Shown here piece after piece: positions 1 through 64,000 of a stretch of 64,000 nucleotides of DNA; positions within the stretch are counted from its first letter, which is position 1; every line of letters starts with the position of its first letter. The DNA lies in assembly GCA_030390025.1 (NCBI GenBank), contig CM059430.1, forward strand, positions 62,744,001 to 62,808,000, in the 5' to 3' direction. A program made the translations under genes and the position numbers. The stretch is from Squalus acanthias. Its lineage: Eukaryota. The notes under the pieces were generated by a model. That model saw nothing but the letters and a program-made list of their open reading frames with translations. It did no database searches and was not told where the DNA came from.

Positions 1-470
1 TAAGTCTCCCCTCAGCCTCCTCTGTTGTCAGGAATACAACCCCAGCCTATCCAATCATTCCTCATAGCTAAAATTTTCCAGTCCTGGCAACAGCCTCGTA
101 AATCTCCTCTGTACCCTCTCTAATGCAATCATATCTTTCCTGTAATATGGTGACCAGAACGGTACACAGTTCTCAAGCTGTGGCCTAACTAGTGCTTCAT
201 ACAGTTCAAAGCATAACCTCCCTGCTCTTATACTCTAGGCCTCGGCTAATAAAATAAAGTATCCCGTACGCCTTCTTAACAACCTTATCTACCTGTCCTG
301 CTATCTTCAGGGATCTGTGACACGCACTCCAAGGCCTGTCTGTTTCTCTACACTCCTCAGTATCCTACCATTTATTCTGTATTCCCTTGCCTTATGAGCC
401 CTCCCCAAATGCATTACCTCACACTTCTCCGAGTTGAATTCCATTTATCAATTTTCTGTCCACCTGACCA
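1..470 (-). mobile_element. CR1 LINE 3' ORF2 fragment
   Basis: Similar to 23335-23985. Confidence 0.75.
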
Positions 471-586
471 AGAGCTGGAAAATGGGATTAGAATAGACAG
501 GGCTTGATGGCCGGCGCGGACACGATGGGGAGAAGGGCCTCTTTCTGTGCTGTATAACCCTATGACTCTATGACTCTATAAACAAG

Positions 587-2430
587 TTATGTAGCGGTGT
601 TTCCAGCCGTCTGATTGCGAGTGGGAAAATCCTCTACCCATCGTGAGAATGCATCTACCACAACTAAGAGATATTTATGACCCCGTGATGTAATAGTTAA
701 AGGCCCTGTGTAATCAATCTGTATCTGCTGCCAAGGACCCGAGCGTGGCTGTCGCATTATAGACCCCATTTTCTGTTTCCTTACAGGATCAAATCTAACA
801 CAGCTCAAACATCCTGCCACAGTATCTTAATATCCTGTCCCATACCAGGCCACCATCAATCAGTCCTAAATATCCCTCCATACCTTCGCATTTAGGGTGT
901 CCGCCGACATTATAGCAATGGATCCACTGCTTTAAATCTTTCCGAACTGAATTGGGAAGCAACCATAATTTAACTCCATCCTGCACCCGAAAAACGAGGT
1001 CCTGATGTCGTTCAATCAATTCTTCGCCCAAGGCAACAGACTGATAGATAGACATGAGAGGCGCCAGCTGGTCTTCCTGTCATTGTAAGTCCCGGAGCAG
1101 ACCAGGCTGAGCAGATCATTTACTCTGTCCCCTCGTCACAACCGGAGCCACAGGTATTGCTGCAAAAGCAATGTCCCAGGGCCACGGAGGGGCCTCAAGA
1201 GCCGCCAGTTTTTCTGCCTCATCTGCTATCCTATTGCTCCGGGATAACGGACATTTCTTCCTGTGTTTCTTTAATTTTTGCCATTGACATCCTACGTACT
1301 GACGTACACGAACCTGTATAACTTGCCACATGGGACCAATTTTAATCGCAACGCCATCGGTAGCCATGAAATTGTTATCTATGCACCACTGCAGCAATTG
1401 CATACATCCCCGAAACACATAATCAGAGTCAAGCACAATAACCAACTCCTTCTCCCGAGTGCCTTCTTCAAGCACTGTCAACACAGCAGCCAGCGCCACA
1501 AATTTTGCTGATCGAGAGCATGACACTCCATTTATGCGAACACAGCCAGCCCAGCACGGGGCTGTCCACTCAAGAACTGCCGTCTGTATACCAAAATACC
1601 CCCATCATCTTTAGTCTGGTCAGTAGTCTTTTCCTTAAAAATGGAGTGATTTAATGATGTGGAGGTGGCCTCTCACACATGGAGCTTACCCTCAATTAGA
1701 ATACCGGTCACCCACTCTTGTGGCCTATTCAATTGGTGTAATTTAACATTCTAAGCATGTAGAAGCAGAATCCACTGCCGTGGATGACCGCTATTCTAAA
1801 GTTAGCGAGTTTGCCTTCCAACAGCATTTTCAGGGGTGTCTGGTTTATCCAAAGATGAGCATCTTGCATCCCTGGAAGATATTCAAATTTCTGGACACCC
1901 CAGTTGGAGGACAGGATCAAATTTCTACTCCAGCCCATTTTCAACTCCGGAGATTTAAGTAATCTAGACCAAAAGCAATGGGGCAGTGGTCATCGCCATA
2001 CTTTGTTTTTGGAAGCACAGCTCCGATGCTGGCACCAGATACCGTGGGAAGTAGGTAGCAAGCCTTTTCTGGGTCCTGTTTTGCGTGGACCGGTGCACTG
2101 GCGAGGGCCGTTTTAAGGGCAGTCACGGCTTCTGTATGTTCTTCCAACCACTGTCAGTCAATCTCCTTCAGTAAAACATACATTGGGGCCGCCTTCTCCG
2201 CATAATCATGCATAAAATCTCTACAGGCTCCTGTCATTCTCATGCCCCAATTTTCACTTACACTCGTTTCGCCACTTTACCAGTTATGGGGATATTCTTA
2301 ACACCCTCTATGGACTGTTCAAAATCAGATACTGCCATCCGCTTAGGAAAACTAACACCTGCCCCACTATCTAATAACATAAATTTTACTTCCCCCGCGA
2401 TGCTGGTTCGTACCATGAGGCGCCCCCAGG
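587..2430 (-). mobile_element. pol: Old degenerate retroviral-like pol relic (protease, most of RT deleted, two RNase H-type domains, integrase N-half)
   Basis: MLLDSGAG; ALKTALASAP..IGAVL..PIAF; FWYTDGSS near 1575-1598; VIVLDSDYV; GPWQQIQIDYTGPL..VVVDAFSRWVE. Confidence 0.85.
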
Positions 2431-2441
2431 TCTCCAACTTT

Positions 2442-2975
2442 GGCCCTGAATTTCCGATCGGAGGCTTCCTGCGTGCGGAGGCCTCCGATTGGAAAAAATC
2501 TACGAACTTACCTGCTGGCTCCGAAGGTACCGAGGCTTGCGATGCTGGGCCTCTCCGCGTCCGCGCGGGCAGAGGCACACCTATCCCAGGGGAGCATGCG
2601 GTTCGCAAGTGCACCTGGGATCACGTGGGCAATGGGGAAGCAATCAAAGAAGGGAATCCACTTTCACACTTTTGACAGGTCTCTACCCACAGATCTGTCA
2701 AAAGTATGAATGGGGATCACATTTAAAAAGACAGTTAAATATTAAATATTATTTTTAAATCACGTATTTAAAAATTAGTTTAAATTACTTTAAATTAAAT
2801 ATTTTAAACAACAATTTTATTTTTTGAAAAACATAATTAAAGTTTTTTACAGGGCTAAAAATAAACTTATCTTTTTTAAAAGTATTTTTAAATTATAAAT
2901 GAGTGACTACAATTTTTTTTTTAGTTTTTTTAAACTCTTATGCTGGCAAAAGCAGACCTTATGCTTTTAGTGGGG
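2442..2975. mobile_element. Partial MITE related to 27116-27852
   Basis: ggccctgaatttccgatcggaggcttcc terminus and AT-rich core; other end absent. Confidence 0.65.
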
Positions 2976-2994
2976 TGAAGTTGTGCAGAAAGGG

Positions 2995-4985
2995 CAACTT
3001 GTAGATGGTACACATTGCAGCCACGGTAAGCCGGTGGTGGAGGGAGTGAATGTTTAAGGTGGTGGATGGGGTACCAATCAAGCGGGTTGCTTTGTCCTGG
3101 ATGGTGTCGAGCTTCTTGAGTGTTGTTGGAGCTGCACTCATCCAGGCAAGTGGAGAGTATTCCATCACAGTCCTGACTTGTGCCTTGTAGATGGTGGAAA
3201 GGCTTTGGGGAGTCAGGAGGTGAGACACTCGCCGCAGAATACCTACCCTCTGACCTGCTCTTGTTGCCACAGTATTTAAGTGGCTGGTCCAGTTCAGTTT
3301 CTGGTCAATGGTGACCGCCAGGATGTTGATGGTGGGGGATTAGGCGATGGTAATGCCGTTCAATGTCAATGGGAGGTTGTTAGACTCTTGCTTGTTGGAG
3401 ATAGTCATTGCCTGGTACTTCTGTGGCGCGAATGTTACCTGCCACCTATCAGCCCAAGCCTGAACGTTGTCCAGGTCTTGTTGCATGCGGACATGGACTG
3501 CTTCATTATCTGAGGAGTTCTGAATGGCGCTGAACACTGTGAAGTCATCTGCGAACATCCCCATCTCTGACCTTATGTTGGAGGGAACATCATTGATGAA
3601 GCAGCTGAAGATGGTTGGACCTAGGATTCTGCCCTGAGGAACTCCTGCAGCGATGTCCTGGAGCTGTGATGATTGACCTTCAACCACCACAACCATGTTC
3701 CTTTGTGCTAGGTATGACTCGAGTCAGTGGAAAGTTTTAGCACGATTCTCATTGACTTCAGTTTTACTAGGGCTCCTTGATGCCACACTCGTTCAAATGC
3801 TGACTTGATGTCAAGGGCTGTCACTCTCACTTCACCTCTGGAATTCAGCTCCTTTGTCCATGTTTGGACCAAGGCTGTAATGAGGTCGGCAGCCGAGTGC
3901 CCAAACTGGGCATCGGTGAGCAGGTTATTGGTGAGTAAGTGCCACTTGACAGCACTGTCGATTACACGTTCCATCACTTTGCTGATGATTGAGAGTAGAC
4001 TGATGGGGCATTAATTGGCCCTATTGGATTTGTCCTGCTTTTTGTGGACAGGACATACCTGGGCAGTTTTCCACACTGTAGGATAGATCCCAGTGTTGTA
4101 GCTGTACTGGAACAGCTTGGCTAGAGGCGCGGCTAGTTTTGGAGCACAAGTCTGCAGCACAATAGCCAGGATGGTGCCGGGGTTCATAGACTTTGCCATA
4201 TCCAGTGGGCTGAGCCGTTTCTTTATATCACGTGGAGTGAATCGAATTGGCTGAAGATGGTGGGGACCTCAGGAGTAGGCCGATATGGATCATCCACTTG
4301 GTACTTCTGTCTGAAGTAGCTTGCAAACGCTTCAGCCTTGTCTTTTAGACTCACGTGATGGTCTCCACCATCATTGAGGATGGGGATAGTAATAGAGTCT
4401 CCTTCTCCCGTTAGTTGTTTAATGGTCCAACACCATTCACGACTGGATGTGGCAAGACTGCAGAGCTTTGATCTGCTCCATTGATTGTGGGACCGTTTAG
4501 CCCTGTCTGTAGCACGCAGCTTCCAATTTTTAGCATGCATGTCGACCTGTGTTGCAGCTTCCCCAGGTTGGCACTTAATTTTTAGGTACGGCTGGTGCTG
4601 CTCCTGGAATGCTCTTCTACTTTCCTACGACCAGGGTTGGTCGCCTGGTTTGATGGTAATGCTCGAGTGAGGAATATGCCGGGCCACGAGGTTACAGATT
4701 GTGGTAGAATACAATTCTGCTGCTGCTGATGGCCCACAGCGCCTCATGGATGCCCAGTTTTGAGCTGCTAGATCTGTTCTGAATCTACCCATTTAGCACG
4801 ATGGTAGTGCCACATAACACGATAGAGGGTGTCCTGAGTGTGAAGACGGGACTTCGTCTCCACAATGACTGTGCGGTGGTCACTGCTACCAATACTGTCA
4901 TGGACAGATGCATCTGCGATAGGTAGACTGGTGAGGACGAGGTCAAGTAGGTTTTTCACTCATGTTGGTTGGCTCACCACCTGTC
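2995..4985 (-). mobile_element. CR1/L2-group LINE ORF2 fragment (second family)
   Basis: LLDLVLT..SDH, ALDIKSAFERVWH, GVPQG..LGP, FADD, IYKAQVR..MEY. Confidence 0.85.
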
Positions 4986-4989
4986 ACAG

Positions 4990-5720
4990 ATTAAAATCTA
5001 AAGAGAAAAACATATAAGAAGTAATTTGATACTAAAGGAGAAGAGAACAAAGGGGAATTAGAAGAACATAGATTCAAAAAAATAACATCTGGAAGACAAA
5101 GATAAATTACAAAATACAATTATCAACTAATATAAAAATAAATAATAAAGTGTTCCATAGACGCATAAATAACAAAAGGGAAATTAAAGTATGGATAATG
5201 TCTCCAAAAGATGAGCAAGATAAACTGACTGGTAATGACCGAGAAATGGCAGTTTTTACTAAAGAAGGTAACAAAATAGGCAATTCTCTAGAGCATGAGT
5301 TTAAAAAGAATAGTAATACAGTTGGGACAGAAAGTTAGAAAATAATTGACAAACTAGCAAAACCAAAAGAAGATAAAATCCCAATTCTGGATGTTATGCA
5401 TATATATATATATGTGTGTGTGTATTCTATAGGCCATAGTGCCAGAGGCCTGGTGGACAGGTAATGTTGATCCGATATTAGAAAAGGGAGATAGAACAAA
5501 ACCTGGGAACAATAGACCAGTCAGCTTAACGTCAGTGATAGGAAAGATATTGGATTCTAGACTGAAAGAAGTGATAGAATAAAACTTAGACGCAGGACAT
5601 ATCATAAAAAATAGTCAGCATGGATTCTGAAAGGCGAATGCATACTTAACTAACCTGATAGAATTATTTTAAAAGGTAACAGAAGGAGCTGACAAGGGTA
5701 ATGCAGTAGACGTCATATAC
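4990..5720 (+). mobile_element. Degenerate CR1 ORF2 fragment
   Basis: PGNNRPVSLTSVIGK-like segment at ~5500-5550. Confidence 0.65.
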
Positions 5721-5899
5721 CCACTCAGTTTTAGAACACAGCTACAAGAAGGTATAAGAAGAATGAAACCGAGCCTACCACCTGGCATGAAGCGGGCATT
5801 GGATTCGGGCACGAGAAATCCGAGTTCACGCTGCAAAATCCTCACTACCAACTGATGTGTGCCAAAATTAGGAGAGCTGTCCGACCGACTACCAATCAG

Positions 5900-7345
5900 C
5901 CAACATCCCACTGGCAGGACAGACACAACAGTGGGAGGGAGCGGCCATGGAAGTCCTCAACACTGAATCTGCATGGCATGGAAACCTCCTGCTGATTACC
6001 GCCCTCAGCTGATGAATGTTGAACATGACTTGGATTAAACACTGAGGGCACAGAATGTACTGCTGGGGGACTTCAGTGACCAAGTGTGACTCGGTAGCAA
6101 CACTACTGACCGACCTGGTTGACTGGGATTGTGGCGGTTGGTGATACAACAACCACGAGGTAAAATCCTACTGACCAAGTAAAACTTGAAAAACATGACC
6201 ATAACATTGGCAGGAGTGACCAACAAAATCCAGCCTTCACATTGAGACACGTGTTGTGTTAAATCAGATCAGATTAGATCAGAACAGATCTAGCAGCTCG
6301 AAGCTTGGCATCCATAAGGCAAGGTGGACCATCAGCAACAGCAGAATTGTATTCCACCACAATCTGTAACCTCATGGTCTGACATATCCCTTACTCTAAT
6401 ATTAACATCAAGCCAGGCGACCACCCCTGGTTCAAAAAGTAGTGTAGGCATGCAACAGAAACAGCACCAGGCATCCTTAAAATGAGCTGACAACCTGGTG
6501 AAGCTCTGTCTATACAGCGGAATCAGCATAGTGTAGATAGAACAAAGCGATGCCACAATCAACGGAGCAGATCAAAGCTCTGAGGTCCTTCCACATCCAG
6601 TTGTGAATGGTGGTGGACAATTAAACAACTAGCGGGAGGAGGAGGCTCCGTGAACATGCCCATCCTCAACGATGGCGGAGCTCAGCATGTGAGTGCAAAA
6701 GACAAGGCTGAAGCGTTTGCAACCATCTTCAGCCAGAAGGGCCGAATAGATGATTCACCTCGACCTCCTCCTGAAGTTCCCGCCAGTCAGTCTTCAGCCA
6801 CTTCCAAATCACTCCACTTGATATCAAGAAAAACGCTATGGGCCCCTGCAACATTCCAGCTGTCGTGCTCCAGACTTGTGCTCCAGAACTGGCCTCGCCT
6901 CTAGCCAAGCTACTCCAGTACAGTTACAACACTGCTATCTACTGAACAAGGTGGAAAATTGCCCAGTTATGTCCTGCCCACAAAAAGAAGGACAGATTCA
7001 ATCCGGCCAGTTACCGCCTCATTTGAGCAATTTGCTGATGACTGAGATTAGGCAAACTGATGGGAGGTGTCGTGGACAGAGTTGCCAGATGGCACATACT
7101 CACCAATAACCTGATCACCGATGCTCAGTTTGGGATCCGCCAGGACCACTTGGATCCAGGCCTCATTACAGCCTCAGTCCAAACATGGACAAAAGAGCTG
7201 AATTCCAGAGTTAATGTGAGAGTGAAGGTTCTTGACATCAAGGCTGCATTTGACCGAGTGTACCACCAAGGAGCCTTAATAACATTTAAGTCAACAGGAA
7301 TCAGGAGGATAACTCTGCACTGGATGGTAGTTGTGGCTTTTGGTA
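5900..7345 (+). mobile_element. LINE fragment of the same family as 2995-4985, opposite orientation
   Basis: PILNDGGAQHVSAKDKAEAFA, VQTWTKELNSR..LDIKAAFDRV. Confidence 0.8.
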
Positions 7346-8822
7346 GTTAGGGCTTTTTGGTCAAAAAGAAGAAGACTTAGAGGTGACGTGACTGAGGTCT
7401 TTACAATTATGAATCTGTTGGACAGGGGTGGGGTGGTGAGATAGTTTACTGCGTTAAATAGAGATCACGTAAATTTAAAACAATCATAGTTTTGGGTCCG
7501 TTGAGTTGATTAACCATTCGTATTCATATTTTTACTTTGATTATGTATTAATTGTAATATAAACCGTGACTATTTACTTGCAGCAAGGATTATCTTTATA
7601 TTAAGCCACCAGAAAAATACTAATCTACAAATCTGCCTGGACGGAGAGAGACAAGATGTGCTCCCATTGACATTCGAAGTTGAATACTTTGTCAATATGT
7701 ATCCACAGCCACGATAAATTCGCCGTGCATGTGTTGGTCGGAATATTTGCTTCTGGGCATATGTCTTCGCCTTGTCTTTTCAACCATCTTGTGCATAATC
7801 ATAGGCAATGTATTCTTTAAAGGGAATGCAAACAACCCGACGCTTCAGAACTGTTTTAAATTCCTTCAATGTTGTAATGGGAAATAATTCTCAACTTCTC
7901 AGTATCTTTCAATCCCCTTTGTTATGATACCGATCTGCTGGTTGCATGCTGTCTGGGAGCAGGAAATCCGTGTGGAAGTGCGTCCCCTGTGACATCACGA
8001 GTGGGGATTTCTTGCCTCTGCTCAATGTCCCGATGTGATTGGAACGGGACAGCAAGACGACACATTAGAAATTCTTTGCAAATCTGCTCCCTCATCACCT
8101 CCAAACTCTAGTTCTATTATGTCAAACAGTGTGATAGGAACAACTTGAATGAGCAACATTCCTCACAAAAAGGTTACAATTAAGGAGAAATTGAATAAAA
8201 TATGCTTGATGGGCCGAACTCTTGACTTTTTGGACAATATGTAGAACCTACCATTTGTGAGCCCATGTGATCAATGTTACAGTATTGTAGGGCATGAAGA
8301 AATTGCAGTGCATTTCAGAGATTTAACCAATTTAACTGTACTGAAATTTATGCGTGGATGAAATATAAAAGGCAGAAAATGTACAGGAAAACGCTTAGAG
8401 AAATATATGAAAATGGAATGTATAAAAGAGGAACAAACGCCTTAAGACGAAGCGCTTTCACATTCCCATCAGTAGCAATAGTGAGGTTAGGAAATTTACA
8501 ATGATAAATGTGAAGTAGAATCTCTGTTGAATGTGAACATTAAGTGTTGTTATAATTACACTGAAACATGCCATGTGAAATAACTGCTGTTCTTCAGCAC
8601 TAGATACGTTTTCAGTATGTTACAATTAACAGAGTTAAATTGAGAACAAGACGTGTTGGCGCTTTCAGCTGAGCCACAGAACTGCTTCCTTTACTGAGCT
8701 CGCATAAGCGATTCGTCCTTATAAATACGATAGCAAAATACTGCAGATGCTGGAAATCCGAAATAACAACAGAAAACGCTGGAAAAACTTAGCAGGCGAG
8801 GCAACATCCGTGGAGAGAGAAA

Positions 8823-8863
8823 CAGAGTTAACGTTTCAGGTCGAAGACCTTTCATCAGAACTG
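8823..8863 (-). ncRNA. Minimal hammerhead ribozyme motif, inverted copy
   Basis: Reverse complement of 11234-11274. Confidence 0.75.
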
Positions 8864-11233
8864 GAGACAGCAGGAAATCAAATAGATTTAAAGCAAAGAT
8901 AAAGCTGGGAAAAGGGGGAGGGGATGAAAGAACAAAAGGAGAGATTAAGAGACATTAAGAGACATTAAGAGATATTCAAGGCAAGAGGTGGTGTTAATGT
9001 GACAGGTTAAGGCTGAAAGAAGTGTGAAATGCAATGGCAGAATGAAGGACAGCTGCCAGCTTCTAGGAGGAAAATAAAAAGGGGGGGCAAATAAAAGGTG
9101 GATGAGAAAATAAAATATAACTGTGATGGGGCTAAGGTTATGATCTAAAATTGTTGAACTCGATATTGAGTCCAGAGGGCTGTAGCATGCCTAAACGAAA
9201 GATGAGGTGCTGTTCCTCGAGCTTATGCTGCGCTTCCGTGGAACAGTGTAATAGGCCAAGGACGGTGAGGTCAGAGTGGGAGTGAAGCGGTGAATTAAAG
9301 TGACAGGCGACCGAGAGCTCGGGGTCCCCCTTACGGACTGAACGGAGGTGTTCTGCAAAGCGGTCACCCATTCTGCGTTTGGTCTCCCCAATGTAGAGGA
9401 GACCACATCATGAGCAGTGAATACAGTATACTAAATTGCAGGAAGTACAAGTAAATCGCTGTTTCACCTGGAAGAGGTGTTTGGGGCCCTGGACAGTGGG
9501 AAGAGGGGAGGTATAAGGGCATGTGTTGCATCTCCTGTGCTTGCACGGGAAGGTGCCGGACGAAGGGGAAGGGGTGCTGGGGGTGGTAGAGGAGTGGACT
9601 AGGGTGTCGCGGAGGGAGCGGTCCCTGCGGAATGCTGAAAGGGGAGGTGAGGGGAAGATACGTTTGGTGGTGGGATCACGCTGGAGGTGGCGGGAAATGG
9701 CGGAGGATGATCCGTTGAATGTGGAGGCTGGTGGGGTGAAAGGTGAGGACAAGGTGAACTCTATCGTGGTTCCGGGAGGGAGGGGTAGGGGTGAGGGCAG
9801 AACTGCGGGAGATAGAACGGACACGGTCGAGGGCCGTGTCGACCACGGTAGAGGGGAATCCTCGGTTGAGGAAAAAGGAAGACATGTCGGAAGCACTGGT
9901 ATGGAAGGTGGCATCATCAGAGCAGATGCGGCGGAGATGGAGAAACTGGAAGAATGGAATAGAGTCCTTACAGCAGGCGGAGTGGGAGGAAGTGTAGTCC
10001 AGGTAGCTGTGGGAGTCAGTGGGCTTGTAGTGAATGTTAGTCAATAACCTATCCCCAGATAGGTTATTGACTAACATTCACTACAAGCCCACTGACTCCC
10101 ACAGCTACCTGGACTACACTTCCTCCCACCCCGCCTCCTGTAAGGACTCTATTCCATTCTCCCAGTTTTTCCGTCTTGCCGCATCTGCTCTGATGATGCC
10201 ACCTTCCATACCAGTGCTTCCGCCATGTCTTCCTTTTTCCTCAACCAAGGATTCCCCTCTACCGTGGTCGACACTGCCCTCGACGTGTCCGTTCTATCTC
10301 CCGCACTTCTGCCCTCACCCCTGCCCCTCCCTCCCGGAACCACGATAGAGTTCCCCTTGTCCTCACCTTTCACCCCACCAGCCTCCACATTCAACGGATC
10401 ATCCTCCGCCATTTCCGCCACCTCCAGCATGATCCCACCACCAAACGCATCTTCCCCTCACCTCCCCTTTCAGCATTCCGCAGGGACCGCTCCCTCCGCG
10501 ACACCCTAGTCCACTCCTCTACCACCCCCAGCACCCCTTCCCCTTCGCCCGGCACCTTCCCGTGCAAGCGCAGGAAATGCAACACATGCCCTTATACCTC
10601 CCCTCTTCCCACTGTCCAGGGCCCCAAACACCCCTTCCAGGTGTAACAGCGATTTACTTGTACTTCCTGCAATTTAGTATACTGTATTCACTGCTCATGA
10701 TGTGGTCTCCTCTACATTGGGGAGTCCAACGCAGAAAGGGTGACCGCTTTGCAGAACACCTCCGTTCAGTCTGTAAGGGGGACCCCGAGCTCCCGGTCGC
10801 CTGTCACTTTAATTCACCGCTTCACTCCCACTCTGACCTCACCGTCCTTGGCCTATTACACTGTTCCACGGAAGCGCAGCATAAGCTCGAGGAACAGCAC
10901 CTCATCTTTCGTTTAGGCACGCTACAGCCCTCTGGACTCAATATCGAGTTCAACAATTTTAAATCATAACCTTAGCCCCATCACATTTATATTTTATTTT
11001 CTCATCCACCCTTTTATTTGCCGCTCCCTTTTTTTTCCTCCTAGAAGCTGGCAGCTGTCCTTCATTCTGCCATTGCATTTCACACTTCTTTCAGCCTTAA
11101 CCTGTCACATTAACACCACCTCTTGCCTTGAATATCTCTTAATGTCTCTTAATCTCTCCTTTTGTTCTTTCATCCCCTCCCCCTTTTCCCAGCTTTATCC
11201 TTGCTTTAAATCTATTTGATTTCCTGCTGTCTC

Positions 11234-11274
11234 CAGTTCTGATGAAAGGTCTTCGACCTGAAACGTTAACTCTG
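11234..11274 (+). ncRNA. Minimal type I hammerhead ribozyme motif (Penelope-type)
   Basis: agtt-CTGATGA-a-aggtc(ttc)gacct-GAAAC-GTT-aact: conserved core, stem II, loopless palindromic stem III. Confidence 0.75.
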
Positions 11275-11584
11275 TTTCTCTCTCCACGGATGTTGCCTCG
11301 CCTGCTGAGTTTTTCCAGCGTTTTCTGTTGTTATTTCGTCCTTATAAATATTTAGCAACACATCAGTGTAGCGAAAACCAGAAGGTAAAAACCACAGCTA
11401 ATCGCTTATGGTTTATCAGAACTGATAGATCGCCCAGACATTGACCTTTTAAATCATGTACATAGATGTGCCACTGTTTCGGTTAATGGATTATCAAAAT
11501 AATCTACACCACTTTGTCTCCAGTTTGAAGCAACGAATTGTTACTAGACGAGAAAATCGAATGTGAAGTAAACTGAAACATTAT

Positions 11585-11924
11585 GGGCCGGATATTCCGA
11601 CACCCACGGGTGTGTACGAGTTGTGTACACACCCGTAGGGGCCTTGCAAGGGCCGGTTTCAGGCATGCAAAGCACTTGCGCTAAAACCCGGCACTTCCGA
11701 TCTGTCAACAATTCTCTTGACAGATCCTGCGCCTGCCCTGGAGAAGTGCCTCCACAGGCAGAGATTTCCGCTTTCTGCACAAACTCCGCCCGCTGAAAAC
11801 CGGTAAAAAATCATAGTCCTGGTAAAAGCAGGTGTAAGGCGCGCGAGCCAGCAGGTCAGTGCGTAGATTTTTCCCGATCGGAGGCATCCGCACGCAGGAA
11901 GCCTCCTATCGGAAAATCCGGTCC
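11585..11924. mobile_element. Short Harbinger-type MITE
   Basis: TIR gggccggatattccga / tcggaaaatccggtcc; similar to the ends of 27116-27852. Confidence 0.7.
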
Positions 11925-12170
11925 ATGACAGGTAAACAGTTGCACATTTACTTCAATTTTGCGGCCCCCGTCATTCGGGAAAAAACTGCAACGTTCTTGT
12001 AGAAACCTGGGCTAATCAAGGCAAATCAGCACGGATTTCGAAATGGCAAACCGTGCTGGACTTCCCAGCGGTTGTATATAATATATTTTTATTGAATTCA
12101 TGTATGATGATAATTAGTTACAGCAAGGCTATAAGCGTATCCTTGTAATCGAAAGAGTAGAGATTTGTCT

Positions 12171-13186
12171 TCAGTTAAATAATAGATTTAACATTAAAGT
12201 ACGTCAGGAAAGTTACATTTTTCTTTAAAGCAGCTAAAAGAAAATGTATCAAATAATTGAACAGTAAGTAATAACTATAGACTGCTTTCTCTGATATATC
12301 TCTGGAATGCTTTACCTCCTGGGGGAATGGTATCGCACGCTTTACAAACGCGTGGAGTTGATATGGCAGCGGAATGTGATCAGTACACACCAAAAATGTG
12401 CCTTCTGCATCGAAAATGTAATGCTAATTGATTCTTCCTTCTGTGTACACAGGCTCTGTTACTCCTCTTTGTTTTTTTGTCTGCAACTGGCCATACTCTG
12501 TGCTTCTTACGTTATTTTTGCATATCCCCGTTTTCTTTGAGCCAGTCAATGCTAGAGTCGCGTATATCAGCTTGTCACGGCCGGTCCCTTGTTCAGTCTG
12601 TAAAGCCAATGTTTGGGTGTATTGTTAATTGGCCTTTTTGCAAGTTCTGCGGACTGCTGCTCAAAGTAGACATCAGAAGGACACACAAATAGCCACACAA
12701 ATACAACACACGGTCAAAGTCAGCACAAACATATTCCCTCTGCTATCGCATGAATGTTGATGTTACACCGGTGATCTATGTTTCTCTGATCTGTCACTTA
12801 GCCCTACCTGATTGTACACGGCTCCCTGCTCTTCACGTTTACGTCTTGGAGTTTTCCTGGCTTTGCTCATTTCTAAAGCAGCATACTGCACGATCTCAGC
12901 CGCTGCTCCCTGCATGGGTCACAATGAAAATGTTTGATTATGTCGTCAGTACATTGCCTTCACCAGTTTACGTACCGCTGATCAAACATTGAAGAGATTG
13001 ACCGGGGCTTGAGATCAAGTGCACAAACCTTAGTTCATATATATTTAGATAAGTGGGAATATCAAGGCACTGTGGTCGCTATAACTAATATTTAAACCTG
13101 TCAATGATCATGCTGCAATACAGTGTTACAGAAATGTTTAAAGGAGTGGCAGCTTTAGAACGTAAAGTTTTATTCAAATCCAAAGA
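12171..13186. repeat. ~1-kb direct duplication, copy A (partner ~15493-16484)
   Basis: Colinear similarity from tcagttaaataatagat to ttcaaatccaaaga. Confidence 0.9.
12424..12597 (-). CDS. Duplicated exon 6 (distal copy), intact, motifs LIYATL, TEYGQL, PVYTEG; candidate alternative last exon
   Basis: Same acceptor ggctttacag, same 174-nt length, open frame; minus-strand AATAAA at 12088-12093. Confidence 0.65.
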   Translation of the reverse strand, partial: TEQGTGRDKLIYATLALTGSKKTGICKNNVRSTEYGQLQTKKQRGVTEPVYTEGRIN

Positions 13187-15492
13187 GATACATATTCCAG
13201 GCTACTTGACTTTTATAAGATATAGGCAAAATATAAAAGGAGGGGCGGTAGCCCTGATAATAACGGAGGGTATAAAGACAGTAGAAAGCAAGCATCTTAG
13301 CTCGGAAAATCAAGGTGTAGAATCATTTGGTGGACCTAAGAAACAACAAGGGGCAACACGAGTGGTACTAGTGCACAGGCCCCCTATCAGTAGCTGTAGT
13401 GTCGGGCACAGTATAAATCAGGAAATTAGACGTGCGTGTAACAAGGGTAATGCAGTAAACATTGAGGAGATTAATTTTCATATAGACTGGGCAAACCAAA
13501 CTTGCAGTAATTGTGCAGCGAATGAGTTGATGAAATGCATTAAAGATAGTTTTCTAGATAAAAATATCGAAGAACAGGCTATTTTAGAACTAGTATTGTG
13601 CAATTAGACAGGGTTAATTAATAACCTTGTATTAATGGAGCCTCTGGGGAAGAGTGATCATAATATGATAGAATTTTATATTGGCCCGGATTTTGTGGCG
13701 GATTTGATGGCGTACTCTCAGAGTACGCAGTCATACCACCTTTGAAATTGGCCACAAGTTTAGGATTTTTGTATGCACTTGCAGTCTGTCAACGTACGCA
13801 TTGACAGACCATCCACACACCAACCAAAAACTTAATTGCTGGTGCAGAGTTGGGCTAATCGCCCACCAACTGCACAGCAATTATGTATGGAAATGTTCTG
13901 GCTGGTGGAAACAGGGGCAGGGCCTGTTTCCACAGCGTAAGAGGATACCCAAAATGAAAAAAAAATGCTTTTTTTAATTAAATGACATCCAGCAACATTA
14001 AAAGCTTTAATGAGAAGCAATCCTAGTGTAAGTTAAAGCGGCAGGTTTTTTAAATAATGTTTACATTTCATAATTATCTGCACAGTGCACAGTATTTATT
14101 TAGAAGTGGGAATTGCGAGTAATGAATTGGATTCCCATGATAAAAGCTAAATCTGTAATGTATTTTAAAGGCTGTAGTAATGAAGTAATGTAGTAATTTA
14201 AATGAATGAAAGACAATCTGTTTCCTGATTGGAGAACCAGGCCCACGTGTTCCCAGGTACGCTTCTGCACAGGCTGCTTCCCTGGGATCTCTGAGCCATT
14301 ACGCTGCCCTCCTACTCGCAGCATCAGAGAGCAAGTTTACAAAGCAGGCCACCATCAGGTTGGTGCATATTCTTTTTGTAGGTCCATGTCATACTCCAGA
14401 GTGACGCCATGGAGCGGAATTTTGGGGCTATTGAGTTTGAGAGTGATTTAGTTAAGTCCGAATTTGGGAGTAAATCTGAACAAAGCAAACTACTTAGGTA
14501 TGAGGGGTGAGTTGGCTAAGGTAGATTGGTGAACTAGATTAACAGATATGATGATAAATAAGAAATGGCAAGCATTTAAAGAATCAATTCATAATTCACA
14601 ACAAATATACATTCCCTTAAGGAATAAGAACCCCACCCAAAAATTGGTCCAACTGTGGCTTACAGGAGTGTTTAAAGTAGTATTAGATTAACGGAAAAGG
14701 CTTATAATGCTGACAAAAAGGAGAAGTAAACCTGAGGATTTTAGAATTTAGCAAAGGATGACCAAGAAATTGATAAAGAAAGAGAAAAGAGAATATGAGA
14801 GTAAACTAGCAAGAGACATGCAAACAGATTGTAAAAGCTTCTATAGATATGTAAAAAGGAAGATGTTAGCGAAAATAAACTTGGGTCCCTTACAGGCAGA
14901 GACAGGAGAAATTATAATGGGGAATAAGGAAATGGCAGAAACATTATACAAATATTTTGCGTCTGTCTTCAGAGAAGAAGACGCAAAAAACATTCTGTAA
15001 ATAGTGGGGAACCAAGGGTCTAGTGAGAATGAGGAACTTAAAGAAATTAGTAACAGTAATGAAATTGTACTGGAGAAAATATCGGGACCAAAAGCTGACA
15101 AATCCCCTGGACCTTATGACCTACACCCTAGGGTTTTACAACAGGAGGCGACAGAGATAGTGGTTGCATTGGTTTTGATCTTCCATAATTCCTTAGATTC
15201 TATAACGGTCCCTGTGGACTGGAAGGTAGCAAATGTAACCCGCTATTCAAGAAAGGAGGGAGAGAGAAAACAGGTAATTATAGGCCAGTTGGTCTGACAT
15301 CAGATGTAGGGAACATGCGAGAATATGTTATTAGAGATGTGGTAACAGGGCAGTTAGAAAATCATAATATGAGTGGGCAGAGTCAACACGGATTTATGAA
15401 AGGAAAATCAGGTTTCAAAAATCTGTTAGAGTTTTTCGAGCTTGCAATTAACAGGGTAGATAAGAGGGAACCAGTAAATTAGTGTATTTACC
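13187..15492 (+). mobile_element. CR1 ORF2 fragment truncated at both ends, between the two exon-6 duplicates
   Basis: Endonuclease motif IPGY..GGAVAL through KSPGP..LHPRVL, ending in early RT. Confidence 0.85.
13683..14429. mobile_element. Harbinger-type MITE nested in a CR1
   Basis: ggcccggatttt .. aattttggggct, TSD att. Confidence 0.7.
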
Positions 15493-16484
15493 ATCAGTTA
15501 AATAATAGACTTAACATTAAGCATGTCAGGAAAGTTACTTTTTTCTTAAAAGCAGCTAAAAGAAAATTAATCAAATAATTGAACAGTAAGTAACGACTAT
15601 AGACTGCATTCTCTGATATATCACTGGAATAGATTACCTCTCGGAGGAATGGTGTCGCATGGTAAACATAGCAGCGGAATTCGATCAGTACACACCAAAA
15701 AAGTGACTTCTGCAGCTAATTTTATTGCTAATTGATGCTTACTTCTGTGTAGACAGCCTTTGTTACTCCTCTTTCTTTTTTTGTCTGCAGCTGGGCATAC
15801 TCTGTGCTTCTTTCGTTATTTTTGCATTTCCCCGTTTTTTCTGAGCCAGTCAATGCTAGAGTCGCATACGTCAGCTTGTCACGGGCTGTCCCTTGTTCAG
15901 TCTGTAAAGCCAACGTTTGGAAATAGTGTTAATGATTAGGTTTGCAGGTTCTGTGGACTGCTGCTCAACGCAGGCATCAGAAGGAGACACAAATAGTCTT
16001 AGATACAACACACGGTCAAAGTCAGCGCAAACATATGCCCTCCGCTATCGCATGAATGTTGATGTTCCACCAATGATTTATGTTTCTCTGATCTGTTACT
16101 CCTACCCGAGCGTACACGGTTCTTTCTTCTTCACGTTTAGTTCTTGGAGTTTTCCTGGCTCTGCTCAAATCTAATGCAGCATAATGCACGGTCTCAGCCG
16201 GTGCTCCCTGCATAGGTCAGAAAGAAAATGTTTGGTTATGTGGCCAGTTCATTGCCTTCACCAGTTTACGTACCGCTGATCAAATGTTGAACAGATTGAA
16301 CTGGGCTAGACATCAAGTGCACAATCCATAATTCATATATATTTAGATAATTGGGAATATTAAGACACAGTGATCATTATAACTAATATTTAAACCTGTC
16401 AATGTTCACTCTGCAACACAACGTTATAGAAATGTTTAAATGAGCGGCAGCTTTAGAACATAAAGGTTTTTTCAAATGCAAAGA
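15493..16484. repeat. ~1-kb direct duplication, copy B
   Basis: Colinear with 12171-13186. Confidence 0.9.
15728..15901 (-). CDS. Exon 6 (proximal copy), cytoplasmic tail with LTYATL, TEYAQL and AVYTEV tyrosine motifs
   Basis: Acceptor ggctttacag, phase 0, 57 aa then TAG; AATAAA at 15721-15726 immediately after the stop. Confidence 0.8.
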   Translation of the reverse strand, partial: TEQGTARDKLTYATLALTGSEKTGKCKNNERSTEYAQLQTKKERGVTKAVYTEVSIN

Positions 16485-19400
16485 ATAGATGATTGTATAA
16501 ATAGATATCACCTAGATTTTCAACCAAACAGGCAGTTATCTTTTCAGCCATTTCACATTTTTTACCAGCAAGTACATTTCTAACCACGATTTAAATGGCT
16601 CACTAAGACCGGACAAATACTTTTAGTAAATAGACTTAATCTGTGAATATTTCCATGGTGTTATGGTCCCTCTGTGCGTGCGTCCCGTTTGGTACTGCGC
16701 ATGGGCACTCGATTCGACCGCGCATGCGCAGTAGCGAACAGTGCGACGGCCTTCTCCCGCGTGCTTTCCTCGGCTCCGTGCGAAGAAGGACATGGGATCG
16801 GATGTGGGTTGGGGGAGAGAAGAGGGCATCGAAGGGGGGAGGGAGGAGAGTGGGTCGAAGGGAGGAGGCGAGCGGATCGAAGTGGGGGAGGAGAGGAGAT
16901 CGAAGGGGGAAGAGAGGAGAGGGGATTGAAGGGGGAAGAGAGATGGGGGGATCGCAGGGGGTGAGGAGAGGGGATTGAAGGGGGGAGGGAGGAGAGTGGC
17001 TCGAAGGGAGGAGGCGAGCGGATCGAAGTGGGGAGAAGAGGGGATCGAAGGGGAAGAGAGGAGTGGGGATCAAAGGGGGTTGAGGGGTTGGAGGGGGAGG
17101 AGAGAGGCTCAAAGCGGGAGGAGGAGAGCGTAACGAGGGAGGAAGGAGGTGGAATCAAAGAGGGGAGCAGAGGGGATGGAATAGGAGGAGAGTGGATCGA
17201 AAGAGGAAGAGAGCTGAACGAAGGGGGGAGAGGACCTCGGATAGAGAGGAGCTCGCAGGGGGAGTGGAGCTCGCAGGGGGAGAGAGGAGCTCGGAGTGCG
17301 GAGGGAGGAGCTCAAAGTGGGGGGAGGGTCAGGAACGTGCAGGGAGAAGGTCAGGAACTCGCGGTGGGGGAGGTCAGGAACTCGGTGGGGAAGAATGTCA
17401 GGAGCTCCTGAGGAAGGGGGGCGGAAGTTCATCAACTCGGGGAGAGAAAGTCAGGAGCTTGTTGGGGGGAACACGGTGAGAAAGGTGAGGAGGCGGAAAA
17501 AATGTGATCCAGGTCTAAAGGAGGGGGTTGAGAGCAACAAAGTGATCCAGATGGGAAGATACAGATGCCCGTGTGCACTCGATCCAGTCGCGCATGTGCA
17601 GTAACAAATGGTGGGGCGGCGGCGGCCTGAACTGGCACACTTTCGTCAGCTGCGTGCGGAGAAGGTCAGGGGATTGTGGGAGGAGAGGAGAGGGGATTGA
17701 AGGCGAGAGGAGAGGGGATCAAAGTGGGCACCAGAGCGGATCCAAGGGGGCAGTAAGGAAGAGGGATCGAAGTGTGGGAGAGGAGCTCGGAGAGAGAGGA
17801 GCTCGGAGAGAAAGGAGATCAGAGAGGGGAGAGAGGCGAGAGGAGAGGGGGGAGAAGGTCAGAAACTTGTTGGGGAAGCACAGTGAGAACAGTGGGGAGA
17901 GAAGGTCAGGAACTTGTTGGGGGAGCACAGTGGGAACAGTGGGGAGGTGGGAAGAATGTGATCCAGGTCTAAAGGAGGGGAATGAGAGCAAGGAGGTGAT
18001 CCAGATGGGAAGATAGATCACGTTCTCCCGCCCTCTGTTAGGACTGCATTACGCTCTTCCACCCCACTCCCTTTCCACCTGCTCAACGTTCTCCTTCTCC
18101 TCCCCCATCAACCGCCCACCCCCACCCCCCAGACCGCAGCAGTTGAAGAAGGCAGCTCACTACCATCCTCTCAAGGGCAACTAGGGATGGGCAATAAATT
18201 AATTAATTTAAAAAAACGTGAACGTATCCTGTGTTGATCCTGCAACCTGAATAACATTACATTTATGTGTTATTTGCCAGACTCGACTATTCTAATGTTC
18301 TCCTGGTCAGCCTCCCATTTTCCACCCTCAATGAACTTGAGCTCATCCAAAACTCTGCTGCACTTATCCTAACATGCAGCAAGTCTCATTTACCCACTAC
18401 CCCTGTGCTCGTTGACTTACATTGGGTCATGGTCCACCAACAACGTTCCCGCTAAACTATACGGTCACGTCCCTGTCAGGAGGTCCCAAGCAGGCTGCTT
18501 TCCGGCTTTTGAATGGGAGAAATAGTGCAAGCGGGAAATTTTGAATCTGTTGTGCAGCCCGTTAAAGGGGCCAAAAATTAGGGGGAACATTGTACACCAA
18601 CACCTTGATTTTAAAATTCTCATCCTCATTTTAAAATCCTTCCATGGCCTCACCTCTTCATATCTGAACTCTGCATTGTGAGCGCTGTGAGTGCTCCTAA
18701 CCTTGAGGGTGAGCCCTGTCAGTTTTCTGAAAGCAGTAATGTTAGCACTGTGAGCTCTGGAGCCTGACTGTCACAATGAATGGATCATATTACTCATTGC
18801 AAAGATCTTGATTACTCTGCAGCAGGCATGATCAAATTACACATTCCAGACAAACTGTTGGGTGTGTCTTGTCCTCCAAGGGGACCGCTGAGACACGACT
18901 GTACGCTTAAACTATTCTGACGTGATTATGATATGCTCTTTCCATTATAGCAAACTTGACAATTCAACCATCTGCCGGGATGAATGAATGAACGTACCAG
19001 CTCTTCACGGCGGTTCGGTCCCATTACACATTCTTCTTTACCTGAAAAGGAATGAAATTGAATGATATTGAAAGATTGAAATATTTACTCAGTTTCCGTG
19101 TCAATGATTGAAAAGACATTTCTAGAGTCAGAACAAAGCCGAAAATAATTTCCAATTCCGGTTTGTGCCGACAGTGTTTGAAATCCCAGCCCTTGTAGCG
19201 ATCAGCAATGATGGATTTGGGGATTTTTTTCGGAAACTAAGGGAATCGTTTTTGACATTAAGGGAATCAAAGGATATGGGGATAGGGTGAGAAAGTGGCG
19301 TTGAGGTAGAAGATCAGTCATGATCTTATCGCATGGCGGAGCAGGCTCGAGGGGTCGTATAGCCTACTCCTGCTCCTATGTCTTATGTTCTTATGTTTAC

Positions 19401-22400
19401 AGCCATTCCCCGGCCGGAGCCTCACACTCTTTCACTCAAACTAGTTGTGCATCCACAACAGAATTTGTTGGAAAGTGATTGTGTGTCAGGGTACATGTCA
19501 TTTATTATGCTGCAAAGGGGACATTTTTGTTGCAAACATCCAGATAATTATCTCCATTTTTATTGCGATTCTCTGAGAATATCTGCGTTTTAAAATGCAT
19601 TTGGTACAATCGGCGCTCTCTGAAAACAGATCACAAGGTTTTCAACTTTAATTCCTAATCGAGTTCTCATTTCCCCGTGTTACCCGGAGACTGTCACTAA
19701 CCGTGGCGTTTTGAACTATAATCAAGGGCTTACTGTAGATCTTACCGTCATTATTCTGCAGTCGGCACCGCGTCCCAATGAAGATCATTAGCACTAGAAA
19801 CGCCAATCCACCCACTGCACACCCAGGAGCCCAGAAGTAAAGTAAATTAACGTCATTACCTGCAAGATTAATAGGAACATTAAGTTATGGCGGGTGTGGT
19901 TAAAAATAGGCCTCAAGATAGATTATTGGTTAAACTATGGTATTGCTTTCAGTAACTCCGCGGTACAGAACGGCAATAAGAAAGCTTAAATACAAAACAT
20001 GATTTCTTTTAGATATAATGGCCCAGAAATTGATCTCGCTCTGTTCCCGCGGGCGTAAGGAGCAGGCGCGATCTCTCACTCCGCGTTGGCTTTTTCAGAT
20101 CCAGCTGGCACGAACTTGATGTTACACACATCAGCTGGGCAGTGCTTGCGTATCCCACCGGCGTAGTGAATTCGTGCGAGCTGTGGGATCACGTGACTCA
20201 GTTAGAGCCAATGGCAGCACACCATCTTCCATTCATAAGTTTCACATAGGTGCTGTGAAATCTATGAATCTTACACCCCCCCAAAATAACAGCTAAAACT
20301 CAATTAAATTAAAAAAAACCCATCACATTAATAAAATAAGTATAGTTAAATAAATTAACCATTTTAAATAAAAAATTAAATTTTTGAAAAAATTTAAAAT
20401 CTTTTAAAAAGTTATAAAAATAAACTTACCTGTCTTTAAAGTCTCTAAAAAAGATATACCTGTTAAAAAAAATTCAAAAAAATACTTAATTCACTACTTA
20501 CCTTGTTAAAAGTGGGTCTTACTCCTTTTTCCATTTCTAAAATCTTCCGTCCTTACCTGCGCGTCCAAAGCACTAAGTGCACAGCGTGCGCGCAGCCTGT
20601 AGCGCGCACGCGATGCACCGAGGAACCGCCCCCTTTTCCAAAGACCAAGTGCCGGTTTTCAGCGCATGCGCAGGGCATGCAGAAAACCGGCAATTGGAGA
20701 GAGAATACGCGAGAGTACGCAGTGCGTACTCTCGCGCAGCGGGATCAATTTTTAGCCCAATAGTTGAATTAATTTCTTCATCGAATGGATCTGACATTCT
20801 GGATTAATCTGCGCATCGCACTACCGGTTTTGGGCTCTCAAAACATTGGCCCAGAAATTGATCCGGCTGCGCGAGAGTACGCACAGTGTACACTCGCGCA
20901 GCCAGACTTCAATTGCCGGTTTTCAGCATGCACTGCGCATGCACTGAAAACCGGCAATTGATGGAAGTGAAAGGGGGCGGGTCCTCAGTGCACCGCGTGC
21001 GCGCTACAGGCTGCGCGCACGCAGTGCACTTCATCGCTTGCGCACGCAGGTAAGTATTGAAGATTCTGGAAAAGTAAAAAGCAGGCGCAGGAGCCTCTTT
21101 TAACCAGGTAAGTACATAATTAAGTAGTATTTAGAATTTTTTTTTACAGGTAAATCTTTAGTAGCGACTTTAAAGACAGGTAAGTTTATTTTTATAACAT
21201 TTTAAAAGATTTAAAATTTTTTCAAAAATTTATTTTTTTGTTTAAAAAGGTTAATTTATTTAATTACACTTATTTTAATAATGTGATGGGTTTTTTTTTT
21301 AATTTAATGGAGGTTTAGCTCTTCTTTTGGGGGCTTGTTGTATTCCTAGTTTTCACAGCAGTTCAATGGCCGCTGTGAATTCTATGAATGAGAGCTTGGT
21401 GTGCTGCCATTGGCTGTAACTCAGTCACGTGATCCCACAGTGCACTCGAACTAACTCCGCACTGTGGAATCACGATGCACTCGCAGCTGATGGCTGGGAC
21501 ATGAAGTTCCAGCGAGCTGGGACTGAAAAAGCCAAGGCGCAGTGAGACATCGCGGGAAGGGCTTACCCTCGCACGAACCCTCACACTGCAATTTCTGGGC
21601 CATTGATTTAGGAGAGTTAGAACACGAGAGAGATCAATTTCCCTTGACCAAAAGACTTGTTCTTGTTCTTGACCTTTCTTATTTATTAACATATGGTTTG
21701 AGGAAATTGACGGCAATTTTATCACAAGCGTTTCTTCGTTGCCCGCACGATATTCCGGATTGCAGCAGTCTGTTAAAAATCCTCTTTCAATTACCTGAAC
21801 TGTGTTTATTACAGTAGGAATGACACTGAATAGTAAAGGATATCAACGGGCGATTGTTCATTGATTATTGTCTTGGGGATGGGAAGAGTTGTTCCCAATA
21901 TGATTTATTGAACCGGCTGTACTGTCGCCTCTTTGCAGGCACAGGTTAAATGAGATTTATGAGACAGATTCCAATTAAACCCGCTGTGACAGGACGGGTG
22001 AGGGGTAAAAGCTGGCGAGGGGGTTAATTTCAGATCTCTGCAGTAGAATTAGCCGATAGGGGGATCAGCATCAGGAATTGCATTGGGAGAAGCCCGAGTG
22101 CATGACTGCAGCTCCTGGTAACAGTCTTGGTGCAAGGAGAGCAGGCAATCGTAAAGAATAAAACAATCTTAATATTGAAACGAAATTAATAATAAGCAGG
22201 AGAGGAAACATAATCGGATAGAAAAGATAAACTCCTGTTTATGATTGTTATACAATATAATTAAAGGAATTTGAATGCAAATAAGGTTTGACTGAGAATA
22301 TTTGTGTGGCGGGCGATATAACCAGGTTTTACAACACATCGGTTTCAATTATACATTAAAACATGAATTTAATGCATTTCTTTGAAATTTCCCATCAGCC

Positions 22401-25038
22401 TTCCGTGGACTATCGTCATGATTATTTATAAGTACAAACTGTACGATATATCTCTTTATGAATTTAACAGTGGCTGGCTCTCCTTTTTGGCCTGTTGGCC
22501 TCGTACCTTGGTTGGATTTAGAAACAACATAGGTGACAAGAGCTGGAGTCTCGAGAGAGACATGAGAAACCAAACAGGTATAACTGGCATCGCTTGGGAC
22601 AGGCTCTGTCTGGACCAAAGAGCTGGAAACTTCATACAGTCCCTCCGTGTTCTGCTCTTTCCTGGTATGTATTCCTAATGCAATTTCGACGCCATTTTTA
22701 TTCCAAGTGAGGGTGAAATTCTCCGGATAAAACGCAGCCGTTTTACACACAAGAGTCAGAGAAGCAGCTGAATCCCCTTCAGTGGAGACAATCTTCAGTG
22801 GGGTTGGGGCCGCTGCGGAACAGAGATTGAACAAAATCGAGTTACTGGGCACCATTGGGAGATTAAATATGATTCTGATTTACGTTCGGTCCATTTTATT
22901 ATAATAGCACCATTAGAAAGCGCAGCCTCCTGTCCATTTAATGTTACGCTCATCATCTACACACACCTGATCCATATCTCTCATAGACGCCCGCATCTGT
23001 TCAATTTACCCGCGCTATCAAGTCCAAGCCTTTGAGTTACTCAGCAGACAATTCGCAACGATTTGCTAATCAATGTTTGGTTTTCATAGTCCAAAGAATT
23101 AAGTAAATAAACCTCGGGGGTAAGTTTGCGCGCTGAGTCCCTCCGTGTTAGGAACAGATAGACAGTGAACAGTAATCTGCACATTGTGGATGGCAAAATG
23201 AGGGCCTTAGTCGATATCGGAGAGAATTCGCAGCCGAAGCATGAAAATTGGCGAAAGTAATTATATTCGGTTGAACCTTAGCAGGTTTCAGCAACACAGC
23301 TGTTCTGTGTTGTTTAATTTATTGGACATTCGTAGAATCAAAGAATCACAGAAATTTATGGCACGGAAGGAGGCCATTCGGCCCATCGTGCCTGCGTCGG
23401 CCTAAAAAGAAGTATACAGCCTAATCCCACTTTCCAGCTCTTGGTCCGTAGCCTTGTAGGTTCTGGCACTTCAAGTGCATATCCAAGTACTTTTTAATGT
23501 GATTAGGGTTTCTGCCTCTACCACCCTTGCAGACAGTGAGTTCCAGACCTCCACTACCCTCTGGGTGAAAAGATTTCTCATCAACTCCCCTATAATCCTT
23601 CTACCAATTACTTTAAATCTATGCCTCCTAGATATTCGCCTCCCTGCTGAGGGAAATAGACCCTTCCTATCCACACTATCCAGGCTCCTCATAATTTTAT
23701 ACAACTCAATCAAGTCTCCCCTCAGCCTCCGCTGTTCTAAAGAAAACAAGCCCAGCCTATCCAATCTTTCCTCATAGCTAAAATTCTCCAGACATGGCAA
23801 CATCCTCGTAAACCTCCTCTGTACCCTCTCTGGTGCAATCACATCTTTCCTGTAATGTGGTGACCAGAACTGTACGCAGTACTCCAGCTGTGGCCTAACT
23901 GGTGTTTCAAACACTTCTAGCATAACCTCCCTGCTCTTACATTCATTGACTGGGCGAATGAAGCAAAGTATCCCGGACGCCTTTTTAGGTTAATGAGGTG
24001 ACAACGTTGTGTGTTCCAAGCTCCAGTTTGTTGAGTGAAACCGTTGAACAACAGTTAGTTTCACGCTAACATTATGTAAGAATTAATTTCAGGAATGTTA
24101 AACCGCAGGGACAGCGATGGGGGCAGACAGAGCATCACAAATGGGCTGAGAGCCGTGTATATGTTGGGAGAGATGCATTAATACAAACGATATTCAGTCA
24201 GTTATATGCTTGGAATTTGTTCCAAAATTCCGCTATCAGACATCTGATGTGTAAATTGTCTTTGGAGTTATAGTCTAATTGGTTAATATTGATACATTTT
24301 GCAATACTCTGCCTGTGATATTGAATGTCGAATCAGCAGTTCTACACGGAGCACACGAACTTACAACTTTACTTATCGCGAAATGTATCAATACACATGT
24401 TTATATTGCCAAAAGCGGTGCAATAAAGCAATCACAAAACATCCCCGTTTGTTATGTTCGATATATTTACGACTGTGCCGCTCTCCTGTGTTTCACACTT
24501 ACCATGCACAATTAGCTGTGATCCGGTTCCATTTCCTCGAGAAAGTCCCCGATGGAACACTGCACAGTGATAGACTCCAGAGTCTTGGAAAGTCGCGCTC
24601 AGCAACTGAAAGAACCCGCTCGCCTTACTTGTCAGACCAAATAGTTTTCTGTTATCGGCGCTTATGCGCAGGTATTCATTCTCACCCTGTTTCCACCAAT
24701 ACACTCTTACCCAGGAATGGCCCTGGGAGATGGGAAACATGCAGTAGAAGGTGATGTTCCCCCCTCTGGATACAGTCGCTTGTTTGGGCACTTGAAACAC
24801 TCTGAACGTATTGTTGTCCGCCGCTGTCAAAAATATAGACAAGTACAGGTTAATTGTATTAGCCACGACCTGGAGATAGAAGACAGAAAAAACCTAGATA
24901 GAGGTATCGCGGTTCACTAAATAATGTGGAAACTACTTCGGATATATAAATTAAAGTAGCTGGGACAATGAATAAAGAGGTACCTGTGTAAATAATCCCC
25001 CGGAGAGTCAGGCACAGGAAAAGGATACTCGCCGACAT
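15728..25038 (-). CDS. Non-rearranging IgSF receptor, leader-V(J)-C1-TM-ITIM/ITSM tail, 6 exons, 337 aa (SIRP/NKp30-like)
   Basis: Exons 25038-24984, 24823-24503, 22812-22507, 19859-19746, 19041-18998, 15901-15728. All introns are GT-AG with compatible phases (1,1,1,1,0). Total 1014 nt, no internal stop. Confidence 0.88.
16795..18015 (+). repeat. Purine (G/A)-rich low-complexity tract with degenerate ggatcgaagggg units
   Basis: Strong purine skew on the plus strand; two related modules in tandem. Confidence 0.8.
18998..19041 (-). CDS. Exon 5, short cytoplasmic exon (GKEECVMGPNRREEL)
   Basis: Acceptor ttccttttcag, donor CTG|gtacgt; 44 nt converts phase 1 to phase 0, as exon 6 requires. Confidence 0.75.
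19746..19859 (-). CDS. Exon 4, transmembrane segment (GNDVNLLYFWAPGCAVGGLAFLVLMIFIGTRCRLQNND)
   Basis: Acceptor atcttgcag, donor G|gtaaga, 114 nt, phase 1/1; uncharged hydrophobic stretch followed by basic residues. Confidence 0.85.
20020..20758. mobile_element. Harbinger-type MITE
   Basis: TIR ggcccagaaattgatc / gatcaatttttagccc, 3-bp TSD aat, AT-rich core. Confidence 0.8.
20848..21601. mobile_element. Harbinger-type MITE, same family, opposite orientation
   Basis: TIR ggcccagaaattg / caatttctgggcc, TSD att. Confidence 0.85.
22507..22812 (-). CDS. Exon 3, Ig C1-set domain
   Basis: LTLVCKTAAFYPENFTLTW, YTCLVSHVSL; acceptor ttccgcag, donor G|gtacga; 306 nt. Confidence 0.93.
23335..23985 (-). 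mobile_element. CR1 3' end in intron 2
   Basis: VRPQLEYCVQFWSPHY..LFSLEQRRLRGDLIE plus 3' tail. Confidence 0.9.
24503..24823 (-). CDS. Exon 2, Ig V-set domain with germline J-like G strand
   Basis: Motifs ITFYC, VYWWKQ, DSGVYHC, GNGTGSQLIVH; acceptor ttgacag, donor G|gtaagt; 321 nt. Confidence 0.93.
24984..25038 (-). CDS. Exon 1, signal peptide MSASILFLCLTLRGIIYT
   Basis: ATG at 25038, hydrophobic leader, phase-1 donor G|gtacct. Confidence 0.8.
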
Positions 25039-26514
25039 TCTGAGCAACAGATTCAACTGATGACTCTCTGCAGTAACTGCGCATTTGCAACTGTTAAGAA
25101 TGGTTTTCCGGTTTATTTTCTACGAGATCTGTCGCAATGACGTTTGACATCATGTAACTGCGGGTTCAGAGATTCGGCTTCGTTTGTGAAGTGGGATTTT
25201 CTAACTTTTGCACTTAATTCGACTGCTGGAATCACATGTGTGACAGACAGCAAAGAGTAAGGGAATCTATTTGATTTTCAAATGAAAAATGTACTAGCAC
25301 ACGCGGAGTCAGTGTTGTTTCCTGAAAAGTAACGGTAGTCTAAGCAGGTTGGACAGTAGAGGAGAAGAGTTGGAGGAATGTGGTTTGGTTGACCATGTCA
25401 AAGGCTACAGAGAGGTTGAGAACGAACAAAAAATGAGATTACGCACCATGGTCACAGTCACACATATTGTAAGTCATGACCTCGGTTAGGGCCGTTTAGG
25501 TGTGTGAGAGGTGGAAACTGGGTGGAGAGATTGAAAAAGAACTGTTGAAAATATAGCACGCGTCTGGGAGGTGACAACAGGGTCACTGTCTTAAGGGAGG
25601 AATGGGAAGTTGGAGATGTGGTGGTAGATTGCAAGAAGAGAGCTGTCGGGTGTGAGTTTATGAAGAGCTGATAGCAACGGTTTCCAAACGAAAGGAGACA
25701 GTCTCTTCGGAGAGGCAGCCGTCTACAATATTAGCTATCATGGGGGCCAGAACGGAAGTTGGGTAGTCAACGGTTAAGTCCGAACAGGGTCTATGGAGCA
25801 GGAGGTGGTTCGTGTGGATTAGATGAGCTTAGAGAGTGCATGTGGGAAGAAGGAAATGAAGATTCAGGACAACAATGATTCAGGGGTATGGTCTGATGTG
25901 TCTAGACATTTGGCCTAGTGTGTAAGAGGAAAGGAGGAAGCTGTAGAGGTAGCTGAGCGGATGGTCTCTATTTGATGACAAAGAAATCCATAAGTTCTAT
26001 GAACTTGTCCTTAGGGTAGAAAGGTTTCAGCAGGTGGTTGGTAGAGGGAGAAAGAAACGGTGGGTTACCATTGTTCTACAGGACAATTACAGGGCAGTGA
26101 TGAATTGCTGCAGAGAGCAGGGAGACTCTGAAACGCTTCACTTGGTCCAGTCAGAATAGGCTTTGGATGGCTACATCACTTGTTTGCAAAATGCGGTCAA
26201 GTGTGCGCATCTTGGACTTGAGGAGGTGAAGATAAATAGCACACCAAGGTTAGAACCAGGATGGGAGGCAGTGAAGGATTTGCTCGGAATAAGTGCACTT
26301 ATTCTTAATTTCTGTTTCTTATAAACAGGTTTCCAACCTGTTTCATTCGAGGGCGTGTACCGTTACCAGTTACACATCCCAGTAACCCACCTTGGTACAC
26401 AGCTGTAGAATCTATTACTCGCCATTGGAAATTTGATCATTTATGGATCTCCCATGCTGATGCTCAAAGTAAGTCTGAGGATCCAATATTCAACAAGAGT
26501 GCTGTTAGCTCTCC

Positions 26515-26695
26515 ATCATAGCTCATTGGTAGCACTCTTGCATCCGTGTCAGACGTTTGTGGTTTAATTCCCCACTCATGAGACTTAAACACATAATCCA
26601 GACTGCCACTTCAGTGCTGTGCTGGGGGATTGCTGCACTGTCGGAGATGTATTTTTCAGGTGAGACATTAAAAGGCCGTGTCTGGCCTCTCAAAT
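26515..26695 (+). mobile_element. Truncated Deu-domain SINE
   Basis: tagctcattggtagcactc head and tgctgcactgtcggag..tgagacattaaa core. Confidence 0.6.
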
Positions 26696-27115
26696 TGGTC
26701 TGTCTCTTTCCTTTCTTCTTCCTTTCTTTCTTTCCTTCCTTCTTTCCTTCTTTCTTTCTAGCTTTCTTTGTTCCTTCCACATAAGGGTTGCATCCAAATA
26801 TGACTGGCACCATAGTCCTCGTGGGTAGGTTAACTAGTGCTGTGGGGCAAGGACACCAGGATATAGCATTAGAGACAAGATGCAAGGTGCACAGTGGACT
26901 GGGAGAGACAAGCCGTATTAGAATAAACAGTAGTTCAGGAATAGGAGGAATCAGACAGGATGGAAATGCAAGGTAGAGTAAGATGTGCTTAGAGAGCATG
27001 TGCGTAAATACATGGAGCATGGTAAATAAGGTTGGTGAACTGCAGGCACAAGTAACCACGTGGGATTATGAAATAATGTCGGAATGGAAACAGGGCTCAA
27101 ATAAGAGCCCTTAAT

Positions 27116-27852
27116 GGGCCATATTTTGCGACCCCTACGAGTGCGTAGGAGGGGCGCACACGCCTGTAGGGGCCGCGCAAGTTCCGGGTTTAGGCATGCG
27201 AAGCGCATGCGCTGAAACCCAGCACTTGCAATCTGTCAAGAATCATCTTGACAGATCCTCCGCATCCCCGGGAAAAGGAGCTCTGCAGATGGAGAGTTGC
27301 GCTATTTGCCCAACTTCCGCACACTGAAACGCTGTGGAATTCCAAAGGCCTGCTTTTACCAGCAGAAGAGTTTTAAAAAATATAAAAATAAAATGTTGTC
27401 ACTCACTTATACATTAAAAGCCCTGTCCAATAAGATAAGTTTACATTTAAAACATATTTTAAAAAATTCAAAAAAATAAATTTTTGTTTAAAATTTTTAA
27501 TTAAATGTAATTTTATTTAATTTTATATATGTAATTTTTTAACATTTATTTCATGTGTTCTTGTATTTTTTATGTCATCACCATTCATACTTATGACAGT
27601 TCCATACATATTGAACTCCCATAAGTATGAATGGGGATTCCCTTCTTTCATTGGTTGGGCTGGCCCACGTGATCCCAGGGACACTTACGAACCGCATGCG
27701 CCCCTGGGATACGTGGGCCTCTCCGCATTTCTACCAGGAAAGGCCCAGGATCGCAAGCCTCCATATCTCCCAGACCACCAGGTAAATGCGTAGATTGTTT
27801 GACGATCGGAGGCGTCCGCTCGCGGGAAGCCTCCGATCGCAAATTCAGGCCC
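27116..27852. mobile_element. Harbinger-type MITE nested in a CR1 endonuclease fragment
   Basis: gggccatattttgcga .. tcgcaaattcaggccc, AT-rich core. Confidence 0.75.
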
Positions 27853-27979
27853 ATTATTCCTGGCTACAATGTATTCAGGAAAGGTAGGGAAGGGAAAAAA
27901 GAGGAGTGGGGTGTCAGTATTGACCAAAGGTACAGGTACAGAACCAGAAAGAGATTATGTACTTGAGGGTTCAAAACTA

Positions 27980-29790
27980 ACATAAAAGTGAATCCAAAAG
28001 TCTTCTATCGGCATATAAATAATAAATGGCAGTAAGATGAGGGTGGGACCGATTAGGGACCAAAATGGAAACCTGCGCATGGAGGCAGAGGGCATGGCTG
28101 GGGTACTAAATGCGTACTTTGCATCAGTCTTTACCAACGAAGAAGATGCTGCCAAAGTCAGAGTGAAAGAGGAGGGAGTGAGAGACTGGATGGGATAAAA
28201 ATTGTTAAAAGAGGAGCTACTAGAAAGGCTGGCTGTACGTAAATAGATAAATCACCAGATGGGATGCATCCTAGGATGCTGAGAGAAGTAAAGGTGGAAA
28301 TTGTGGGGGTACTGGCCATAATCTTCCAATCCTCCTTAGATACGGAGGTGGTGCCAGAGGATTGGAAAATTGCAAATGTTACACCCTTGTTCAAAAAAGG
28401 GTGCAAGGATAAACAACCCAGCAACTACAGGCCAGTCAGTTTAACCTCGGTAGTGGGGAAGCTTTTAGAAACGATAATCCGGGACAAAATTAACAGTCAC
28501 TTGGACAAGTGTGGATTCATTAAGGAAGGCCAGCAGGGATTTGTTACAGGCAAGACGTATTTAACTAACTTGATTGAGTTTTTTAATGAAGTAACAGAGA
28601 GGGTTGATGAGGGCAATGCAGTTGATGTGGCGTACATGGATTTCCAAAAGGCATTTGATAAGTGTGGCATAATAGGTTTGTCAGCAAAGTTGAAGCCCAT
28701 GTCATAAAAGGGACAGTGGCAGCATGGATACGAAATTGGCTAAGTGACAGAAAACAGAAAATAGTGGTGAACAGTTGTTTATCCGACTGGAAGAAGGTGC
28801 CCAGTGCTGTTTCCCAGGGGTCGGTACTAGGATCACTGCGTTTCGTGACATACATTAATGACTTTGACTTGGGTGTACAGGGCACAATTTCAAAATTTAC
28901 AGATGAGAATGAAGAGGATAGTGATACACTTCAATAGGACATTGACAGGCTGGTGAAATGAGTGGACACGTGGCAGATGAAATTTAATGCAGAAAAGTGC
29001 GAAATGATACATTTAGTTAGGAAGAATGAGAAAAGGCAATATAAACTAAAGGGTACAATTCTAAAGGGGGTACATGAACAGAGAGACCTGGGGGTATATG
29101 TGCACAAATTGTTGAAGGTGGCAGGCCATGTTGAGAAAGCAGTTAAAAAACATACCGGATCCTGGACTTCATAAATAGAGGCATAGAGTACAAAAGCAAG
29201 GAAGTTATGATGAACCTTTATAAAACATTGGTTCGGCCTCAACTGGAGTATTGTGTCCAATTCTGGGCACTGCGCTTTAGGAAGCTTGTGAAGGCCTTAG
29301 AGAGGGTGCAGAAAAGATTTACAAGAATGGTTCCAGGGATGAGGGACTTCAGATACGTGGATAGACTGCAGAAGCTGGGGTTATTCTCCTTAGAGCAGAG
29401 AAGTTTGAGAGGAGATTGATAGAGGTGTTCAAAATCATGAGGGGTCTAGACAGAGTAGATAGAGAGAAACTGTTCCCATTGGCAGTAGGGTCGAGAACCA
29501 GAGGACACAGATTTAAGGTGATTGGCAGAAGAACCAAAGGCGACATGAGGAAAAACTTTTTTACGCAGCGAGTGGTTAGGATCTGGAATGCACTGCCTGA
29601 ACGGGTGGTGGAGGCAGATTCAATCTTGGCTTTCAAAAGGGAATTGGGTAAGTACCTGAAAGAAAAATAATTGCAGGGCTAGGGGAAAGGGCGGGGGAGT
29701 GGGACCAGCTGAAGTGCTCTTGCAGAGAGCCGGCACAGGCTCAATGGGTTGAATGGCCTCCTTCTGAACTGTAACCATTCTATGATTCTA
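27980..29790 (+). mobile_element. CR1 LINE, 5'-truncated
   Basis: NYRPVSLTS, MDFQKAFDK, QGSVLG, LEYCVQFW, tail attctatgattcta. Confidence 0.9.
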
Positions 29791-31374
29791 TTTGGGTAGA
29801 ATTAAAGAAGCCATTACGCTGCTGGGAGTATGCCAATGGCCACCAAATAGTGGGAGGGAGAAAATCTGCAGGCAAATTGCAGAAAGGTGCAGGAACATTA
29901 GCGTATTGATAATGAGGGACTTAATTTATCCAGCATGGACTGGGAAAATAACAGTGTAAATGACAAAGAGGGGATAGAAGCTGTTTCTCACATAAAGAAT
30001 TAGACATCGAATGGCTCAGTATAAGTGGCTATTGAGGCAGAAACTATAATGTAATTCAAACGGCAATTGGATATGTGTTTTTTAATTTATTCTGTGGATG
30101 TGAGCGTCGCTGGCAAGGCCGCCATTTATTGCCCATCCCCAGTTGCCCTTAAGAAGGTGATGGCGGGCTTCCTTCTTAAACGCTGCAGTGCAAGTGGTTA
30201 AAGTGCTCCCACAATGCTTTTCGGTGGGGACTTCCAGGATTTTCATCCATCAACGTTGAAAGGGTATCAGGGAAAGGACAGCGAATGAACTGAGAGAGCT
30301 CCAGGTGACGAGGTGGTACTGGCACAGGCGGAATTGGCTCAATGGCCTCCTCCTGCTCTGCAATTTCAATGGTTCTATAAATTGGTTTTAGCGTCCCTGG
30401 GCAATGTCGGGGGTGTAATCAAGGTTCCAGCTCATGATCCCTTCTGTTACTAACATATTCAGTGATGCCGACTCGGGGTCACTGTCTAAGTTGACACATA
30501 AACAATTATCTCTTGAGCAAGCTCCGGAGACCCGCAAAACCCTCTGTATGCAGGGAAAATCAGCACTCGTCGAATAGGGGAGAAAATTTGTTTAAATAAA
30601 TATTTTGATGGTGATTTTCTGATTTAATAAACCATTAACGGACGTTGATTTTACATGTCCTACAATAATTCCCGTCAGCACCAGAATTACCAGTTAATCC
30701 AGAAACACCCTATCAATCAGCAAACGCGCGATTCCGCCACTGTGGCCCACACCTTAGGAATAAAAGCAAAGAGCTGCACGGTTATGTCAGACTGATAGCG
30801 GCAGTACAATTAAACCCTCAATGAAACAAAATAGGAACGACTGGAAGAACGTTAACAGAAAATAAATCATCTTTATATTAGAACCAATTATTATTTTGGT
30901 CTAAGGATTTCGCTAAAGATACCGAACAGAGAAATTTACCGCGAGGCTGCAAACAACGACCAGAGGAGTTCAGAGCCCAGTACTATCTGTCGATAATTTT
31001 GATAGCACGATTTTGTAATTTCAAGGTACTGCTTTACACATTAACTTTCTAGATACATGAGTTATATCAGCGTTGTATTTCAGACTTTATATTATAGCAG
31101 TCAGTCAAGTGCCATTAGACGCATTCATAGCGATGAAGGCCAGAGGAAACCTGAATTATCTGTGACCAGTAGTTGTTATCAGCTTTGAAGTGAGGTTCTG
31201 TATCTACTGATATTTCTGAGCACCGATGTGCTATTTCGAAATAGGTGCAGTGCACATAGGTACAGCACACTGCCTGACAAGGGCCAGGTTAGGATCTTGT
31301 GGCAACACCGTTCTCGGAAATCGTCTTATCGGCCTGGGTGACATTCACTGGCTGCTCGCCGAATCGGTCAGAAA

Positions 31375-31820
31375 GACTTGCATTTATATAGCGCATTTCA
31401 CGACCACTGGACGTCCCAAAGCGCTACCGTCAATGAAGTACTTTTGAAGTGTAGTCACTGTTGTAATGTAGGAAACGCAGCAGCCAGTTTGCGCACAGCA
31501 AGCTCCCCCAAACACCACTGTAATAATGACCAGAAAATCTGTTTCAGTGATGTTGATCGCGGGGTAAAATATGGGCCAGGACACGGGGATAACTCCCCTG
31601 CCCTTCTTCGAAATAGTGCCATGGCATCTTATACGTCCACCTGAGAGAGGGCCTCGGCTTAACGTCTCATCCGAAAGACGGCACCTCTGACAGTGCAGCA
31701 CTTTCTCAGTACTGTCTGGAGTGTCAGCCTGGATTTTGTGCTCAAATCTCTGGAATAGGACTTAAACCCACAACCTTCTGACTCGCAGGCGAGTGTGGTA
31801 CCGCAACTGAGCCACAGCTG
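31375..31820 (-). mobile_element. tRNA-headed Deu-domain SINE (SacSINE1/AmnSINE-like) with L2-type tail
   Basis: Head gctgtggctcagttg..ggtttaagtcc; central gtgctgcactgtcagaggtgccgtctttcggatgagacgttaa; tail shared with the L2 3' end. Confidence 0.7.
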
Positions 31821-32819
31821 ATGAGTGTGTGTAGGACTTGGGGCAGTGGAAGGAAATTAATCCTGCAATGTAGAGGCCACACCTTCCTCAACACAACCCA
31901 TTAGTCGAAATGAAACGCAAGGTGCATTCATTGTTTTAAATTTCATGCCTTGTAAGTGGGACAATATATTTCGTTATTGGAGGAAATATATTTTCAAATT
32001 TCTGGTCGCACTATAACTCAAACGGCTTTGTTTGAGCAGGAAATGTAGATTCCTCCCAGCCCACCAGAGCTGTGTAGGAACTGATTATTCACCAGCAACT
32101 TGCATTCATAAAGCACCTTCAATGGAATGAATACTTCCCAAGACGTTTCTCAAGTAGGATTATTCATCTTTCCAGCAGGATATAGAAATGGAGGGAGGAT
32201 GTCCGAGAGATGCGTTTTGACAACATTACACGCAACTTGAGATGTAAACAAAAGTAAGTATAGGTAGCGAAATTCCGAAAAGTAACACAAGGTGGCTGAA
32301 GGCTTTACCACCAGTAATGGTGGGATGGAAGGGGGTGAAGGGCAAATCCAGGCCTATATGCACTAAAATCCCTTGAATTTGGAGTGCGTATGGGACTGGA
32401 TAAAGTTGCAGAGATAGGGCGAGGATAGACAATGGAGGGATTTATAGATGAGGACAAGGATTTTGAATTGAATACATTAGACAACGGTGAGTCAGTTTAA
32501 GTCAGTGGCTGAGTGGTAATTAGTGCTGGATCAAATATATGCAGCAGAATGTTGGACAAATTGATGCTTATGAAGAATGAATGGTGACAGGCCAGTGCGG
32601 TAAGCATTAGAATTGTCAGGTGTGGAAATGCAAAGGCATATAAAAGTAATGGCTGCAGGAGGGAAAAGGGAGAGAGGAAATGTTGGGGACATGGATCAAC
32701 ACGGTGTTGGTGATGGATAGGCAGTGGGGTTTAAAGCTCATCTTACGGTTTACCAGGGTTGGTGGTGCACAATGTTATCAAAATGAAAATAATCAGACGT
32801 GGCAAGTCTAGCTCAGGTT

Positions 32820-33545
32820 TATTTTCTATTTCTATTTCTCATCTACATGCTCCCTCTCGGTGATATCATCCAAAAACACATCAGGTTGCACATGTACGCT
32901 GACAACACGCAGCTCTGTCTCACCACCACATCTCTCGACCCCTCCACTATCTCTGATTTGTCACATTGCTTGTCCGACGTCCAATATTGGATGAGCAGAA
33001 ATCTCCTCCAACTAAATACTGAGAAGAATGAAGATATTCTCTTTGGTCCCCGCCACAAACTCCATTCCCTGACCACCGTTTTCACCCCTGGCAACTGTCT
33101 GAAGCTGCGCCAGACTGTTTGCAACCTTGGTGTTGTGTTGGACGCTGAGATGGGCTTCCGACCACATATCACCAAGACATTCTACTTTCACCTCTGTAAC
33201 ATTGCCTGACTCTGATACTGACTCTGATGCTGCCTCAGCTCATCTGCTGCTGCTGAAACCTCACCCATGCCTTTGTTACCTCTAGACGTTACTATTCCAA
33301 TGCTCTCCTGGCCAGCCTCACATCTTCCACCCTACGTAAAATGTGCTCATCCAAAACTCGGCTGCCCATATCATAACTCGCACAGTCTCGTTCATCCATC
33401 ACCCGTTGTGTTTGCTGACCTATAGTGGCTCCCAGTCCGACAGCACCTCAATTTTAAAATCGTCATCCTTGTTTTCAAATCCTTCCACGGCCTCGCCCCT
33501 CCCTATCTCTGCAACCTCCACCAGCGCTACAAACCTTCGAGAGCC
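32820..33545 (+). mobile_element. L2-like LINE RT fragment
   Basis: LFLIYMLPLG..HMYADNTQL..NLGVVLD. Confidence 0.75.
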
Positions 33546-34269
33546 CTTGGCCACACTGCTGAAATAAAAGCCACCACAAAGCAAACTTTCCAATCCAACT
33601 TGCAAGTGTCCAGCAGCACTCCCTGCACACTTCAAAAAAACTTTTAACATGCATTGCACCAAGCCACTACTTCAATAAAATAAAAATATCCAGTCCAGAA
33701 ACTTGAATGCAAACTTACCTGAACGATGTCTGTGTCCCTTTAAGAGGTGTTGACAGCGCCTCTGTCAGTCTGCTGAAAGCTGGGTTTTCATGCCGAGTTT
33801 AGGATGCAGCGCTGAACTCAGCAACAAGGTCGAAGTTCGCTGAGGTGACGTTAAGTCGCGTTGCAAACCAACTTATGTCCCCCTCTCTTAATTTACATGT
33901 CCAGGGCCAGCGCTGCTATTGGCAGCGCTAATGCCCTCACCAAAATGATGGCCGCCGAATCCCGCACCAGAGAAGGGCGCTAGAGTGGCGGCCGCCATTT
34001 TTAGACCGGATCGCAGCGAAAACTCGTGGCAGTAAGTGGGCCAATTTCTAGCGCAATTCTATGACCTCATTAGCCGCTGGTAAAGAAAAACACACACACA
34101 GATTGTGTTACTGAAACCTGCCGAGGTTAATCCAACTGCTGTTTCTCTCAAACATATTTGATACATTTACAACAATTCCTCTGTGTGTTTCACACTTAAC
34201 GCACACCTTTAGATGTGACCCGGTTCCATTACTACTAATTCTTCCCTGACGGTTCACTATGCAATCATA

Positions 34270-35164
34270 GGCCAGGATTTTACGGTAATAATGACGGCGA
34301 AACTGTCAGCATTCTCCATCATTACTCCACTGAAACTAACAGCAACTTCTGGAGCCCACAAATGTGCAGATAAACATGAGATCCAGAAGTTACTATCAGT
34401 GATATTACGCTTCTCCACAGGCTCCGCTATTGAACTCCCCGGAGCCTGCAATCAATTCAAATCCTAACAGCAATGTGGGAGTACCTTCACCACACGGACT
34501 GCAGCGGTTCAAGGCGGCGGTTCACCACCACCTTCTCAAGGGCAACTAGGGATGGCCAATAAATGCTGGCCTTGCCAGCGACGCCCAGATCCCATAAGCG
34601 AATTTTTAAAAAATCAAGGAACTGCTGAAAACTTCCCCTTTTACACTGGCATATTGCTTTTAAAACCCCCTGAAAAAGTTAATCTTGTTGAAAGAGGTAT
34701 AACTGGGTTTTCAACGGCATACTGACGGCTGAACAACCGTTCTAGCCCTGAAAATCTAATTTTATATTTGTGGAATGTCAAATTTGTCCATTATGATCTA
34801 AAAAATTCCATGTTTTTTAAAATAATTTTTTTATACTGTGTTTATGATATTTCAGTATCTACCTTAATCCCATGTGCATGTCACAATCTTTATTTCCTCT
34901 CTAAAATGATTAAAAAGTAAAGGAAATGAGTGGATTTTACTTCCTGGTTTGCTGTCTGTGAGAATTCTTCAATGTAATTGACTGTTTTTCTTAGCAAGCT
35001 TGATGACATCATGGTTGCTGGAAGCTGGAGATTCCATTGACTTGGAGCATGAATTAAATTAACATCAGGAGAGGTGAAATCCACGCAACTGGATCTTTGT
35101 GGGCAGCTTTCTTCGAGGTCAGCGGCGAGCACCATCACTTTGCTGCTGACAGCAAAATCCGGGC
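34270..35164. mobile_element. MITE inserted in the pseudo-V exon
   Basis: ggccaggatttt .. aaaatccgggc; V sequence resumes on both sides. Confidence 0.7.
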
Positions 35165-35396
35165 AGATTACAGATTCCTAGAAAGTGGTCTTCAGCAACA
35201 GAAAGAACCTGCCTCCTTTTGTTTTCAGACCAAATCAGTTTCTGTTATCGGCTCCACTTTGCAGGTATTCATTCTCATCCTGTTTCCACCAACGCACTTC
35301 GACCCATGACTTGTCCTAAGGGGAATTACCCAGTAGAATGTGATGTCTGTCCCTTTGATTGCAATGACTTGTTCAGGAATTTAAGCCACTCTGGTC

Positions 35397-37328
35397 ATAA
35401 GAACATAAGAAATAAGAGCAGGAGTAGGCCATATGGGCCCTTGAGCCTGCTCCGCCATTCAATAAGATCATGGCTGATCATCGACCTCAACTCCACTTTC
35501 CCGCCAAATCTCCATATCCCTTGATTCCCCTAGAGACCAAAAATCTATCTATCTCAGCCTTGAATATACTCAAAAACTCAGCATGCACAGCCCTCTGGGG
35601 CAGAGAATTCCAAAGATTCACAACCCTCTGAGTGATGAAATTCCTCCTCATCTCAGTCTTAAATGGCCTACCCCTTATCCTGAGACTATGCCATCTAGTT
35701 CTAGACACTCCAGCCAGGGGAAGCAACCACTCAGCATCTACCATGTCAATCCCCTTCAGAATCTTGTATGTTTCAATGAGATCACCTCTCGTTCTTCTAA
35801 ACTCCAGAGAGTAGACCCGTTCTACACAATCTCTCATCATAGGACAGCCCTCTCATCCCAGGAATCAATCTAGTGAACCTTTGTTGCACCACCTCCAAGG
35901 CAAGTATATCCTTCCTTAGATAAGGAGATCAAAACTGTGCACAGTACTCCAGGTGTGGTCTCACCAAGGCCCTGTACAATTGTAGCAAAGACTTTCTTAC
36001 TCTTATACTCCAACCCCCTTGCAACAAAGGCCAACATGCCATTTGCCTTCCTTATTGCTTGCTGTACCTGCATGCTAGCTTTCTGTGTTTCTTGCACGAG
36101 GATACTCAAATCTCTCTGAACACCAACATTTGAAAGTTTCTCACCAATTAAAAATATTCTGTTTTTCTATTCTTCCTACCAAAGTGAATAACCTCACATT
36201 TCCCTACATTATACTCCATCTGCCAACTTACTGCCCACTCACTTAGTCTATCTATATCCCTTTGCAGATTCTTAGTGTTCTCCTCACAGCTTACTGTCCC
36301 ACCTAGCTGTGTATCATCAGCAAACATGGATACATTACACTTAGTCCCTTCATCTAGGTCATTAAAATAGATTGTAAATGGCTGAGGGCCCAACACTGAT
36401 CCTTGTGGCACCCCACTCGTTACAGCCTGCCAACCTGAAAAAGATCCGATTATACCTACTCTCTGTTTTCTGTCCATTAACCAATCCTCTATCCGTGCTA
36501 TTATAATACCCCCAACCCCATGAGCCCTAATATTGTGCAATAACCTTTGATGTGGCACCTTACCGAATGCCTTTTAGAAATCCAAATATACTACGTCCAC
36601 TGGTTCCCCTTTTTCTACCCTGCTAGTTTCATCCTCATAAAACTCTAATAAATTTGTCAAACACGATTTCCCTTTCATAAAACCATGTTGACTCTGCCTA
36701 ATCATGTTATTATTTTCTAAGTGCCCTGATACCACTTCCTTAACAATGGATTCCAGCATTTTCTAGACGACTGATGTCAGGCTAACTGGCCTGTAGTTCC
36801 CTGTTTTTTCTCTCCCTCCTTTCTTGAATAGCGGTGTTGCATTTGCAACCTTCCAATCCGCTGGGACCATTCTAGAATCTAGGGAATTTTGGAAGATCAA
36901 AACCAATGCATCCACTATCTCTTCCGCCACCTCTTGTAGAACCCTAGGGTGTAGGCCATCAGGTCCAGGGGATTTGTCAGCTTTTAGTCCTATTAGTTTC
37001 TCTAGTACTTTTTCTCTACTTATATTAATTACGTTAAGTTCCTCACCCTCATTAGACCCTTGGTTCCCCACCATTTTTGGCATGCTTTTTGTGTCTTCTA
37101 CTGTGAAGACAGATACAAAATATTTGATTAATGTTTCTGCCATTTCCTGATTCCCCATAATAATTTATCCTGTCTCAGCCTCTAAGGGACCAACGTTTAC
37201 TTTTGCTACGCTCTTCCTTTTACATACTTGTAGAAGCTCTTACAATCTGCTTTGATATTTCTTGCTAGTTTTCTCTCATATTCTATTTTTTCCCTTTTTA
37301 TCAATTTTTTGTCAACCTTTGCTGGTTC
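35397..37328 (-). mobile_element. CR1 LINE inserted in the pseudo-V exon
   Basis: RT motifs GVPQGSVLGP and FADD; TSD ctggtc at 35391-35396 and 37329-37334. Confidence 0.92.
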
Positions 37329-37492
37329 CTGGTCGAAGTACACGCAGCAGCTGTGAGAACATATAGTCAAAGTTTGTTTCATTGTATTAGACGCCTTACC
37401 AGAAACTTTAGAATACTTATCTATTTGCAAATGAAAGAGATAAAGTAGAATAGTGACAGATGAACGAGATTTCATTGAATTTATGTGCAGTA

Positions 37493-37581
37493 GAATACGC
37501 AGTAGATAGTGATATCGGTCCCTCTGAATGCAGTTGCTTGCTGAAGAAGTTGAGTGACTGTGATGGAAATACTGTAAGCAG
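37493..37581 (-). pseudogene. 5' stub of a third paralogous V exon (AYSISITVTQLLQQATAFRGTDITIYCVF)
   Basis: Acceptor ttcctgacag with upstream intron similar to exon 2; matches RVFQVPKQATVSRGGNITFYCMF; truncated after the first Cys. Confidence 0.75.
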
Positions 37582-37630
37582 CTGTCAGGAAGTATATTCA
37601 AAGTTTGGTTAATTGTATTCGATATGTATT

Positions 37631-39290
37631 GGCCCGGATTTTGCCATCAGCGGTGAAAGAACAGCGCTCGCCCTTCAGCTCATGGACAGTTGCCCACAGA
37701 GTTTTCGCGGGCTTCTCAGCAGAGATTTTCTCTAATATAGCGGGTTTATTTTGACCAAAGGGTGAAAACAGGCGCTAAATGGGTGCTGTGCTAATAAGAA
37801 ATGCATATTTGAAAGTCTGGATTTAACATGCAATTTTCAGGCTAATGAGTTTTGTAATTTAAACGTGCGTGCAGATGCTGAAACCGACAACTGCACATTT
37901 TGCACTCAACCGCTGATTAGGTGCAATTTTCCTGGAGCTGTACACATAGCCTGCACTCACCCACTTCCACTGATGGAGTGGAGTATGCTGGCTGGGCGAG
38001 AAGCCAACGTGGGAGGATGTATCATGGACCTAGCGAAAGGTGTAAGAATATAGGCTTATGAGGATATTTAGAGCGATTAGTCATTGCAGGAGTTAAATGA
38101 CCCTGAGCTTTTTGCTAGAACTGCTGTTCTGCAAAATCCACTGCTTTTGGACTCTCAGGATGATGTACGATCACAGGTATCATTGGTATTGCAAAAAATG
38201 ATTGTTATTACGAGGAGAGGGTGAAACAGAGGATTATTATAGCCAAAGGATGAAAATAGACGCTAAATGGGTGTAGTGATAATGACTAGCCTGATTGAAA
38301 GTCTGGATTTAGCTCAGAATTTTGGGCCTAATTGCCGATTACCATAATTTTAATTTGTCTGGAGGTGCTAAACCACAAACCTGCAGGTTTCGCACTCAAG
38401 TGCTGATTTTACGCAATTTTTTGTCAAGCAATACATGTGGGCTCCTCGCACCCACTTCCACTGAAGGTGTGGAGTGCTCTAGCTGGCACACAGAGGCACG
38501 TTGTAGGATGGCTCCGGGACCGAGGGAGAGGGTGCACAGGTTATCGGATGCGGCACTGGAGGTCCTGGTGAAGGTCTATAGGAGGAGGGATGTCCTGTAC
38601 CTGCAGGGGGGAAGGATGCCACCTCGCCGTCCTGTCCCTCTCTCCTGCAGCAGCTGGTGCTGCTCTGCCTAGCCTCATCTCCTCCTCCAATTAGTCATGC
38701 AGAACAAGGGGACCCCTAGCAAGATGCCCATGACCAAGCACTCTCTTTCTCCTGGTGACTCCTATAAGGTGCAGTGCAGTAGCACAGCACTCCCTCTTTT
38801 TCGGTGAAGTCCTCAGAGAATTTCCAGAATAAATGTTGCTCGAGTGTTAGTAAAGTCTTGATAAAATGTCCCAGAAAGTCTCCTGATGTGTCTCCAAAGT
38901 CCCCTTCAAACGCAATGTAGTCAGTCGATCTCAATCAGCAAGTGAATATTGAAAGCTGAGAATAGCTTCAAGTGCCGCTCAAAATCCTCAGCAACAACTT
39001 GTTTACTCCTGTTCAGCTGATCGCTGTTAGGAAAGGTTGCTAAATGAAGTTCATTTAGATGTTCTGACGAAGGGTTTGACCCGAAACGTTGACTCTGTTT
39101 CTTTCTCTTCGATGCTGCCTGACCTGCTGAGTATTTCCAGCACTTTCTGTTGTTTTTCAGATTTCCAGCATCCGCAGTATTTTGCTATTGCTAAATGAAG
39201 TGTTACCTAGCAAAATGGTGTGCAGATTCTTTAATGAGTGCTAGCAGACAATTTAATTGTCAATCAGCCCCTTAATGATTCTCTGGGCAG
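37631..39290. mobile_element. Internally deleted Harbinger-type element with a Myb gene fragment
   Basis: Begins ggcccggattttgcc after att; RERVHRLSDAALEVLV..RRRDVLY at ~38510-38620 resembles the 59020 ORF; right boundary uncertain. Confidence 0.5.
39059..39187 (+). mobile_element. Short Penelope-derived element with hammerhead core
   Basis: CTGACGA-a-gggt(ttg)accc-GAAACGTT; TSD ttgctaaatgaagt at 39037-39050 and 39188-39201. Confidence 0.75.
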
Positions 39291-39317
39291 ACGTTCCGAG
39301 CGCACTTCAACTTCTTT

Positions 39318-39875
39318 AGACTCGACTATTCCAAGGCTCCCTTGGCCAGCCTCCCACCTGGCACCTTGTGTAAACTTGAGTTCATCCAAAACTCTGCTGC
39401 CTATATCCTAACTCGCACCAAGTCTCATTCACCCATCACCCCTGTGCACACTGACCTACATTGGCTCGCAGTTCACCAACGTTTTTAAAATTCTTATCCT
39501 CGTTAAAATCCCTCCATGAACTCGGCCCTCTCTATCTTTGTGACCTCCAGCCTTACAACCCTCCAACAACTCTGGGCTCCTCAACTCTGGCTTCATATGC
39601 ATCCGACTCCCATTGCCCTATTGGCGGCTGTGCCTTCAGCCGTTTAGGCTCGAAGCTCTGGAAATCCGTCGCTAAGCCTCTCCACCTCTTCACCCCTCTC
39701 TCCTACTTTAAGGCCCACCTTAGAACCTACCTCTTTAACCAAACTTTTCGTCAGCCATCCTAATATCTCCTACTTTGGCTTGGTGTCCATTTTTGTCAGA
39801 TTACACTTCCGTGAAGTGTCTTGGGATGTTTTAAAGGCACGATATAAATGCAAGCTGTTGTTGTTATTGTTGTTG
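39318..39875 (+). mobile_element. L2-like LINE 3' end
   Basis: RLDYS..IQNSAA..LHWL region and tail tataaatgcaagctgttgttg. Confidence 0.7.
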
Positions 39876-40160
39876 CCAGCACATTAATCTGAATAATTGC
39901 GCCTGTAATGCACAAGATGGCACTTCGATGTTCTGTCCACCTTGCTGCAAACTTCAAGTCTGTCATTAAAATTCTCCCGACGCAATAGGGTGCCCATATT
40001 GACCAGTGAAAGTTGGAGCAAATTTAACACATTTCCTCAAAACCTCACTGAGCCCCCCTCCCCCAATAAAGAAGAGAAATAGGAAACCATCTAGAAGTTG
40101 GCTTCTCTACTGTAAGCACTGCACGTTACCACATCCAATATTAGAACTTGGACAGTGAGA

Positions 40161-40276
40161 GCGCTGCGCATTATCTGAACTTGGGAGTGTTAGCGCTGTG
40201 TCTTGTCTGAACTCATGAGTGTTGACAGTGTCCATTATCTGAAATCACGAGTGTTAGTGCTGTGCCTTATATGAAC
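40161..40276. repeat. 32-bp minisatellite, ~3.6 degenerate copies
   Basis: Units start at 40161, 40193, 40225 and 40257 (gcgctg..ttatctgaac..gagtgtta). Confidence 0.7.
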
Positions 40277-40443
40277 ACACTGTGGATTGTCTGAAGTCAG
40301 CAATGTAAAGAACTTCAGTGCAGCACTGCCAGTCAACAGCCTGATTGCCATTGACTGGATTCAATTACCACTGATTATTTCCACAGTCATTCTGCGCATG
40401 CCCCCCCCCCCCCCCCCCCCCCCGGTTTGTACTGCACATGCAT

Positions 40444-41617
40444 ACTCGATCCAGTCGCGCATGTGCAGTAACAAATGGTGCGGCGGCTGCGGCCTGCACC
40501 AGCGCGCTTTCGTCCGCTGCTTGCGGAGAAGGACAGGGAGTCGTGGGGGGAGAGGAGAGGGGATTGAAAGGAGCAGCAGAGCGGATCCAAGGGGGCAGGG
40601 AGGAGAGGGGAATCGAAGTGGGGGAGAGGAGCTGGGAGAGAGAGGAGCTCGGAGAGGGGGGGAGAAGGTCAGGAAGTTGTTGGGGGGAGCATAGTGAGAA
40701 CAGTGGGGAGGTAGGAAGAATATGATCCAGGTCTAAAGCGGGGGGAATGAGAGCAAGAACGTGATCCAGATGGGAAGATAGATCACGTTCTCCCGCCCTC
40801 TGTTCGGACTGGATTGCGTTCTTCCACCCCACCCCCTTTACACCTGCACTGTGTTCTCCCTCACCTTCCCCCCAGGCCGCAGCGGTTCAAGAAGGCAGCT
40901 CACTGCCACCCTCTCATGGGCAACTAGGGATGGACACCAAATAAATGAATTTTTAAAAGTGAGAGCATATTCTGTGTTAGTCATGCATAACATTATATTT
41001 GTGTTATTTGCCGAACTCGACAATTCCAATGCTCTCCTGGTCAGCCTCCCATCATGCAACCTCAATGAACTTGAGCTGATCCAAATCTCTGCTGCACGTA
41101 TCCTAACAGGCAGCAAGTGCCATTCACCCATCACCCCAGTGCTCGTTGGCCTACATTGGCTCATGGTCCACCAACAACATTCCCGCTGAGCTGTGCAGCT
41201 GTCTGGAGGTCCCGTGCAGGCCACTAACTGGCTTTTGAATGGGAGATTTTGCACATGCACAAAATTTTGAATGGGCCACGCAGCCTGTTAAAGGGACTGC
41301 ACACACAGAAATTATGGGGAATATTATCCACCAACACATTGATTTTAAAGTTCTCATCCTCATGATAAAGTCCCTCCATGGCCTCACTCCTTCCTATCTC
41401 AACTCGGCAGTGTGAGTGCTGTGAGTGCTCCTAACCCTGGAGGACGAGCCCTGTCCTCTGAAAGCAGTAGTGTAAGCACTGTGAGCTCTGAAGCCTGGCT
41501 GTCACAATGAATGGATCGAATTACACATTGCAAATATCTTGATTACTCTCCAACAGGCAGGACCAAATTACACATTCCAGACAAACTTTTGCGTGTATTG
41601 TGTCCTCCAAGGGGACC
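40444..41617 (+). repeat. Dispersed duplicate of 17577-18886
   Basis: Colinear from actcgatccagtcgcgcatgtgcag to gtcctccaaggggacc, including embedded repeat fragments. Confidence 0.85.
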
Positions 41618-43004
41618 AATAAGAAATCTGGTTTAGTCCTCCAAAGGGGACAAATCAGAAATTTGGTGTTGCAATAGACACGACATTAAATTACACATTC
41701 CAAGCAGAATGCTGGATGAGTGGTGTCCAATTACACCTCTCACTTCCCGACATTGTCAGTACTGTTCAACATTAGGTGAAACATCGTGTCCAGCAAACAT
41801 GCCCAAACTTAACACCAGTTAACAATCTGTTCACTGAGTGGCATTGCATCAAACTGCTTTCTGAACATTTCTTACCTAAACAAAATTCACCTGCCAATTT
41901 GTGTCAGAATTGAGATTTCTAATGTCTAACAATAAGGAAATGAAAAGCAAATAAAAATTAAATGAAGTTACATTTCCACTGAACAAGTGATTGGTGAGTG
42001 TACCAACATGCTCCTGACGTCAGCCTTGTAGAAGGTGGAAAGGTTTTGTGGCGTTGGGATGTGAGACATCCTTCACAGCGTGCCCAGCCTTTTCCCTGGT
42101 CTTCTACCCACAGTGGATATGGTTGGTTCAGTTCAGCATCTGGTCAATGGTGATGCCCTCCACCCCGCCCCCCCCCCCCAAATGTTGCTGATGAAGGATC
42201 AGTGATCTCATTGAAGATCAGGGGACGTGATTGGGTCTTTTCTTGGTGGTATAGCCTTTGCCTGACAATGATGAGGTGCAAATATTACTTGTCACTTGTC
42301 GGTCCAAGCCTCATATACTGATTTGGGTGAACTATAACCTGGTCCCGGGAGTCTGCAGGGATGTCAATGAAAGCTGCGCCCCCCGCCCACCATATCCCCC
42401 GATGCATCTTGAAACACAGAACAATAAACTGAGCAAGTGCACGAGTCAGAGAGTGACCATCTAGGAATGATGCGAGATTGTATCTGCCCCTGCCTCCTCA
42501 GTGTTGAGTCCTCTCAGAGTCAGTTTGCTTATGAATGGAGCCTGAAGCAAATGCTCAATTGCATTTAAGACAAAATACTGACAAAAGACCAATGGTCAAC
42601 AAGTGTCATAAGGGAAAGCAAAATTAAGTTTGAATAGAAATTAAACCATAGAGCTTAGTTGGCTTATGCTATTGGGAAATAAAGTAACTGGATGATTTGT
42701 TTGCCGTTATCTTTGATGCAAAGTATTGATGGTGGCTCATTAGTGATTTAATAGATTAGGGCAATTTCACAGCCAGACAATGGGATTTTATTCGCAAGTA
42801 TTCCAGATGGAATGGCATTGGCTGGTTTCACTTTGAAACAGACTCCACTTTTAATTCATCGTCTCCATCAAAATCAGTTTCCTCACACAACAGCTTGCAT
42901 CTTAATATAGTGAACAGCAATTCATGCATTAGTGTGTTGGTAAATCGGTATTAATATTCTAAAATAAAAATTACATACCAATAAAATATATTGAAAGGAT
43001 ATTG

Positions 43005-44360
43005 AACATAAGAATATAAGAACATAAGAAATTGGAGCAGGTGTAGGCCAGTCGGCCCTTCGAACCTGCTCTGCCATTTAATAAGATCATGGTTCATCTT
43101 CTACCTTAACTCCACTTTCCCACACTATCCCCATATTCCTTGGTTCCTTTAGTATCCAAAAATCTATCGATCTCTGTTCTGAATTTACTCAATGGCTAAG
43201 CATTCACAGCCCTCTGTGGTAGAGAATTCTAAAGATTCACAACCCTTTGTGTGAAGGAATTTCTCCTCATTTCAGTCCTAAATGGTCAACCCCTTATTCT
43301 GTGACTGTGATCCCCTAGTTCTAGACTCCCCAGCCGGGGGAAACAACCTCCCAGCATCTACCCTGTCATGTCCCTTAAGAATTTTATACAATTCAATGAG
43401 ATCACTTCTCAGTCTTCGAAACTCTAGTGAATATAAGCCTAGTCTACTCAATCTCTCCTCATAGGAAAATCCCCCCATCCCAGGAATCAGTCTCGAGAAC
43501 CTACATTGCACTCCCACTAAGGCAAGTATATCTTTCCTTAGGTAAGGAAACCAAAACTGTACGCAATACTCCAGGTGTGGTCTCACCAAGGCCCTATATA
43601 ATTGCAGTAATACGTCTTGATTCTTATACTCCAATCCTTTTGTAATAAAGGCTAACATACGATTTGTTTTCGTAATTGCTTGCTGTACCTGCATGTTAAC
43701 TTTCAGTGATTCATGTACAAGGACACCCAGTTCCCTCAGAAAACCAACATTTCCTAATCTCTCACCATTTAAAAAATATTCTGCTTTCTATTTTTCCTAC
43801 AAAAGTGGATAACTTTATATTCCATTTGCCATGATCTTGCCCACTCAATCAACCTGTCTATATCCATTTGCAGCCTCTTTGCATCCTCCTCACAACTGAC
43901 TTTCCCACCTAGCTTTGTATCATCAGCAAACTTAGATACATTGTACACAATTCATTGATATAGATTGCAAATAGCTGAGGCCCAAGCACTGATCCTTGCG
44001 GTACCCCATTAGTTACAGCCTGCCAATGCGAAATTTACCATAGAAGCATAGAAGATAGGAGCAGGAGTAGGCCATTCAGCCCCTCGAGCCTGCTCCGCCA
44101 TTTAATGAGATCATGGCTGATCATCCAAATTCAGTTTATTCCTAGTCACTGTTTTCTGTCCTTTAACCAATCCTTGCTAATGTTTACCCCCCCCAATCCC
44201 ATGAGCCCTAATTTTGTGTAATACACTCTGGTGTGGCAACTTATCAAATGCCTTATGAAAATTCAAATACACTACATCCACTGGTTCCCCCTTATCTATC
44301 TTGCTAGTTACAACCTCAAAACACTATAACAGATTTATAAAAAACGATTTCCCTTTCATG
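43005..44360 (-). mobile_element. CR1 LINE 3' portion
   Basis: LVRPHLEYCVQFW, tail repeats aacataag. Confidence 0.88.
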
Positions 44361-44844
44361 AAGATGAATTATAAGAATGATTTCTGTTTTTTTTACTTGA
44401 AATTGGCTGTGAGATAGGTCTGACTGGCATTCAAGAGGAAATAAAAGCAGACAAAATAAGTTACCACGAAGTGTTCTGTTTGCTCACATCCAGGCTTGCC
44501 ATTAAATGTGAATCCCGCTGCTTCTCAAACCGAAGCCAGTAGATAAATGTGTGTTGTTCTATTGTACTCTTCGGGCTGCACCAGTTATTTATCTCATGCC
44601 TAGTGCCAAGGACTAATCTGGAAACAAGTCTTGGCTTCCAACCAACTGAAGTGGAACCTTATATGGACATATTTGATAATGTAGTACTCTCCTGGATCCT
44701 GTCTAACTCCCTTGTTCCTATAACTTGCTCACTGGAAATGGCAATTTCACTCTTCTCCCCTAATCTTCAGATAATGGAAGATTAAGTATTTTGTTCCACG
44801 TGGTTTAGGCTATAATGCAAGAGTCAAGTTTATCAAAATGTAAA

Positions 44845-45803
44845 ACAACAATTGCATTTATATAGCACCTTTAACATAGTAAAACATTCGGAGCTGCTTC
44901 ACATGAGCACAATAAGATAAAAATTGACACCGAGCCAAAGAAGGAGATATTAGGACAGGTGACTAACAGCTTGATCAAAGAGATAGGTTTTAAGGAGATT
45001 CTTAAAGGAAGAGAGGTGGAGAGGCAGAGAGATTTAGAGAGGGAATTCCAGAGCGCATGGCCTAGACAGCTGAAGGCACAGTAGTGGGTTAAAGCAAGTG
45101 AGAGATGGAGAAGAGGTCAGAGTTGGAAGAATGCATAGTTCTCAGAGGGTGGTAGGGCTGGAGGAGGTTATAGAGATGGGGAGGGGCGAGAGCATGGAGG
45201 AATTTGCACACAAGGATGCAAATTTTTAAATGGAGGCGCTCAGAGACCGGGAGCCAATGTAGGTCAGTGAGCACAGGGGTGATGGATGAAAGGGGATTAG
45301 GTGCAAGATACAATATGGGGACCAGAGCTTTAGATGAGCTTAAATTTAGGAGGGTGGAAGATGGAAGGCCAGTCAGGAGAGCATTAGAATAGTTGAATCT
45401 GTAGGTGACAAAAGCATGGATGAGGGTTTCCGCAGGAGATGGGCTGAGGCAGGGGCGATATTTTGGAGGTAGTGGTGGAGGTGGGCTGTCTTGGTGATGG
45501 AGTGAACATGGGGTCAGAAGCTCAGCTCCAAGTCAAATAGGACGCAAAGGTTGTGAATAGTCTGATTCAGCCTGAGACAACCGATGGCTAGTGATCAGAG
45601 GTTCTGACAGGGGCTGAAAACAATGGACTTCCAAATGTTTAATTGGAGAAAATGTCAGTTCACCTAGGACTGAATGTCGAGCAAGCAGTCTGAGAACACA
45701 AAGGCAGTGGAGGGGTCGAGAGAGGTGGCGGTGAGTTAGGACCACGTACTTGTGGAACTTGATGTGCCTTTGTATGTTTTCGCCGAGGGGTAGCATGTAG
45801 ATG
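44845..45803 (-). mobile_element. L2-like LINE 3' portion, the target of the provirus insertion
   Basis: ITPVLTDLHWLPV; sequence continues at 57264. Confidence 0.75.
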
Positions 45804-47062
45804 TGTAAGGGGTATCTTAATGGGGTCAGCCTTCGCTTTCTGACACAGTGAGCGGCTCGAATCGCTCCCACACCCCTCTGGTTCCTAGACTTTGGACTTA
45901 TTTAGGGGTTGTGAACAAAATTGCAGTAAACAACAGGTACTGATGAAAGAATTTTACTTTATTAAAAGAAAAAGGTAAACTTGAAACACACTTATTACTT
46001 AAACACAGATTGGGGAGCACACGGTACAAGCGAGGGACAATGACAATATATCAAACAAAACCTTATCCCTCCCAAAGATCCCACTATCTAGCTAGGTTTT
46101 TGGTTTCAGGAGATCAGGGATAATGCTCACCAACGAATCCTTGACAGGATTTTAGAGTCTTTTGTTTAAAAGACTCCGTAAGGCCCTTGTTGCTGCGAGG
46201 TGTCCGATGGTCACTGAGGCAGTCGCTCTGGTTTCTTCTTGCGTGCTGGTCTATTTTCTGGCCTTCTTCCTCGTGGCTTGTGGTGGTTTTTGCTGGAGCA
46301 GGGAGAGAGCTGTGTCCACGTAGTCGGCGAGTCCGAAAGAGAGAGAAGTTATGGCACAGGCTTTTAATTATACTGTTTCTTTTTCGCGCCAAAAAAAACC
46401 CTTACTAAAACGGATTCCTTTAGGTTGCAAATGAACCGTGCTTAGTCCAATTGTTTAGTTTTGCCGGGCTTGCGAGTTCCGATGGCTTTTTCTCAGTGTT
46501 AAACATGTCTTGATCGTTTTCTGATTTAAACACAGCCTTATCTACGCGCCAAATCTCCACCCTATTGTCCTAGGTCTTTTGGCGGACTTTCTTAACTGCT
46601 CTGGTCGATACTTGGCTGATGGGTTTTTGATGGGATAATGGGCTATGAAACTGTGTGCTGGAAGTTTTATTGTCAGGAATCGGTTTTAGATTTCAAGCAT
46701 CCTGTTTGCACCTGGGGATTTCAATAGGGTTCTTGGTTTATTCATATTTGAATGTGTTTGTGAGTTTTTGCTTTGTCTCTTGCACCTTGGTAGGATTTGC
46801 AATGTAAACAATTCCCAGACAGCTTGATCTGTTCACTGCCTGGCCATGACCCTCGCAGCTTGTCTTGTGTCTGTGAAAGGTGTCTCTCCCAACAGTAAGA
46901 TTCAAAAGTCAGTTTCCTCAGGATTTTATCTTCCCTGATCTTTAGGTTTTTACACCAAATCACTTCACTTAGGTCCCATCATCCCAAGTTTTTATGAAAG
47001 GTCCAAAAATCACTCCCTTTAGGGCTCTGTTCGAGTTTCTGGGGGATTTGGCGAAGCCTACA
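45804..47062 (-). repeat. 3' LTR (1259 bp)
   Basis: tgtaagggg...gcctaca, adjacent to the PPT. Confidence 0.95.
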
Positions 47063-47073
47063 TCCCCCACTTT
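47063..47073 (-). promoter_or_regulatory. Polypurine tract
   Basis: AAAGTGGGGGA abutting the 3' LTR. Confidence 0.85.
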
Positions 47074-47344
47074 GATACTAAAACTGAATTAGTATCATTA
47101 GCAGGTGAGCAAAATTTCCGATCCCCGAAAACCAACCTTCCCCTGTATTACCTAAACTAAAAACCCAAACATACATTCCCCTTTTGAAAGTGGTGTTTCA
47201 GGTACATACAGGTAAGAATCTATCTTTATTTCACATCCAAGCACGGAGAGGGTCCGACACCCCTGCACAGCTTGGAAAAAACACATCATACACATCATAA
47301 AAATGACACAACACACATACAAATTTTTTATTAAAAGACAAAAT

Positions 47345-49698
47345 TCAAGGTTCGTTCCATCCCTGGCCATAGCCTTTATTTTGATGCACTTCCCAAGTCC
47401 CTTCGTGTCTGGAGCGGAGCTCCCCGTCCCTTCCGCTGCACTTTGTACACAGCAGGTAGAGAACTATCCCGAGCTGGCAGACCACCAAAAGATGGGAAGC
47501 CATCCTGATCCAGGAAGGCACCTCTATATTCCCGAAAATATCCCACCAGGGTGGAACTATTATATCCAAAATCTCTGCCCCTATTTCAACTGTTTTCTGT
47601 TCCAGGGTGTAGAAATGTTTTTGTGAAATCTCTACAGCTTTAAATAGGATGGTAAGATGTTCGGGTAGTGGGGGAATCTTATATCCAAAGTAAGTCACAT
47701 ACTTTTGCAGGTTGGTGATGTTTTCTGTTACAGTGAGGTTAACAGTGGAGGGTTCAGGAATGGGAACAATCCGTTCCTGGGCCACTTGAACTTCTGCCTC
47801 GGGTTTAAAGCAGAAACTGCTGTCACTTACCGGACACCAGAAGTGTCCATGCTGGTAGTGGGACGCACCTGTGGTGACACAATATGTCCCACCCCTTATA
47901 TATGCTACCTGTGAGGAAACATGGCTGTGTGCCATCACCTCCATGGTACAATTGATAGGTCGTGCGCCAGCAGCTTTAAACCCGCACTGTGGTTTGGAAT
48001 AGGCGTTCAAGTGCTGGGGACACTGTATTATGTGTGAACCCCGGCTCCGGCACCCGGAGAGCTCAGTACCTGTCATGGCGTGCTCCCACTTTATGACATA
48101 AGGTGGGACCGCTGTAAAACGGATGTGTGCACCCCTTGAATGACTCCAATGTTCTCCACCCTGTATACCGGTACGGGTCGGGCTGTCCCACTCATGACCG
48201 GCATTCTCACTACTATCCCCATGATAGTGTGATTTGAACGCCCACAATCTATTGGGACAGGGTAGGCTTCAGAGGCTAGACGAAATTGGCATGGGCTCAG
48301 CGAATTACTAAACGGGTGGAGGGCTGCGAGGTGCTTGTTGCTGATCCAGGAGGGGACTAAACCTTGCTTTAAATCCTCCAGGTTGCTACGGCCCTCGCCC
48401 AGCAACCATGCCCCGTACAGCACACACACCTCATTCTGTGCAGCCTGATCCGATGCATTCCTATCCTCCCGTATGAGTGCATTTACTGTTTTGGCATGCC
48501 TTTCCAATTCTGCAATAATTTCCTTTAAATGAACCGTCATAGCTTGGTCCTCATGTAGCTCTGAGCCTACCACTGTGTTCCCATCCTTCAGGATCTTTCT
48601 TAACTGGGTTTTTAAACCATTTATCTGTGTCTGTAATTCCATGTCATCCAGGCTATTTATTACAGAGGACCCTGTACTATAGGCAGTGAAAACATCATTC
48701 CAGGCTCCCCTTCTTTGTCTACCCGTGCCCATAGGGTTCTCAGGGTGTATTCTGTATAGCTCTACCTTGTCTATATTGGCAAAATCAAATTCGTAAAATT
48801 TCCTAAACATTTCCTTTAGCAGGGCCTGGTACAGCTGCTCCGTCTCCTTAGGACACCACTCAGGTAAGTATACCTCGGTAAGGTTTAATATTACTGAAGC
48901 TACTGCATAGTGCACCCCCTGGTATAGTACCTTTTCGGTTGGTACTAGGACTAACCCATTCCCTGGTCCCTTGGTGGTGGTAGGGCACTTTTCTTCCAGG
49001 GTTTTCGGTACCTGGGTCGTGGGTAGGGGCTTTCGGGTGTGTGCCACGAGTACAGTGGCATTAACTGGGACCGGAATGTGTGGGACCACGCACCCATGCA
49101 GGCTAGAATCCCACCCTATCCCCTCCCCGGCATCTTGCCATTGGCTGGAGAAGATGATGGATACCCCTGTGGGGCAGGCTTCCTCTGATCCCCACATACA
49201 AACATAGACTCCCTGTTCCGACTCCCACCACTTATCCCAACCATCACTCACTCCTCCTTGGGTCCCTGTGATTGTCCGGTGGGTGTCGTTCCCTAATCTT
49301 TCCCAGTCGGCTGTATGGTCCCCTGCGTCCCTGCTCAGCTTCCTGAGCCACCACCACCTATTCAGTGAAATCCGTCCCTTACAGGTAAGGCACACACGCT
49401 TCCCCTCGGTGACACTGACCCTTGTGGCAACGACCTGTATTCTGGGGCATGGGAGGGAGGCCTCCCCGTACGTGAACCCGGGCTGGTTGGAGTATTTAGT
49501 AGAGTTGGACCCCAGCCACCCTGGCCACCTTCCCTTGTGGAAGTAGATGGCGAGCTCCTCCACTCCCCGCTCACCACCCCCTGCGTTGACGACTGGTGCT
49601 CTCACTCCTGAGCACCCATAGATGTGGGAGTCCTCCACGTCACCTCGGTCACCGATGCTCACCCCTACCAGGGCGAGCAGGAGCAGAAACCTTGTCAT
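47345..49698 (-). pseudogene. env: env, ~784 aa class I fusion glycoprotein with N-terminal Ig-like domain; single frameshift at ~48133
   Basis: Signal peptide MTRFLLLLALVGVSIG, furin site RQRR (48720-48709), heptad region, Cys-rich region, C-terminal TM; candidate splice acceptor at 49712. Confidence 0.88.
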
Positions 49699-49899
49699 TC
49701 CGAAGTCCTTTCTGTAGGGGCACACACAAAACATATATCCATGTCCCAGAAAGGTTCTCTGGCTGGATAATTAATCAAGCCCTTAAACTTAAAAAAACTC
49801 TACAAACAACTAAACTAATGATAACCCATAACCACCAAAACTGCAATTACTTAAAACCGAAAATTCTGTACATTTGCCGCCCGTCTCCGGACGGCCAGG

Positions 49900-52800
49900 T
49901 TAAATCCTGTTTAGTCTCTGCCTTATGTGGCCTCTGGATGTCGTGTACACCTGGGTGTAGTGTGGCCTGTACCACCGGACCCAGAAGCCCTTCCTCAAAA
50001 CCGCTGGGGGTATCTTAACATCCCAGCTGCGTCCTGTGCTGCAGCACACTACCCCCTTTGGTGTGGCTGCAGCGCCCTCGTTCATATCTGTGGGCTCCTC
50101 CCAGCCTGAGGCTGCAGGCGGGGGACCCTTCTCTCTCTCTTCTCCCAGTACTACCTCTCCTGTGAAACCCTCACTGTTGGAGGCTGTAGGCTGGGAATCC
50201 CCAACTTTAGAACGCTCCCTGCTCTTGGGCGCTCTTCTTCGGGTTGCAACCCTTTTTGGGTGGGACCCTCTAAACAGATACACCTGTGGCCGCAGTAGCC
50301 TTTGCTGTGGTGTGCGGGGAAACCTTCTTAGGGCTCTGGCCACTGGGGGTGTGCTTGAGTCCCACATAATCGGTGGAGTGACCTCTGCTGTGAAACAACA
50401 CACTGTCCCTCCCGCTGCAGCTTGTGCGTCTGCCACAGCTGCGGCTGGCTGAGGATTTCTAACTTGGGGGCAGTCCACCTTTGCCGGCTGTTCCCTTTTA
50501 GGTTTAAACAGTTTGCATTGGTTGATGTGAAACCACTTTGTATGGCGGGGCATCTTTATGGCATAGACCATGGGGCTTGCCTTGTCTACAATGTTGTAGG
50601 GCCCCATGTACAATGGTTCGAAACTCCCTACCCGGGCAAAATTTCTCACTATGACCTGATCTCCAACCTCCCACTCGTGGTGCTTGCGGGGTTCCAGCAG
50701 CAATCGGTTACCCCGATGCTGTTTTCCCATGTTACTCGCAGCCTGCCAGTGGACCTGTTTAAGGTGGTCCAACAGATTCCTGACGAATCTGTCCCGGTTC
50801 ACCTCCCTGAGCTGCCCTTCCGTGAGCACCGGGGCTAGCACATGGGTGGGGGTCCGCATAATCCTGCCAGTCATGAGCTGGTGTGGGGAATACCCCGTGC
50901 TTTTTGACTGGCTGGCCCGGATCCCCATTAGGACCAACGGTAAGGCTTCTACCCACTTTTTGGGTGAGTCTCCCATCTCCTTTCGCAGCCTTTCTTTGAT
51001 GGTACGATTTAAACGCTCCACAATCCCTGATGACTGTGGGTTGTGGGCGACGTGCCATTTCCCTTCTATGCCGAGTACCCTGAGGGTCTCTTGCATGACC
51101 TGCCCAGTAAAGTGACTCCCCTGGTCTGACTCCACATACTGTGGGAGCCCCCATCGTGAGAACACTTCCCTGACCAGGATCCTGGCTGTACCCAAAGCGG
51201 TAGCTGTTCGACATGGAAAAGCTTCCACCCACTTTGAGAACACATCCACCAGGACTAGGCAGTATTTGTAGCCTCCCTGAGCGGTGGGTAGGGGCCCGAT
51301 GTAGTCGACCTGGATCGACTGCCATGGTCCCTCTACCCTCCTGATGTGTCCCATAGATACCTTCCTTTTCTGGGGGTCAGGGTTGTTAGCAGCACACACC
51401 AGACAGCCTGCACAGAACTCACGGACATCCTCCCTCAGTCCTGGCCACCATCCTGCCTGTTCCACCCGCTGCCAGGTGGTCTCAGGCCCGGGATGCCCCA
51501 CTCCTGGACCCTCATCGGCCAGTTGGAGGAATTCCCTTCTGTGCTGCTGCGGCACTACCCATTGTTCCCCCCTGAACAGCATGCCTTCTTTGTGGGTGAT
51601 GGTTGCTGCGCCGTATGGGCCTTCCACCTTCTCCCCTCTAGCCAGCGTTTCCAGGACAGTTTTTAGGATGGGATCCTGTGCCTGGACCGTCTTTAGGTCC
51701 GGGGTCAATGCTACCCCTGCACTCCCTTGGGTCCCTCCTCTGCCTCTGATTGCTGCTACCGGGTTTGATCCATATGGATCCCACAACGTGCCAGTACTGG
51801 CGCCCTCTTTGGCCAGCATGTCGGCTTGGTGATTGCCCTCTGCGCGGGGCTCTACCTTGGAATGGGCCTTCACCTTTTGGATGTAGACCCTACCTTCCTC
51901 CCCTACTGCCCTCATGATATTCTCCAACAGAGGCTTGATGGCCAGGGGTCTCCCATCAGCGGAGATGTATCCACGACGGGACCAGATGGCCAGCTACACT
52001 GTACATGAATTTCATGTGAACATGCTGTCCGATCAAATCGTGTATGGGGTAGGGAATTCCTCGGGGGGTGTGACTACATACACCACCGCAGACAGTTCAG
52101 CCTGCTGGGCACTCATGGTACTGGGGAGCTTGATTGCCAGAGCAATGCCTGCCTCTGGGTTATAAATCCCACACCCTGTGAGTCGTTTTCCAGCTGATAC
52201 TGTGCTTGAACCGTCCACATAGATTTCGCGGCCTGTGGGGTGTATCCCAGCTCGCAAACCTATGTTGACTTCCCATACCCCTTCAACGGAACACCGGTGG
52301 GCTGTCCCTGAGTAAATCATGTTGGCTGTGAGCTTTGGCTCGTAGAGACCTTTTACCCTCAGATCCATTTGTGAGAGAAGCAGGGTCCAGCGAGCAATGC
52401 GGGCACTGCTCACTGTCCCATCTTTAATTCTCCCATCCAAGAGCATCTGGGTGGGCGTGTGGTGAGTGAGGAGTGTGATGGGAGAGGTGCCTGTGAAGAT
52501 CAATGATCTTTTCACAGCCCAGTGAGTGGCTAGGAGGTGCCTCTCACAGTTGGAGTAGCTCCTCTCCACATCAGTGAGTATTCTGGAGGAGTAAACCACT
52601 GGTCTCAGCTTGCCATGCCTCTCTTGGAGCAGCACTGCACTCAGACTGTCCCCACTGGCTGCTACCTCCAGGAAAAACTCTTCCCCTCCATCAATCGCCC
52701 CTAGAGCCGGTGCGGTCTGCAGATCTCTCTTAAGTTTCACAAAGGCAGCCTCGCAACCCTCATCCCAAACCCACTCCACTCCCTTGTGTAGGAGTCGGAG

Positions 52801-54174
52801 CAGAGGGGCTGCTGTGGCTGCGTAATCCTCAATGAAATCTCTGCAGTACCCAGTTAGCCCAAGAAAAGACCTTACTCCTGTAACTGTGTTGGGGGCTGGT
52901 AACTCCTGAACTGCTTCCCTTCTAGCTTTGTCAATGGCCCTCTCCCCTGCTCGCACAGCCAGGCCCAGGAATTTGACTTCCCGCTGGCCAATCTGTGCCT
53001 TTTTGGGGTTTACTTTAAAGCCCTCTTGCCTGAGCAGTTCCAGCAGTTCTGCCAGAAGGGGACCATGTTCCTCTCCCTCATCGGTAAAGAGGAGTAGGTC
53101 GTCCACATACTGGACCAGCTGATGGGGCCTGCTGAAGCCCTTCAAGCAATTCGCCATACATTGGTGAAAAATGCTTGGGCTGTTGTGGAAACCCTGGGGC
53201 AGACAGTTCCATGTGTGCTGTTGGCCTTTAAATGTAAAGGCGAACTTGTACTGATCCTCTCTCCTTAGAGAGATGGACCAGAACCTGTTGGAAATATCCA
53301 GCACTGTAAAGGTGTTCGCAGATGCTGGGATACTTCCAATGAGGTCGGCTATGGCTGCAACCGTGGGGGCACAGGCGGGGATGTTTCGGTTGAGCACTCG
53401 ATAGTCTACTGTGGCCCTCCAGGAGTTGTCTGGTTTTCTAACCGGCCACAGTGGGGAGTTCACGTGGGTAACTATAGGTCTCAATACCCCCTGCTTGACT
53501 AAAGAAGTCAAAGCCGTTTCCAAGTCTGTCTCAGCTTCCCTGGGGAAGTTATACTGCTTTTGTGGGCGGTTCATGGGGTCCCCAATCACACTAACCTCGA
53601 CCCCGGTTACCCTCCCACAGTCGTGCTTGTGAGTGGCAAATGCTGCGAGGTATTCCTGCACAAATGCCTGGTACTCCATTGGAGTGTTACTGACCATGAG
53701 TTCGAGGTCGTAACCCTCCTTTGGTTTTACTGTGCACAAGGTCCCCTTGCCTTGTGCCTCCGAGATGACTGCTACCTCACTACCCTTTTGGGTACATGCT
53801 CCCCATAGACAGTGGTTCCTTAAATCCACTAAAATCCTGTGGCCTGTGATAAAGTCGGCCCCCAGGATCCCCTTCCCTTCTTGCTCCCACTTCATTAGGA
53901 CACAGGTCCACTTGGTGTGGAGCGTTCCCAAATGAATGGACAGCGGAATGGAGAATGAGCCAGCCTGCTCGTTACCTGTGAATCCCACTAGGCTGTACGG
54001 GACCCCGTTAGACAGAGGTGAAGTGGCTGGGTTATCTGAATAAATGAGGGTGCTCGAAGCTCCTGTGTCTAACAGATAGGTCCCTTCTACCTTTTCTACC
54101 TCCATCTTAACATGCGGTCTCTTCCAGGCATCATACTCGAGGGGACACAGGTAGACCGGCTGTGCTAGCTCCAG
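49900..54174 (-). pseudogene. pol: pol: protease, RT, tether RNase H, RNase H, integrase (three clustered stops)
   Basis: LLDTGA; LPQGFHNSP and YVDD; FFLEVAAS..AVLLQ..RPVVYSSR; IYVDGSS..AQQAEL..SDS; IQVDYIG/ESDQG/VERLN DDE triad; GPY motif. One frame, stops only at 52035, 52014 and 51996. Confidence 0.95.
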
Positions 54175-55999
54175 TCATGCCTCTGGGTTGGGTGGGGCAG
54201 ATGGGATTAGAGAGCCAGTGGCTGTAGCCACCTTCCCTGGGCCATCAAACAGGACTCTGATGGCCGCTACTATTGTGTCCAGTGTGGGGGAAGAGGTCGG
54301 TGCCTCTACTTTTGGGGCAGGAGTTGGGGACTTCTTTGCTAGGCTATCCGTCCAGGGATTCCTACAGTCCTTTCTCCAGTGCCCAGTCTTCCCGACACCC
54401 GAAGCAGCTACGCTTCGTGTCGGAAGGTTTACCACCTTCCTGGTGCCACTCCTTCTTATCCTGACTGGGCTTTATCTCATGCACCTTCCCTTTCGGTGGG
54501 GTGTCTTCAGCTCCCCTACCGTTCCGGTAGGCTAGGGTCAGTTGCCTGACCACTGCCTCCTCGGTGACCCGGGGATCTCTTGGGTCAAACCAAAGCTCAG
54601 CCTTGGCTTTGACTCATGGCAAGCTGTTTGCCACTAGGCTACGGAGCCAGTGGGCCAGCTCGTCCCTGTTCAGGTTAGCCCTGTCGAGAGCCCCATTACA
54701 AGCACCCCTGTACACCGGCCACAGCCTGTCTGCGAAAGCCTGTGGGGTCAACCCTGCGAGCTGCACTGTTTTCTCCACCCGGGAGAAAGGACTTCCCTCA
54801 TTCATTCCCGTGGCCTCTAAAACTTCTTCTCTGACGGCCGCATACCTGTTCTGTCCTCTCTTGCTCTCAGTAGAGAGGGACTGGTATAATTTGCCATCTA
54901 ATGAGAACAGGAGCATTTTTGCCATTTCAGCATCGTCACAATCATTGATGCCTGCTGACTGCTCTACCTCCATGAAGTGGACTGAGGTGTCTTCCTTTTG
55001 GGTAAGTTTACTCAGGTGGCTTACCATAGCCCTAAGCTGTTGTGTACCGTGGAGAGCCAAGAATTGACTTTCAAGGGGTCCCTGACCTCCACCACCGGCG
55101 GGCGGGCCGAATTTTTGCTGTCATGCTCGGCACATTGGCCCTGGCTCCGACTTCTCCTGCATCGGTTCGCCCCCCTCTCCCTGCTGCCAGACCGAGTCAA
55201 AACTCGGCGCCACAGGTGCTGGTGTGCACTCCCTGTCCACCTCACAGATTGTCTGCCCCTCCTGCTGCCTAACCAAGCTTCTCCTTGGCGCCACAGGTGG
55301 TGGTCAAACAGTCTCCCCCTGCTCCTCCAGGTCTACCTGGGCCGCACCCGGGCTTATCAGGCACAGCATGCCTTTTGTCTTGGACAGAGCAAGGTTCAGA
55401 CTCTCAATCTGCTTCTGACAGGTGCCGTGGTCCCCTATCTCAAACTCCCTTGTACTGGCTACTCTGTAGGCTGCCTGAACATCATTTAACTTCTGTGTGA
55501 GTTCCCTTAATTGCTTGGCAAGGCGGGTGTTCTCTTCCCACAATGCCAGTTCACTACTTTTGTCCTCGGTGGCCTGACACTGGAGGTATCCCTTACTGGC
55601 ACGGTGTTCCTCCAGCATCTGTGACTGTTCCTGATCTTTTGTGCCGAGCTCTGCTAACAACCTATCCCCTGCTATAGCTCTGGCACGGGACAGTTGGCTT
55701 TCTTCCTTTAGCTCTTCTGTGAGAGCCTGAATGCGCTTCCCCATAAGCTGCATTTGTTTCTGGGAGCAAACCAACCATATGGCTTTCTCCACAGACTTAT
55801 TGTATTCCTTGCTCTCAGTCCATGCAGCTGCAGCGTCCATAGGACGTTCAGCATGCAACAGCCTGAGGACCCATTTCTTGGTGATATTTACTTTTTTATA
55901 TACATAGGATGACATCCTCTCTTCCATTTTTGTTCTCTCCTCAAAACCAGCATTTACTGCTTCACAACCCTTTTGCCAAAGTCCTGCCGCGGTCGCCAT
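54175..55999 (-). pseudogene. gag: gag, disrupted (coiled-coil N-terminus, capsid-like region, CCHC knuckle)
   Basis: ORF pieces 55999-55304, 55060-54614, 54553-54362, 54435-54175; the knuckle CFGC-GKTGHWRKDC is split by a +1 frameshift near 54394. Confidence 0.85.
55981..55998 (-). promoter_or_regulatory. Primer binding site, tRNA-Arg(TCG)
   Basis: Minus strand TGGCGACCGCGGCAGGAC, 4 nt inside the 5' LTR; the plus strand reads GTCCTGCCGCGGTCGCCA, which I recognise as the 3' end of vertebrate tRNA-Arg(TCG) plus CCA. Confidence 0.85.
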
Positions 56000-56002
56000 T
56001 TA

Positions 56003-57263
56003 TGTAAGGGGTATCTTAATGGGGTCAGCCTTCACTTTCTGACACAGTGAGTGGTTCGAATCGCTCCCACGCCCTCTGGTTCCTAAACTTTGGACATATT
56101 TAGGGGTTGTGAACAAAATTGCAGTAAACAACAGGTTCTGATGAAAGAATTTTACTTTATTAAAAGAAAAAGGTAACAAACTTGAAACACACTTATTACT
56201 TAAACACAGATTGGGGAGCACACGGTACAAGCAAGGGACAATGACAATATATCAAACAAAACCTTATCCCTCCCAAAGATCCCACTATCTAGCTAGGTTT
56301 TTGGTTTCAGGAGATCAGGGATAATGCTCACCAACGAATCCTTGACAGGATTTTAGAGTCTTTTGTTTAAAAGACTCCGTAAGGCCCTTGTTGCTGCGAG
56401 GTGTCCGATGGTCACTGAGGCAGTCGCTCTGGTTTCTTCTTGCGTGCTGGTCTATTTTCTGGCCTTCTTCCTCGTGGCTTGTGGTGGTTTTTGCTGGAGC
56501 AGGGAGAGAGCTGTGTCCACGTAGTCGGCGAGTCCGAAAGAGAGAGAAGTTATGGCACAGGCTTTCAATTATACTGTTTCTTTTTCGCGCCCAAAAAACC
56601 CCTTACTAAAACGGATTCCTTTAGGTTGCAAATGAACCTTGCTTAGTCCAATTGTCTAGTTTTGGCAGGCTTGTGAGTTCCGATGGCTTTTGCTCAGTGT
56701 TAAACATGTCTTGATCGTTTTCCGATTTAAACATAGCCTTATCTACGCGCCAAATCTCCACCCTATTGTCCTAGGTCTTTTGGCGGGCTTTCTTAACTGC
56801 GCTGGTCGATACTTGGCTGATGGGTTTTTGATGGGATAATGGGCTATGAAACTGTGTGCTGGAAGTTTTATTGTCAGGAATCGGTTTTAGATTTCGAGCA
56901 TCCTGTTTGCACCTGGGGATTTCAATAGGGTTCTTGGCTTATTCATATTTGAATGTGTTTGTGAGTTTTTGCTTTGTCTCTTGCACCTTGGTAGGATTTG
57001 CAATGTAAACAATTCCCAGACAGCTTGATCTGTTCACTGCCTGGCCACGCCCCTTGCAGCTTGTCTTGTGTCTGTGAAAGGTGTCTCTCCCAACAGTAAG
57101 ATTCAAAAGTCAGTTTCCTCAGGTTTTTATCTTCCCTGATCTTTAGGTTTTTACACCAAATCACTTCACTTAGGTCCCATCATCCCAAGTTTGTATGAAA
57201 GGTCCAAAAATCACTCCCTTTAGGGCTCTGTTCGAGTTTCTGGGGGATTTTGCGAAGCCTACA
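56003..57263 (-). repeat. 5' LTR (1261 bp)
   Basis: tgtaagggg...gcctaca, adjacent to the PBS; roughly 30-35 differences from the other LTR by manual count. Confidence 0.95.
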
Positions 57264-57302
57264 GATGAGAATTAGGAGGGGGCCAAGTGTAGATCTAAGG
57301 GG

Positions 57303-57439
57303 CAATAGCAAAATACTGTGGATGCTGGAAATCTGAAATAAGAACAGAAAGTGCTGGAAACACTCAGCAGGTCAGGCAGCATCGAGGAGAGAGAAACAGA
57401 GTCAATGTTTCGGGTCGAACCCTTTGTCAGAACCCTTCA
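57303..57439 (-). mobile_element. Short Penelope-derived element with degenerate hammerhead core
   Basis: Minus strand CTGACAA..GAAACATT; TSD tagatc(t/c)aagggg at 57290-57302 and 57440-57452. Confidence 0.7.
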
Positions 57440-59019
57440 TAGATCCAAGGGGGACTGCAAAGGTAACAGAACGGGTAGAGAAGCCATTGCAGGAAATTCT
57501 GTGGCTAAACGTGGTCGAATGGATCCAGAGCAAAATTTATTTGCAAAAAATTAATTTGGATAAAGGGAAGCATCTATTGGCTTGCGCTTCCCATTATTGT
57601 TAGCGGCGCTGTGAATAAAGAAAAGAAAAACATTTTCCCTCTATTATTTTCTGTGCTTCCAATTGTTTTGAAATTTATTGCAATCTAGTTGAATCTGCTG
57701 TAAGAATCTCTTTGTGAGATCTCTGATTCCGTCTGATTCAGTATTGACCCATATTGATGGCAGTGATTAAAACTTTATTCAACACAAGCAAGAATCAATA
57801 CAATTACTGTATCTCAAGCAGGAGTGTACAAGGTATAATTAAGAGTTATACTACCCCATTTATGCCTTGGGTAAAACTCACAGTAAGAGTTGTCTGCTCT
57901 CTCTGGCTCGTGCCCTGAATTCTCCTCAAGTCTTCTGCAATTTACAACTGTCAGGATTCCCTTCTTATACACTGTTCTCTCCAAAGCAATTATGAATTTG
58001 CCTCCCTCCCTTTGATTGGCTTTCTCGTGGCCCACGTAACATTTCCCAGTCCTTCCCTTCAGTACTTTTCCATCATGCATAGTCATTTCAGTGGGTGTTA
58101 TTTTGCATATAGTGGCCTTTTCCTTATCTGTCTAGTGAGTCTCCCTCATCAGTCTGGTGTCTGTGTGTTTCAGCAGACTGCAGCCTTTGTCGACATTCCT
58201 CAGCCTGCTTGATTTTCTCAAGTCTGTGACTTTATGCCTTTCCAATGTGCCATTCTTTAATTACGTGTGCTATTATAAAATAGTTGCTCTTTATTAGTCA
58301 AACTACTCATGATTTTTCCATCTGCCTTTACGCTAAGCTGGTTACCTCGTCGTTTAAACTTAAGTGTGATTGCAAGCATATATTCATGTGTATAAAGAAA
58401 ATAAGTATTAACAAATTAATAAACAAATTGCCTATAATCTTTCAATCCACACCTTGAGGAGTGACGCTATCTCCGACCTCTCGTTTAATCTTATTTCTTA
58501 TCCTGCTGCAGGAGGTCTACTAATTCTAAGTTATTAGCACGTCAACTAATTACATACATTTCAAGCAACAGATCATGATACAGACAAAGAAAATCATAAT
58601 ACATTGGACAGAAAGCTAAAGTTTACTATATCAATAAATCATGGACTTAAAAGGTTCTATGGACTAGAAATTCGTTATAGCCAAGGAATGCACGGTGCCA
58701 GTAGAAAAGTTGGAGAATTAGCACCAGGCGCAAATGCTTTAGACTGCATGCAAAATTCGTGCTCACTGCTCAAAGAAATTATTGGAGTCCTAATTCAAGT
58801 CTTAAAACCCAAGCTCATTGGCGTTACACTCAAAGGGTGGACCAATATCAGGTGCAGTCTAATCGCAAGTCATGATTAACACATGCTTTTTTCACTACTT
58901 AAAGGGGAGGTTCATAGATGCTGCAGCACCTCATTCTCAGCATTGCTGGCTGTGCAGCTGCCTCAGCAAGCAAAAGCAGAACAAGTAGAAGGAGCCAGAG
59001 GATTGTACCAGGTGTGCTC

Positions 59020-60704
59020 ATGGCAGATCCATGTCCCAGGGAGAGAGCCCACAGATTTTCCAATGAAGCATTGGAGGCCTTGGTTTTTGCTGTGGAGAGA
59101 CGGAGGGCGGTGCTCTACATAGCAAGTGGCAGTATTCCCTCACCACAAGTCTTCCACACCATGTGGAGGGAGGTAGCGCAGCACATCTCAGGCAGCACTG
59201 TGGTCCCCAGGACCCACACACAGTGCAGGAAGAAATTTTACGACCTCACTCATGTGGTCAGGGTGAGTGAATGCTTCAACAAATGCTACATACCACCATA
59301 TGAACCACAATCTTCACACACTGCCCAAAACACCACACCCCCAGCACTCACCGACCAACAATCTCTACCTACCAACACCACATCTCACATCTTGTGCACA
59401 ATGACATCTATTCAACTATGGCAGGCACATCACCCAAACACCTTGCTCCACACTCAGTCACACACTTTCCTTACTCTGGCAGGCCAAGGCGGCTCACAAC
59501 AGGAGGGAGCAGGAGTGCACAGGCAGGGGACAAGCTGACACCCAACCACTGTCTGCACTGGAAAATAGAGTGCTGCAGATTATTGGGTGCCAGGTGGTGG
59601 GTGCCGTGGCCACCAGCGGTGTTGACCCTCTTGAGGACAACAACGGTATGTTCATCCCTACTCCTTCTTCTCACATCCCACTTCCCCCTTACCTCACAAG
59701 CATTTCGCAATTTCCAACTAATCATGCTGTATGTATGTACTTCTCCCTTCCTGTCCCCTCCCCTCACCTTAACCTGTCTCTTGCACCTTTATGCTTTCAG
59801 ATAATCAGCAAGCACCTGAGCAGCCTGTCCCTGAGGGCACTGTAGAGAGTAATGTGGGAGAAGAGGAGGAGGAAGAACACACCGCATCACTGCATGTCTC
59901 ACCCGCAGGCACCAGCTCAGATACTGGCACTACGCATTCTTTAGAGGCTAGTATAGTAGTGGGATCTGCACAGGGTGATGCACCGGGGATGAGCGGGATG
60001 CAGCAAGGCCAGGGGGAAAGGATAGCTTTGGAGCCAGCTCCCCAGAGGGCGAATTTGCAGCGAGTTCTGCTGCACAGGACTCATATGAGGACATTGATGG
60101 GCAGGCCTTTAGAAGAAGGGTGATGGGCATGCACACAGAGATGATAGGTATAATGGCAAGGGTGCCCGAGAGCCTCTCTGCAATGGTAAAGAGCGTGGAG
60201 TAGTCCACCTCCAACATTGTACAGAGCTCTGTGCACACCATGGAGCCCATCATTTCCACTCTGCAAAGGATGATAGACTCCCAGAGAGACCGTGGCAACC
60301 CAAACCTGATGCTATGTGTGATGGGCGATCTGGCAGCTTCCATTGCAGCACATGTGGAAGTGACACAATGTCTTAGTGCTGTAATGCAGTCTATGCTTGG
60401 TGGCATTCAATCTCAGACTGCTCTCATGCAGTGTCAGCTTGATGCAACGCAAGCTCTGACTGCTGCCATCGTTGCTGAGTCTACCACTGTCAACTGGGGC
60501 TTTCACTGTGACACAGCAGACCAGAAATCCAGGCCCAGCGCTGGTCAAGGGCATCCTGCAAGGCCATCTGAAATCTCCCACACATACTCTAAGCAGTCTT
60601 CCACCAGCCGTGCTGCAGCCACTGGGACAACACTTCATAGGAGCACTAGCATAGGCAAAGGCACAGTAACGAGAGGCACTAAGGGATTGCACAAGAGTGA
60701 ATAG
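59020..60704 (+). pseudogene. Harbinger Myb/SANT-like DNA-binding protein, intron-containing, disrupted
   Basis: RFSNEALEALV..WREVAQHIS..RTHTQCRKKFYDL; donor AGG|gtgagt near 59262, acceptors near 59482 and 59800. Confidence 0.75.
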
Positions 60705-60876
60705 GTAATATTGTTGTTGTAAATATGTACTCACTGATTTTTGATAAATTTATTAATTCAGTTTGGATTATTTTATGGTTTCTCTCATTTCAGCTTTGCG
60801 CTGTGGTATGGCTTGCGACAGGCATGGAATGATATGGATGTGGTGAGCAACAAGGATCTGGGGTTTAATTTATTGG

Positions 60877-62075
60877 AACCGCAGTCTGATGAGGTGGTCA
60901 CAGACCACCCTTCCAGCGGGCCGATTGAGTGGCTGCCTCCACCCTCACTCCTGTTCCTCCTCCTCCTCCTCAACTTCCTCTTCCTCCTCGTCCTCCTCCT
61001 TGTCTCACTCTTCCTCCTCATGAGGTGGTCCCGCAATCCCTGGTGGCAAGGGCTGGGTCCTCATGATGGCCAAGTTGTGGAGCTTGCAGCAGACCACAAC
61101 GAAATGGAACAGCCACTCACCCAAGTACTAGAGGGCTCTTCCCAAGCGGTCAAGGCAGTGGAACCATTGCTTGAGCAACCTGATGGTCTGCTCGATGATG
61201 TTCCTGGTGGCAGCATGGCTGTCATTATATGAGTGCTGGGCAGGAGTGTTGGGGTTGCGGAGGGAAGTCATGAGCCATGTGGAGAGCGGATAACCCTTCT
61301 CTCCGACCAGCCAGCTGTGAGCTTGATGTGGTGGCTGGAAGAGTGCTGGCACACCGGTCTGGCACAGGATGAAGGCATATTGGCTTTTGCCATGATAGTG
61401 GGCATTCACATTGAGGATTCGCTGTCTGTGGTCACACACCAAATGCACATTAAGTAAGTGGTAGCCCTTGTGGTTACAGAAGATCTCAGATTGTTATGCA
61501 TTGCCTGCAAAGCCATGTAGGTGCAGTCAATGGCACCCTGCACCATGGGGAAGCCCGCTATTCTCACAATGCCACATGCACATTCGTCCTGCTTCTCTGG
61601 TGATGGGGAAGGAAATGTAGTCCCCTCTCCTACTGTAGAGAGCATCTGTGATCTCCCGGATGCAGTGACGGATGGTGAACTGCTAGATGTTAGCAATATC
61701 TCTTATTGCAGACTGGAAGGATCTGCTGGCGAAGAAATTGAGGGCGGTAGTGACCTTGACTGCCACTGTGAGAGCTGTGGTTGCCCTGATCTGAGGCTGG
61801 AGGTCTGGTTGCAGGAGATGGCAGAGTTCTGTGACCACCTCCTTGCTGAAATGGAGCCTTCTAATACACTGCTCCTCACTTAATTGGAGGTAGGAGAAGT
61901 GCTTTCAGAATACTCTCGGTGGGTAAGGCCTCCTGTTGAGAGCCCTCATGGCCCTCCTATTCCCTCTGGCCACATGTTCCAATCTTTCTCGCTGCCTCCG
62001 CTCCCTCCACCATAGATCCTGGAGGGCGAGGTCGATTGCCAGTAAAGTTGCCATTAATGTAACCAAGTGTGGCAT
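60877..62075 (-). pseudogene. Harbinger DDE transposase (HARBI1-like), frameshifted
   Basis: GFPMVQGAIDCT, LVCDHRQRIL, WLVGEKGYPL, RNIIEQTIRLLK; acidic C-terminal tract. Confidence 0.85.
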
Positions 62076-62137
62076 TTTAATAAATGTAACTAATTTTTTA
62101 GGAGCCACAACACTCCTGATAAGGTCCCGCATAAGAG

Positions 62138-63290
62138 ATTAGCATGCAAAGTTAAAGCACATGGGATTGGGGGTAAGGTACTGATTTGGATAGAGAACTG
62201 GTTGGCAGACAGGAAGCAAAGAGTTGGAATAAACAGGGTCTTTTTTTGAGTGGCAGGCAGTGACTAGTGGGGTACCGCAGGGATCGGTGCTAGGACCCCA
62301 GCTATTCACAATATATATTAATGATCTAGACGAGGGAACTAGATGTAATATCACTAAGTTTGCAGACGACACAAAGCTGGGTGGGCGTGTGTGCTGTGAG
62401 GAGGATGCAGAGAAACTCCAGTATGATTTGGACAGGTTGGGTGATTGGGCAGATGCATGGCAGATGCAGTATAATGTGGATAAATGCAAGGTTATCCACT
62501 TTGGTGGCAAAAACAGGAAGACAGATTATTATCTGAACGGCAATAGATTGGGAAAAGGGGAAGTGCAACGAGATCTGGGAGTCCTTGTGCACCAGTCACT
62601 GAAGGTAAGCATGCAGGTGCAGCAGGCGGTTAAGAAGGCAAATGGTATGTTGGCCTTCATGGTGAGAGGATTCGAGTACAGGAGCAAGGATGTCTTGCTG
62701 CAGTTGTACAAGGCCTTGGTGAGACCACACCTTGAGTATTGGGTGCAGTTTTGGTTGCCTTATCTGAGGAAGGATGTTCTTGCCATGGAGGGTGTGCAGC
62801 GAAGATTTACCAGACTGATACCTGGGATGGCAGGAATGACGTATGAAGAGAGATTGGGTCAATTAGGCTTATATTCGCTAGAGTTTAGAAGAATGAGAGG
62901 GGATTTCATTGAAACTTATAAAATTCTAACAGGACTAGACAGACTAGATGCAGGAAGGATGTTCCCGATGGCGGGGGAGTCCAGAACCAGAGGTCACAGT
63001 CTAAGGATAAGGGGTAAGCCATTTAGGACTGAGATGAGGAGGAATTTCTTCACCCAGAGAGTGGTGAACCTGTGGAATTCTCTACCACAGAAGGCAGTTG
63101 AGGCCAATTCATTAAATATATTCAGGAAGGAGATAGATATATTTCTTAAGGCTAAAGGGATCAAGGGATATGGGGAGAAAGCAGGGACAGGGTACTGAAT
63201 TTGGATGATCAGCCATGATCTCATTAAATGGTGGAGCAGGCTAAAGGGGCCGAATGGCCTACTCCTGCTCTTATCTTCTATGCTTCTATG
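62138..63290 (+). mobile_element. CR1 LINE 3' portion with open 312-aa RT C-terminus
   Basis: ORF 62260-63198: GVPQGSVLGP, FADD. Confidence 0.92.
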
Positions 63291-64000
63291 ATACTAAACA
63301 ACCTTTAAACGACTGAATGTATCAGTTTCAAAATGTCAAACTGACAAGGAAGCAGTGAAACACCACTAACCTGACAGTTGCGACGCATTACTGAGGATGC
63401 CTTTAATTAGCGCCCCTGGAGCCGGCATCCATCTGCTTGATGCCTCCTCTCCCTGTCGCTGTTGGGGCGAGGCGCTAAGGCAGGGGGCAACAATTAATTT
63501 TGCAGATTGGGCACCCAGTGCGCATTGCAAGCTCACTGACGTCACGATCTGCCTGGCGCTGAGGTCCCTGGCATTAACTCGTAGCGGCTGCACTGTGATG
63601 GGGCCGGTTTTGGCATGCATCGCTGAAGTTGCCTCGCCCCAGTGGTCCTGCATCAGCCACCCATTAGCGCCCCCTCCAGGCGCTAACTGGAGATGCTAAC
63701 CAACTTAATTTTTCCCCCATAGAATCCATTGTGGCTCTGCTTCATTACCCAAGGGGTTAATTTGTCAATTCATAATTTCCTCTGTTATTTCAGCAATGCA
63801 AAAGTTGTTGTGTGGTGAATTAAAAAGAAAACAGCTGTCAGCAGAAAGGGTTTGCAGAATTATAAGAAGACGGAGCAAATATCATGAGACACATGGAATT
63901 CCATCACTTCACGTTCAAATGAAAATTGCCAAACTCCAGTTTAGTTTTTTTTCAAAGTCTCTGTACCTTCAAAACTTCCTTGGTAATTAAAATGCGTTAA

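Follow-up and report, generated by a model that had tools for sequence, protein, structure and literature searches.

Does an immune-type receptor gene that carries two complete cytoplasmic tails in tandem make use of both? The question is raised by a 64,000-nucleotide stretch of the Squalus acanthias genome (hereafter the window, numbered from its first letter), in which a preliminary description had noticed a duplicated last exon and proposed switchable signalling tails behind one ectodomain. The receptor gene lies complete on the minus strand, its seven exons joining into a translation of 371 amino acids without internal stops. The exons upstream of the tails are:

24984..25038, minus strand: leader exon, 55 nt, with its ATG at 25038; matches the leader of two chondrichthyan gene models, P0001 and P0002
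24503..24823, minus strand: V-set Ig exon (Pfam V-set, E 1.8e-08), a single exon with a J-like GNGTGS strand at its end
22507..22812, minus strand: C1-set Ig exon (Pfam C1-set, E 3.9e-11)
19746..19859, minus strand: transmembrane (TM) exon, recognised from its translation; hydrophobic stretch without a charged residue
18998..19041, minus strand: short membrane-proximal cytoplasmic exon S, 44 nt, phase 0 at its end

The V domain and its J-like strand share one exon and C1 comes next, the layout of non-rearranging VJ-C1 genes. From two ITIMs, in the usual definition of the motif, and the uncharged TM segment we infer an inhibitory receptor. A protein search (9 hits among 73 candidates) found the nearest relatives in shark and chimaera gene models, with V domains 50-74% identical; a PDB search returned generic antibody and VNAR domains alone.

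Behind exon S, a two-exon tail unit occurs twice, at 16484-15486 and 13186-12163. The copies are 84.5% identical over 1024 alignment columns, far beyond chance, and each comprises exons of 102 and 174 nt with AG acceptors and open frames. The region reads as follows:

16106..16207, minus strand: proximal tail exon A1, 102 nt, phase 0, AG/GT sites, ITIM VHYAAL
15728..15901, minus strand: proximal last exon A2, 174 nt, with LTYATL, TEYAQL, AVYTEV and a TAG stop
15721..15726, minus strand: proximal AATAAA, beginning 2 nt past the stop and followed by a U/GU-rich run; likely a replacement poly(A) signal, to judge from its setting
13187..15485, plus strand: spacer, a partial LINE antisense to the gene, with a ~750-nt insert at 14429-13683
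12808..12909, minus strand: distal tail exon B1, 102 nt, AG/GT sites intact, ITIM VQYAAL
12424..12597, minus strand: distal last exon B2, 174 nt, with LIYATL, TEYGQL, PVYTEG and a TAG stop
12088..12093, minus strand: distal AATAAA, family-conserved, 331 nt past the distal stop and outside the repeat

What had first been said of the last exons largely holds. Both (15901-15728 and 12597-12424) keep acceptor, frame and stop, their three motifs read as described, and indels are confined to the non-coding flanks, all gaps in the 1024-column alignment falling outside coding sequence. The repeat unit is not the single exon it was taken for: a 102-nt ITIM exon had been overlooked in each copy. A Heptranchias gene model has the same 102-nt exon (27/34 identical), and because the exon is present in each unit and in that model, the expected junction is 18998->16207 instead of the proposed 18998->15901. 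Each copy does have its own AATAAA (at 15721 and 12088), but the two are non-homologous, one lying at the proximal stop and the other outside the repeat. Both tails contain two canonical ITIMs and a TxYxxL motif, and the window's distal tail has lost none of the five tyrosines and neither ITIM. Pfam assigned neither last exon to a family. The tail exons A1 (16106-16207) and A2 (15731-15901) also resemble each other, at about 35-43%, hinting that the receptor tail itself grew by exon duplication.

Weight had also been placed on the third motif, whose +3 residue is valine in the proximal copy and glycine in the distal one. That difference is real, but valine is not a family feature: among 20 tails (three frameshifted ones read in the aligned frame), the position +3 of the last tyrosine is V in 8, A in 9 and G in 3, and it is A in all four other-shark models that reach the motif (P0002, P0004, P0007 and P0009). 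Since the residue varies across the family, its loss is a poor ground for a signalling switch, and we rejected it as one.

The gene belongs to a large cluster. A DNA search of the same genome with the tail unit gave 41 matches, the best 20 of which were analysed; 614 kb including the window and 50 kb elsewhere were read as sequence, and the remaining cluster was seen through 3.5-kb loci only. More than 20 V-C1-TM genes of two subtypes occupy C6:62.19-62.81 Mb. Six of the best 20 of 41 tail units are paired in tandem, with 3.2-3.3 kb between the members of each of the three pairs; the window gene has a double tail, and so do two other genes, near C6:62.64 and 62.50 Mb. The proximal copies make up one clade and the distal copies another (bootstrap 95 and 100), each repeating the branching of the other, and this shared branching order indicates that the double tail arose once, before the three genes split. 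Both sister genes have V-exon deletions of 22 nt and 7 nt in common; one has in addition a stop in V and a lost S donor, the other a C1 frameshift. The proximal last exon is frameshifted in both sisters (2/2) and the distal tail open in both (2/2). Because distal tails stay open behind two broken genes, the open frame of a distal tail is no proof of its use.

Exchange between paralogs is common in this cluster. Ectodomain and TM exons of different subtypes are combined in 7/10 neighbour genes examined: in six of the ten, V and C1 are only 70-77% like those of the window gene and the TM exon 88-91% like, and one of the ten shows the reverse. A gene at C6:62244469-62254714 pairs a window-type ectodomain (90-91%) with a second-subtype TM, and tblastn recovered only a short last-exon piece of its tail; it is possibly a paired receptor with a different signal. 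Another paralog has a direct tandem of two V exons, the second frameshifted (C6:62689056-62689712). Damaged tails also occur in single-tail paralogs (a frameshift in L010, a GG donor in L011, a stop in L020), and in genes of one group (L003, L005, L007, L009 and L011, the L003 group), 92 nt of the intron that separates the tail exons recur ~1.5-2.2 kb ahead of the first of these exons. A literature search, light on subscription literature and supplementary gene tables, found no paper on this V-C1 receptor cluster or its doubled tail.

The window holds further rearranged sequence. An orphan V-exon fragment with stops lies at 35165-35393, and C1, TM and tail exons were not found after it. A 2.6-kb near-perfect palindrome (96-99%) spans 8759-11338 with its centre near 10055, and older inverted repeats occupy 3744-7302 and 20311-21298. 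An exact direct repeat of at least 300 nt (45977-46276 and 56178-56477, 10.2 kb apart) possibly marks the ends of a young LTR element.

Where, then, did the distal unit come from? It had been described as a tandem duplication of the gene's own exon; the LINE-intron junction that it shares with other paralogs points instead to fusion with a neighbour. The spacer is a high-copy repeat. It is labelled a LINE, perhaps a CR1-like one, because an element at 36151-37221 that belongs to its family bears RVT_1; Pfam found no family in the spacer in any of three frames. Alignment of the distal unit across the LINE-intron junction is unbroken with L010 (13682-12074) and with 5/5 L003-group genes (13430-12074), and neither the proximal unit nor L002 carries an insertion at this site. 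Proximal homology ends at 15486, which is 242 nt past the stop and ~90 nt before the family AATAAA position; past ~15486, the LINE interior is entered at the same point in 3/3 proximal copies. The distal unit runs on into the normal 3′ flank. A family AATAAA is found 287-332 nt past the stop in 16/17 non-proximal tails and in none of the 3 proximal copies, and an AATAAA 2 nt past the stop occurs in 3/3 proximal copies and 1/17 other tails. The flanks of the two tail parts trace to different paralog subtypes, with the breakpoint in or at the repeat element. Remnants of leader, C1, TM and S exons were sought in the spacer and none was found; a 14-nt V match there was taken as chance. Over 11900-16700, sequence matches of three putative RNA runs labelled as the same species (88% likeness) cover the repeat spacer only and 0/4 tail exons, and are uninformative on expression.

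The tail tree adds one firm exclusion. Pairing the window's proximal and distal copies as sisters is rejected (p-AU 4e-145), and a recent duplication inside the window's gene was discarded on this result. Neither a clade of proximal plus distal copies (p-AU 0.43) nor one of distal copies plus LINE-bearing tails (p-AU 0.375) is rejected, and in the best tree the proximal copies join the LINE-free tails, with weak support (60/58). Because the tree cannot separate the two groupings, the argument on origin comes down to the shared insertion.

Our preferred reading, to which we give a probability of about 55%, is that the distal tail is the stranded 3′ end of a neighbouring paralog, left by what was likely one old deletion and likely unused today. 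A single deletion between a gene free of the LINE and a neighbour carrying it, by which the neighbour's end was fused to the first gene, would account for the intron site, the cut 3′ UTR and the AATAAA pattern. Two head-to-tail paralogs would have recombined, with the break inside the LINE of the second gene's intron and the fusion point at ~15486. The deletion would have cost the first gene the far part of its 3′ UTR along with its poly(A) site, and the second gene everything from its promoter through the short exon S. The hybrid gene would then have been copied twice more, both copies breaking in the V exon. Transcripts of the window gene would mainly be spliced S->A1->A2, with their 3′ end set by the AATAAA immediately past the proximal stop; the resulting 371-aa receptor is predicted to recruit SH2-domain phosphatases through its two ITIMs, and the distal exons would drift. 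The gene may plausibly have depended on the distal end right after the fusion, while the proximal tail still lacked a poly(A) site, and have become free to lose it when the +2 AATAAA appeared.

Evidence on whether the distal exons drift came from substitution rates and from simulation. Rates were taken from 19 pairs, all as pairwise or three-point distances among existing sequences, and the comparisons share branches. Between the window's two copies, 25.5 non-synonymous and 8.5 synonymous changes give a dN/dS of 1.13; this check had been called for in the preliminary description, and its outcome counts against the argument for switchable use. The ratio of dN to non-coding divergence is 1.01 and 1.35 for the distal tail against its sisters, 0.74-0.90 against four other tails (P 0.09-0.35), and 0.44-0.64 for the proximal tail against four close single-tail genes (P 0.002-0.039). 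Four L003-group pairs give 0.21-0.59, and two single-tail pairs also lie near 1 (1.01 and 0.96). On the window's distal branch, three-point distances give 0.09-0.10 changes per codon versus 0.03 per non-coding site, the neutral expectation being ~0.07; its eight distal-specific residues include some at positions otherwise conserved in 15-16 of the 16 remaining tails. The distal residues evolve roughly as fast as non-coding sequence and the proximal ones roughly half as fast, but the contrast is not significant: unique residues number 8-16 in distal and 4-7 in proximal tails, relative-rate tests reach p<0.05 in 1/13 comparisons, and Fisher tests in 0/13.

Neutral simulations, with branch lengths from the tail tree and results given as a range over three indel rates, leave the window's distal copy open with P 0.28-0.50 and the end branches of the two sisters open with P 0.21-0.41. 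For all three distal copies to be open with splice sites, P falls to 0.014-0.094, or to 0.0015-0.043 with the stem counted; the window copy was chosen for being open, which inflates this argument against drift. The lines of evidence for and against drift roughly offset.

Against the fused, idle 3′ end stand readings in which the second tail is not real, arose otherwise or is spliced in. An assembly artefact is conceivable in a repeat-rich cluster, but we give it hardly any credit: the identity is 84.5%, the copies thus differing by ~15%, and the tandem pair is found at three places, at the other two with its own divergence, so that the second copy was rejected as an assembly echo. It is also improbable that the unit was duplicated inside one LINE-bearing gene and that later exchange swapped in the 5′ part and proximal intron of a LINE-free paralog, leaving the distal copy unused. 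Frequent exchange between paralogs and the proximal-plus-distal clade at p-AU 0.43 would suit such a history, which nonetheless needs two events where fusion needs one and has to face a cleanly empty proximal intron site and a best tree that places proximal copies, weakly, with LINE-free tails.

Use of the distal tail, as an alternative or an added tail, is less likely than its disuse. The earlier proposal of alternative last-exon use retains its mechanical basis: the terminal exons are homologous and lie in tandem, an acceptor, a stop and a poly(A) signal belong to each, and the reading frame is kept in all six exon combinations tested; A1-B1-B2 yields 405 aa with three ITIMs, and the two-exon tails have two ITIMs each. 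Its specific argument fails on the same ITIM count in both tails, the variable +3 residue, the dN/dS of 1.13 and the open frames behind broken sisters. A neighbour's complete tail might have been captured by deletion and kept as a fast-diverging second end, with either tail, or a three-ITIM tail, made by splicing; this, too, we consider doubtful. More narrowly, the distal unit could, whatever its origin, be an alternative end (S->B1->B2 or A1->B2) for a second 371-aa isoform. Every join is in frame, 3/3 distal copies keep splice sites, stop and the family poly(A) site, and survival of all three by drift alone is unlikely on the simulations (P 0.014-0.094); human NKp30 isoforms, in the available text of PMC7226588, differ in cytoplasmic tail and signal. 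Yet this alternative end is unlikely, as purifying selection is not apparent in the distal residues, broken genes precede two of the three open copies, and a canonical AATAAA follows the proximal stop, with three more AATAAA/ATTAAA and one at 13174 before B1. Little would switch in any case, because both tails carry the same ITIM count. Less likely again is a lengthened tail in which A2 is skipped and A1->B1->B2 makes the 405-aa receptor. That product would be in frame with seven tyrosines and three ITIMs, and may have been the likely productive route right after fusion, before the proximal AATAAA arose. The frameshifted proximal last exons and open distal tails of both sisters (2/2) fit it, as does the resemblance of A1 to A2, from which tails in this family may have grown by exon addition. 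The window's A2, however, is intact and its lineage evolves about half as fast as neutral sequence, the sisters already have breaks upstream, and no such protein appeared among the candidates (0/13 longer proteins passed a comparison with the distal last exon, a weak test).

The window gene can be compared with several known systems. SIRP-alpha has an uncharged TM and paired LxYxxL and TEY-type tail motifs, and the SIRP family ectodomain is V-C1-C1. The window gene shares the uncharged TM and an ITIM-bearing tail with these paired motifs, but it is V-C1, with one C1 exon between V and TM, and spreads five tyrosines over two exons. NKp30/NCR3 has a single V domain and a charged TM residue, whereas the window gene has a C1 domain and a TM stretch without charge. 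The chondrichthyan models P0001-P0004, automatically named ‘tyrosine-protein phosphatase non-receptor type substrate 1-like’, ‘tapasin-related protein-like’ and ‘CD276 antigen homolog’, are like the window gene in leader-V-C1-TM order, with V domains 67-74% identical, and P0002 also carries the two tail exons, in matching order. The doubled tail is absent from all 9 retrieved chondrichthyan proteins. UrIg, PRARP and NKp30 are described in the accessible parts of PMC10751288 and PMC12227049 as non-rearranging VJ-C1 genes; like them, the window gene encodes V and its J-like end in one exon, with C1 after it, but it combines one C1 with an ITIM tail. Hybrid KIR genes, as far as the consulted portion of PMC2816608 goes, arose by deletion between head-to-tail paralogs with breakpoints in repeats and exchange of tails. 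The likeness extends to the head-to-tail immune-receptor cluster, the repeat breakpoint and the exchanged cytoplasmic tail; KIR hybrids, however, replace the tail, whereas the window gene keeps its own with the donor tail behind it, and the ectodomains are unrelated. In Drosophila pip, use of tandem duplicated, mutually exclusive terminal exons has been shown, according to the text available of PMC9013439. The window gene resembles it in its tandem homologous terminal-exon clusters, each able, on sequence grounds, to end a transcript, and differs in that its second tail looks intergenic in origin.

The receptor family is a large cluster of non-rearranging V-C1 receptors, by inference inhibitory, that swap ectodomains and tails. 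On the fusion reading, the doubled tail would be an everyday product of recombination among clustered immune-receptor genes, and it would caution against taking a duplicated exon to be in use because its frame is open. Should the distal tail prove to be spliced in, the locus would show a gene gaining alternative signalling tails from its neighbour in a single step, a route that the three dated copies would allow to be tested.

What the first reader, a model, noticed from the sequence alone, without database searches (positions are those of the whole stretch)
15728..25038. Intact non-rearranging VJ-C1 receptor with an inhibitory tail: an antigen-receptor-like ectodomain wired to ITIM/ITSM signalling
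Seen: one exon encodes V plus a J-like GNGTGSQLIV strand with no RSS interruption. It is followed by one C1 domain, an uncharged TM and a tail with LTYATL (ITIM), TEYAQL (ITSM-like) and AVYTEV. Established: V(J)-C1 is the TCR/Ig light-chain architecture; NKp30 has a similar germline VJ but no C1 and is activating; SIRP-alpha is V-C1-C1 with ITIMs. Inference: a member of a multigene inhibitory receptor family resembling the proposed pre-RAG antigen-receptor ancestor. Exons 4 and 5 are missing from the ORF track.
Basis: partly seen in the sequence, partly recalled or inferred. Interest (0 to 1): 0.8.

Follow-up and report, generated by a model that had tools for sequence, protein, structure and literature searches.

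The report
Shark SIRP-like paired immune receptor family
This intact shark gene encodes an antibody-shaped surface protein that needs no DNA rearrangement and likely acts as an immune brake; it is one of about a hundred clustered look-alikes, many predicted to be activating, and it looks more like a shark counterpart of our SIRP receptors than like the ancestor of antibodies.

Summary
The gene is real and intact: leader, single-exon VJ, one C1, uncharged TM, tyrosine tail. It belongs to a cluster on G000:C6 (124 V and 133 C1 matches), with relatives in sharks, rays and chimaera. Sixteen of 39 sampled TM exons carry Arg and have a short, broken or undetected tail; one Arg gene shares an identical V domain with an inhibitory neighbour. 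This is a paired-receptor family. It is off the MHC and PBX contigs, beside NDRG4 on the c-MAF chromosome (same linkage in 8 of 8 species). V trees reject grouping with Ig/TCR (AU p 0.007-0.03) but not with SIRP (p 0.25); the tail's tyrosine register matches SIRP-alpha. The V domain is short and has an N-glycan site where Ig/TCR have their pairing Phe/Trp. So 'inhibitory multigene receptor' is supported; 'pre-RAG ancestor' is not. Splicing, ligand and signalling are untested. I found no description in the papers I could search; key papers were not held.

The parts
24984..25038 (-). Exon 1: leader, phase-1 donor, followed by a 160-nt intron (split leader)
   Evidence: 89% identical to the start of homologue P0002
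24503..24823 (-). Exon 2: single-exon VJ domain; Cys-Cys spacing 59; N-G-T sequon at the FGxG position
22507..22812 (-). Exon 3: C1-set domain (FYP, 13 residues between Cys and Trp, xVxH)
   Evidence: hallmarks as defined in PMC2785349, read off the sequence
19746..19859 (-). Exon 4: uncharged transmembrane helix with a Cys and a GxxxG pattern
18998..19041 (-). Exon 5: 44-nt juxtamembrane exon
   Evidence: only phase-compatible strong candidate; 67% identical to P0002
16106..16207 (-).
   Evidence: 79% identical to P0002
15728..15901 (-). Exon 7: ITIM LTYATL, ITSM-like TEYAQL, AVYTEV, stop; AATAAA follows the stop directly
12424..12909 (-). Duplicate of exons 6 and 7 (12909-12808, 12597-12424): open frames, splice sites kept; possible alternative tail
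   Evidence: 84% DNA identity over about 1 kb; use not shown
34195..37585 (-). Broken paralogous V exon in three pieces, with stops and a frameshift

Best explanation
The gene encodes a germline, non-rearranging V-C1 membrane protein with a five-tyrosine tail that likely works as the inhibitory member of a large chondrichthyan paired-receptor family, in the manner of SIRP-alpha. Shown: gene anatomy, family size, Arg-TM siblings with lost tails, near-identical ectodomains in opposite-signal pairs, and location beside NDRG4. Inferred: (1) the V domain binds a cell-surface ligand as a single domain, because an N-glycan site occupies the position of the Ig/TCR pairing residue; (2) Src-family kinases phosphorylate two ITIM/ITSM-like pairs, each spaced 23 residues; (3) these recruit SHP-1/SHP-2-type phosphatases and damp activation; (4) Arg-TM siblings couple to a CD3zeta/FcRgamma-type ITAM adaptor and arose more than once from inhibitory genes, probably as counter-decoys. 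Ligand and cell type are unknown; a self ligand on host cells is my guess.
For: Seven-exon open frame. 124 of 136 V matches and 133 of 150 C1 matches lie on G000:C6 at 57.5-76.9 Mb; 39 tail-exon matches. 78 relatives at E<1e-30; all 20 family proteins I looked up by name are chondrichthyan. TM exon found in 39 of 42 stretches, 16 with an Arg near its N-terminus. In the 7 RYA-type genes, exon 6 shares a 1-nt deletion in 6 of 6 covered and has lost its acceptor in 5 of 6. L012 and L027 stop at the second tail Tyr. L036 and L042 stop just after the TM. Five SRCA-type genes show no tail match. L004 (Arg) versus L005 (inhibitory): V 100%, C1 98%, DNA 95% over 2.6 kb, then 68-77% at TM and tail; L042/L037 V 95%. 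Tyr spacing 23/14/23 versus 24/17/26 in bird SIRP-alpha; a family-tail HMM scores that tail 58.7 bits, above 500 of 500 motif-kept shuffles (max 28.7) (alignment). Paired-receptor definition: PMC3716694 passage. Arg-TM/adaptor rule: PMC6514059 passages. SHP-1/2/2L in sharks: PMC12151841 passages.
Against: No spliced transcript seen: only contigs were available, and the one contig over exon 1 runs into intron 1. No binding or signalling data. TEYAQL and TVYAR miss the strict ITSM. FcRgamma was not found in cartilaginous fish in a 2014 survey (PMC4016189 passages), so the adaptor is uncertain. Some Arg genes may be pseudogenes. The 40 paralogues were picked from high-scoring V hits, not at random. 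The best two-domain fold match is B7-H6, a ligand (Z 16.1, rmsd 4.4, 193 aligned; tied with other Ig pairs).
Confidence: 0.8

Rival explanations
1. The family is a true SIRP homologue: a sister copy from the vertebrate genome duplications, kept on the 16q-like chromosome in cartilaginous fish while SIRP sits on the chromosome-20-like one. This is compatible with the best explanation and concerns ancestry only.
For: Tail register matches SIRP-alpha. AU tests do not reject family+SIRP for V (p 0.25) or C1 (p 0.38). C6, C8 and C11 each carry one large Maf, one NDRG and one BRK-domain gene. C6 has c-MAF and NDRG4 by name. NDRG1-4 map to 8q24, 14q11, 20q and 16q21; MMP14/15/16/24 mark the same four regions as paralogous. 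SIRP on chromosome 20 is recalled.
Against: Neither tree groups them. Bird SIRP-alpha finds no clear orthologue in G000: best E 4e-6 on other C1 exons, C6 at 4e-5, and its V prefers C26 exons (strict first look). Identity is only 22-23%. One C1 instead of two; Arg instead of a DAP12-type charge. SEP-domain genes (NSFL1C-like, a recalled SIRP neighbour) are on C8 and C11, not C6. ITIM spacing may converge on SHP-2 geometry; I tested no other double-ITIM tails.
Confidence: 0.35
2. The family is a relic of the VJ-C1 gene that RAG invaded.
For: Single-exon VJ, C1 and split leader, as described for UrIg2. The top PDB hit of the C1 exon is UrIg2 (summed over three domains). In the reduced C1 tree family+Ig/UrIg is one side of a branch at 90/49, not starred. 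Foldseek's top hits are light chains (the library is antibody-rich).
Against: AU rejects family+Ig/TCR (p 0.007), family+TCR (p 0.033) and family+Ig/TCR/UrIg/PRARP-like/CD8 (p 0.012) on V (35 rows, about 110 columns). Phe/Trp at the FGxG position in 0 of 42 V exons, N-G-S/T in 37 of 42 (hand count of the printed list). V is 59 residues Cys-to-Cys versus 65-76 in Ig/TCR. Not on MHC-I or PBX contigs.
Confidence: 0.07
3. The proteins are B7-H6/B7-type ligands or adhesion molecules with reverse signalling, not sensing receptors.
For: Best fold match B7-H6; some RefSeq names say NCR3LG1-like or CD276.
Against: B7-H6-like V domains form their own clade (99/92) and lack the J-like strand. A separate B7-H6-like V-C1 gene lies at C6:33.8 Mb. 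Paired Arg/ITIM forms with homogenised ectodomains fit receptors.
Confidence: 0.08
4. This copy is a silent but still open pseudogene in a birth-and-death cluster.
For: Many neighbours are broken. Family dN/dS is about 1 for V and 0.73 for C1 (non-independent pairs, pseudogenes included).
Against: All seven exons are open, all 12 splice sites canonical, and a polyA signal follows the stop. Against the six closest paralogues with a C1 value plus L008, C1 dN is below dS in 7 of 7 pairs.
Confidence: 0.1

Closest known systems
SIRP family (SIRP-alpha / SIRP-beta1)
   Same: V-set plus C1-set ectodomain, clustered paired inhibitory/activating genes (PMC3716694, PMC2785349 passages); four tyrosines in near-identical register
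   Different: One C1 instead of two; shorter V; a fifth Tyr motif; activating forms use a TM Arg; about 100 genes instead of three; beside NDRG4; orthology not shown
RefSeq chondrichthyan models named SIRP-like, tapasin-related-like, NCR3LG1-like, CD276 or Ig lambda-like (e.g. XP_067853506.1, XP_007902825.2, XP_038662025.1)
   Same: Same family and same chromosome as c-MAF/NDRG4
   Different: Automatic, inconsistent names; I found no paper treating them as a family
NITR (teleost and holostean)
   Same: Single-exon VJ; clustered inhibitory, activating (Arg) and secreted forms; also once proposed as antigen-receptor relatives (10.1101/2021.06.11.448072 passages)
   Different: NITR's second domain is I-set with six cysteines; here it is C1. 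The cited NITR neighbours are runx1 and donson. No NITR sequence was in my trees
NKp30 / shark NCR3 family
   Same: Germline VJ; Arg-TM activating logic
   Different: No C1; MHC-linked (candidate exons on C26, the MHC-I contig); separate branch in the V tree, though family+NCR3 is not rejected (p 0.087)
UrIg / UrIg2 and PRARP (non-rearranging VJ-C1 genes)
   Same: Single-exon VJ, C1, split leader
   Different: UrIg/UrIg2 are multi-C1, MHC- or AgRC-linked, few-copy; separate clades in my trees. The PRARP paper was not read; my 'PRARP-like' label is a guess

Membership tests
Paired receptors (functional class) | Different genes in one cluster | tested here: met
Paired receptors (functional class) | Shared extracellular sequence between opposite-signal members | tested here: met
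   L004/L005 V 100%, L042/L037 V 95%
Paired receptors (functional class) | Both ITIM-tailed and charged-TM short-tailed members | tested here: met
   by sequence only
Paired receptors (functional class) | Demonstrated SHP recruitment and adaptor coupling | not testable with these tools
   needs bench work
SIRP | V-set plus C1-set ectodomain | tested here: met
SIRP | Three Ig domains (V-C1-C1) | tested here: not met
   one C1 between V and TM in the window gene and in full-length homologues
SIRP | Four-tyrosine ITIM/ITSM-like tail register | tested here: met
   convergence not excluded
SIRP | Clade with SIRP in V and C1 trees | tested here: inconclusive
   not recovered, not rejected: p 0.25 and 0.38
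SIRP | Orthologous synteny (chromosome-20 neighbours, recalled) | tested here: not met
   MAFB-like, NDRG3-like and a SEP gene lie on C11; the family lies on C6 with c-MAF and NDRG4
SIRP | CD47 binding | not tested
   no complex predicted, no assay
Antigen receptors (Ig/TCR) | RSS-split V and J segments | tested here: not met
   0 RSS-like hits in 42 V exons
Antigen receptors (Ig/TCR) | Phe/Trp-G-x-G pairing motif | tested here: not met
   0 of 42; Asn sequon in 37 of 42
Antigen receptors (Ig/TCR) | V clade with Ig/TCR | tested here: not met
   AU p 0.007, 0.012, 0.033; short alignment
UrIg/PRARP-type MHC-paralogon VJ-C1 genes | Linkage to MHC or its paralogons | tested here: not met
   0 of 50 MHC-I matches and 0 of 11 PBX matches on C6; only two markers, and many hits are on unplaced contigs
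NCR3/NKp30 | Single VJ domain without C1; MHC linkage | tested here: not met
NITR | V plus I-set domain with six conserved cysteines | tested here: not met
   second domain is C1-set with two cysteines (definition)
B7-H6/B7 ligands | V clade with B7-H6-like proteins | tested here: not met
   separate starred clades; B7-H6-like labels are mine

The most novel reading that the evidence does not exclude
This family and SIRP are sister copies from the vertebrate genome duplications, on the 16q-like and 20-like chromosomes of the 8q/14q11/16q/20 paralogon, whose fourth member (14q11.2, by NDRG2) carries TCR alpha/delta. A VJ-C1 ITIM receptor would then have lived on that ancestral chromosome before RAG, giving antigen receptors a second candidate birthplace outside the proto-MHC, and sharks would have built their main KIR/LILR-like self-sensing system of about 100 genes from it.
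Probability: 0.15. Interest if true: 0.8.

Novelty: new variant of a known kind. Interest (0 to 1): 0.5.

Why it matters
A 2014 survey found no LRC-type (KIR/LILR) genes in sharks, so what restrains their innate leukocytes is open. A cluster of about 100 on/off V-C1 receptors, present from chimaera to rays, is a strong candidate and can be tested. Its fixed place beside NDRG4 also gives a concrete synteny handle on where SIRP-like VJ-C1 genes, and possibly antigen receptors, arose, independent of the MHC-paralogon argument.

Tried and rejected
RNA: no RNA holder was listed. Four contig runs laid on exons 1-3 showed no joint at any exon end; one 253-nt contig matched exon 1 and intron 1 exactly. 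This is no evidence either way. Six-exon model: replaced by seven exons after comparing homologues. FTO as a 16q marker fell on an unplaced contig. The fourth NDRG and one BRK-domain gene are on unplaced contigs (C3333, C1175), so I could not link them to the TCR/IgH contig C29; a PDB comparison did not name the C3333 NDRG. My first reading that C1 sides with SIRP/B7-H6 depended on midpoint rooting and was dropped. Coelacanth P0154 joined the family in the C1 tree (97/86, long branch) but not in the V tree; reptile multi-VJ proteins were sister in the V tree at only 85/80. Neither is accepted as an orthologue, and 0 of 4 bony-vertebrate hits checked lie on their c-MAF contig. SIRP, NKp30 and PD-L1 ranks in fold searches were not informative. 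No complex was predicted. Not held: PMC10530332 (UrIg), Ohta 2019, PMC4594805, PMC3709836. The elephant shark supplement search returned no occurrences for six terms including NCR3, so it may not hold the relevant text.
Full report
OBSERVATION. The region holds a minus-strand gene. A first model of six exons gave an open frame. tblastn of homologues showed one more tail exon at 16207-16106. The final model has seven exons, six GT-AG introns and 371 aa, with tail motifs VHYAAL, TVYART, LTYATL, TEYAQL and AVYTEV, and AATAAA just after the stop. Pfam calls exon 2 V-set and exon 3 C1-set, both above cut-off. The C1 hallmarks listed in PMC2785349 (passages read) are all present. No RSS was found in or around 42 of 42 family V exons. 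An AlphaFold model of the 73%-identical homologue P0002 (not of the window protein) gives two confident Ig domains, a TM helix and a disordered tail, mean pLDDT 75.6. Its V domain shows no C'' strand, and a skate VNAR is among its single-domain matches (Z 14.3, rmsd 2.0, 99 aligned).

FAMILY. In G000, 124 of 136 V matches and 133 of 150 C1 matches lie on contig C6 at 57.5-76.9 Mb; about 79 of the V matches are stop-free and near full length (hand count). The last tail exon has 39 matches. These are lower bounds. Named homologues come from sharks, rays and Callorhinchus; the chimaera protein P0017 has the same four-tyrosine register. Of 922 representatives at E<0.001, 78 pass 1e-30. The ten weaker hits I named (E 1e-23 or worse) are SIRPs and other Ig proteins of pig, birds, reptiles, lungfish and coelacanth.

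PAIRED RECEPTORS. I took 40 paralogous stretches from the higher-scoring V hits, plus L100 and the window gene. A TM exon was found in 39 of 42, and 16 have an Arg near its N-terminus. Seven RYA-type genes keep decayed tail exons: a shared 1-nt deletion in 6 of 6 covered and a lost acceptor in 5 of 6. L012 and L027 have a stop at the second Tyr. L036 and L042 end just after the TM. Five SRCA-type genes show no tail match in the stretch. Fourteen uncharged genes show tail exons within the stretch, some damaged. Database models repeat both classes. L004 (Arg) and L005 (inhibitory) have identical V domains and 95% DNA identity over 2.6 kb, falling to 68-77% at TM and tail. This meets the three sequence criteria of paired receptors in PMC3716694 (passage). 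Pairwise dN/dS is 0.99 for V (145 pairs) and 0.73 for C1 (127 pairs); pairs are not independent and include pseudogenes, so this is only a hint.

ANCESTRY. V tree, 62 rows: the family is one clade (99/98), apart from IgL/IgH, TCR, SIRP, NCR3-like, UrIg-like and B7-H6-like groups; deeper forks are open. Outgroup labels for G000 loci and for unnamed proteins are my own reading of the sequences, not database names. On a reduced set (35 rows; 20 family rows and 7 outgroup rows dropped), AU rejects family+Ig/TCR (p 0.007), family+TCR (0.033) and the wider antigen-receptor set (0.012), but not family+SIRP (0.25) or family+NCR3 (0.087). C1 trees give three groups (Ig/UrIg, family, SIRP/B7-H6-like) and reject neither pairing (31 of 58 rows in 106; no TCR, MHC or tapasin C1 included). 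The Phe/Trp of the FGxG motif, which packs in the Ig/TCR V-V interface (recalled), is absent in 42 of 42 V exons and replaced by an N-G-S/T sequon in 37 of 42, and in 54 of 74 database domains. The tail aligns in register with bird SIRP-alpha; a family-tail HMM scores it above 500 of 500 motif-kept shuffles, and a lungfish SIRP-like tail likewise (38.0 versus max 31.9), while two reptile tails do not stand out as clearly (44 and 6 of 500). Against SIRP orthology, bird SIRP-alpha has no strong match in G000.

SYNTENY. None of 50 MHC-I matches and none of 11 PBX matches lie on C6. An NDRG4 exon lies at C6:61.12 Mb, 46 kb from the nearest family V exon; the other NDRG4 exons share unplaced C3468 with a family gene. 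c-MAF is at C6:15.2 Mb. Family members share a contig of identical length with c-MAF or NDRG4 in 8 of 8 species where both were listed; contig identity is inferred from length. C6, C8 and C11 each carry a large Maf, an NDRG and a BRK-domain gene. The MAFA, MAFB and CHD names are recalled; the C11 NDRG is closest to NDRG3 structures. Human NDRG1-4 lie at 8q24, 14q11, 20q and 16q21 (PMC12272907 passage), and MMP14/15/16/24 mark these regions as paralogous (PMC1867822 table). That SIRP maps to chromosome 20 and TCR alpha/delta to 14q11.2 is recalled. The link of the fourth paralogue to the TCR/IgH contig could not be shown here.

MECHANISM. Shown: anatomy, family, sibling classes, location. Inferred: single-domain ligand binding, tyrosine phosphorylation, SHP recruitment (SHP-1/2/2L are conserved in sharks, PMC12151841 passages) and ITAM-adaptor coupling of the Arg forms (PMC6514059 passages; FcRgamma was not found in sharks in PMC4016189). 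Expression is untested: only contigs were available and they showed no splice joint.

LITERATURE. Ten searches listed no paper that describes this family; I saw most results only as listings. Passages were read in PMC10751288 (plus section 13), PMC12227049, PMC11599192 and 10.1101/2021.06.11.448072; none mentions it. The UrIg, Ohta 2019, Ohta and Flajnik 2015 and Flajnik 2012 papers were not held, the PRARP and shark NCR3 papers were not read, and supplements of the MHC and UrIg2 papers were not read; any of these could list these genes. Earlier AI notes of this scan reach a similar verdict but are not independent evidence.

VERDICT. A real inhibitory-type member of an unnamed, large chondrichthyan SIRP-like paired-receptor family. 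It is a new variant of a known kind, not an antigen-receptor ancestor on present evidence. The NDRG4/c-MAF location is the main new lead. Interest 0.5.

Noticed in passing
window 12163-13186 versus 15486-16484: Tandem duplicate of the two tail exons, both copies open. Similar pairs about 3.3 kb apart occur at G000:C6 62.64 and 62.50 Mb, where one copy has a stop.
   Followed up: partly
window about 45800-57260: LTR retroelement with gag-like, protease-RT, RNase H-integrase and envelope-like frames; terminal repeats of about 1.26 kb are 97.4% identical; the envelope-like frame has no Pfam hit. Described only.
   Followed up: partly
window 20017-21604 (intron 3): Self-inverted element of about 1.56 kb, arms 78.5% identical, probably a non-autonomous DNA transposon.
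   Followed up: no
window 58918-61883: Myb/SANT-like frame plus DDE_Tnp_4 frame, a Harbinger-type transposon layout (family name recalled).
   Followed up: partly
window 24563-24569: A perfect RSS heptamer overlaps the YHC codons of the V exon, with no nonamer; it resembles the embedded heptamer of VH genes (recalled).
   Followed up: partly
L012 and L027 (G000:C6 67.76 and 72.79 Mb): Both have a TM Arg and a stop exactly at the second tail tyrosine codon: possible intermediates from inhibitory to activating form.
   Followed up: partly
L098/L099 (G000:C6 33.82 Mb): A separate V-C1 gene without a J-like strand, grouping with B7-H6-like proteins, on the same chromosome.
   Followed up: partly
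L063 (G000:C3 132.09 Mb): UrIg-like VJ-C1 exons off the MHC-I contig and off the TCR/IgH contig; they group with a UrIg2-like protein at 100/99.
   Followed up: no
L045-L047 (G000:C13 52.9-54.8 Mb), L048 (C262), L061 (C5 145.3 Mb): Other single-exon VJ genes: a germline-joined light-chain-like cluster, a PRARP-like pair, and a VJ-C1 gene with a PPP loop.
   Followed up: no
G000:C3468: This unplaced contig carries the rest of NDRG4 and a family gene, so it probably belongs in a gap near C6:61.1 Mb.
   Followed up: partly

What the first reader, a model, noticed from the sequence alone, without database searches (positions are those of the whole stretch)
45804..57263. Young full-length provirus with dual RNase H and F-type env (lokiretrovirus-like) in a probable shark genome
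Seen: pol has a tether RNase H followed by a second RNase H (YVDGSS/AEL/SDS), then integrase with a GPY motif. In env the furin site is followed by ~450 aa of helical then Cys-rich beta sequence before the TM, with no CX6CC or immunosuppressive motif. Established: dual RNase H separates retroviruses and their sister lineages from typical Ty3/gypsy elements, and an env related to Mononegavirales F proteins characterises lokiretroviruses. Inference: this is a loki-type element. I do not recall one described from cartilaginous fish. LTRs ~97% identical imply a fairly recent insertion.
Basis: partly seen in the sequence, partly recalled or inferred. Interest (0 to 1): 0.8.

Follow-up and report, generated by a model that had tools for sequence, protein, structure and literature searches.

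The report
Shark retrovirus with paramyxovirus-like envelope
This is a broken, many-copy retrovirus fossil in a likely shark genome whose polymerase groups with ordinary retroviruses rather than lokiretroviruses, and whose envelope is predicted to fold like measles/RSV fusion proteins, which suggests that this kind of entry protein is likely old and widespread among retroviruses.

Summary
The provirus is real: minus strand, 1.26-kb LTRs 97.7% identical, 4-bp target duplication, tRNA-Arg primer site, tether plus second RNase H, GPY integrase, env without CX6CC. It is dead (six stops, two frameshifts) and one of hundreds of copies. The env is predicted F-type (Foldseek E 7e-11 to parainfluenza F), probably with an N-terminal Ig-like domain. 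It is not a lokiretrovirus: RT+tether trees place it on the canonical-retrovirus side (99/93), and a clade with loki is rejected (AU p=0.001). It forms a deep clade with frog and coelacanth elements. By motif comparison this is the clade of the published elephant-shark CmiERV lineage I (snakehead-retrovirus-related), so the pol lineage is already known in cartilaginous fish. CmiERV-I, however, carries a gamma-type env, implying an envelope-class swap within one pol lineage. Its RNase H and env are loki-like, its integrase weakly so. F-type env is not diagnostic of loki: foamy, walleye and probably snakehead envs share it. 'Young' depends on the rate: 5 to 53 million years. This scan noted the family before at other places in this genome.

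The parts
56003..57263 (-). 5' LTR, 1261 bp, TG..CA; TATAA near 56570 and AATAAA near 56160 (U3/R/U5 borders inferred)
55981..55998 (-). Primer-binding site, 18 of 18 complementary to host tRNA-Arg(TCG) 3' end plus CCA, 4 nt after the LTR
54175..55927 (-). gag, broken by 3 stops and one frameshift; a CCHC zinc knuckle lies split over two frames; ends in a TGA in frame with pol; no Pfam match, start codon inferred
53850..54174 (-). protease (LLDTGA at 54075)
52765..53556 (-). reverse transcriptase (LPQGFHNSP, YVDD at 53109)
52369..52764 (-). tether: degenerate Ty3-type RNase H
   Evidence: PF17919 E 4e-21
51799..52230 (-). second RNase H (YVDGSS/QAEL/SDS), interrupted by 3 in-frame stops
50506..51567 (-). 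integrase: HHCC, DDE core, GPY motif at about 50604-50596
49900..50505 (-). about 200-aa C-terminal extension of pol, no Pfam match
47345..49698 (-). env, predicted F-type (class Ib); signal peptide, furin site 48720-48709, TM from about 47503; one frameshift between 48268 and 48094
49171..49458 (-). probable Ig-like domain in the env surface subunit
   Evidence: individually non-significant hits
47063..47073 (-). polypurine tract next to the 3' LTR
45804..47062 (-). 3' LTR, 1259 bp
45800..45803 (+). target-site duplication GATG (left)
57264..57267 (+). target-site duplication GATG (right)

Best explanation
This is a dead, full-length copy of a multi-copy endogenous retrovirus of a likely elasmobranch host, belonging to a deep-branching canonical-retrovirus lineage (likely that of the snakehead-retrovirus-related CmiERV lineage I), with an envelope predicted to be an F-type fusion protein that probably carries an N-terminal Ig-like domain. 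Shown: LTRs, 4-bp duplication, tRNA-Arg(TCG) primer site, gag-stop-pol in one frame, PR-RT-tether-RH-IN order, env, and hundreds of genomic copies. Inferred from known retrovirology: the ancestor primed reverse transcription on tRNA-Arg, made Gag-Pol by stop-codon readthrough, made Env from a spliced RNA, had Env cut by furin, bound cells through the N-terminal module and fused membranes by F-like refolding. Retention of env in many copies suggests spread largely by reinfection of the germ line.
Against: Sistership with SnRV is not shown: 54/40 in the RT-only tree; in RT+tether SnRV joins epsilon/gamma 98/96, though clade+SnRV is not rejected (p=0.175) and neither is clade+foamy (p=0.28). In the RT-only tree window+P0001+loki was not rejected (p=0.067). 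RNase H groups with loki+foamy (96/92), integrase weakly with loki (84/89; 72/94), and env matches loki env better (E 1e-13) than SnRV env (E 2.5e-5). CmiERV-I could be compared only by eye. No ERV-L, Odin, fish foamy-like or lentiviral rows were in the trees. Ig evidence is sub-threshold. Host is inferred, not identified.
Confidence: 0.8

Rival explanations
1. It is a lokiretrovirus, the first from cartilaginous fish.
For: Dual RNase H; F-type env homologous to loki env; RNase H with loki+foamy and integrase weakly with loki; 0 of 6 chondrichthyan genomes had loki in PMC7947760.
Against: Loki is defined by its RT clade; the RT+tether tree and AU tests exclude it. Loki RT motif absent. Loki env is about 570 aa with about 116 aa before the furin site and a hydrophobic fusion peptide (mean 1.5), against 330 aa and 0.01 here.
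Confidence: 0.06
2. It is a recombinant: a canonical RT joined to RNase H, integrase and env taken from a loki-like donor.
For: Domain trees differ: RT canonical, RH with loki+foamy, IN next to loki; env closer to loki env. Domain swapping is documented (PMC7947760; 10.1101/2021.11.23.469661).
Against: The IN data do not reject the RT topology (p=0.34). Shared ancestral states explain the same pattern without a swap, and foamy viruses also combine canonical RT with group-I RH and an F-type Env.
Confidence: 0.1
3. It is a foamy-like (clade Tu) endogenous retrovirus.
For: Long LTRs, 4-bp duplication, F-type env like foamy Env, RH group shared with foamy, clade+foamy not rejected in RT+tether (p=0.28).
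Against: Clade+foamy rejected in RT-only (p=0.036); zinc knuckle and in-frame gag-pol stop are unlike foamy viruses (recalled); only about 280 nt between env and the 3' LTR, with no accessory ORF of 150 aa or more.
Confidence: 0.04

Closest known systems
CmiERV lineage I of elephant shark (Han 2015, PMC4422223), reported to cluster with snakehead retrovirus
   Same: By eye on the supplement: same pol signature motifs as this clade, dual RNase H, GPF/Y-type integrase end, CCHC knuckle, cartilaginous-fish host.
   Different: CmiERV scaffold 2 has a gamma-type env (LQNRMALD and CX6CC readable), a primer site that I recall as tRNA-Ser, and shorter LTRs (about 0.83 kb); this element has an F-type env and a tRNA-Arg site.
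Snakehead retrovirus (record L081; RT matches NC_001724 row)
   Same: Best isolate match in RT; FATH.DCG linker motif; in-frame gag-pol stop; weakly homologous env with weakly hydrophobic post-furin peptide; Arg primer (recalled for SnRV).
   Different: Only 37% RT identity; not shown to be sister; SnRV env is much longer and SnRV has ORFs downstream of env; its IN and RH group elsewhere.
Lokiretroviruses (Wang and Han, PMC7947760; PMC9040795)
   Same: gag-pol-env, dual RNase H, F-related env with sequence homology, RH group, similar integrase.
   Different: RT outside the loki clade; longer surface subunit with probable Ig-like domain; much shorter PR-RT linker; weakly hydrophobic fusion peptide.
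Foamy virus Env and paramyxo-/pneumovirus F (class Ib, PMC11468914)
   Same: Predicted shared structural core.
   Different: The extra module lies N-terminal to the core (as that paper describes for coronavirus spike) rather than inserted as in foamy Env; 8-15% sequence identity.

Membership tests
Lokiretroviruses | RT falls in the loki clade, sister to canonical retroviruses | tested here: not met
   AU p=0.0013; RT-only AU 0.02 for the clade, 0.067 for window+P0001
Lokiretroviruses | Dual RNase H (tether plus RH) | tested here: met
   shared with all retroviruses, not diagnostic
Lokiretroviruses | Env related to Mononegavirales F | tested here: met
   no PF00523 hit in 36 of 36 family members, whereas loki env gives E 0.002
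Lokiretroviruses | Signal peptide, RXKR-type site, hydrophobic fusion peptide, coiled coil, TM | tested here: inconclusive
   RQRR, long helices and TM present; post-furin peptide barely hydrophobic
Lokiretroviruses | RNase H in group I with foamy viruses | tested here: met
   96/92, unrooted
Lokiretroviruses | Integrase of the loki/CGIN1 type | tested here: inconclusive
   84/89 and 72/94; RT topology not rejected, p=0.34; no NYNRIN row available
SnRV-related ERVs / CmiERV lineage I | Pol in the same lineage as CmiERV-I | tested here: met
   motif comparison by eye only; not placed in a tree
SnRV-related ERVs / CmiERV lineage I | RT sister to snakehead retrovirus | tested here: inconclusive
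   54/40; p=0.175; SnRV placed elsewhere
SnRV-related ERVs / CmiERV lineage I | Gamma-type env as in CmiERV-I | tested here: not met
Spumaretrovirinae / foamy-like ERVs | RT in the foamy clade | tested here: inconclusive
   not inside (100/100 foamy clade); sistership p=0.036 and 0.28; no fish foamy-like rows
Spumaretrovirinae / foamy-like ERVs | Accessory genes between env and 3' LTR | tested here: not met
Metaviridae (Ty3/gypsy) | Single RNase H and RT among gypsy elements | tested here: not met
   (100/99)
Retroviridae | Infectious enveloped particles | not testable with these tools
   inferred from env retention only

The most novel reading that the evidence does not exclude
This shark-frog-coelacanth clade is a relic of the earliest canonical retroviruses: it keeps the ancestral kit shared with lokiretroviruses (group-I RNase H, loki-type integrase, F-type class Ib Env) behind a canonical RT, has added an Ig-fold attachment domain, and in CmiERV-I swapped to a gamma-type Env. 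F-type Env would then be the ancestral retroviral envelope, retained in loki, foamy, snakehead and walleye viruses, with gamma-type Env a later replacement.
Probability: 0.4. Interest if true: 0.75.

Novelty: new variant of a known kind. Interest (0 to 1): 0.52.

Why it matters
Wang and Han left four scenarios open for the origin of retroviral env (PMC7947760). A canonical-side lineage whose env is homologous in sequence to loki env, and which folds like F and foamy Env, favours the two scenarios in which the common ancestor already had an F-type Env. The contrast with CmiERV-I gives a close pair in which the two envelope classes sit on one pol lineage, so the direction of the swap becomes testable. 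It also warns that 'F-like env' is not a marker for lokiretroviruses.

Tried and rejected
Sequence searches of env against PDB and Pfam gave no F hit. Single-sequence folding failed (pLDDT 32). The Atlas gave one unnamed chordate cluster at 0.82, a lead only. The loki RT motif had 0 matches in viral contigs. The first mixture-model RT tree did not finish and returned a quick tree. Gag showed no similarity to SnRV or loki Gag. An Ig-focused profile found 0 PDB hits at E<=1. A pattern gave 0 matches and says nothing. Sequencing runs: no RNA holder listed on record; contigs of 4 runs guessed to be RNA cover env, pol and LTR but cannot show transcription. The NYNRIN paper (PMC9447858, term search only) gave nothing on donors. 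Hart 1996 was not held. ERV4 rejected by its published traits (5-bp duplication, no GPY, no knuckle; PMC4299795 passages). Searches for a paper describing loki or F-type env ERVs in sharks listed none; subscription papers, Repbase/Dfam and bioRxiv supplements (those of 10.1101/2021.11.23.469661 may bear on the clade) were not visible.

Full report
Anatomy. The element spans 45804-57263 on the minus strand. The LTRs (1261 and 1259 bp) differ at 29 of 1258 aligned bases, 9 of them CpG transitions, K2P 0.023; GATG flanks both ends. An 18-nt primer site follows the 5' LTR; the matching 22-mer occurs 422 times in the genome and ARAGORN calls tRNA-Arg(TCG) in 2 of 2 loci scanned. Gag ends at a TGA in frame with pol; pol runs PR-RT-tether-RH-IN. 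The copy is dead: 3 stops and a frameshift in gag, 3 stops in the second RNase H, one frameshift in env.

Family. All 40 scored candidates of an env search matched at 96-100%, the window included. Exact 22-mers give lower bounds of 278 env, 98 RT and 2141 LTR matches, 0 in the controls; single words are not comparable copy counts. Nine paralogues are 97.7-98.2% identical to the window env; 1 of 10 loci examined has env in one unbroken frame. 20 of 23 listed sequencing runs hold the env stretch, under 7 coded organism labels. Age: d/2u gives 5.3 Myr at 2.2e-9 (rate used in PMC7947760) and 53 Myr at 2.2e-10 (rate used for shark in PMC4422223, which dated d=0.024 to 54.5 Myr). The host is probably an elasmobranch: nearest env relatives are sawshark (77-78%) and skate (61-63%) gene models, then Mustelus, Chiloscyllium, Heterodontus and frogs; the species was not determined.

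Pol phylogeny. References were fetched with tools: foamy, gamma, delta, beta/alpha records labelled by motif, L029/L081 and L040 matched to the SnRV and Xen-1 rows of the PMC7947760 supplement, and two loki contigs whose RT matches the published loki rows by eye. Rows were thinned to representatives: 31 of 84 for RT, 32 for RT+tether. RT alone: canonical side 97/97; AU clade+loki p=0.02, window+P0001+loki p=0.067, clade+foamy 0.036, clade+epsilon/gamma 0.006. RT+tether with the mixture model: loki 100/100, canonical side 99/93, own clade with frog and coelacanth proteins 87/93, SnRV with epsilon/gamma 98/96. AU under LG+G4: clade+loki p=0.0013, +SnRV 0.175, +foamy 0.28. So it is not loki, and its place among deep canonical lineages is open. 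RNase H groups with loki+foamy 96/92; integrase joins loki at 84/89 and 72/94 but does not reject the RT topology, p=0.34. Missing from all trees: Odin, ERV-L, fish foamy-like ERVs, lentiviruses.

Link to a published family. Han 2015 reported CmiERV lineage I clustering with SnRV. Translating its scaffold-2 sequence by eye shows ATHKHDCG, PACAP, LDISNGFWS and LPQGFHNSP, nearly the same as clade member P0007. Among the rows printed, HKHDCG occurs only in clade members (SnRV has HRNDCG). CmiERV-I has a gamma-type env (LQNRMALD, CX6CC). In contrast the Xenopus clade member P0006 runs from pol into an env piece 40% identical to P0040 of our env family. P0007 pairs with the Xenopus pol P0005 (81/89), so F-type env sits on both sides and the gamma-type env is the likelier newcomer; this is inference from a by-eye placement. 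SnRV-related pol with gamma-type env is already reported (10.1101/2021.11.23.469661).

What is known. Loki was found in 0 of 6 chondrichthyan genomes, and this element does not change that. Foamy Env is F-like (PMC11468914). Epsilon Envs are neither gamma- nor beta-type. I found no paper describing F-type env in this clade (searches). Earlier notes of this scan on other pieces of the genome reach the same reading; I wrote my reading before seeing them, and they are not independent support.

Papers seen: PMC7947760 parts 1-3 of 4, supplement parts 1, 3, 70 and passages (300 of 318 pages held); PMC9040795 part 1 of 4; PMC4422223 part 1 of 2 and supplement 1 part 1; 10.1101/2021.11.23.469661 parts 1-2 of 6 and passages; passages only of PMC12440569, PMC6001957, PMC10435555, PMC4977317, PMC11468914, PMC12583693, PMC4299795, PMC11521997, PMC2717909, PMC4131045; term search of PMC9447858; Hart 1996 not seen (SnRV Arg primer recalled).

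Verdict. Observation confirmed, loki label not supported, F-type env supported. New variant of a known kind; interest 0.52.

Noticed in passing
window 24435-24893 and 22352-22879 (-): Host gene with a V-set exon (E 6e-8) and a C1-set exon (E 1e-10), an immune-receptor-like V-C1 layout.
   Followed up: partly
window 55927-55998: Only about 75 nt lie between the 5' LTR and the likely gag start, and an ATG overlapping the primer site is in frame with gag: an unusually short leader.
   Followed up: no
window 49647-49867: Contigs in 3 of 4 laid runs leave the env 5' end at 49647 and rejoin at 49867 with unknown letters between: a variant env leader or a subfamily.
   Followed up: no
G000:C26, about 39.0-42.2 Mb: Long tandem arrays of tRNA-Arg(TCG) genes with a 1.62-kb period, one unit also holding tRNA-Ser(GCT).
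   Followed up: partly
fold search: The glycoprotein of Wenling thamnaconus septentrionalis filovirus (E 5e-11) and walleye epsilonretrovirus Envs score as F-type matches.
   Followed up: no
P0062 cluster: The frog Mantella aurantiaca has 16 clustered env proteins of this family, most 677 aa long: a young frog branch.
   Followed up: no
P0023, P0024, P0031: Sawshark gene models fuse pieces of this env to zinc-finger, Niban and cadherin genes; annotation artefact or exon capture.
   Followed up: no
window 58918-59535 (+) and 1119-1604 (-): Myb/SANT-like ORF (E 4e-4; Harbinger-type, recalled) and a separate RNase H fragment (E 2e-6).
   Followed up: no
L027, L028: Near-complete lokiretroviruses sit in metagenome contigs, presumably host fish DNA.
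   Followed up: partly

Follow-up and report, generated by a model that had tools for sequence, protein, structure and literature searches.

In the genome of Squalus acanthias we analyzed a stretch of 64,000 nucleotides (the window) that carries an env gene on its minus strand (ORF 48091-49734, 547 aa). A reading of the sequence alone had suggested that an immunoglobulin (Ig) domain is built into the front part of this viral envelope protein. The locus raises the questions whether the head of the protein is indeed an Ig domain, to which group of viruses the protein belongs, from where the head came and what it would do for the virus.

The provirus and its env gene

The env gene is located downstream of pol in a minus-strand provirus comprising window 45804-57263. 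Its LTRs are 97.4% identical over 1262 columns, both end with TG...CA, and a 4-bp target-site duplication (57264-57267 and 45800-45803) flanks the element, for which reasons we regard the insertion as young. A primer-binding-site-like TGG stretch is found immediately inside the 5’ LTR. The following parts were distinguished:

56003..57263, minus strand: 5’ LTR with TG...CA ends (LTR-vs-LTR alignment)
54365..55999, minus strand: gag-like region in several pieces split by stops, so named from its position
52033..54174, minus strand: pol part 1 with protease, RT, degenerate RNase H (tether) and the start of a second RNase H (Pfam: RVT_1 1.5e-32, RT_RNaseH, RNase_H)
49900..51993, minus strand: pol part 2 with the RNase H end and integrase (Pfam), in frame with part 1, one stop between them
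49651..49698, minus strand: env signal peptide, residues about 13-28 (hydropathy peak; putative cleavage site)
49450..49650, minus strand: pre-Ig head segment, residues 29-95, conserved among shark and ray relatives
49141..49449, minus strand: I/V-set Ig domain, residues 96-198, with Cys118 and Cys179 on predicted strands B and F (profiles, Pfam, predicted structure)
48988..49140, minus strand: post-Ig segment and Thr/Pro-rich linker, residues 199-249, by composition; the fastest-evolving part of env
48721..48987, minus strand: F2-like part of the fusion module, first motif C-P...GP..GLVL, shared with published Loki Envs
48709..48720, minus strand: furin-type site RQRR, residues 339-342, from the sequence
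47345..48708, minus strand: F1-like part with putative fusion peptide, heptads, Cys-rich region and transmembrane helix (about 47447-47503)
45804..47062, minus strand: 3’ LTR with a polypurine tract just before it (LTR-vs-LTR alignment)

A frameshift near window 48130 breaks env within the F1-like part, and gag and pol of this copy are interrupted by stops as well. The gag-like region had no significant Pfam match; its first ORF (window 55307-55999) appears rich in coiled coil. According to the accessible part of PMC7947760, an smc-like 5’ gene is present in some Loki elements. Our ORF survey detected no separate attachment gene between pol and the 3’ LTR of the provirus. By hydropathy, the peptide following RQRR lies outside the most hydrophobic windows.

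The provirus belongs to an abundant family. A genome search with the Ig domain yielded 5606 candidates at first look; 150 of them were scored, each matching at 90–100% identity. There are at least 150 young copies in this genome and probably thousands. Named close relatives of the Env protein, as retrieved by protein searches, come from sharks and rays.

One contig assembled from run X3 joins the env signal-peptide region to a region past the end of env (window 47220-49648), skipping 2427 bases and carrying 234 other letters in between; it may represent an internally deleted derivative. Contigs of four presumed RNA runs cover env without a canonical splice joint, and contigs as such cannot show transcription.

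A predicted immunoglobulin domain in the Env head

The motif on which the sequence-only reading relied is present at residues 97-196 (window 49147-49446), with Cys118 and Cys179 61 residues apart as had been stated. We recognized V/I-set domains by B- and F-strand cysteines about 55–75 residues apart, a Trp on the C strand and the motif G-x-Y-x-C, all of which occur in the window family. All 27 loci fetched, a number that includes the window’s own locus and counts four places twice, keep both cysteines (strands B and F) and the Trp run of strand C; the Tyr of G-x-Y-x-C is missing from one locus. In profile alignments the Cys, Trp and G-x-Y-x-C positions of the family are in register with those of CRTAM and JAM-A. 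The E strand, described earlier as atypical, is so in the window copy, but this is partly private to that copy, since two adjacent substitutions are absent from 25 other loci.

The domain lies between the signal peptide and the fusion module as proposed, yet not directly behind the signal peptide, as about 67 conserved residues intervene. This pre-Ig segment (67 residues, 49450-49650) is under purifying selection with a dN/dS of 0.16–0.18; it had no family match and gave no confident structure model. The Thr/Pro-rich linker following the domain is real but modest, with a T/P/S content of 41% across residues 226-257.

Searched singly, the window domain matches Pfam Ig_3 with E 0.011, below the curated cut-off, and a phmmer search of the window stretch against PDB returned no match. 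All seven family members match Ig_3 too, the best of them with E 2.7e-4; their scores, about 17–20 bits in the rows listed, stay short of the curated cut-off of 30 bits. Profiles were more sensitive to IgSF chains. With the seven family members the CRTAM V domain came first in PDB (E 0.013, 92 positions), and 7 of the 11 matches belonged to the IgSF. A profile of 13 rows, made of the seven members and six divergent viral heads and containing zero host sequences, retrieved 267 sequences at E<=10; the best 60 of these 267 are all IgSF by name, with JAM-A at the top (E 9.8e-8). Since this alignment joins two weakly related groups, the other viral heads were also searched separately, and all 36 matches were IgSF, led by contactin-2 (E 2.9e-6). 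Among the ten best ESM Atlas matches of the domain that have a family, nine fall into the family or clan of the top one, an Ig family, at about 0.9; the two top rows are unnamed clusters.

The domain of a sister copy, L008, which is 97% identical to the window domain, was modelled with AlphaFold from the 13-row alignment of viral heads. The prediction is a beta-sandwich composed of strands A, B, C, C’, D, E, F and G, in which strands B and F bear the two cysteines (pLDDT 78, pTM 0.73, five models at 61–78); the confidence of this model depends on having aligned two head groups of weak kinship. VIA-align matched the model to myomesin I-set domains (Z 10.2, rmsd 2.2–2.5 Å over 90–91 residues) and found 161 chains at Z>=8. 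The best 50 Foldseek rows, identified by title and chain length, were antibody V domains, nanobodies, basigin and CD8 with TM 0.45–0.60. The check by AlphaFold and Foldseek led to Ig-type neighbours, and profiles, Ig_3, Atlas and model agree on the V/I-set signature that had been read from the letters. A first AlphaFold model of the whole head, made from the shallow alignment A2, reached only pLDDT 36, with mostly V-set domains as neighbours at Z<=3.9, and was not used as support; a PDB search with A2 was void because zinc fingers of a chimeric gene model had contaminated that alignment.

Could the resemblance be convergent, the head being a generic viral beta-sandwich that does not descend from a cellular V/I-set domain? 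That all single-sequence scores stay below curated cut-offs and that phmmer came back empty would suit this view, which we nevertheless consider very improbable: two independent viral profiles retrieve IgSF chains with B-Cys, C-Trp, E strand and G-x-Y-x-C in register, and the Atlas matches agree with them. The window head domain almost certainly has an Ig fold by prediction, and we describe it as a predicted, conserved I/V-set Ig domain in a Loki-like Env.

Kinship of the virus and the heads of its relatives

Lokiretroviruses have been described with an LTR-gag-pol-env plan and an F-like Env (Wang and Han, PMC7947760; PMC9040795; in the accessible parts of both). The window provirus shares this plan as well as the dual RNase H (tether and RH). 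Its Env resembles the published ones in having a signal peptide, an R-x-K/R-R site (here RQRR), coiled coils and a transmembrane helix, and by eye the motif GP..G[IL]VL, which opens the fusion module, is shared with them. The difference lies in front of this motif. In 22 of the 23 Env entries compared from the supplement of PMC7947760, which reports 24 species, it directly follows the signal peptide in a form of the type GP..G[IVT].L, the 23rd entry being partial; in the window Env about 220 residues including the Ig domain precede it, and it starts after residue 250. As far as this supplement goes, the earlier statement that such Envs do not normally begin with an Ig domain holds. We classify the window element as apparently lokiretrovirus-like by genome plan, Env anatomy and opening motif. 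In PDB its RT matches gammaretroviral RT best, foamy-virus RT next and Ty3 RT third. This would extend Loki-like viruses to cartilaginous fishes, where a screen of three chondrichthyan genomes reported none according to the available text (PMC7947760).

F-type fusogens are common to paramyxoviruses, baculoviruses, errantiviruses and lokiretroviruses. For the F1-like part of the window Env, ESM Atlas neighbours are Baculo_F, Fusion_gly and gypsy Env clusters at 0.94–0.95, with a recognition value of 1728, below the mark of 2300. None of 15 sequences matched PF00523 (fusion glycoprotein F0) by hmmscan, and whole-Env profiles retrieved no F proteins from PDB. From the anatomy, the shared opening motif and the Atlas neighbours we consider an F-type fusogen probable. 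A probable class I F-type fusogen, a furin site and the Atlas neighbours are what the window Env has in common with the errantivirus F-type Env and with F of paramyxo- and pneumoviruses. In contrast, the errantivirus Env is given as four conserved domains, with no mention of Ig in the part of the preprint that is accessible (bioRxiv 10.1101/2023.10.26.564294), and errantiviruses are Ty3/gypsy elements, whereas the window pol is retrovirus-like.

A whole-Env profile searched over 1.84 billion representatives gave 45 matches at E<=0.001. The long distant relatives have the fusion module in common and differ in the front part:

P0018, bamboo shark: Ig-like head (Ig_3 E 0.098; UniRef name ‘Ig-like domain-containing’)
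P0032 and P0043, frogs: Ig-like Cys/Trp head pattern, heads 35% identical (Pfam E 0.22 for P0032, no match for P0043)
P0047, Logan contig: V-set E 0.0015, head without disulfide
P0016, P0028 and P0033, sharks: Cys-rich head, no Ig match
P0045, coelacanth: no head

The Cys-rich head comprises about 130 residues that are 40–44% identical among its three bearers; Pfam gave no match for it on P0016 or P0028. In the P0043 cluster from the frog Mantella, 16 Env proteins are nearly identical, mostly 677 aa long and marked by the Ig-like head pattern, which suggests a recently expanded amphibian family as judged from the proteins. In the shark gene models P0006 and P0008, pieces of env are fused to zinc-finger or Niban-like coding sequence; these are probably annotation chimeras or an exonised provirus.

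Further env lineages are present in the Squalus genome itself, with 83 matches at 33–81% identity to P0018. In the heads of 21 of 30 divergent loci (two of the 21 covering one copy) we found the motif L-x-[WFC]-[PL]-x4-[RK]-H-x-G, which corresponds to Ig strands E-F. Pfam Ig models matched two of seven divergent heads (L043 E 7.7e-4, L045 E 0.05) and none of the other five. As in the window family, none of the Pfam Ig matches of relatives and divergent heads attained its curated cut-off. Five of the divergent loci were checked for pol upstream; four have it, and the fifth has a fragment of RNase H. Searched alone against PDB, the L043 head gave a best E of 0.23 and was uninformative; the whole P0047 sequence had no PDB match.

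We then compared the heads with each other. By hhalign, the window head aligned to that of L043 with E 1e-4 (prob. 57%, 85 columns), an extra Cys-Pro past strand F being common to both, and to the profile of the other heads with E 8e-4 (prob. 24%). Against the latter it beat 288 of 300 shuffles, 12 scoring equally high; in the same test no shuffle out of 300 scored as high as P0003, and 43 did so for P0002. This gives weak indications, at the sequence level, of a common descent of the window head with the other heads. In trees of the fusion module Ig-type heads stand on both sides of the midpoint, these trees being midpoint-drawn and long branches meeting in them (P0047 with P0045). Such a pattern would fit an old origin of the Ig head followed by replacement and loss. 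The copy L058 / L043 (G000:C12, about 46.24 Mb) has an env fusion module very distant from that of the window and a pol 44–78% identical to the window pol; pol of the other divergent loci checked is 28–63% identical to the window’s, mostly 30–45%. An env exchange between lineages is possible for L058 / L043.

Origin and proposed role of the head

The sequence-only reading had proposed that the virus captured a host IgSF domain. A cellular origin of the Ig head is likely, as fold and profile matches suggest, but no donor is recognizable and the event was apparently not a recent one of the window virus. By Foldseek and VIA-align, no solved host IgSF chain is more than 23% identical to the domain, and the best structural or profile match changes with the method (CRTAM, JAM-A, basigin, myomesin). 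Protein searches with the window domain returned virus-derived relatives only. The genome search recovered the expected sister proviruses in abundance, but no donor was recognized, the matches being swamped by proviral copies. Further searches of this genome, made with other heads and no positive control, found for the L043 head only its single occurrence and for the P0047 head nothing. A tblastn search against phage gave 6 chance matches (E>=2). Because no host donor is recognizable at 23% identity or less, the capture is probably old, and it would be common to or repeated in other lineages; its history may have been one ancient capture with subsequent divergence or a series of captures.

Pairwise comparisons with four copies from other subfamilies, three of them from one subfamily, gave a dN/dS of 0.15–0.28 for the Ig domain in 4 of 4 cases, 0.29–0.61 for the linker (residues 199-257) and, where dS is unsaturated, 0.07–0.09 for the fusion core. 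From the purifying selection on the domain we conclude that the head was functional during virus replication. Its dN/dS above that of the fusion core is as expected for an exposed binding part.

We rather favour a role of the Ig domain as a modular, exchangeable receptor-binding head that is joined to an F-type fusogen by the Thr/Pro linker. After furin cleavage at RQRR the head of about 220 residues would stay on the F2-like outer subunit, sit at the tip of the trimer and grip a cell-surface protein, probably another member of the IgSF. Paramyxoviruses carry attachment on a separate H/HN/G protein, and the head would supply this function. An ancient acquisition from a host IgSF gene is the probable source of the domain, which would since have diverged along with the clade of viruses carrying it and sometimes been replaced or lost. 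Judging from the comparison of relatives, the Ig head has likely long served across the clade as a receptor-binding module that can be exchanged. Against this reading, the headless Loki Envs and P0045 show that this class of fusogen is able to spread without a head.

Alternatively, the head could be a structural cap or trigger that stabilises the pre-fusion trimer or aids folding, with receptor binding residing in the fusion module. Strong purifying selection and the many conserved Cys and Trp residues agree with such a cap, and the headless relatives must attach to cells by other means. We consider it unlikely, however, as the head is swapped for unrelated sequence or missing where the fusion module can still be aligned, and the variable linker parts it from the core, together with which an element packed tightly against it should have evolved.

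An immune decoy was the other role envisaged beside receptor binding in the sequence-only reading: displayed on virions or on cells that express Env, the head would pass for a host IgSF ligand and hold immune cells in check. Herpes- and poxviruses use stand-alone Ig genes in this way, and the nearest viral predicted structures to the Ig head are Ig proteins of herpes-, pox- and adenoviruses (E 0.009–0.1), matches that are weak and at the level of the fold only. Those proteins likewise have V/I-set domains but are stand-alone immune modulators outside a fusion protein; going by them, an Ig domain in a virus is nothing unusual, but it occurs there as a separate protein. The P0047 head with its V-set match (E 0.0015) also speaks for a decoy; we take it to resemble disulfide-less V domains of the CD2/SLAM/CEACAM type. 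A mimic would be expected to stay near its template, which is at odds with the low identity to solved host chains, and the two host-like heads, L043 and P0047, had no host match in the search of this genome made without positive control. A decoy thus appears quite unlikely, and position, selection and head exchange lead us to favour receptor binding over it.

On the level of the clade we tentatively propose, as a view just short of probable, that sharks, rays and amphibians carry an undescribed group of retrovirus-like elements whose entry proteins are composed of a host IgSF head and an F-type fusogen, the head having been captured or exchanged several times (I/V-set Ig, CD2/CEACAM-like V, Cys-rich, none). 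If true, this would be a natural and repeated way for a paramyxovirus-type fusogen to work without a separate attachment protein.

Two other Envs offer a comparison. Gammaretroviral Env has a variable receptor-binding domain, a proline-rich region and a conserved remainder. The window Env follows a similar logic, with an N-terminal head that varies, a Pro/Thr linker and a fusion part that is conserved. The likeness is one of layout; the gammaretroviral receptor-binding domain is not known to belong to the V/I-set of the IgSF, nor the gammaretroviral fusogen to the F type. For the coronavirus spike S1-NTD, descent from a host galectin has been proposed (PMC8560429, in its accessible part). There too, going by that part, a host-type domain, encoded at the 5’ end of the gene for a class I fusogen, serves attachment and diverged later, but it has a galectin fold in another virus and fusogen, while heads in the window clade vary in kind or are absent. 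This galectin-like spike domain would have its parallel in a retroviral entry protein that incorporates an IgSF domain of cellular origin.

The word ‘immunoglobulin’ is absent from the accessible text of PMC7947760, PMC9040795, bioRxiv 10.1101/2023.10.26.564294 and a 2026 review of ERV structure (PMC13709493). In the literature searched, with subscription journals and bioRxiv supplements outside it, we found no description of an Ig head on a retroviral F-type fusogen. What appears to be new here is the Ig head on a Loki-like Env and the differing heads across the clade; the plan of the Loki Env was already known. How F-type fusogens of retroelements recognise cells becomes approachable through a separable, foldable Ig head as a small soluble domain.

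Outside the provirus, an ORF fragment at window 43278-43694 resembles an RT tail, and dispersed repeats of the families D1, D2, D7 and D13 also occur in the window; we take both to be probably pieces of CR1-type LINEs.
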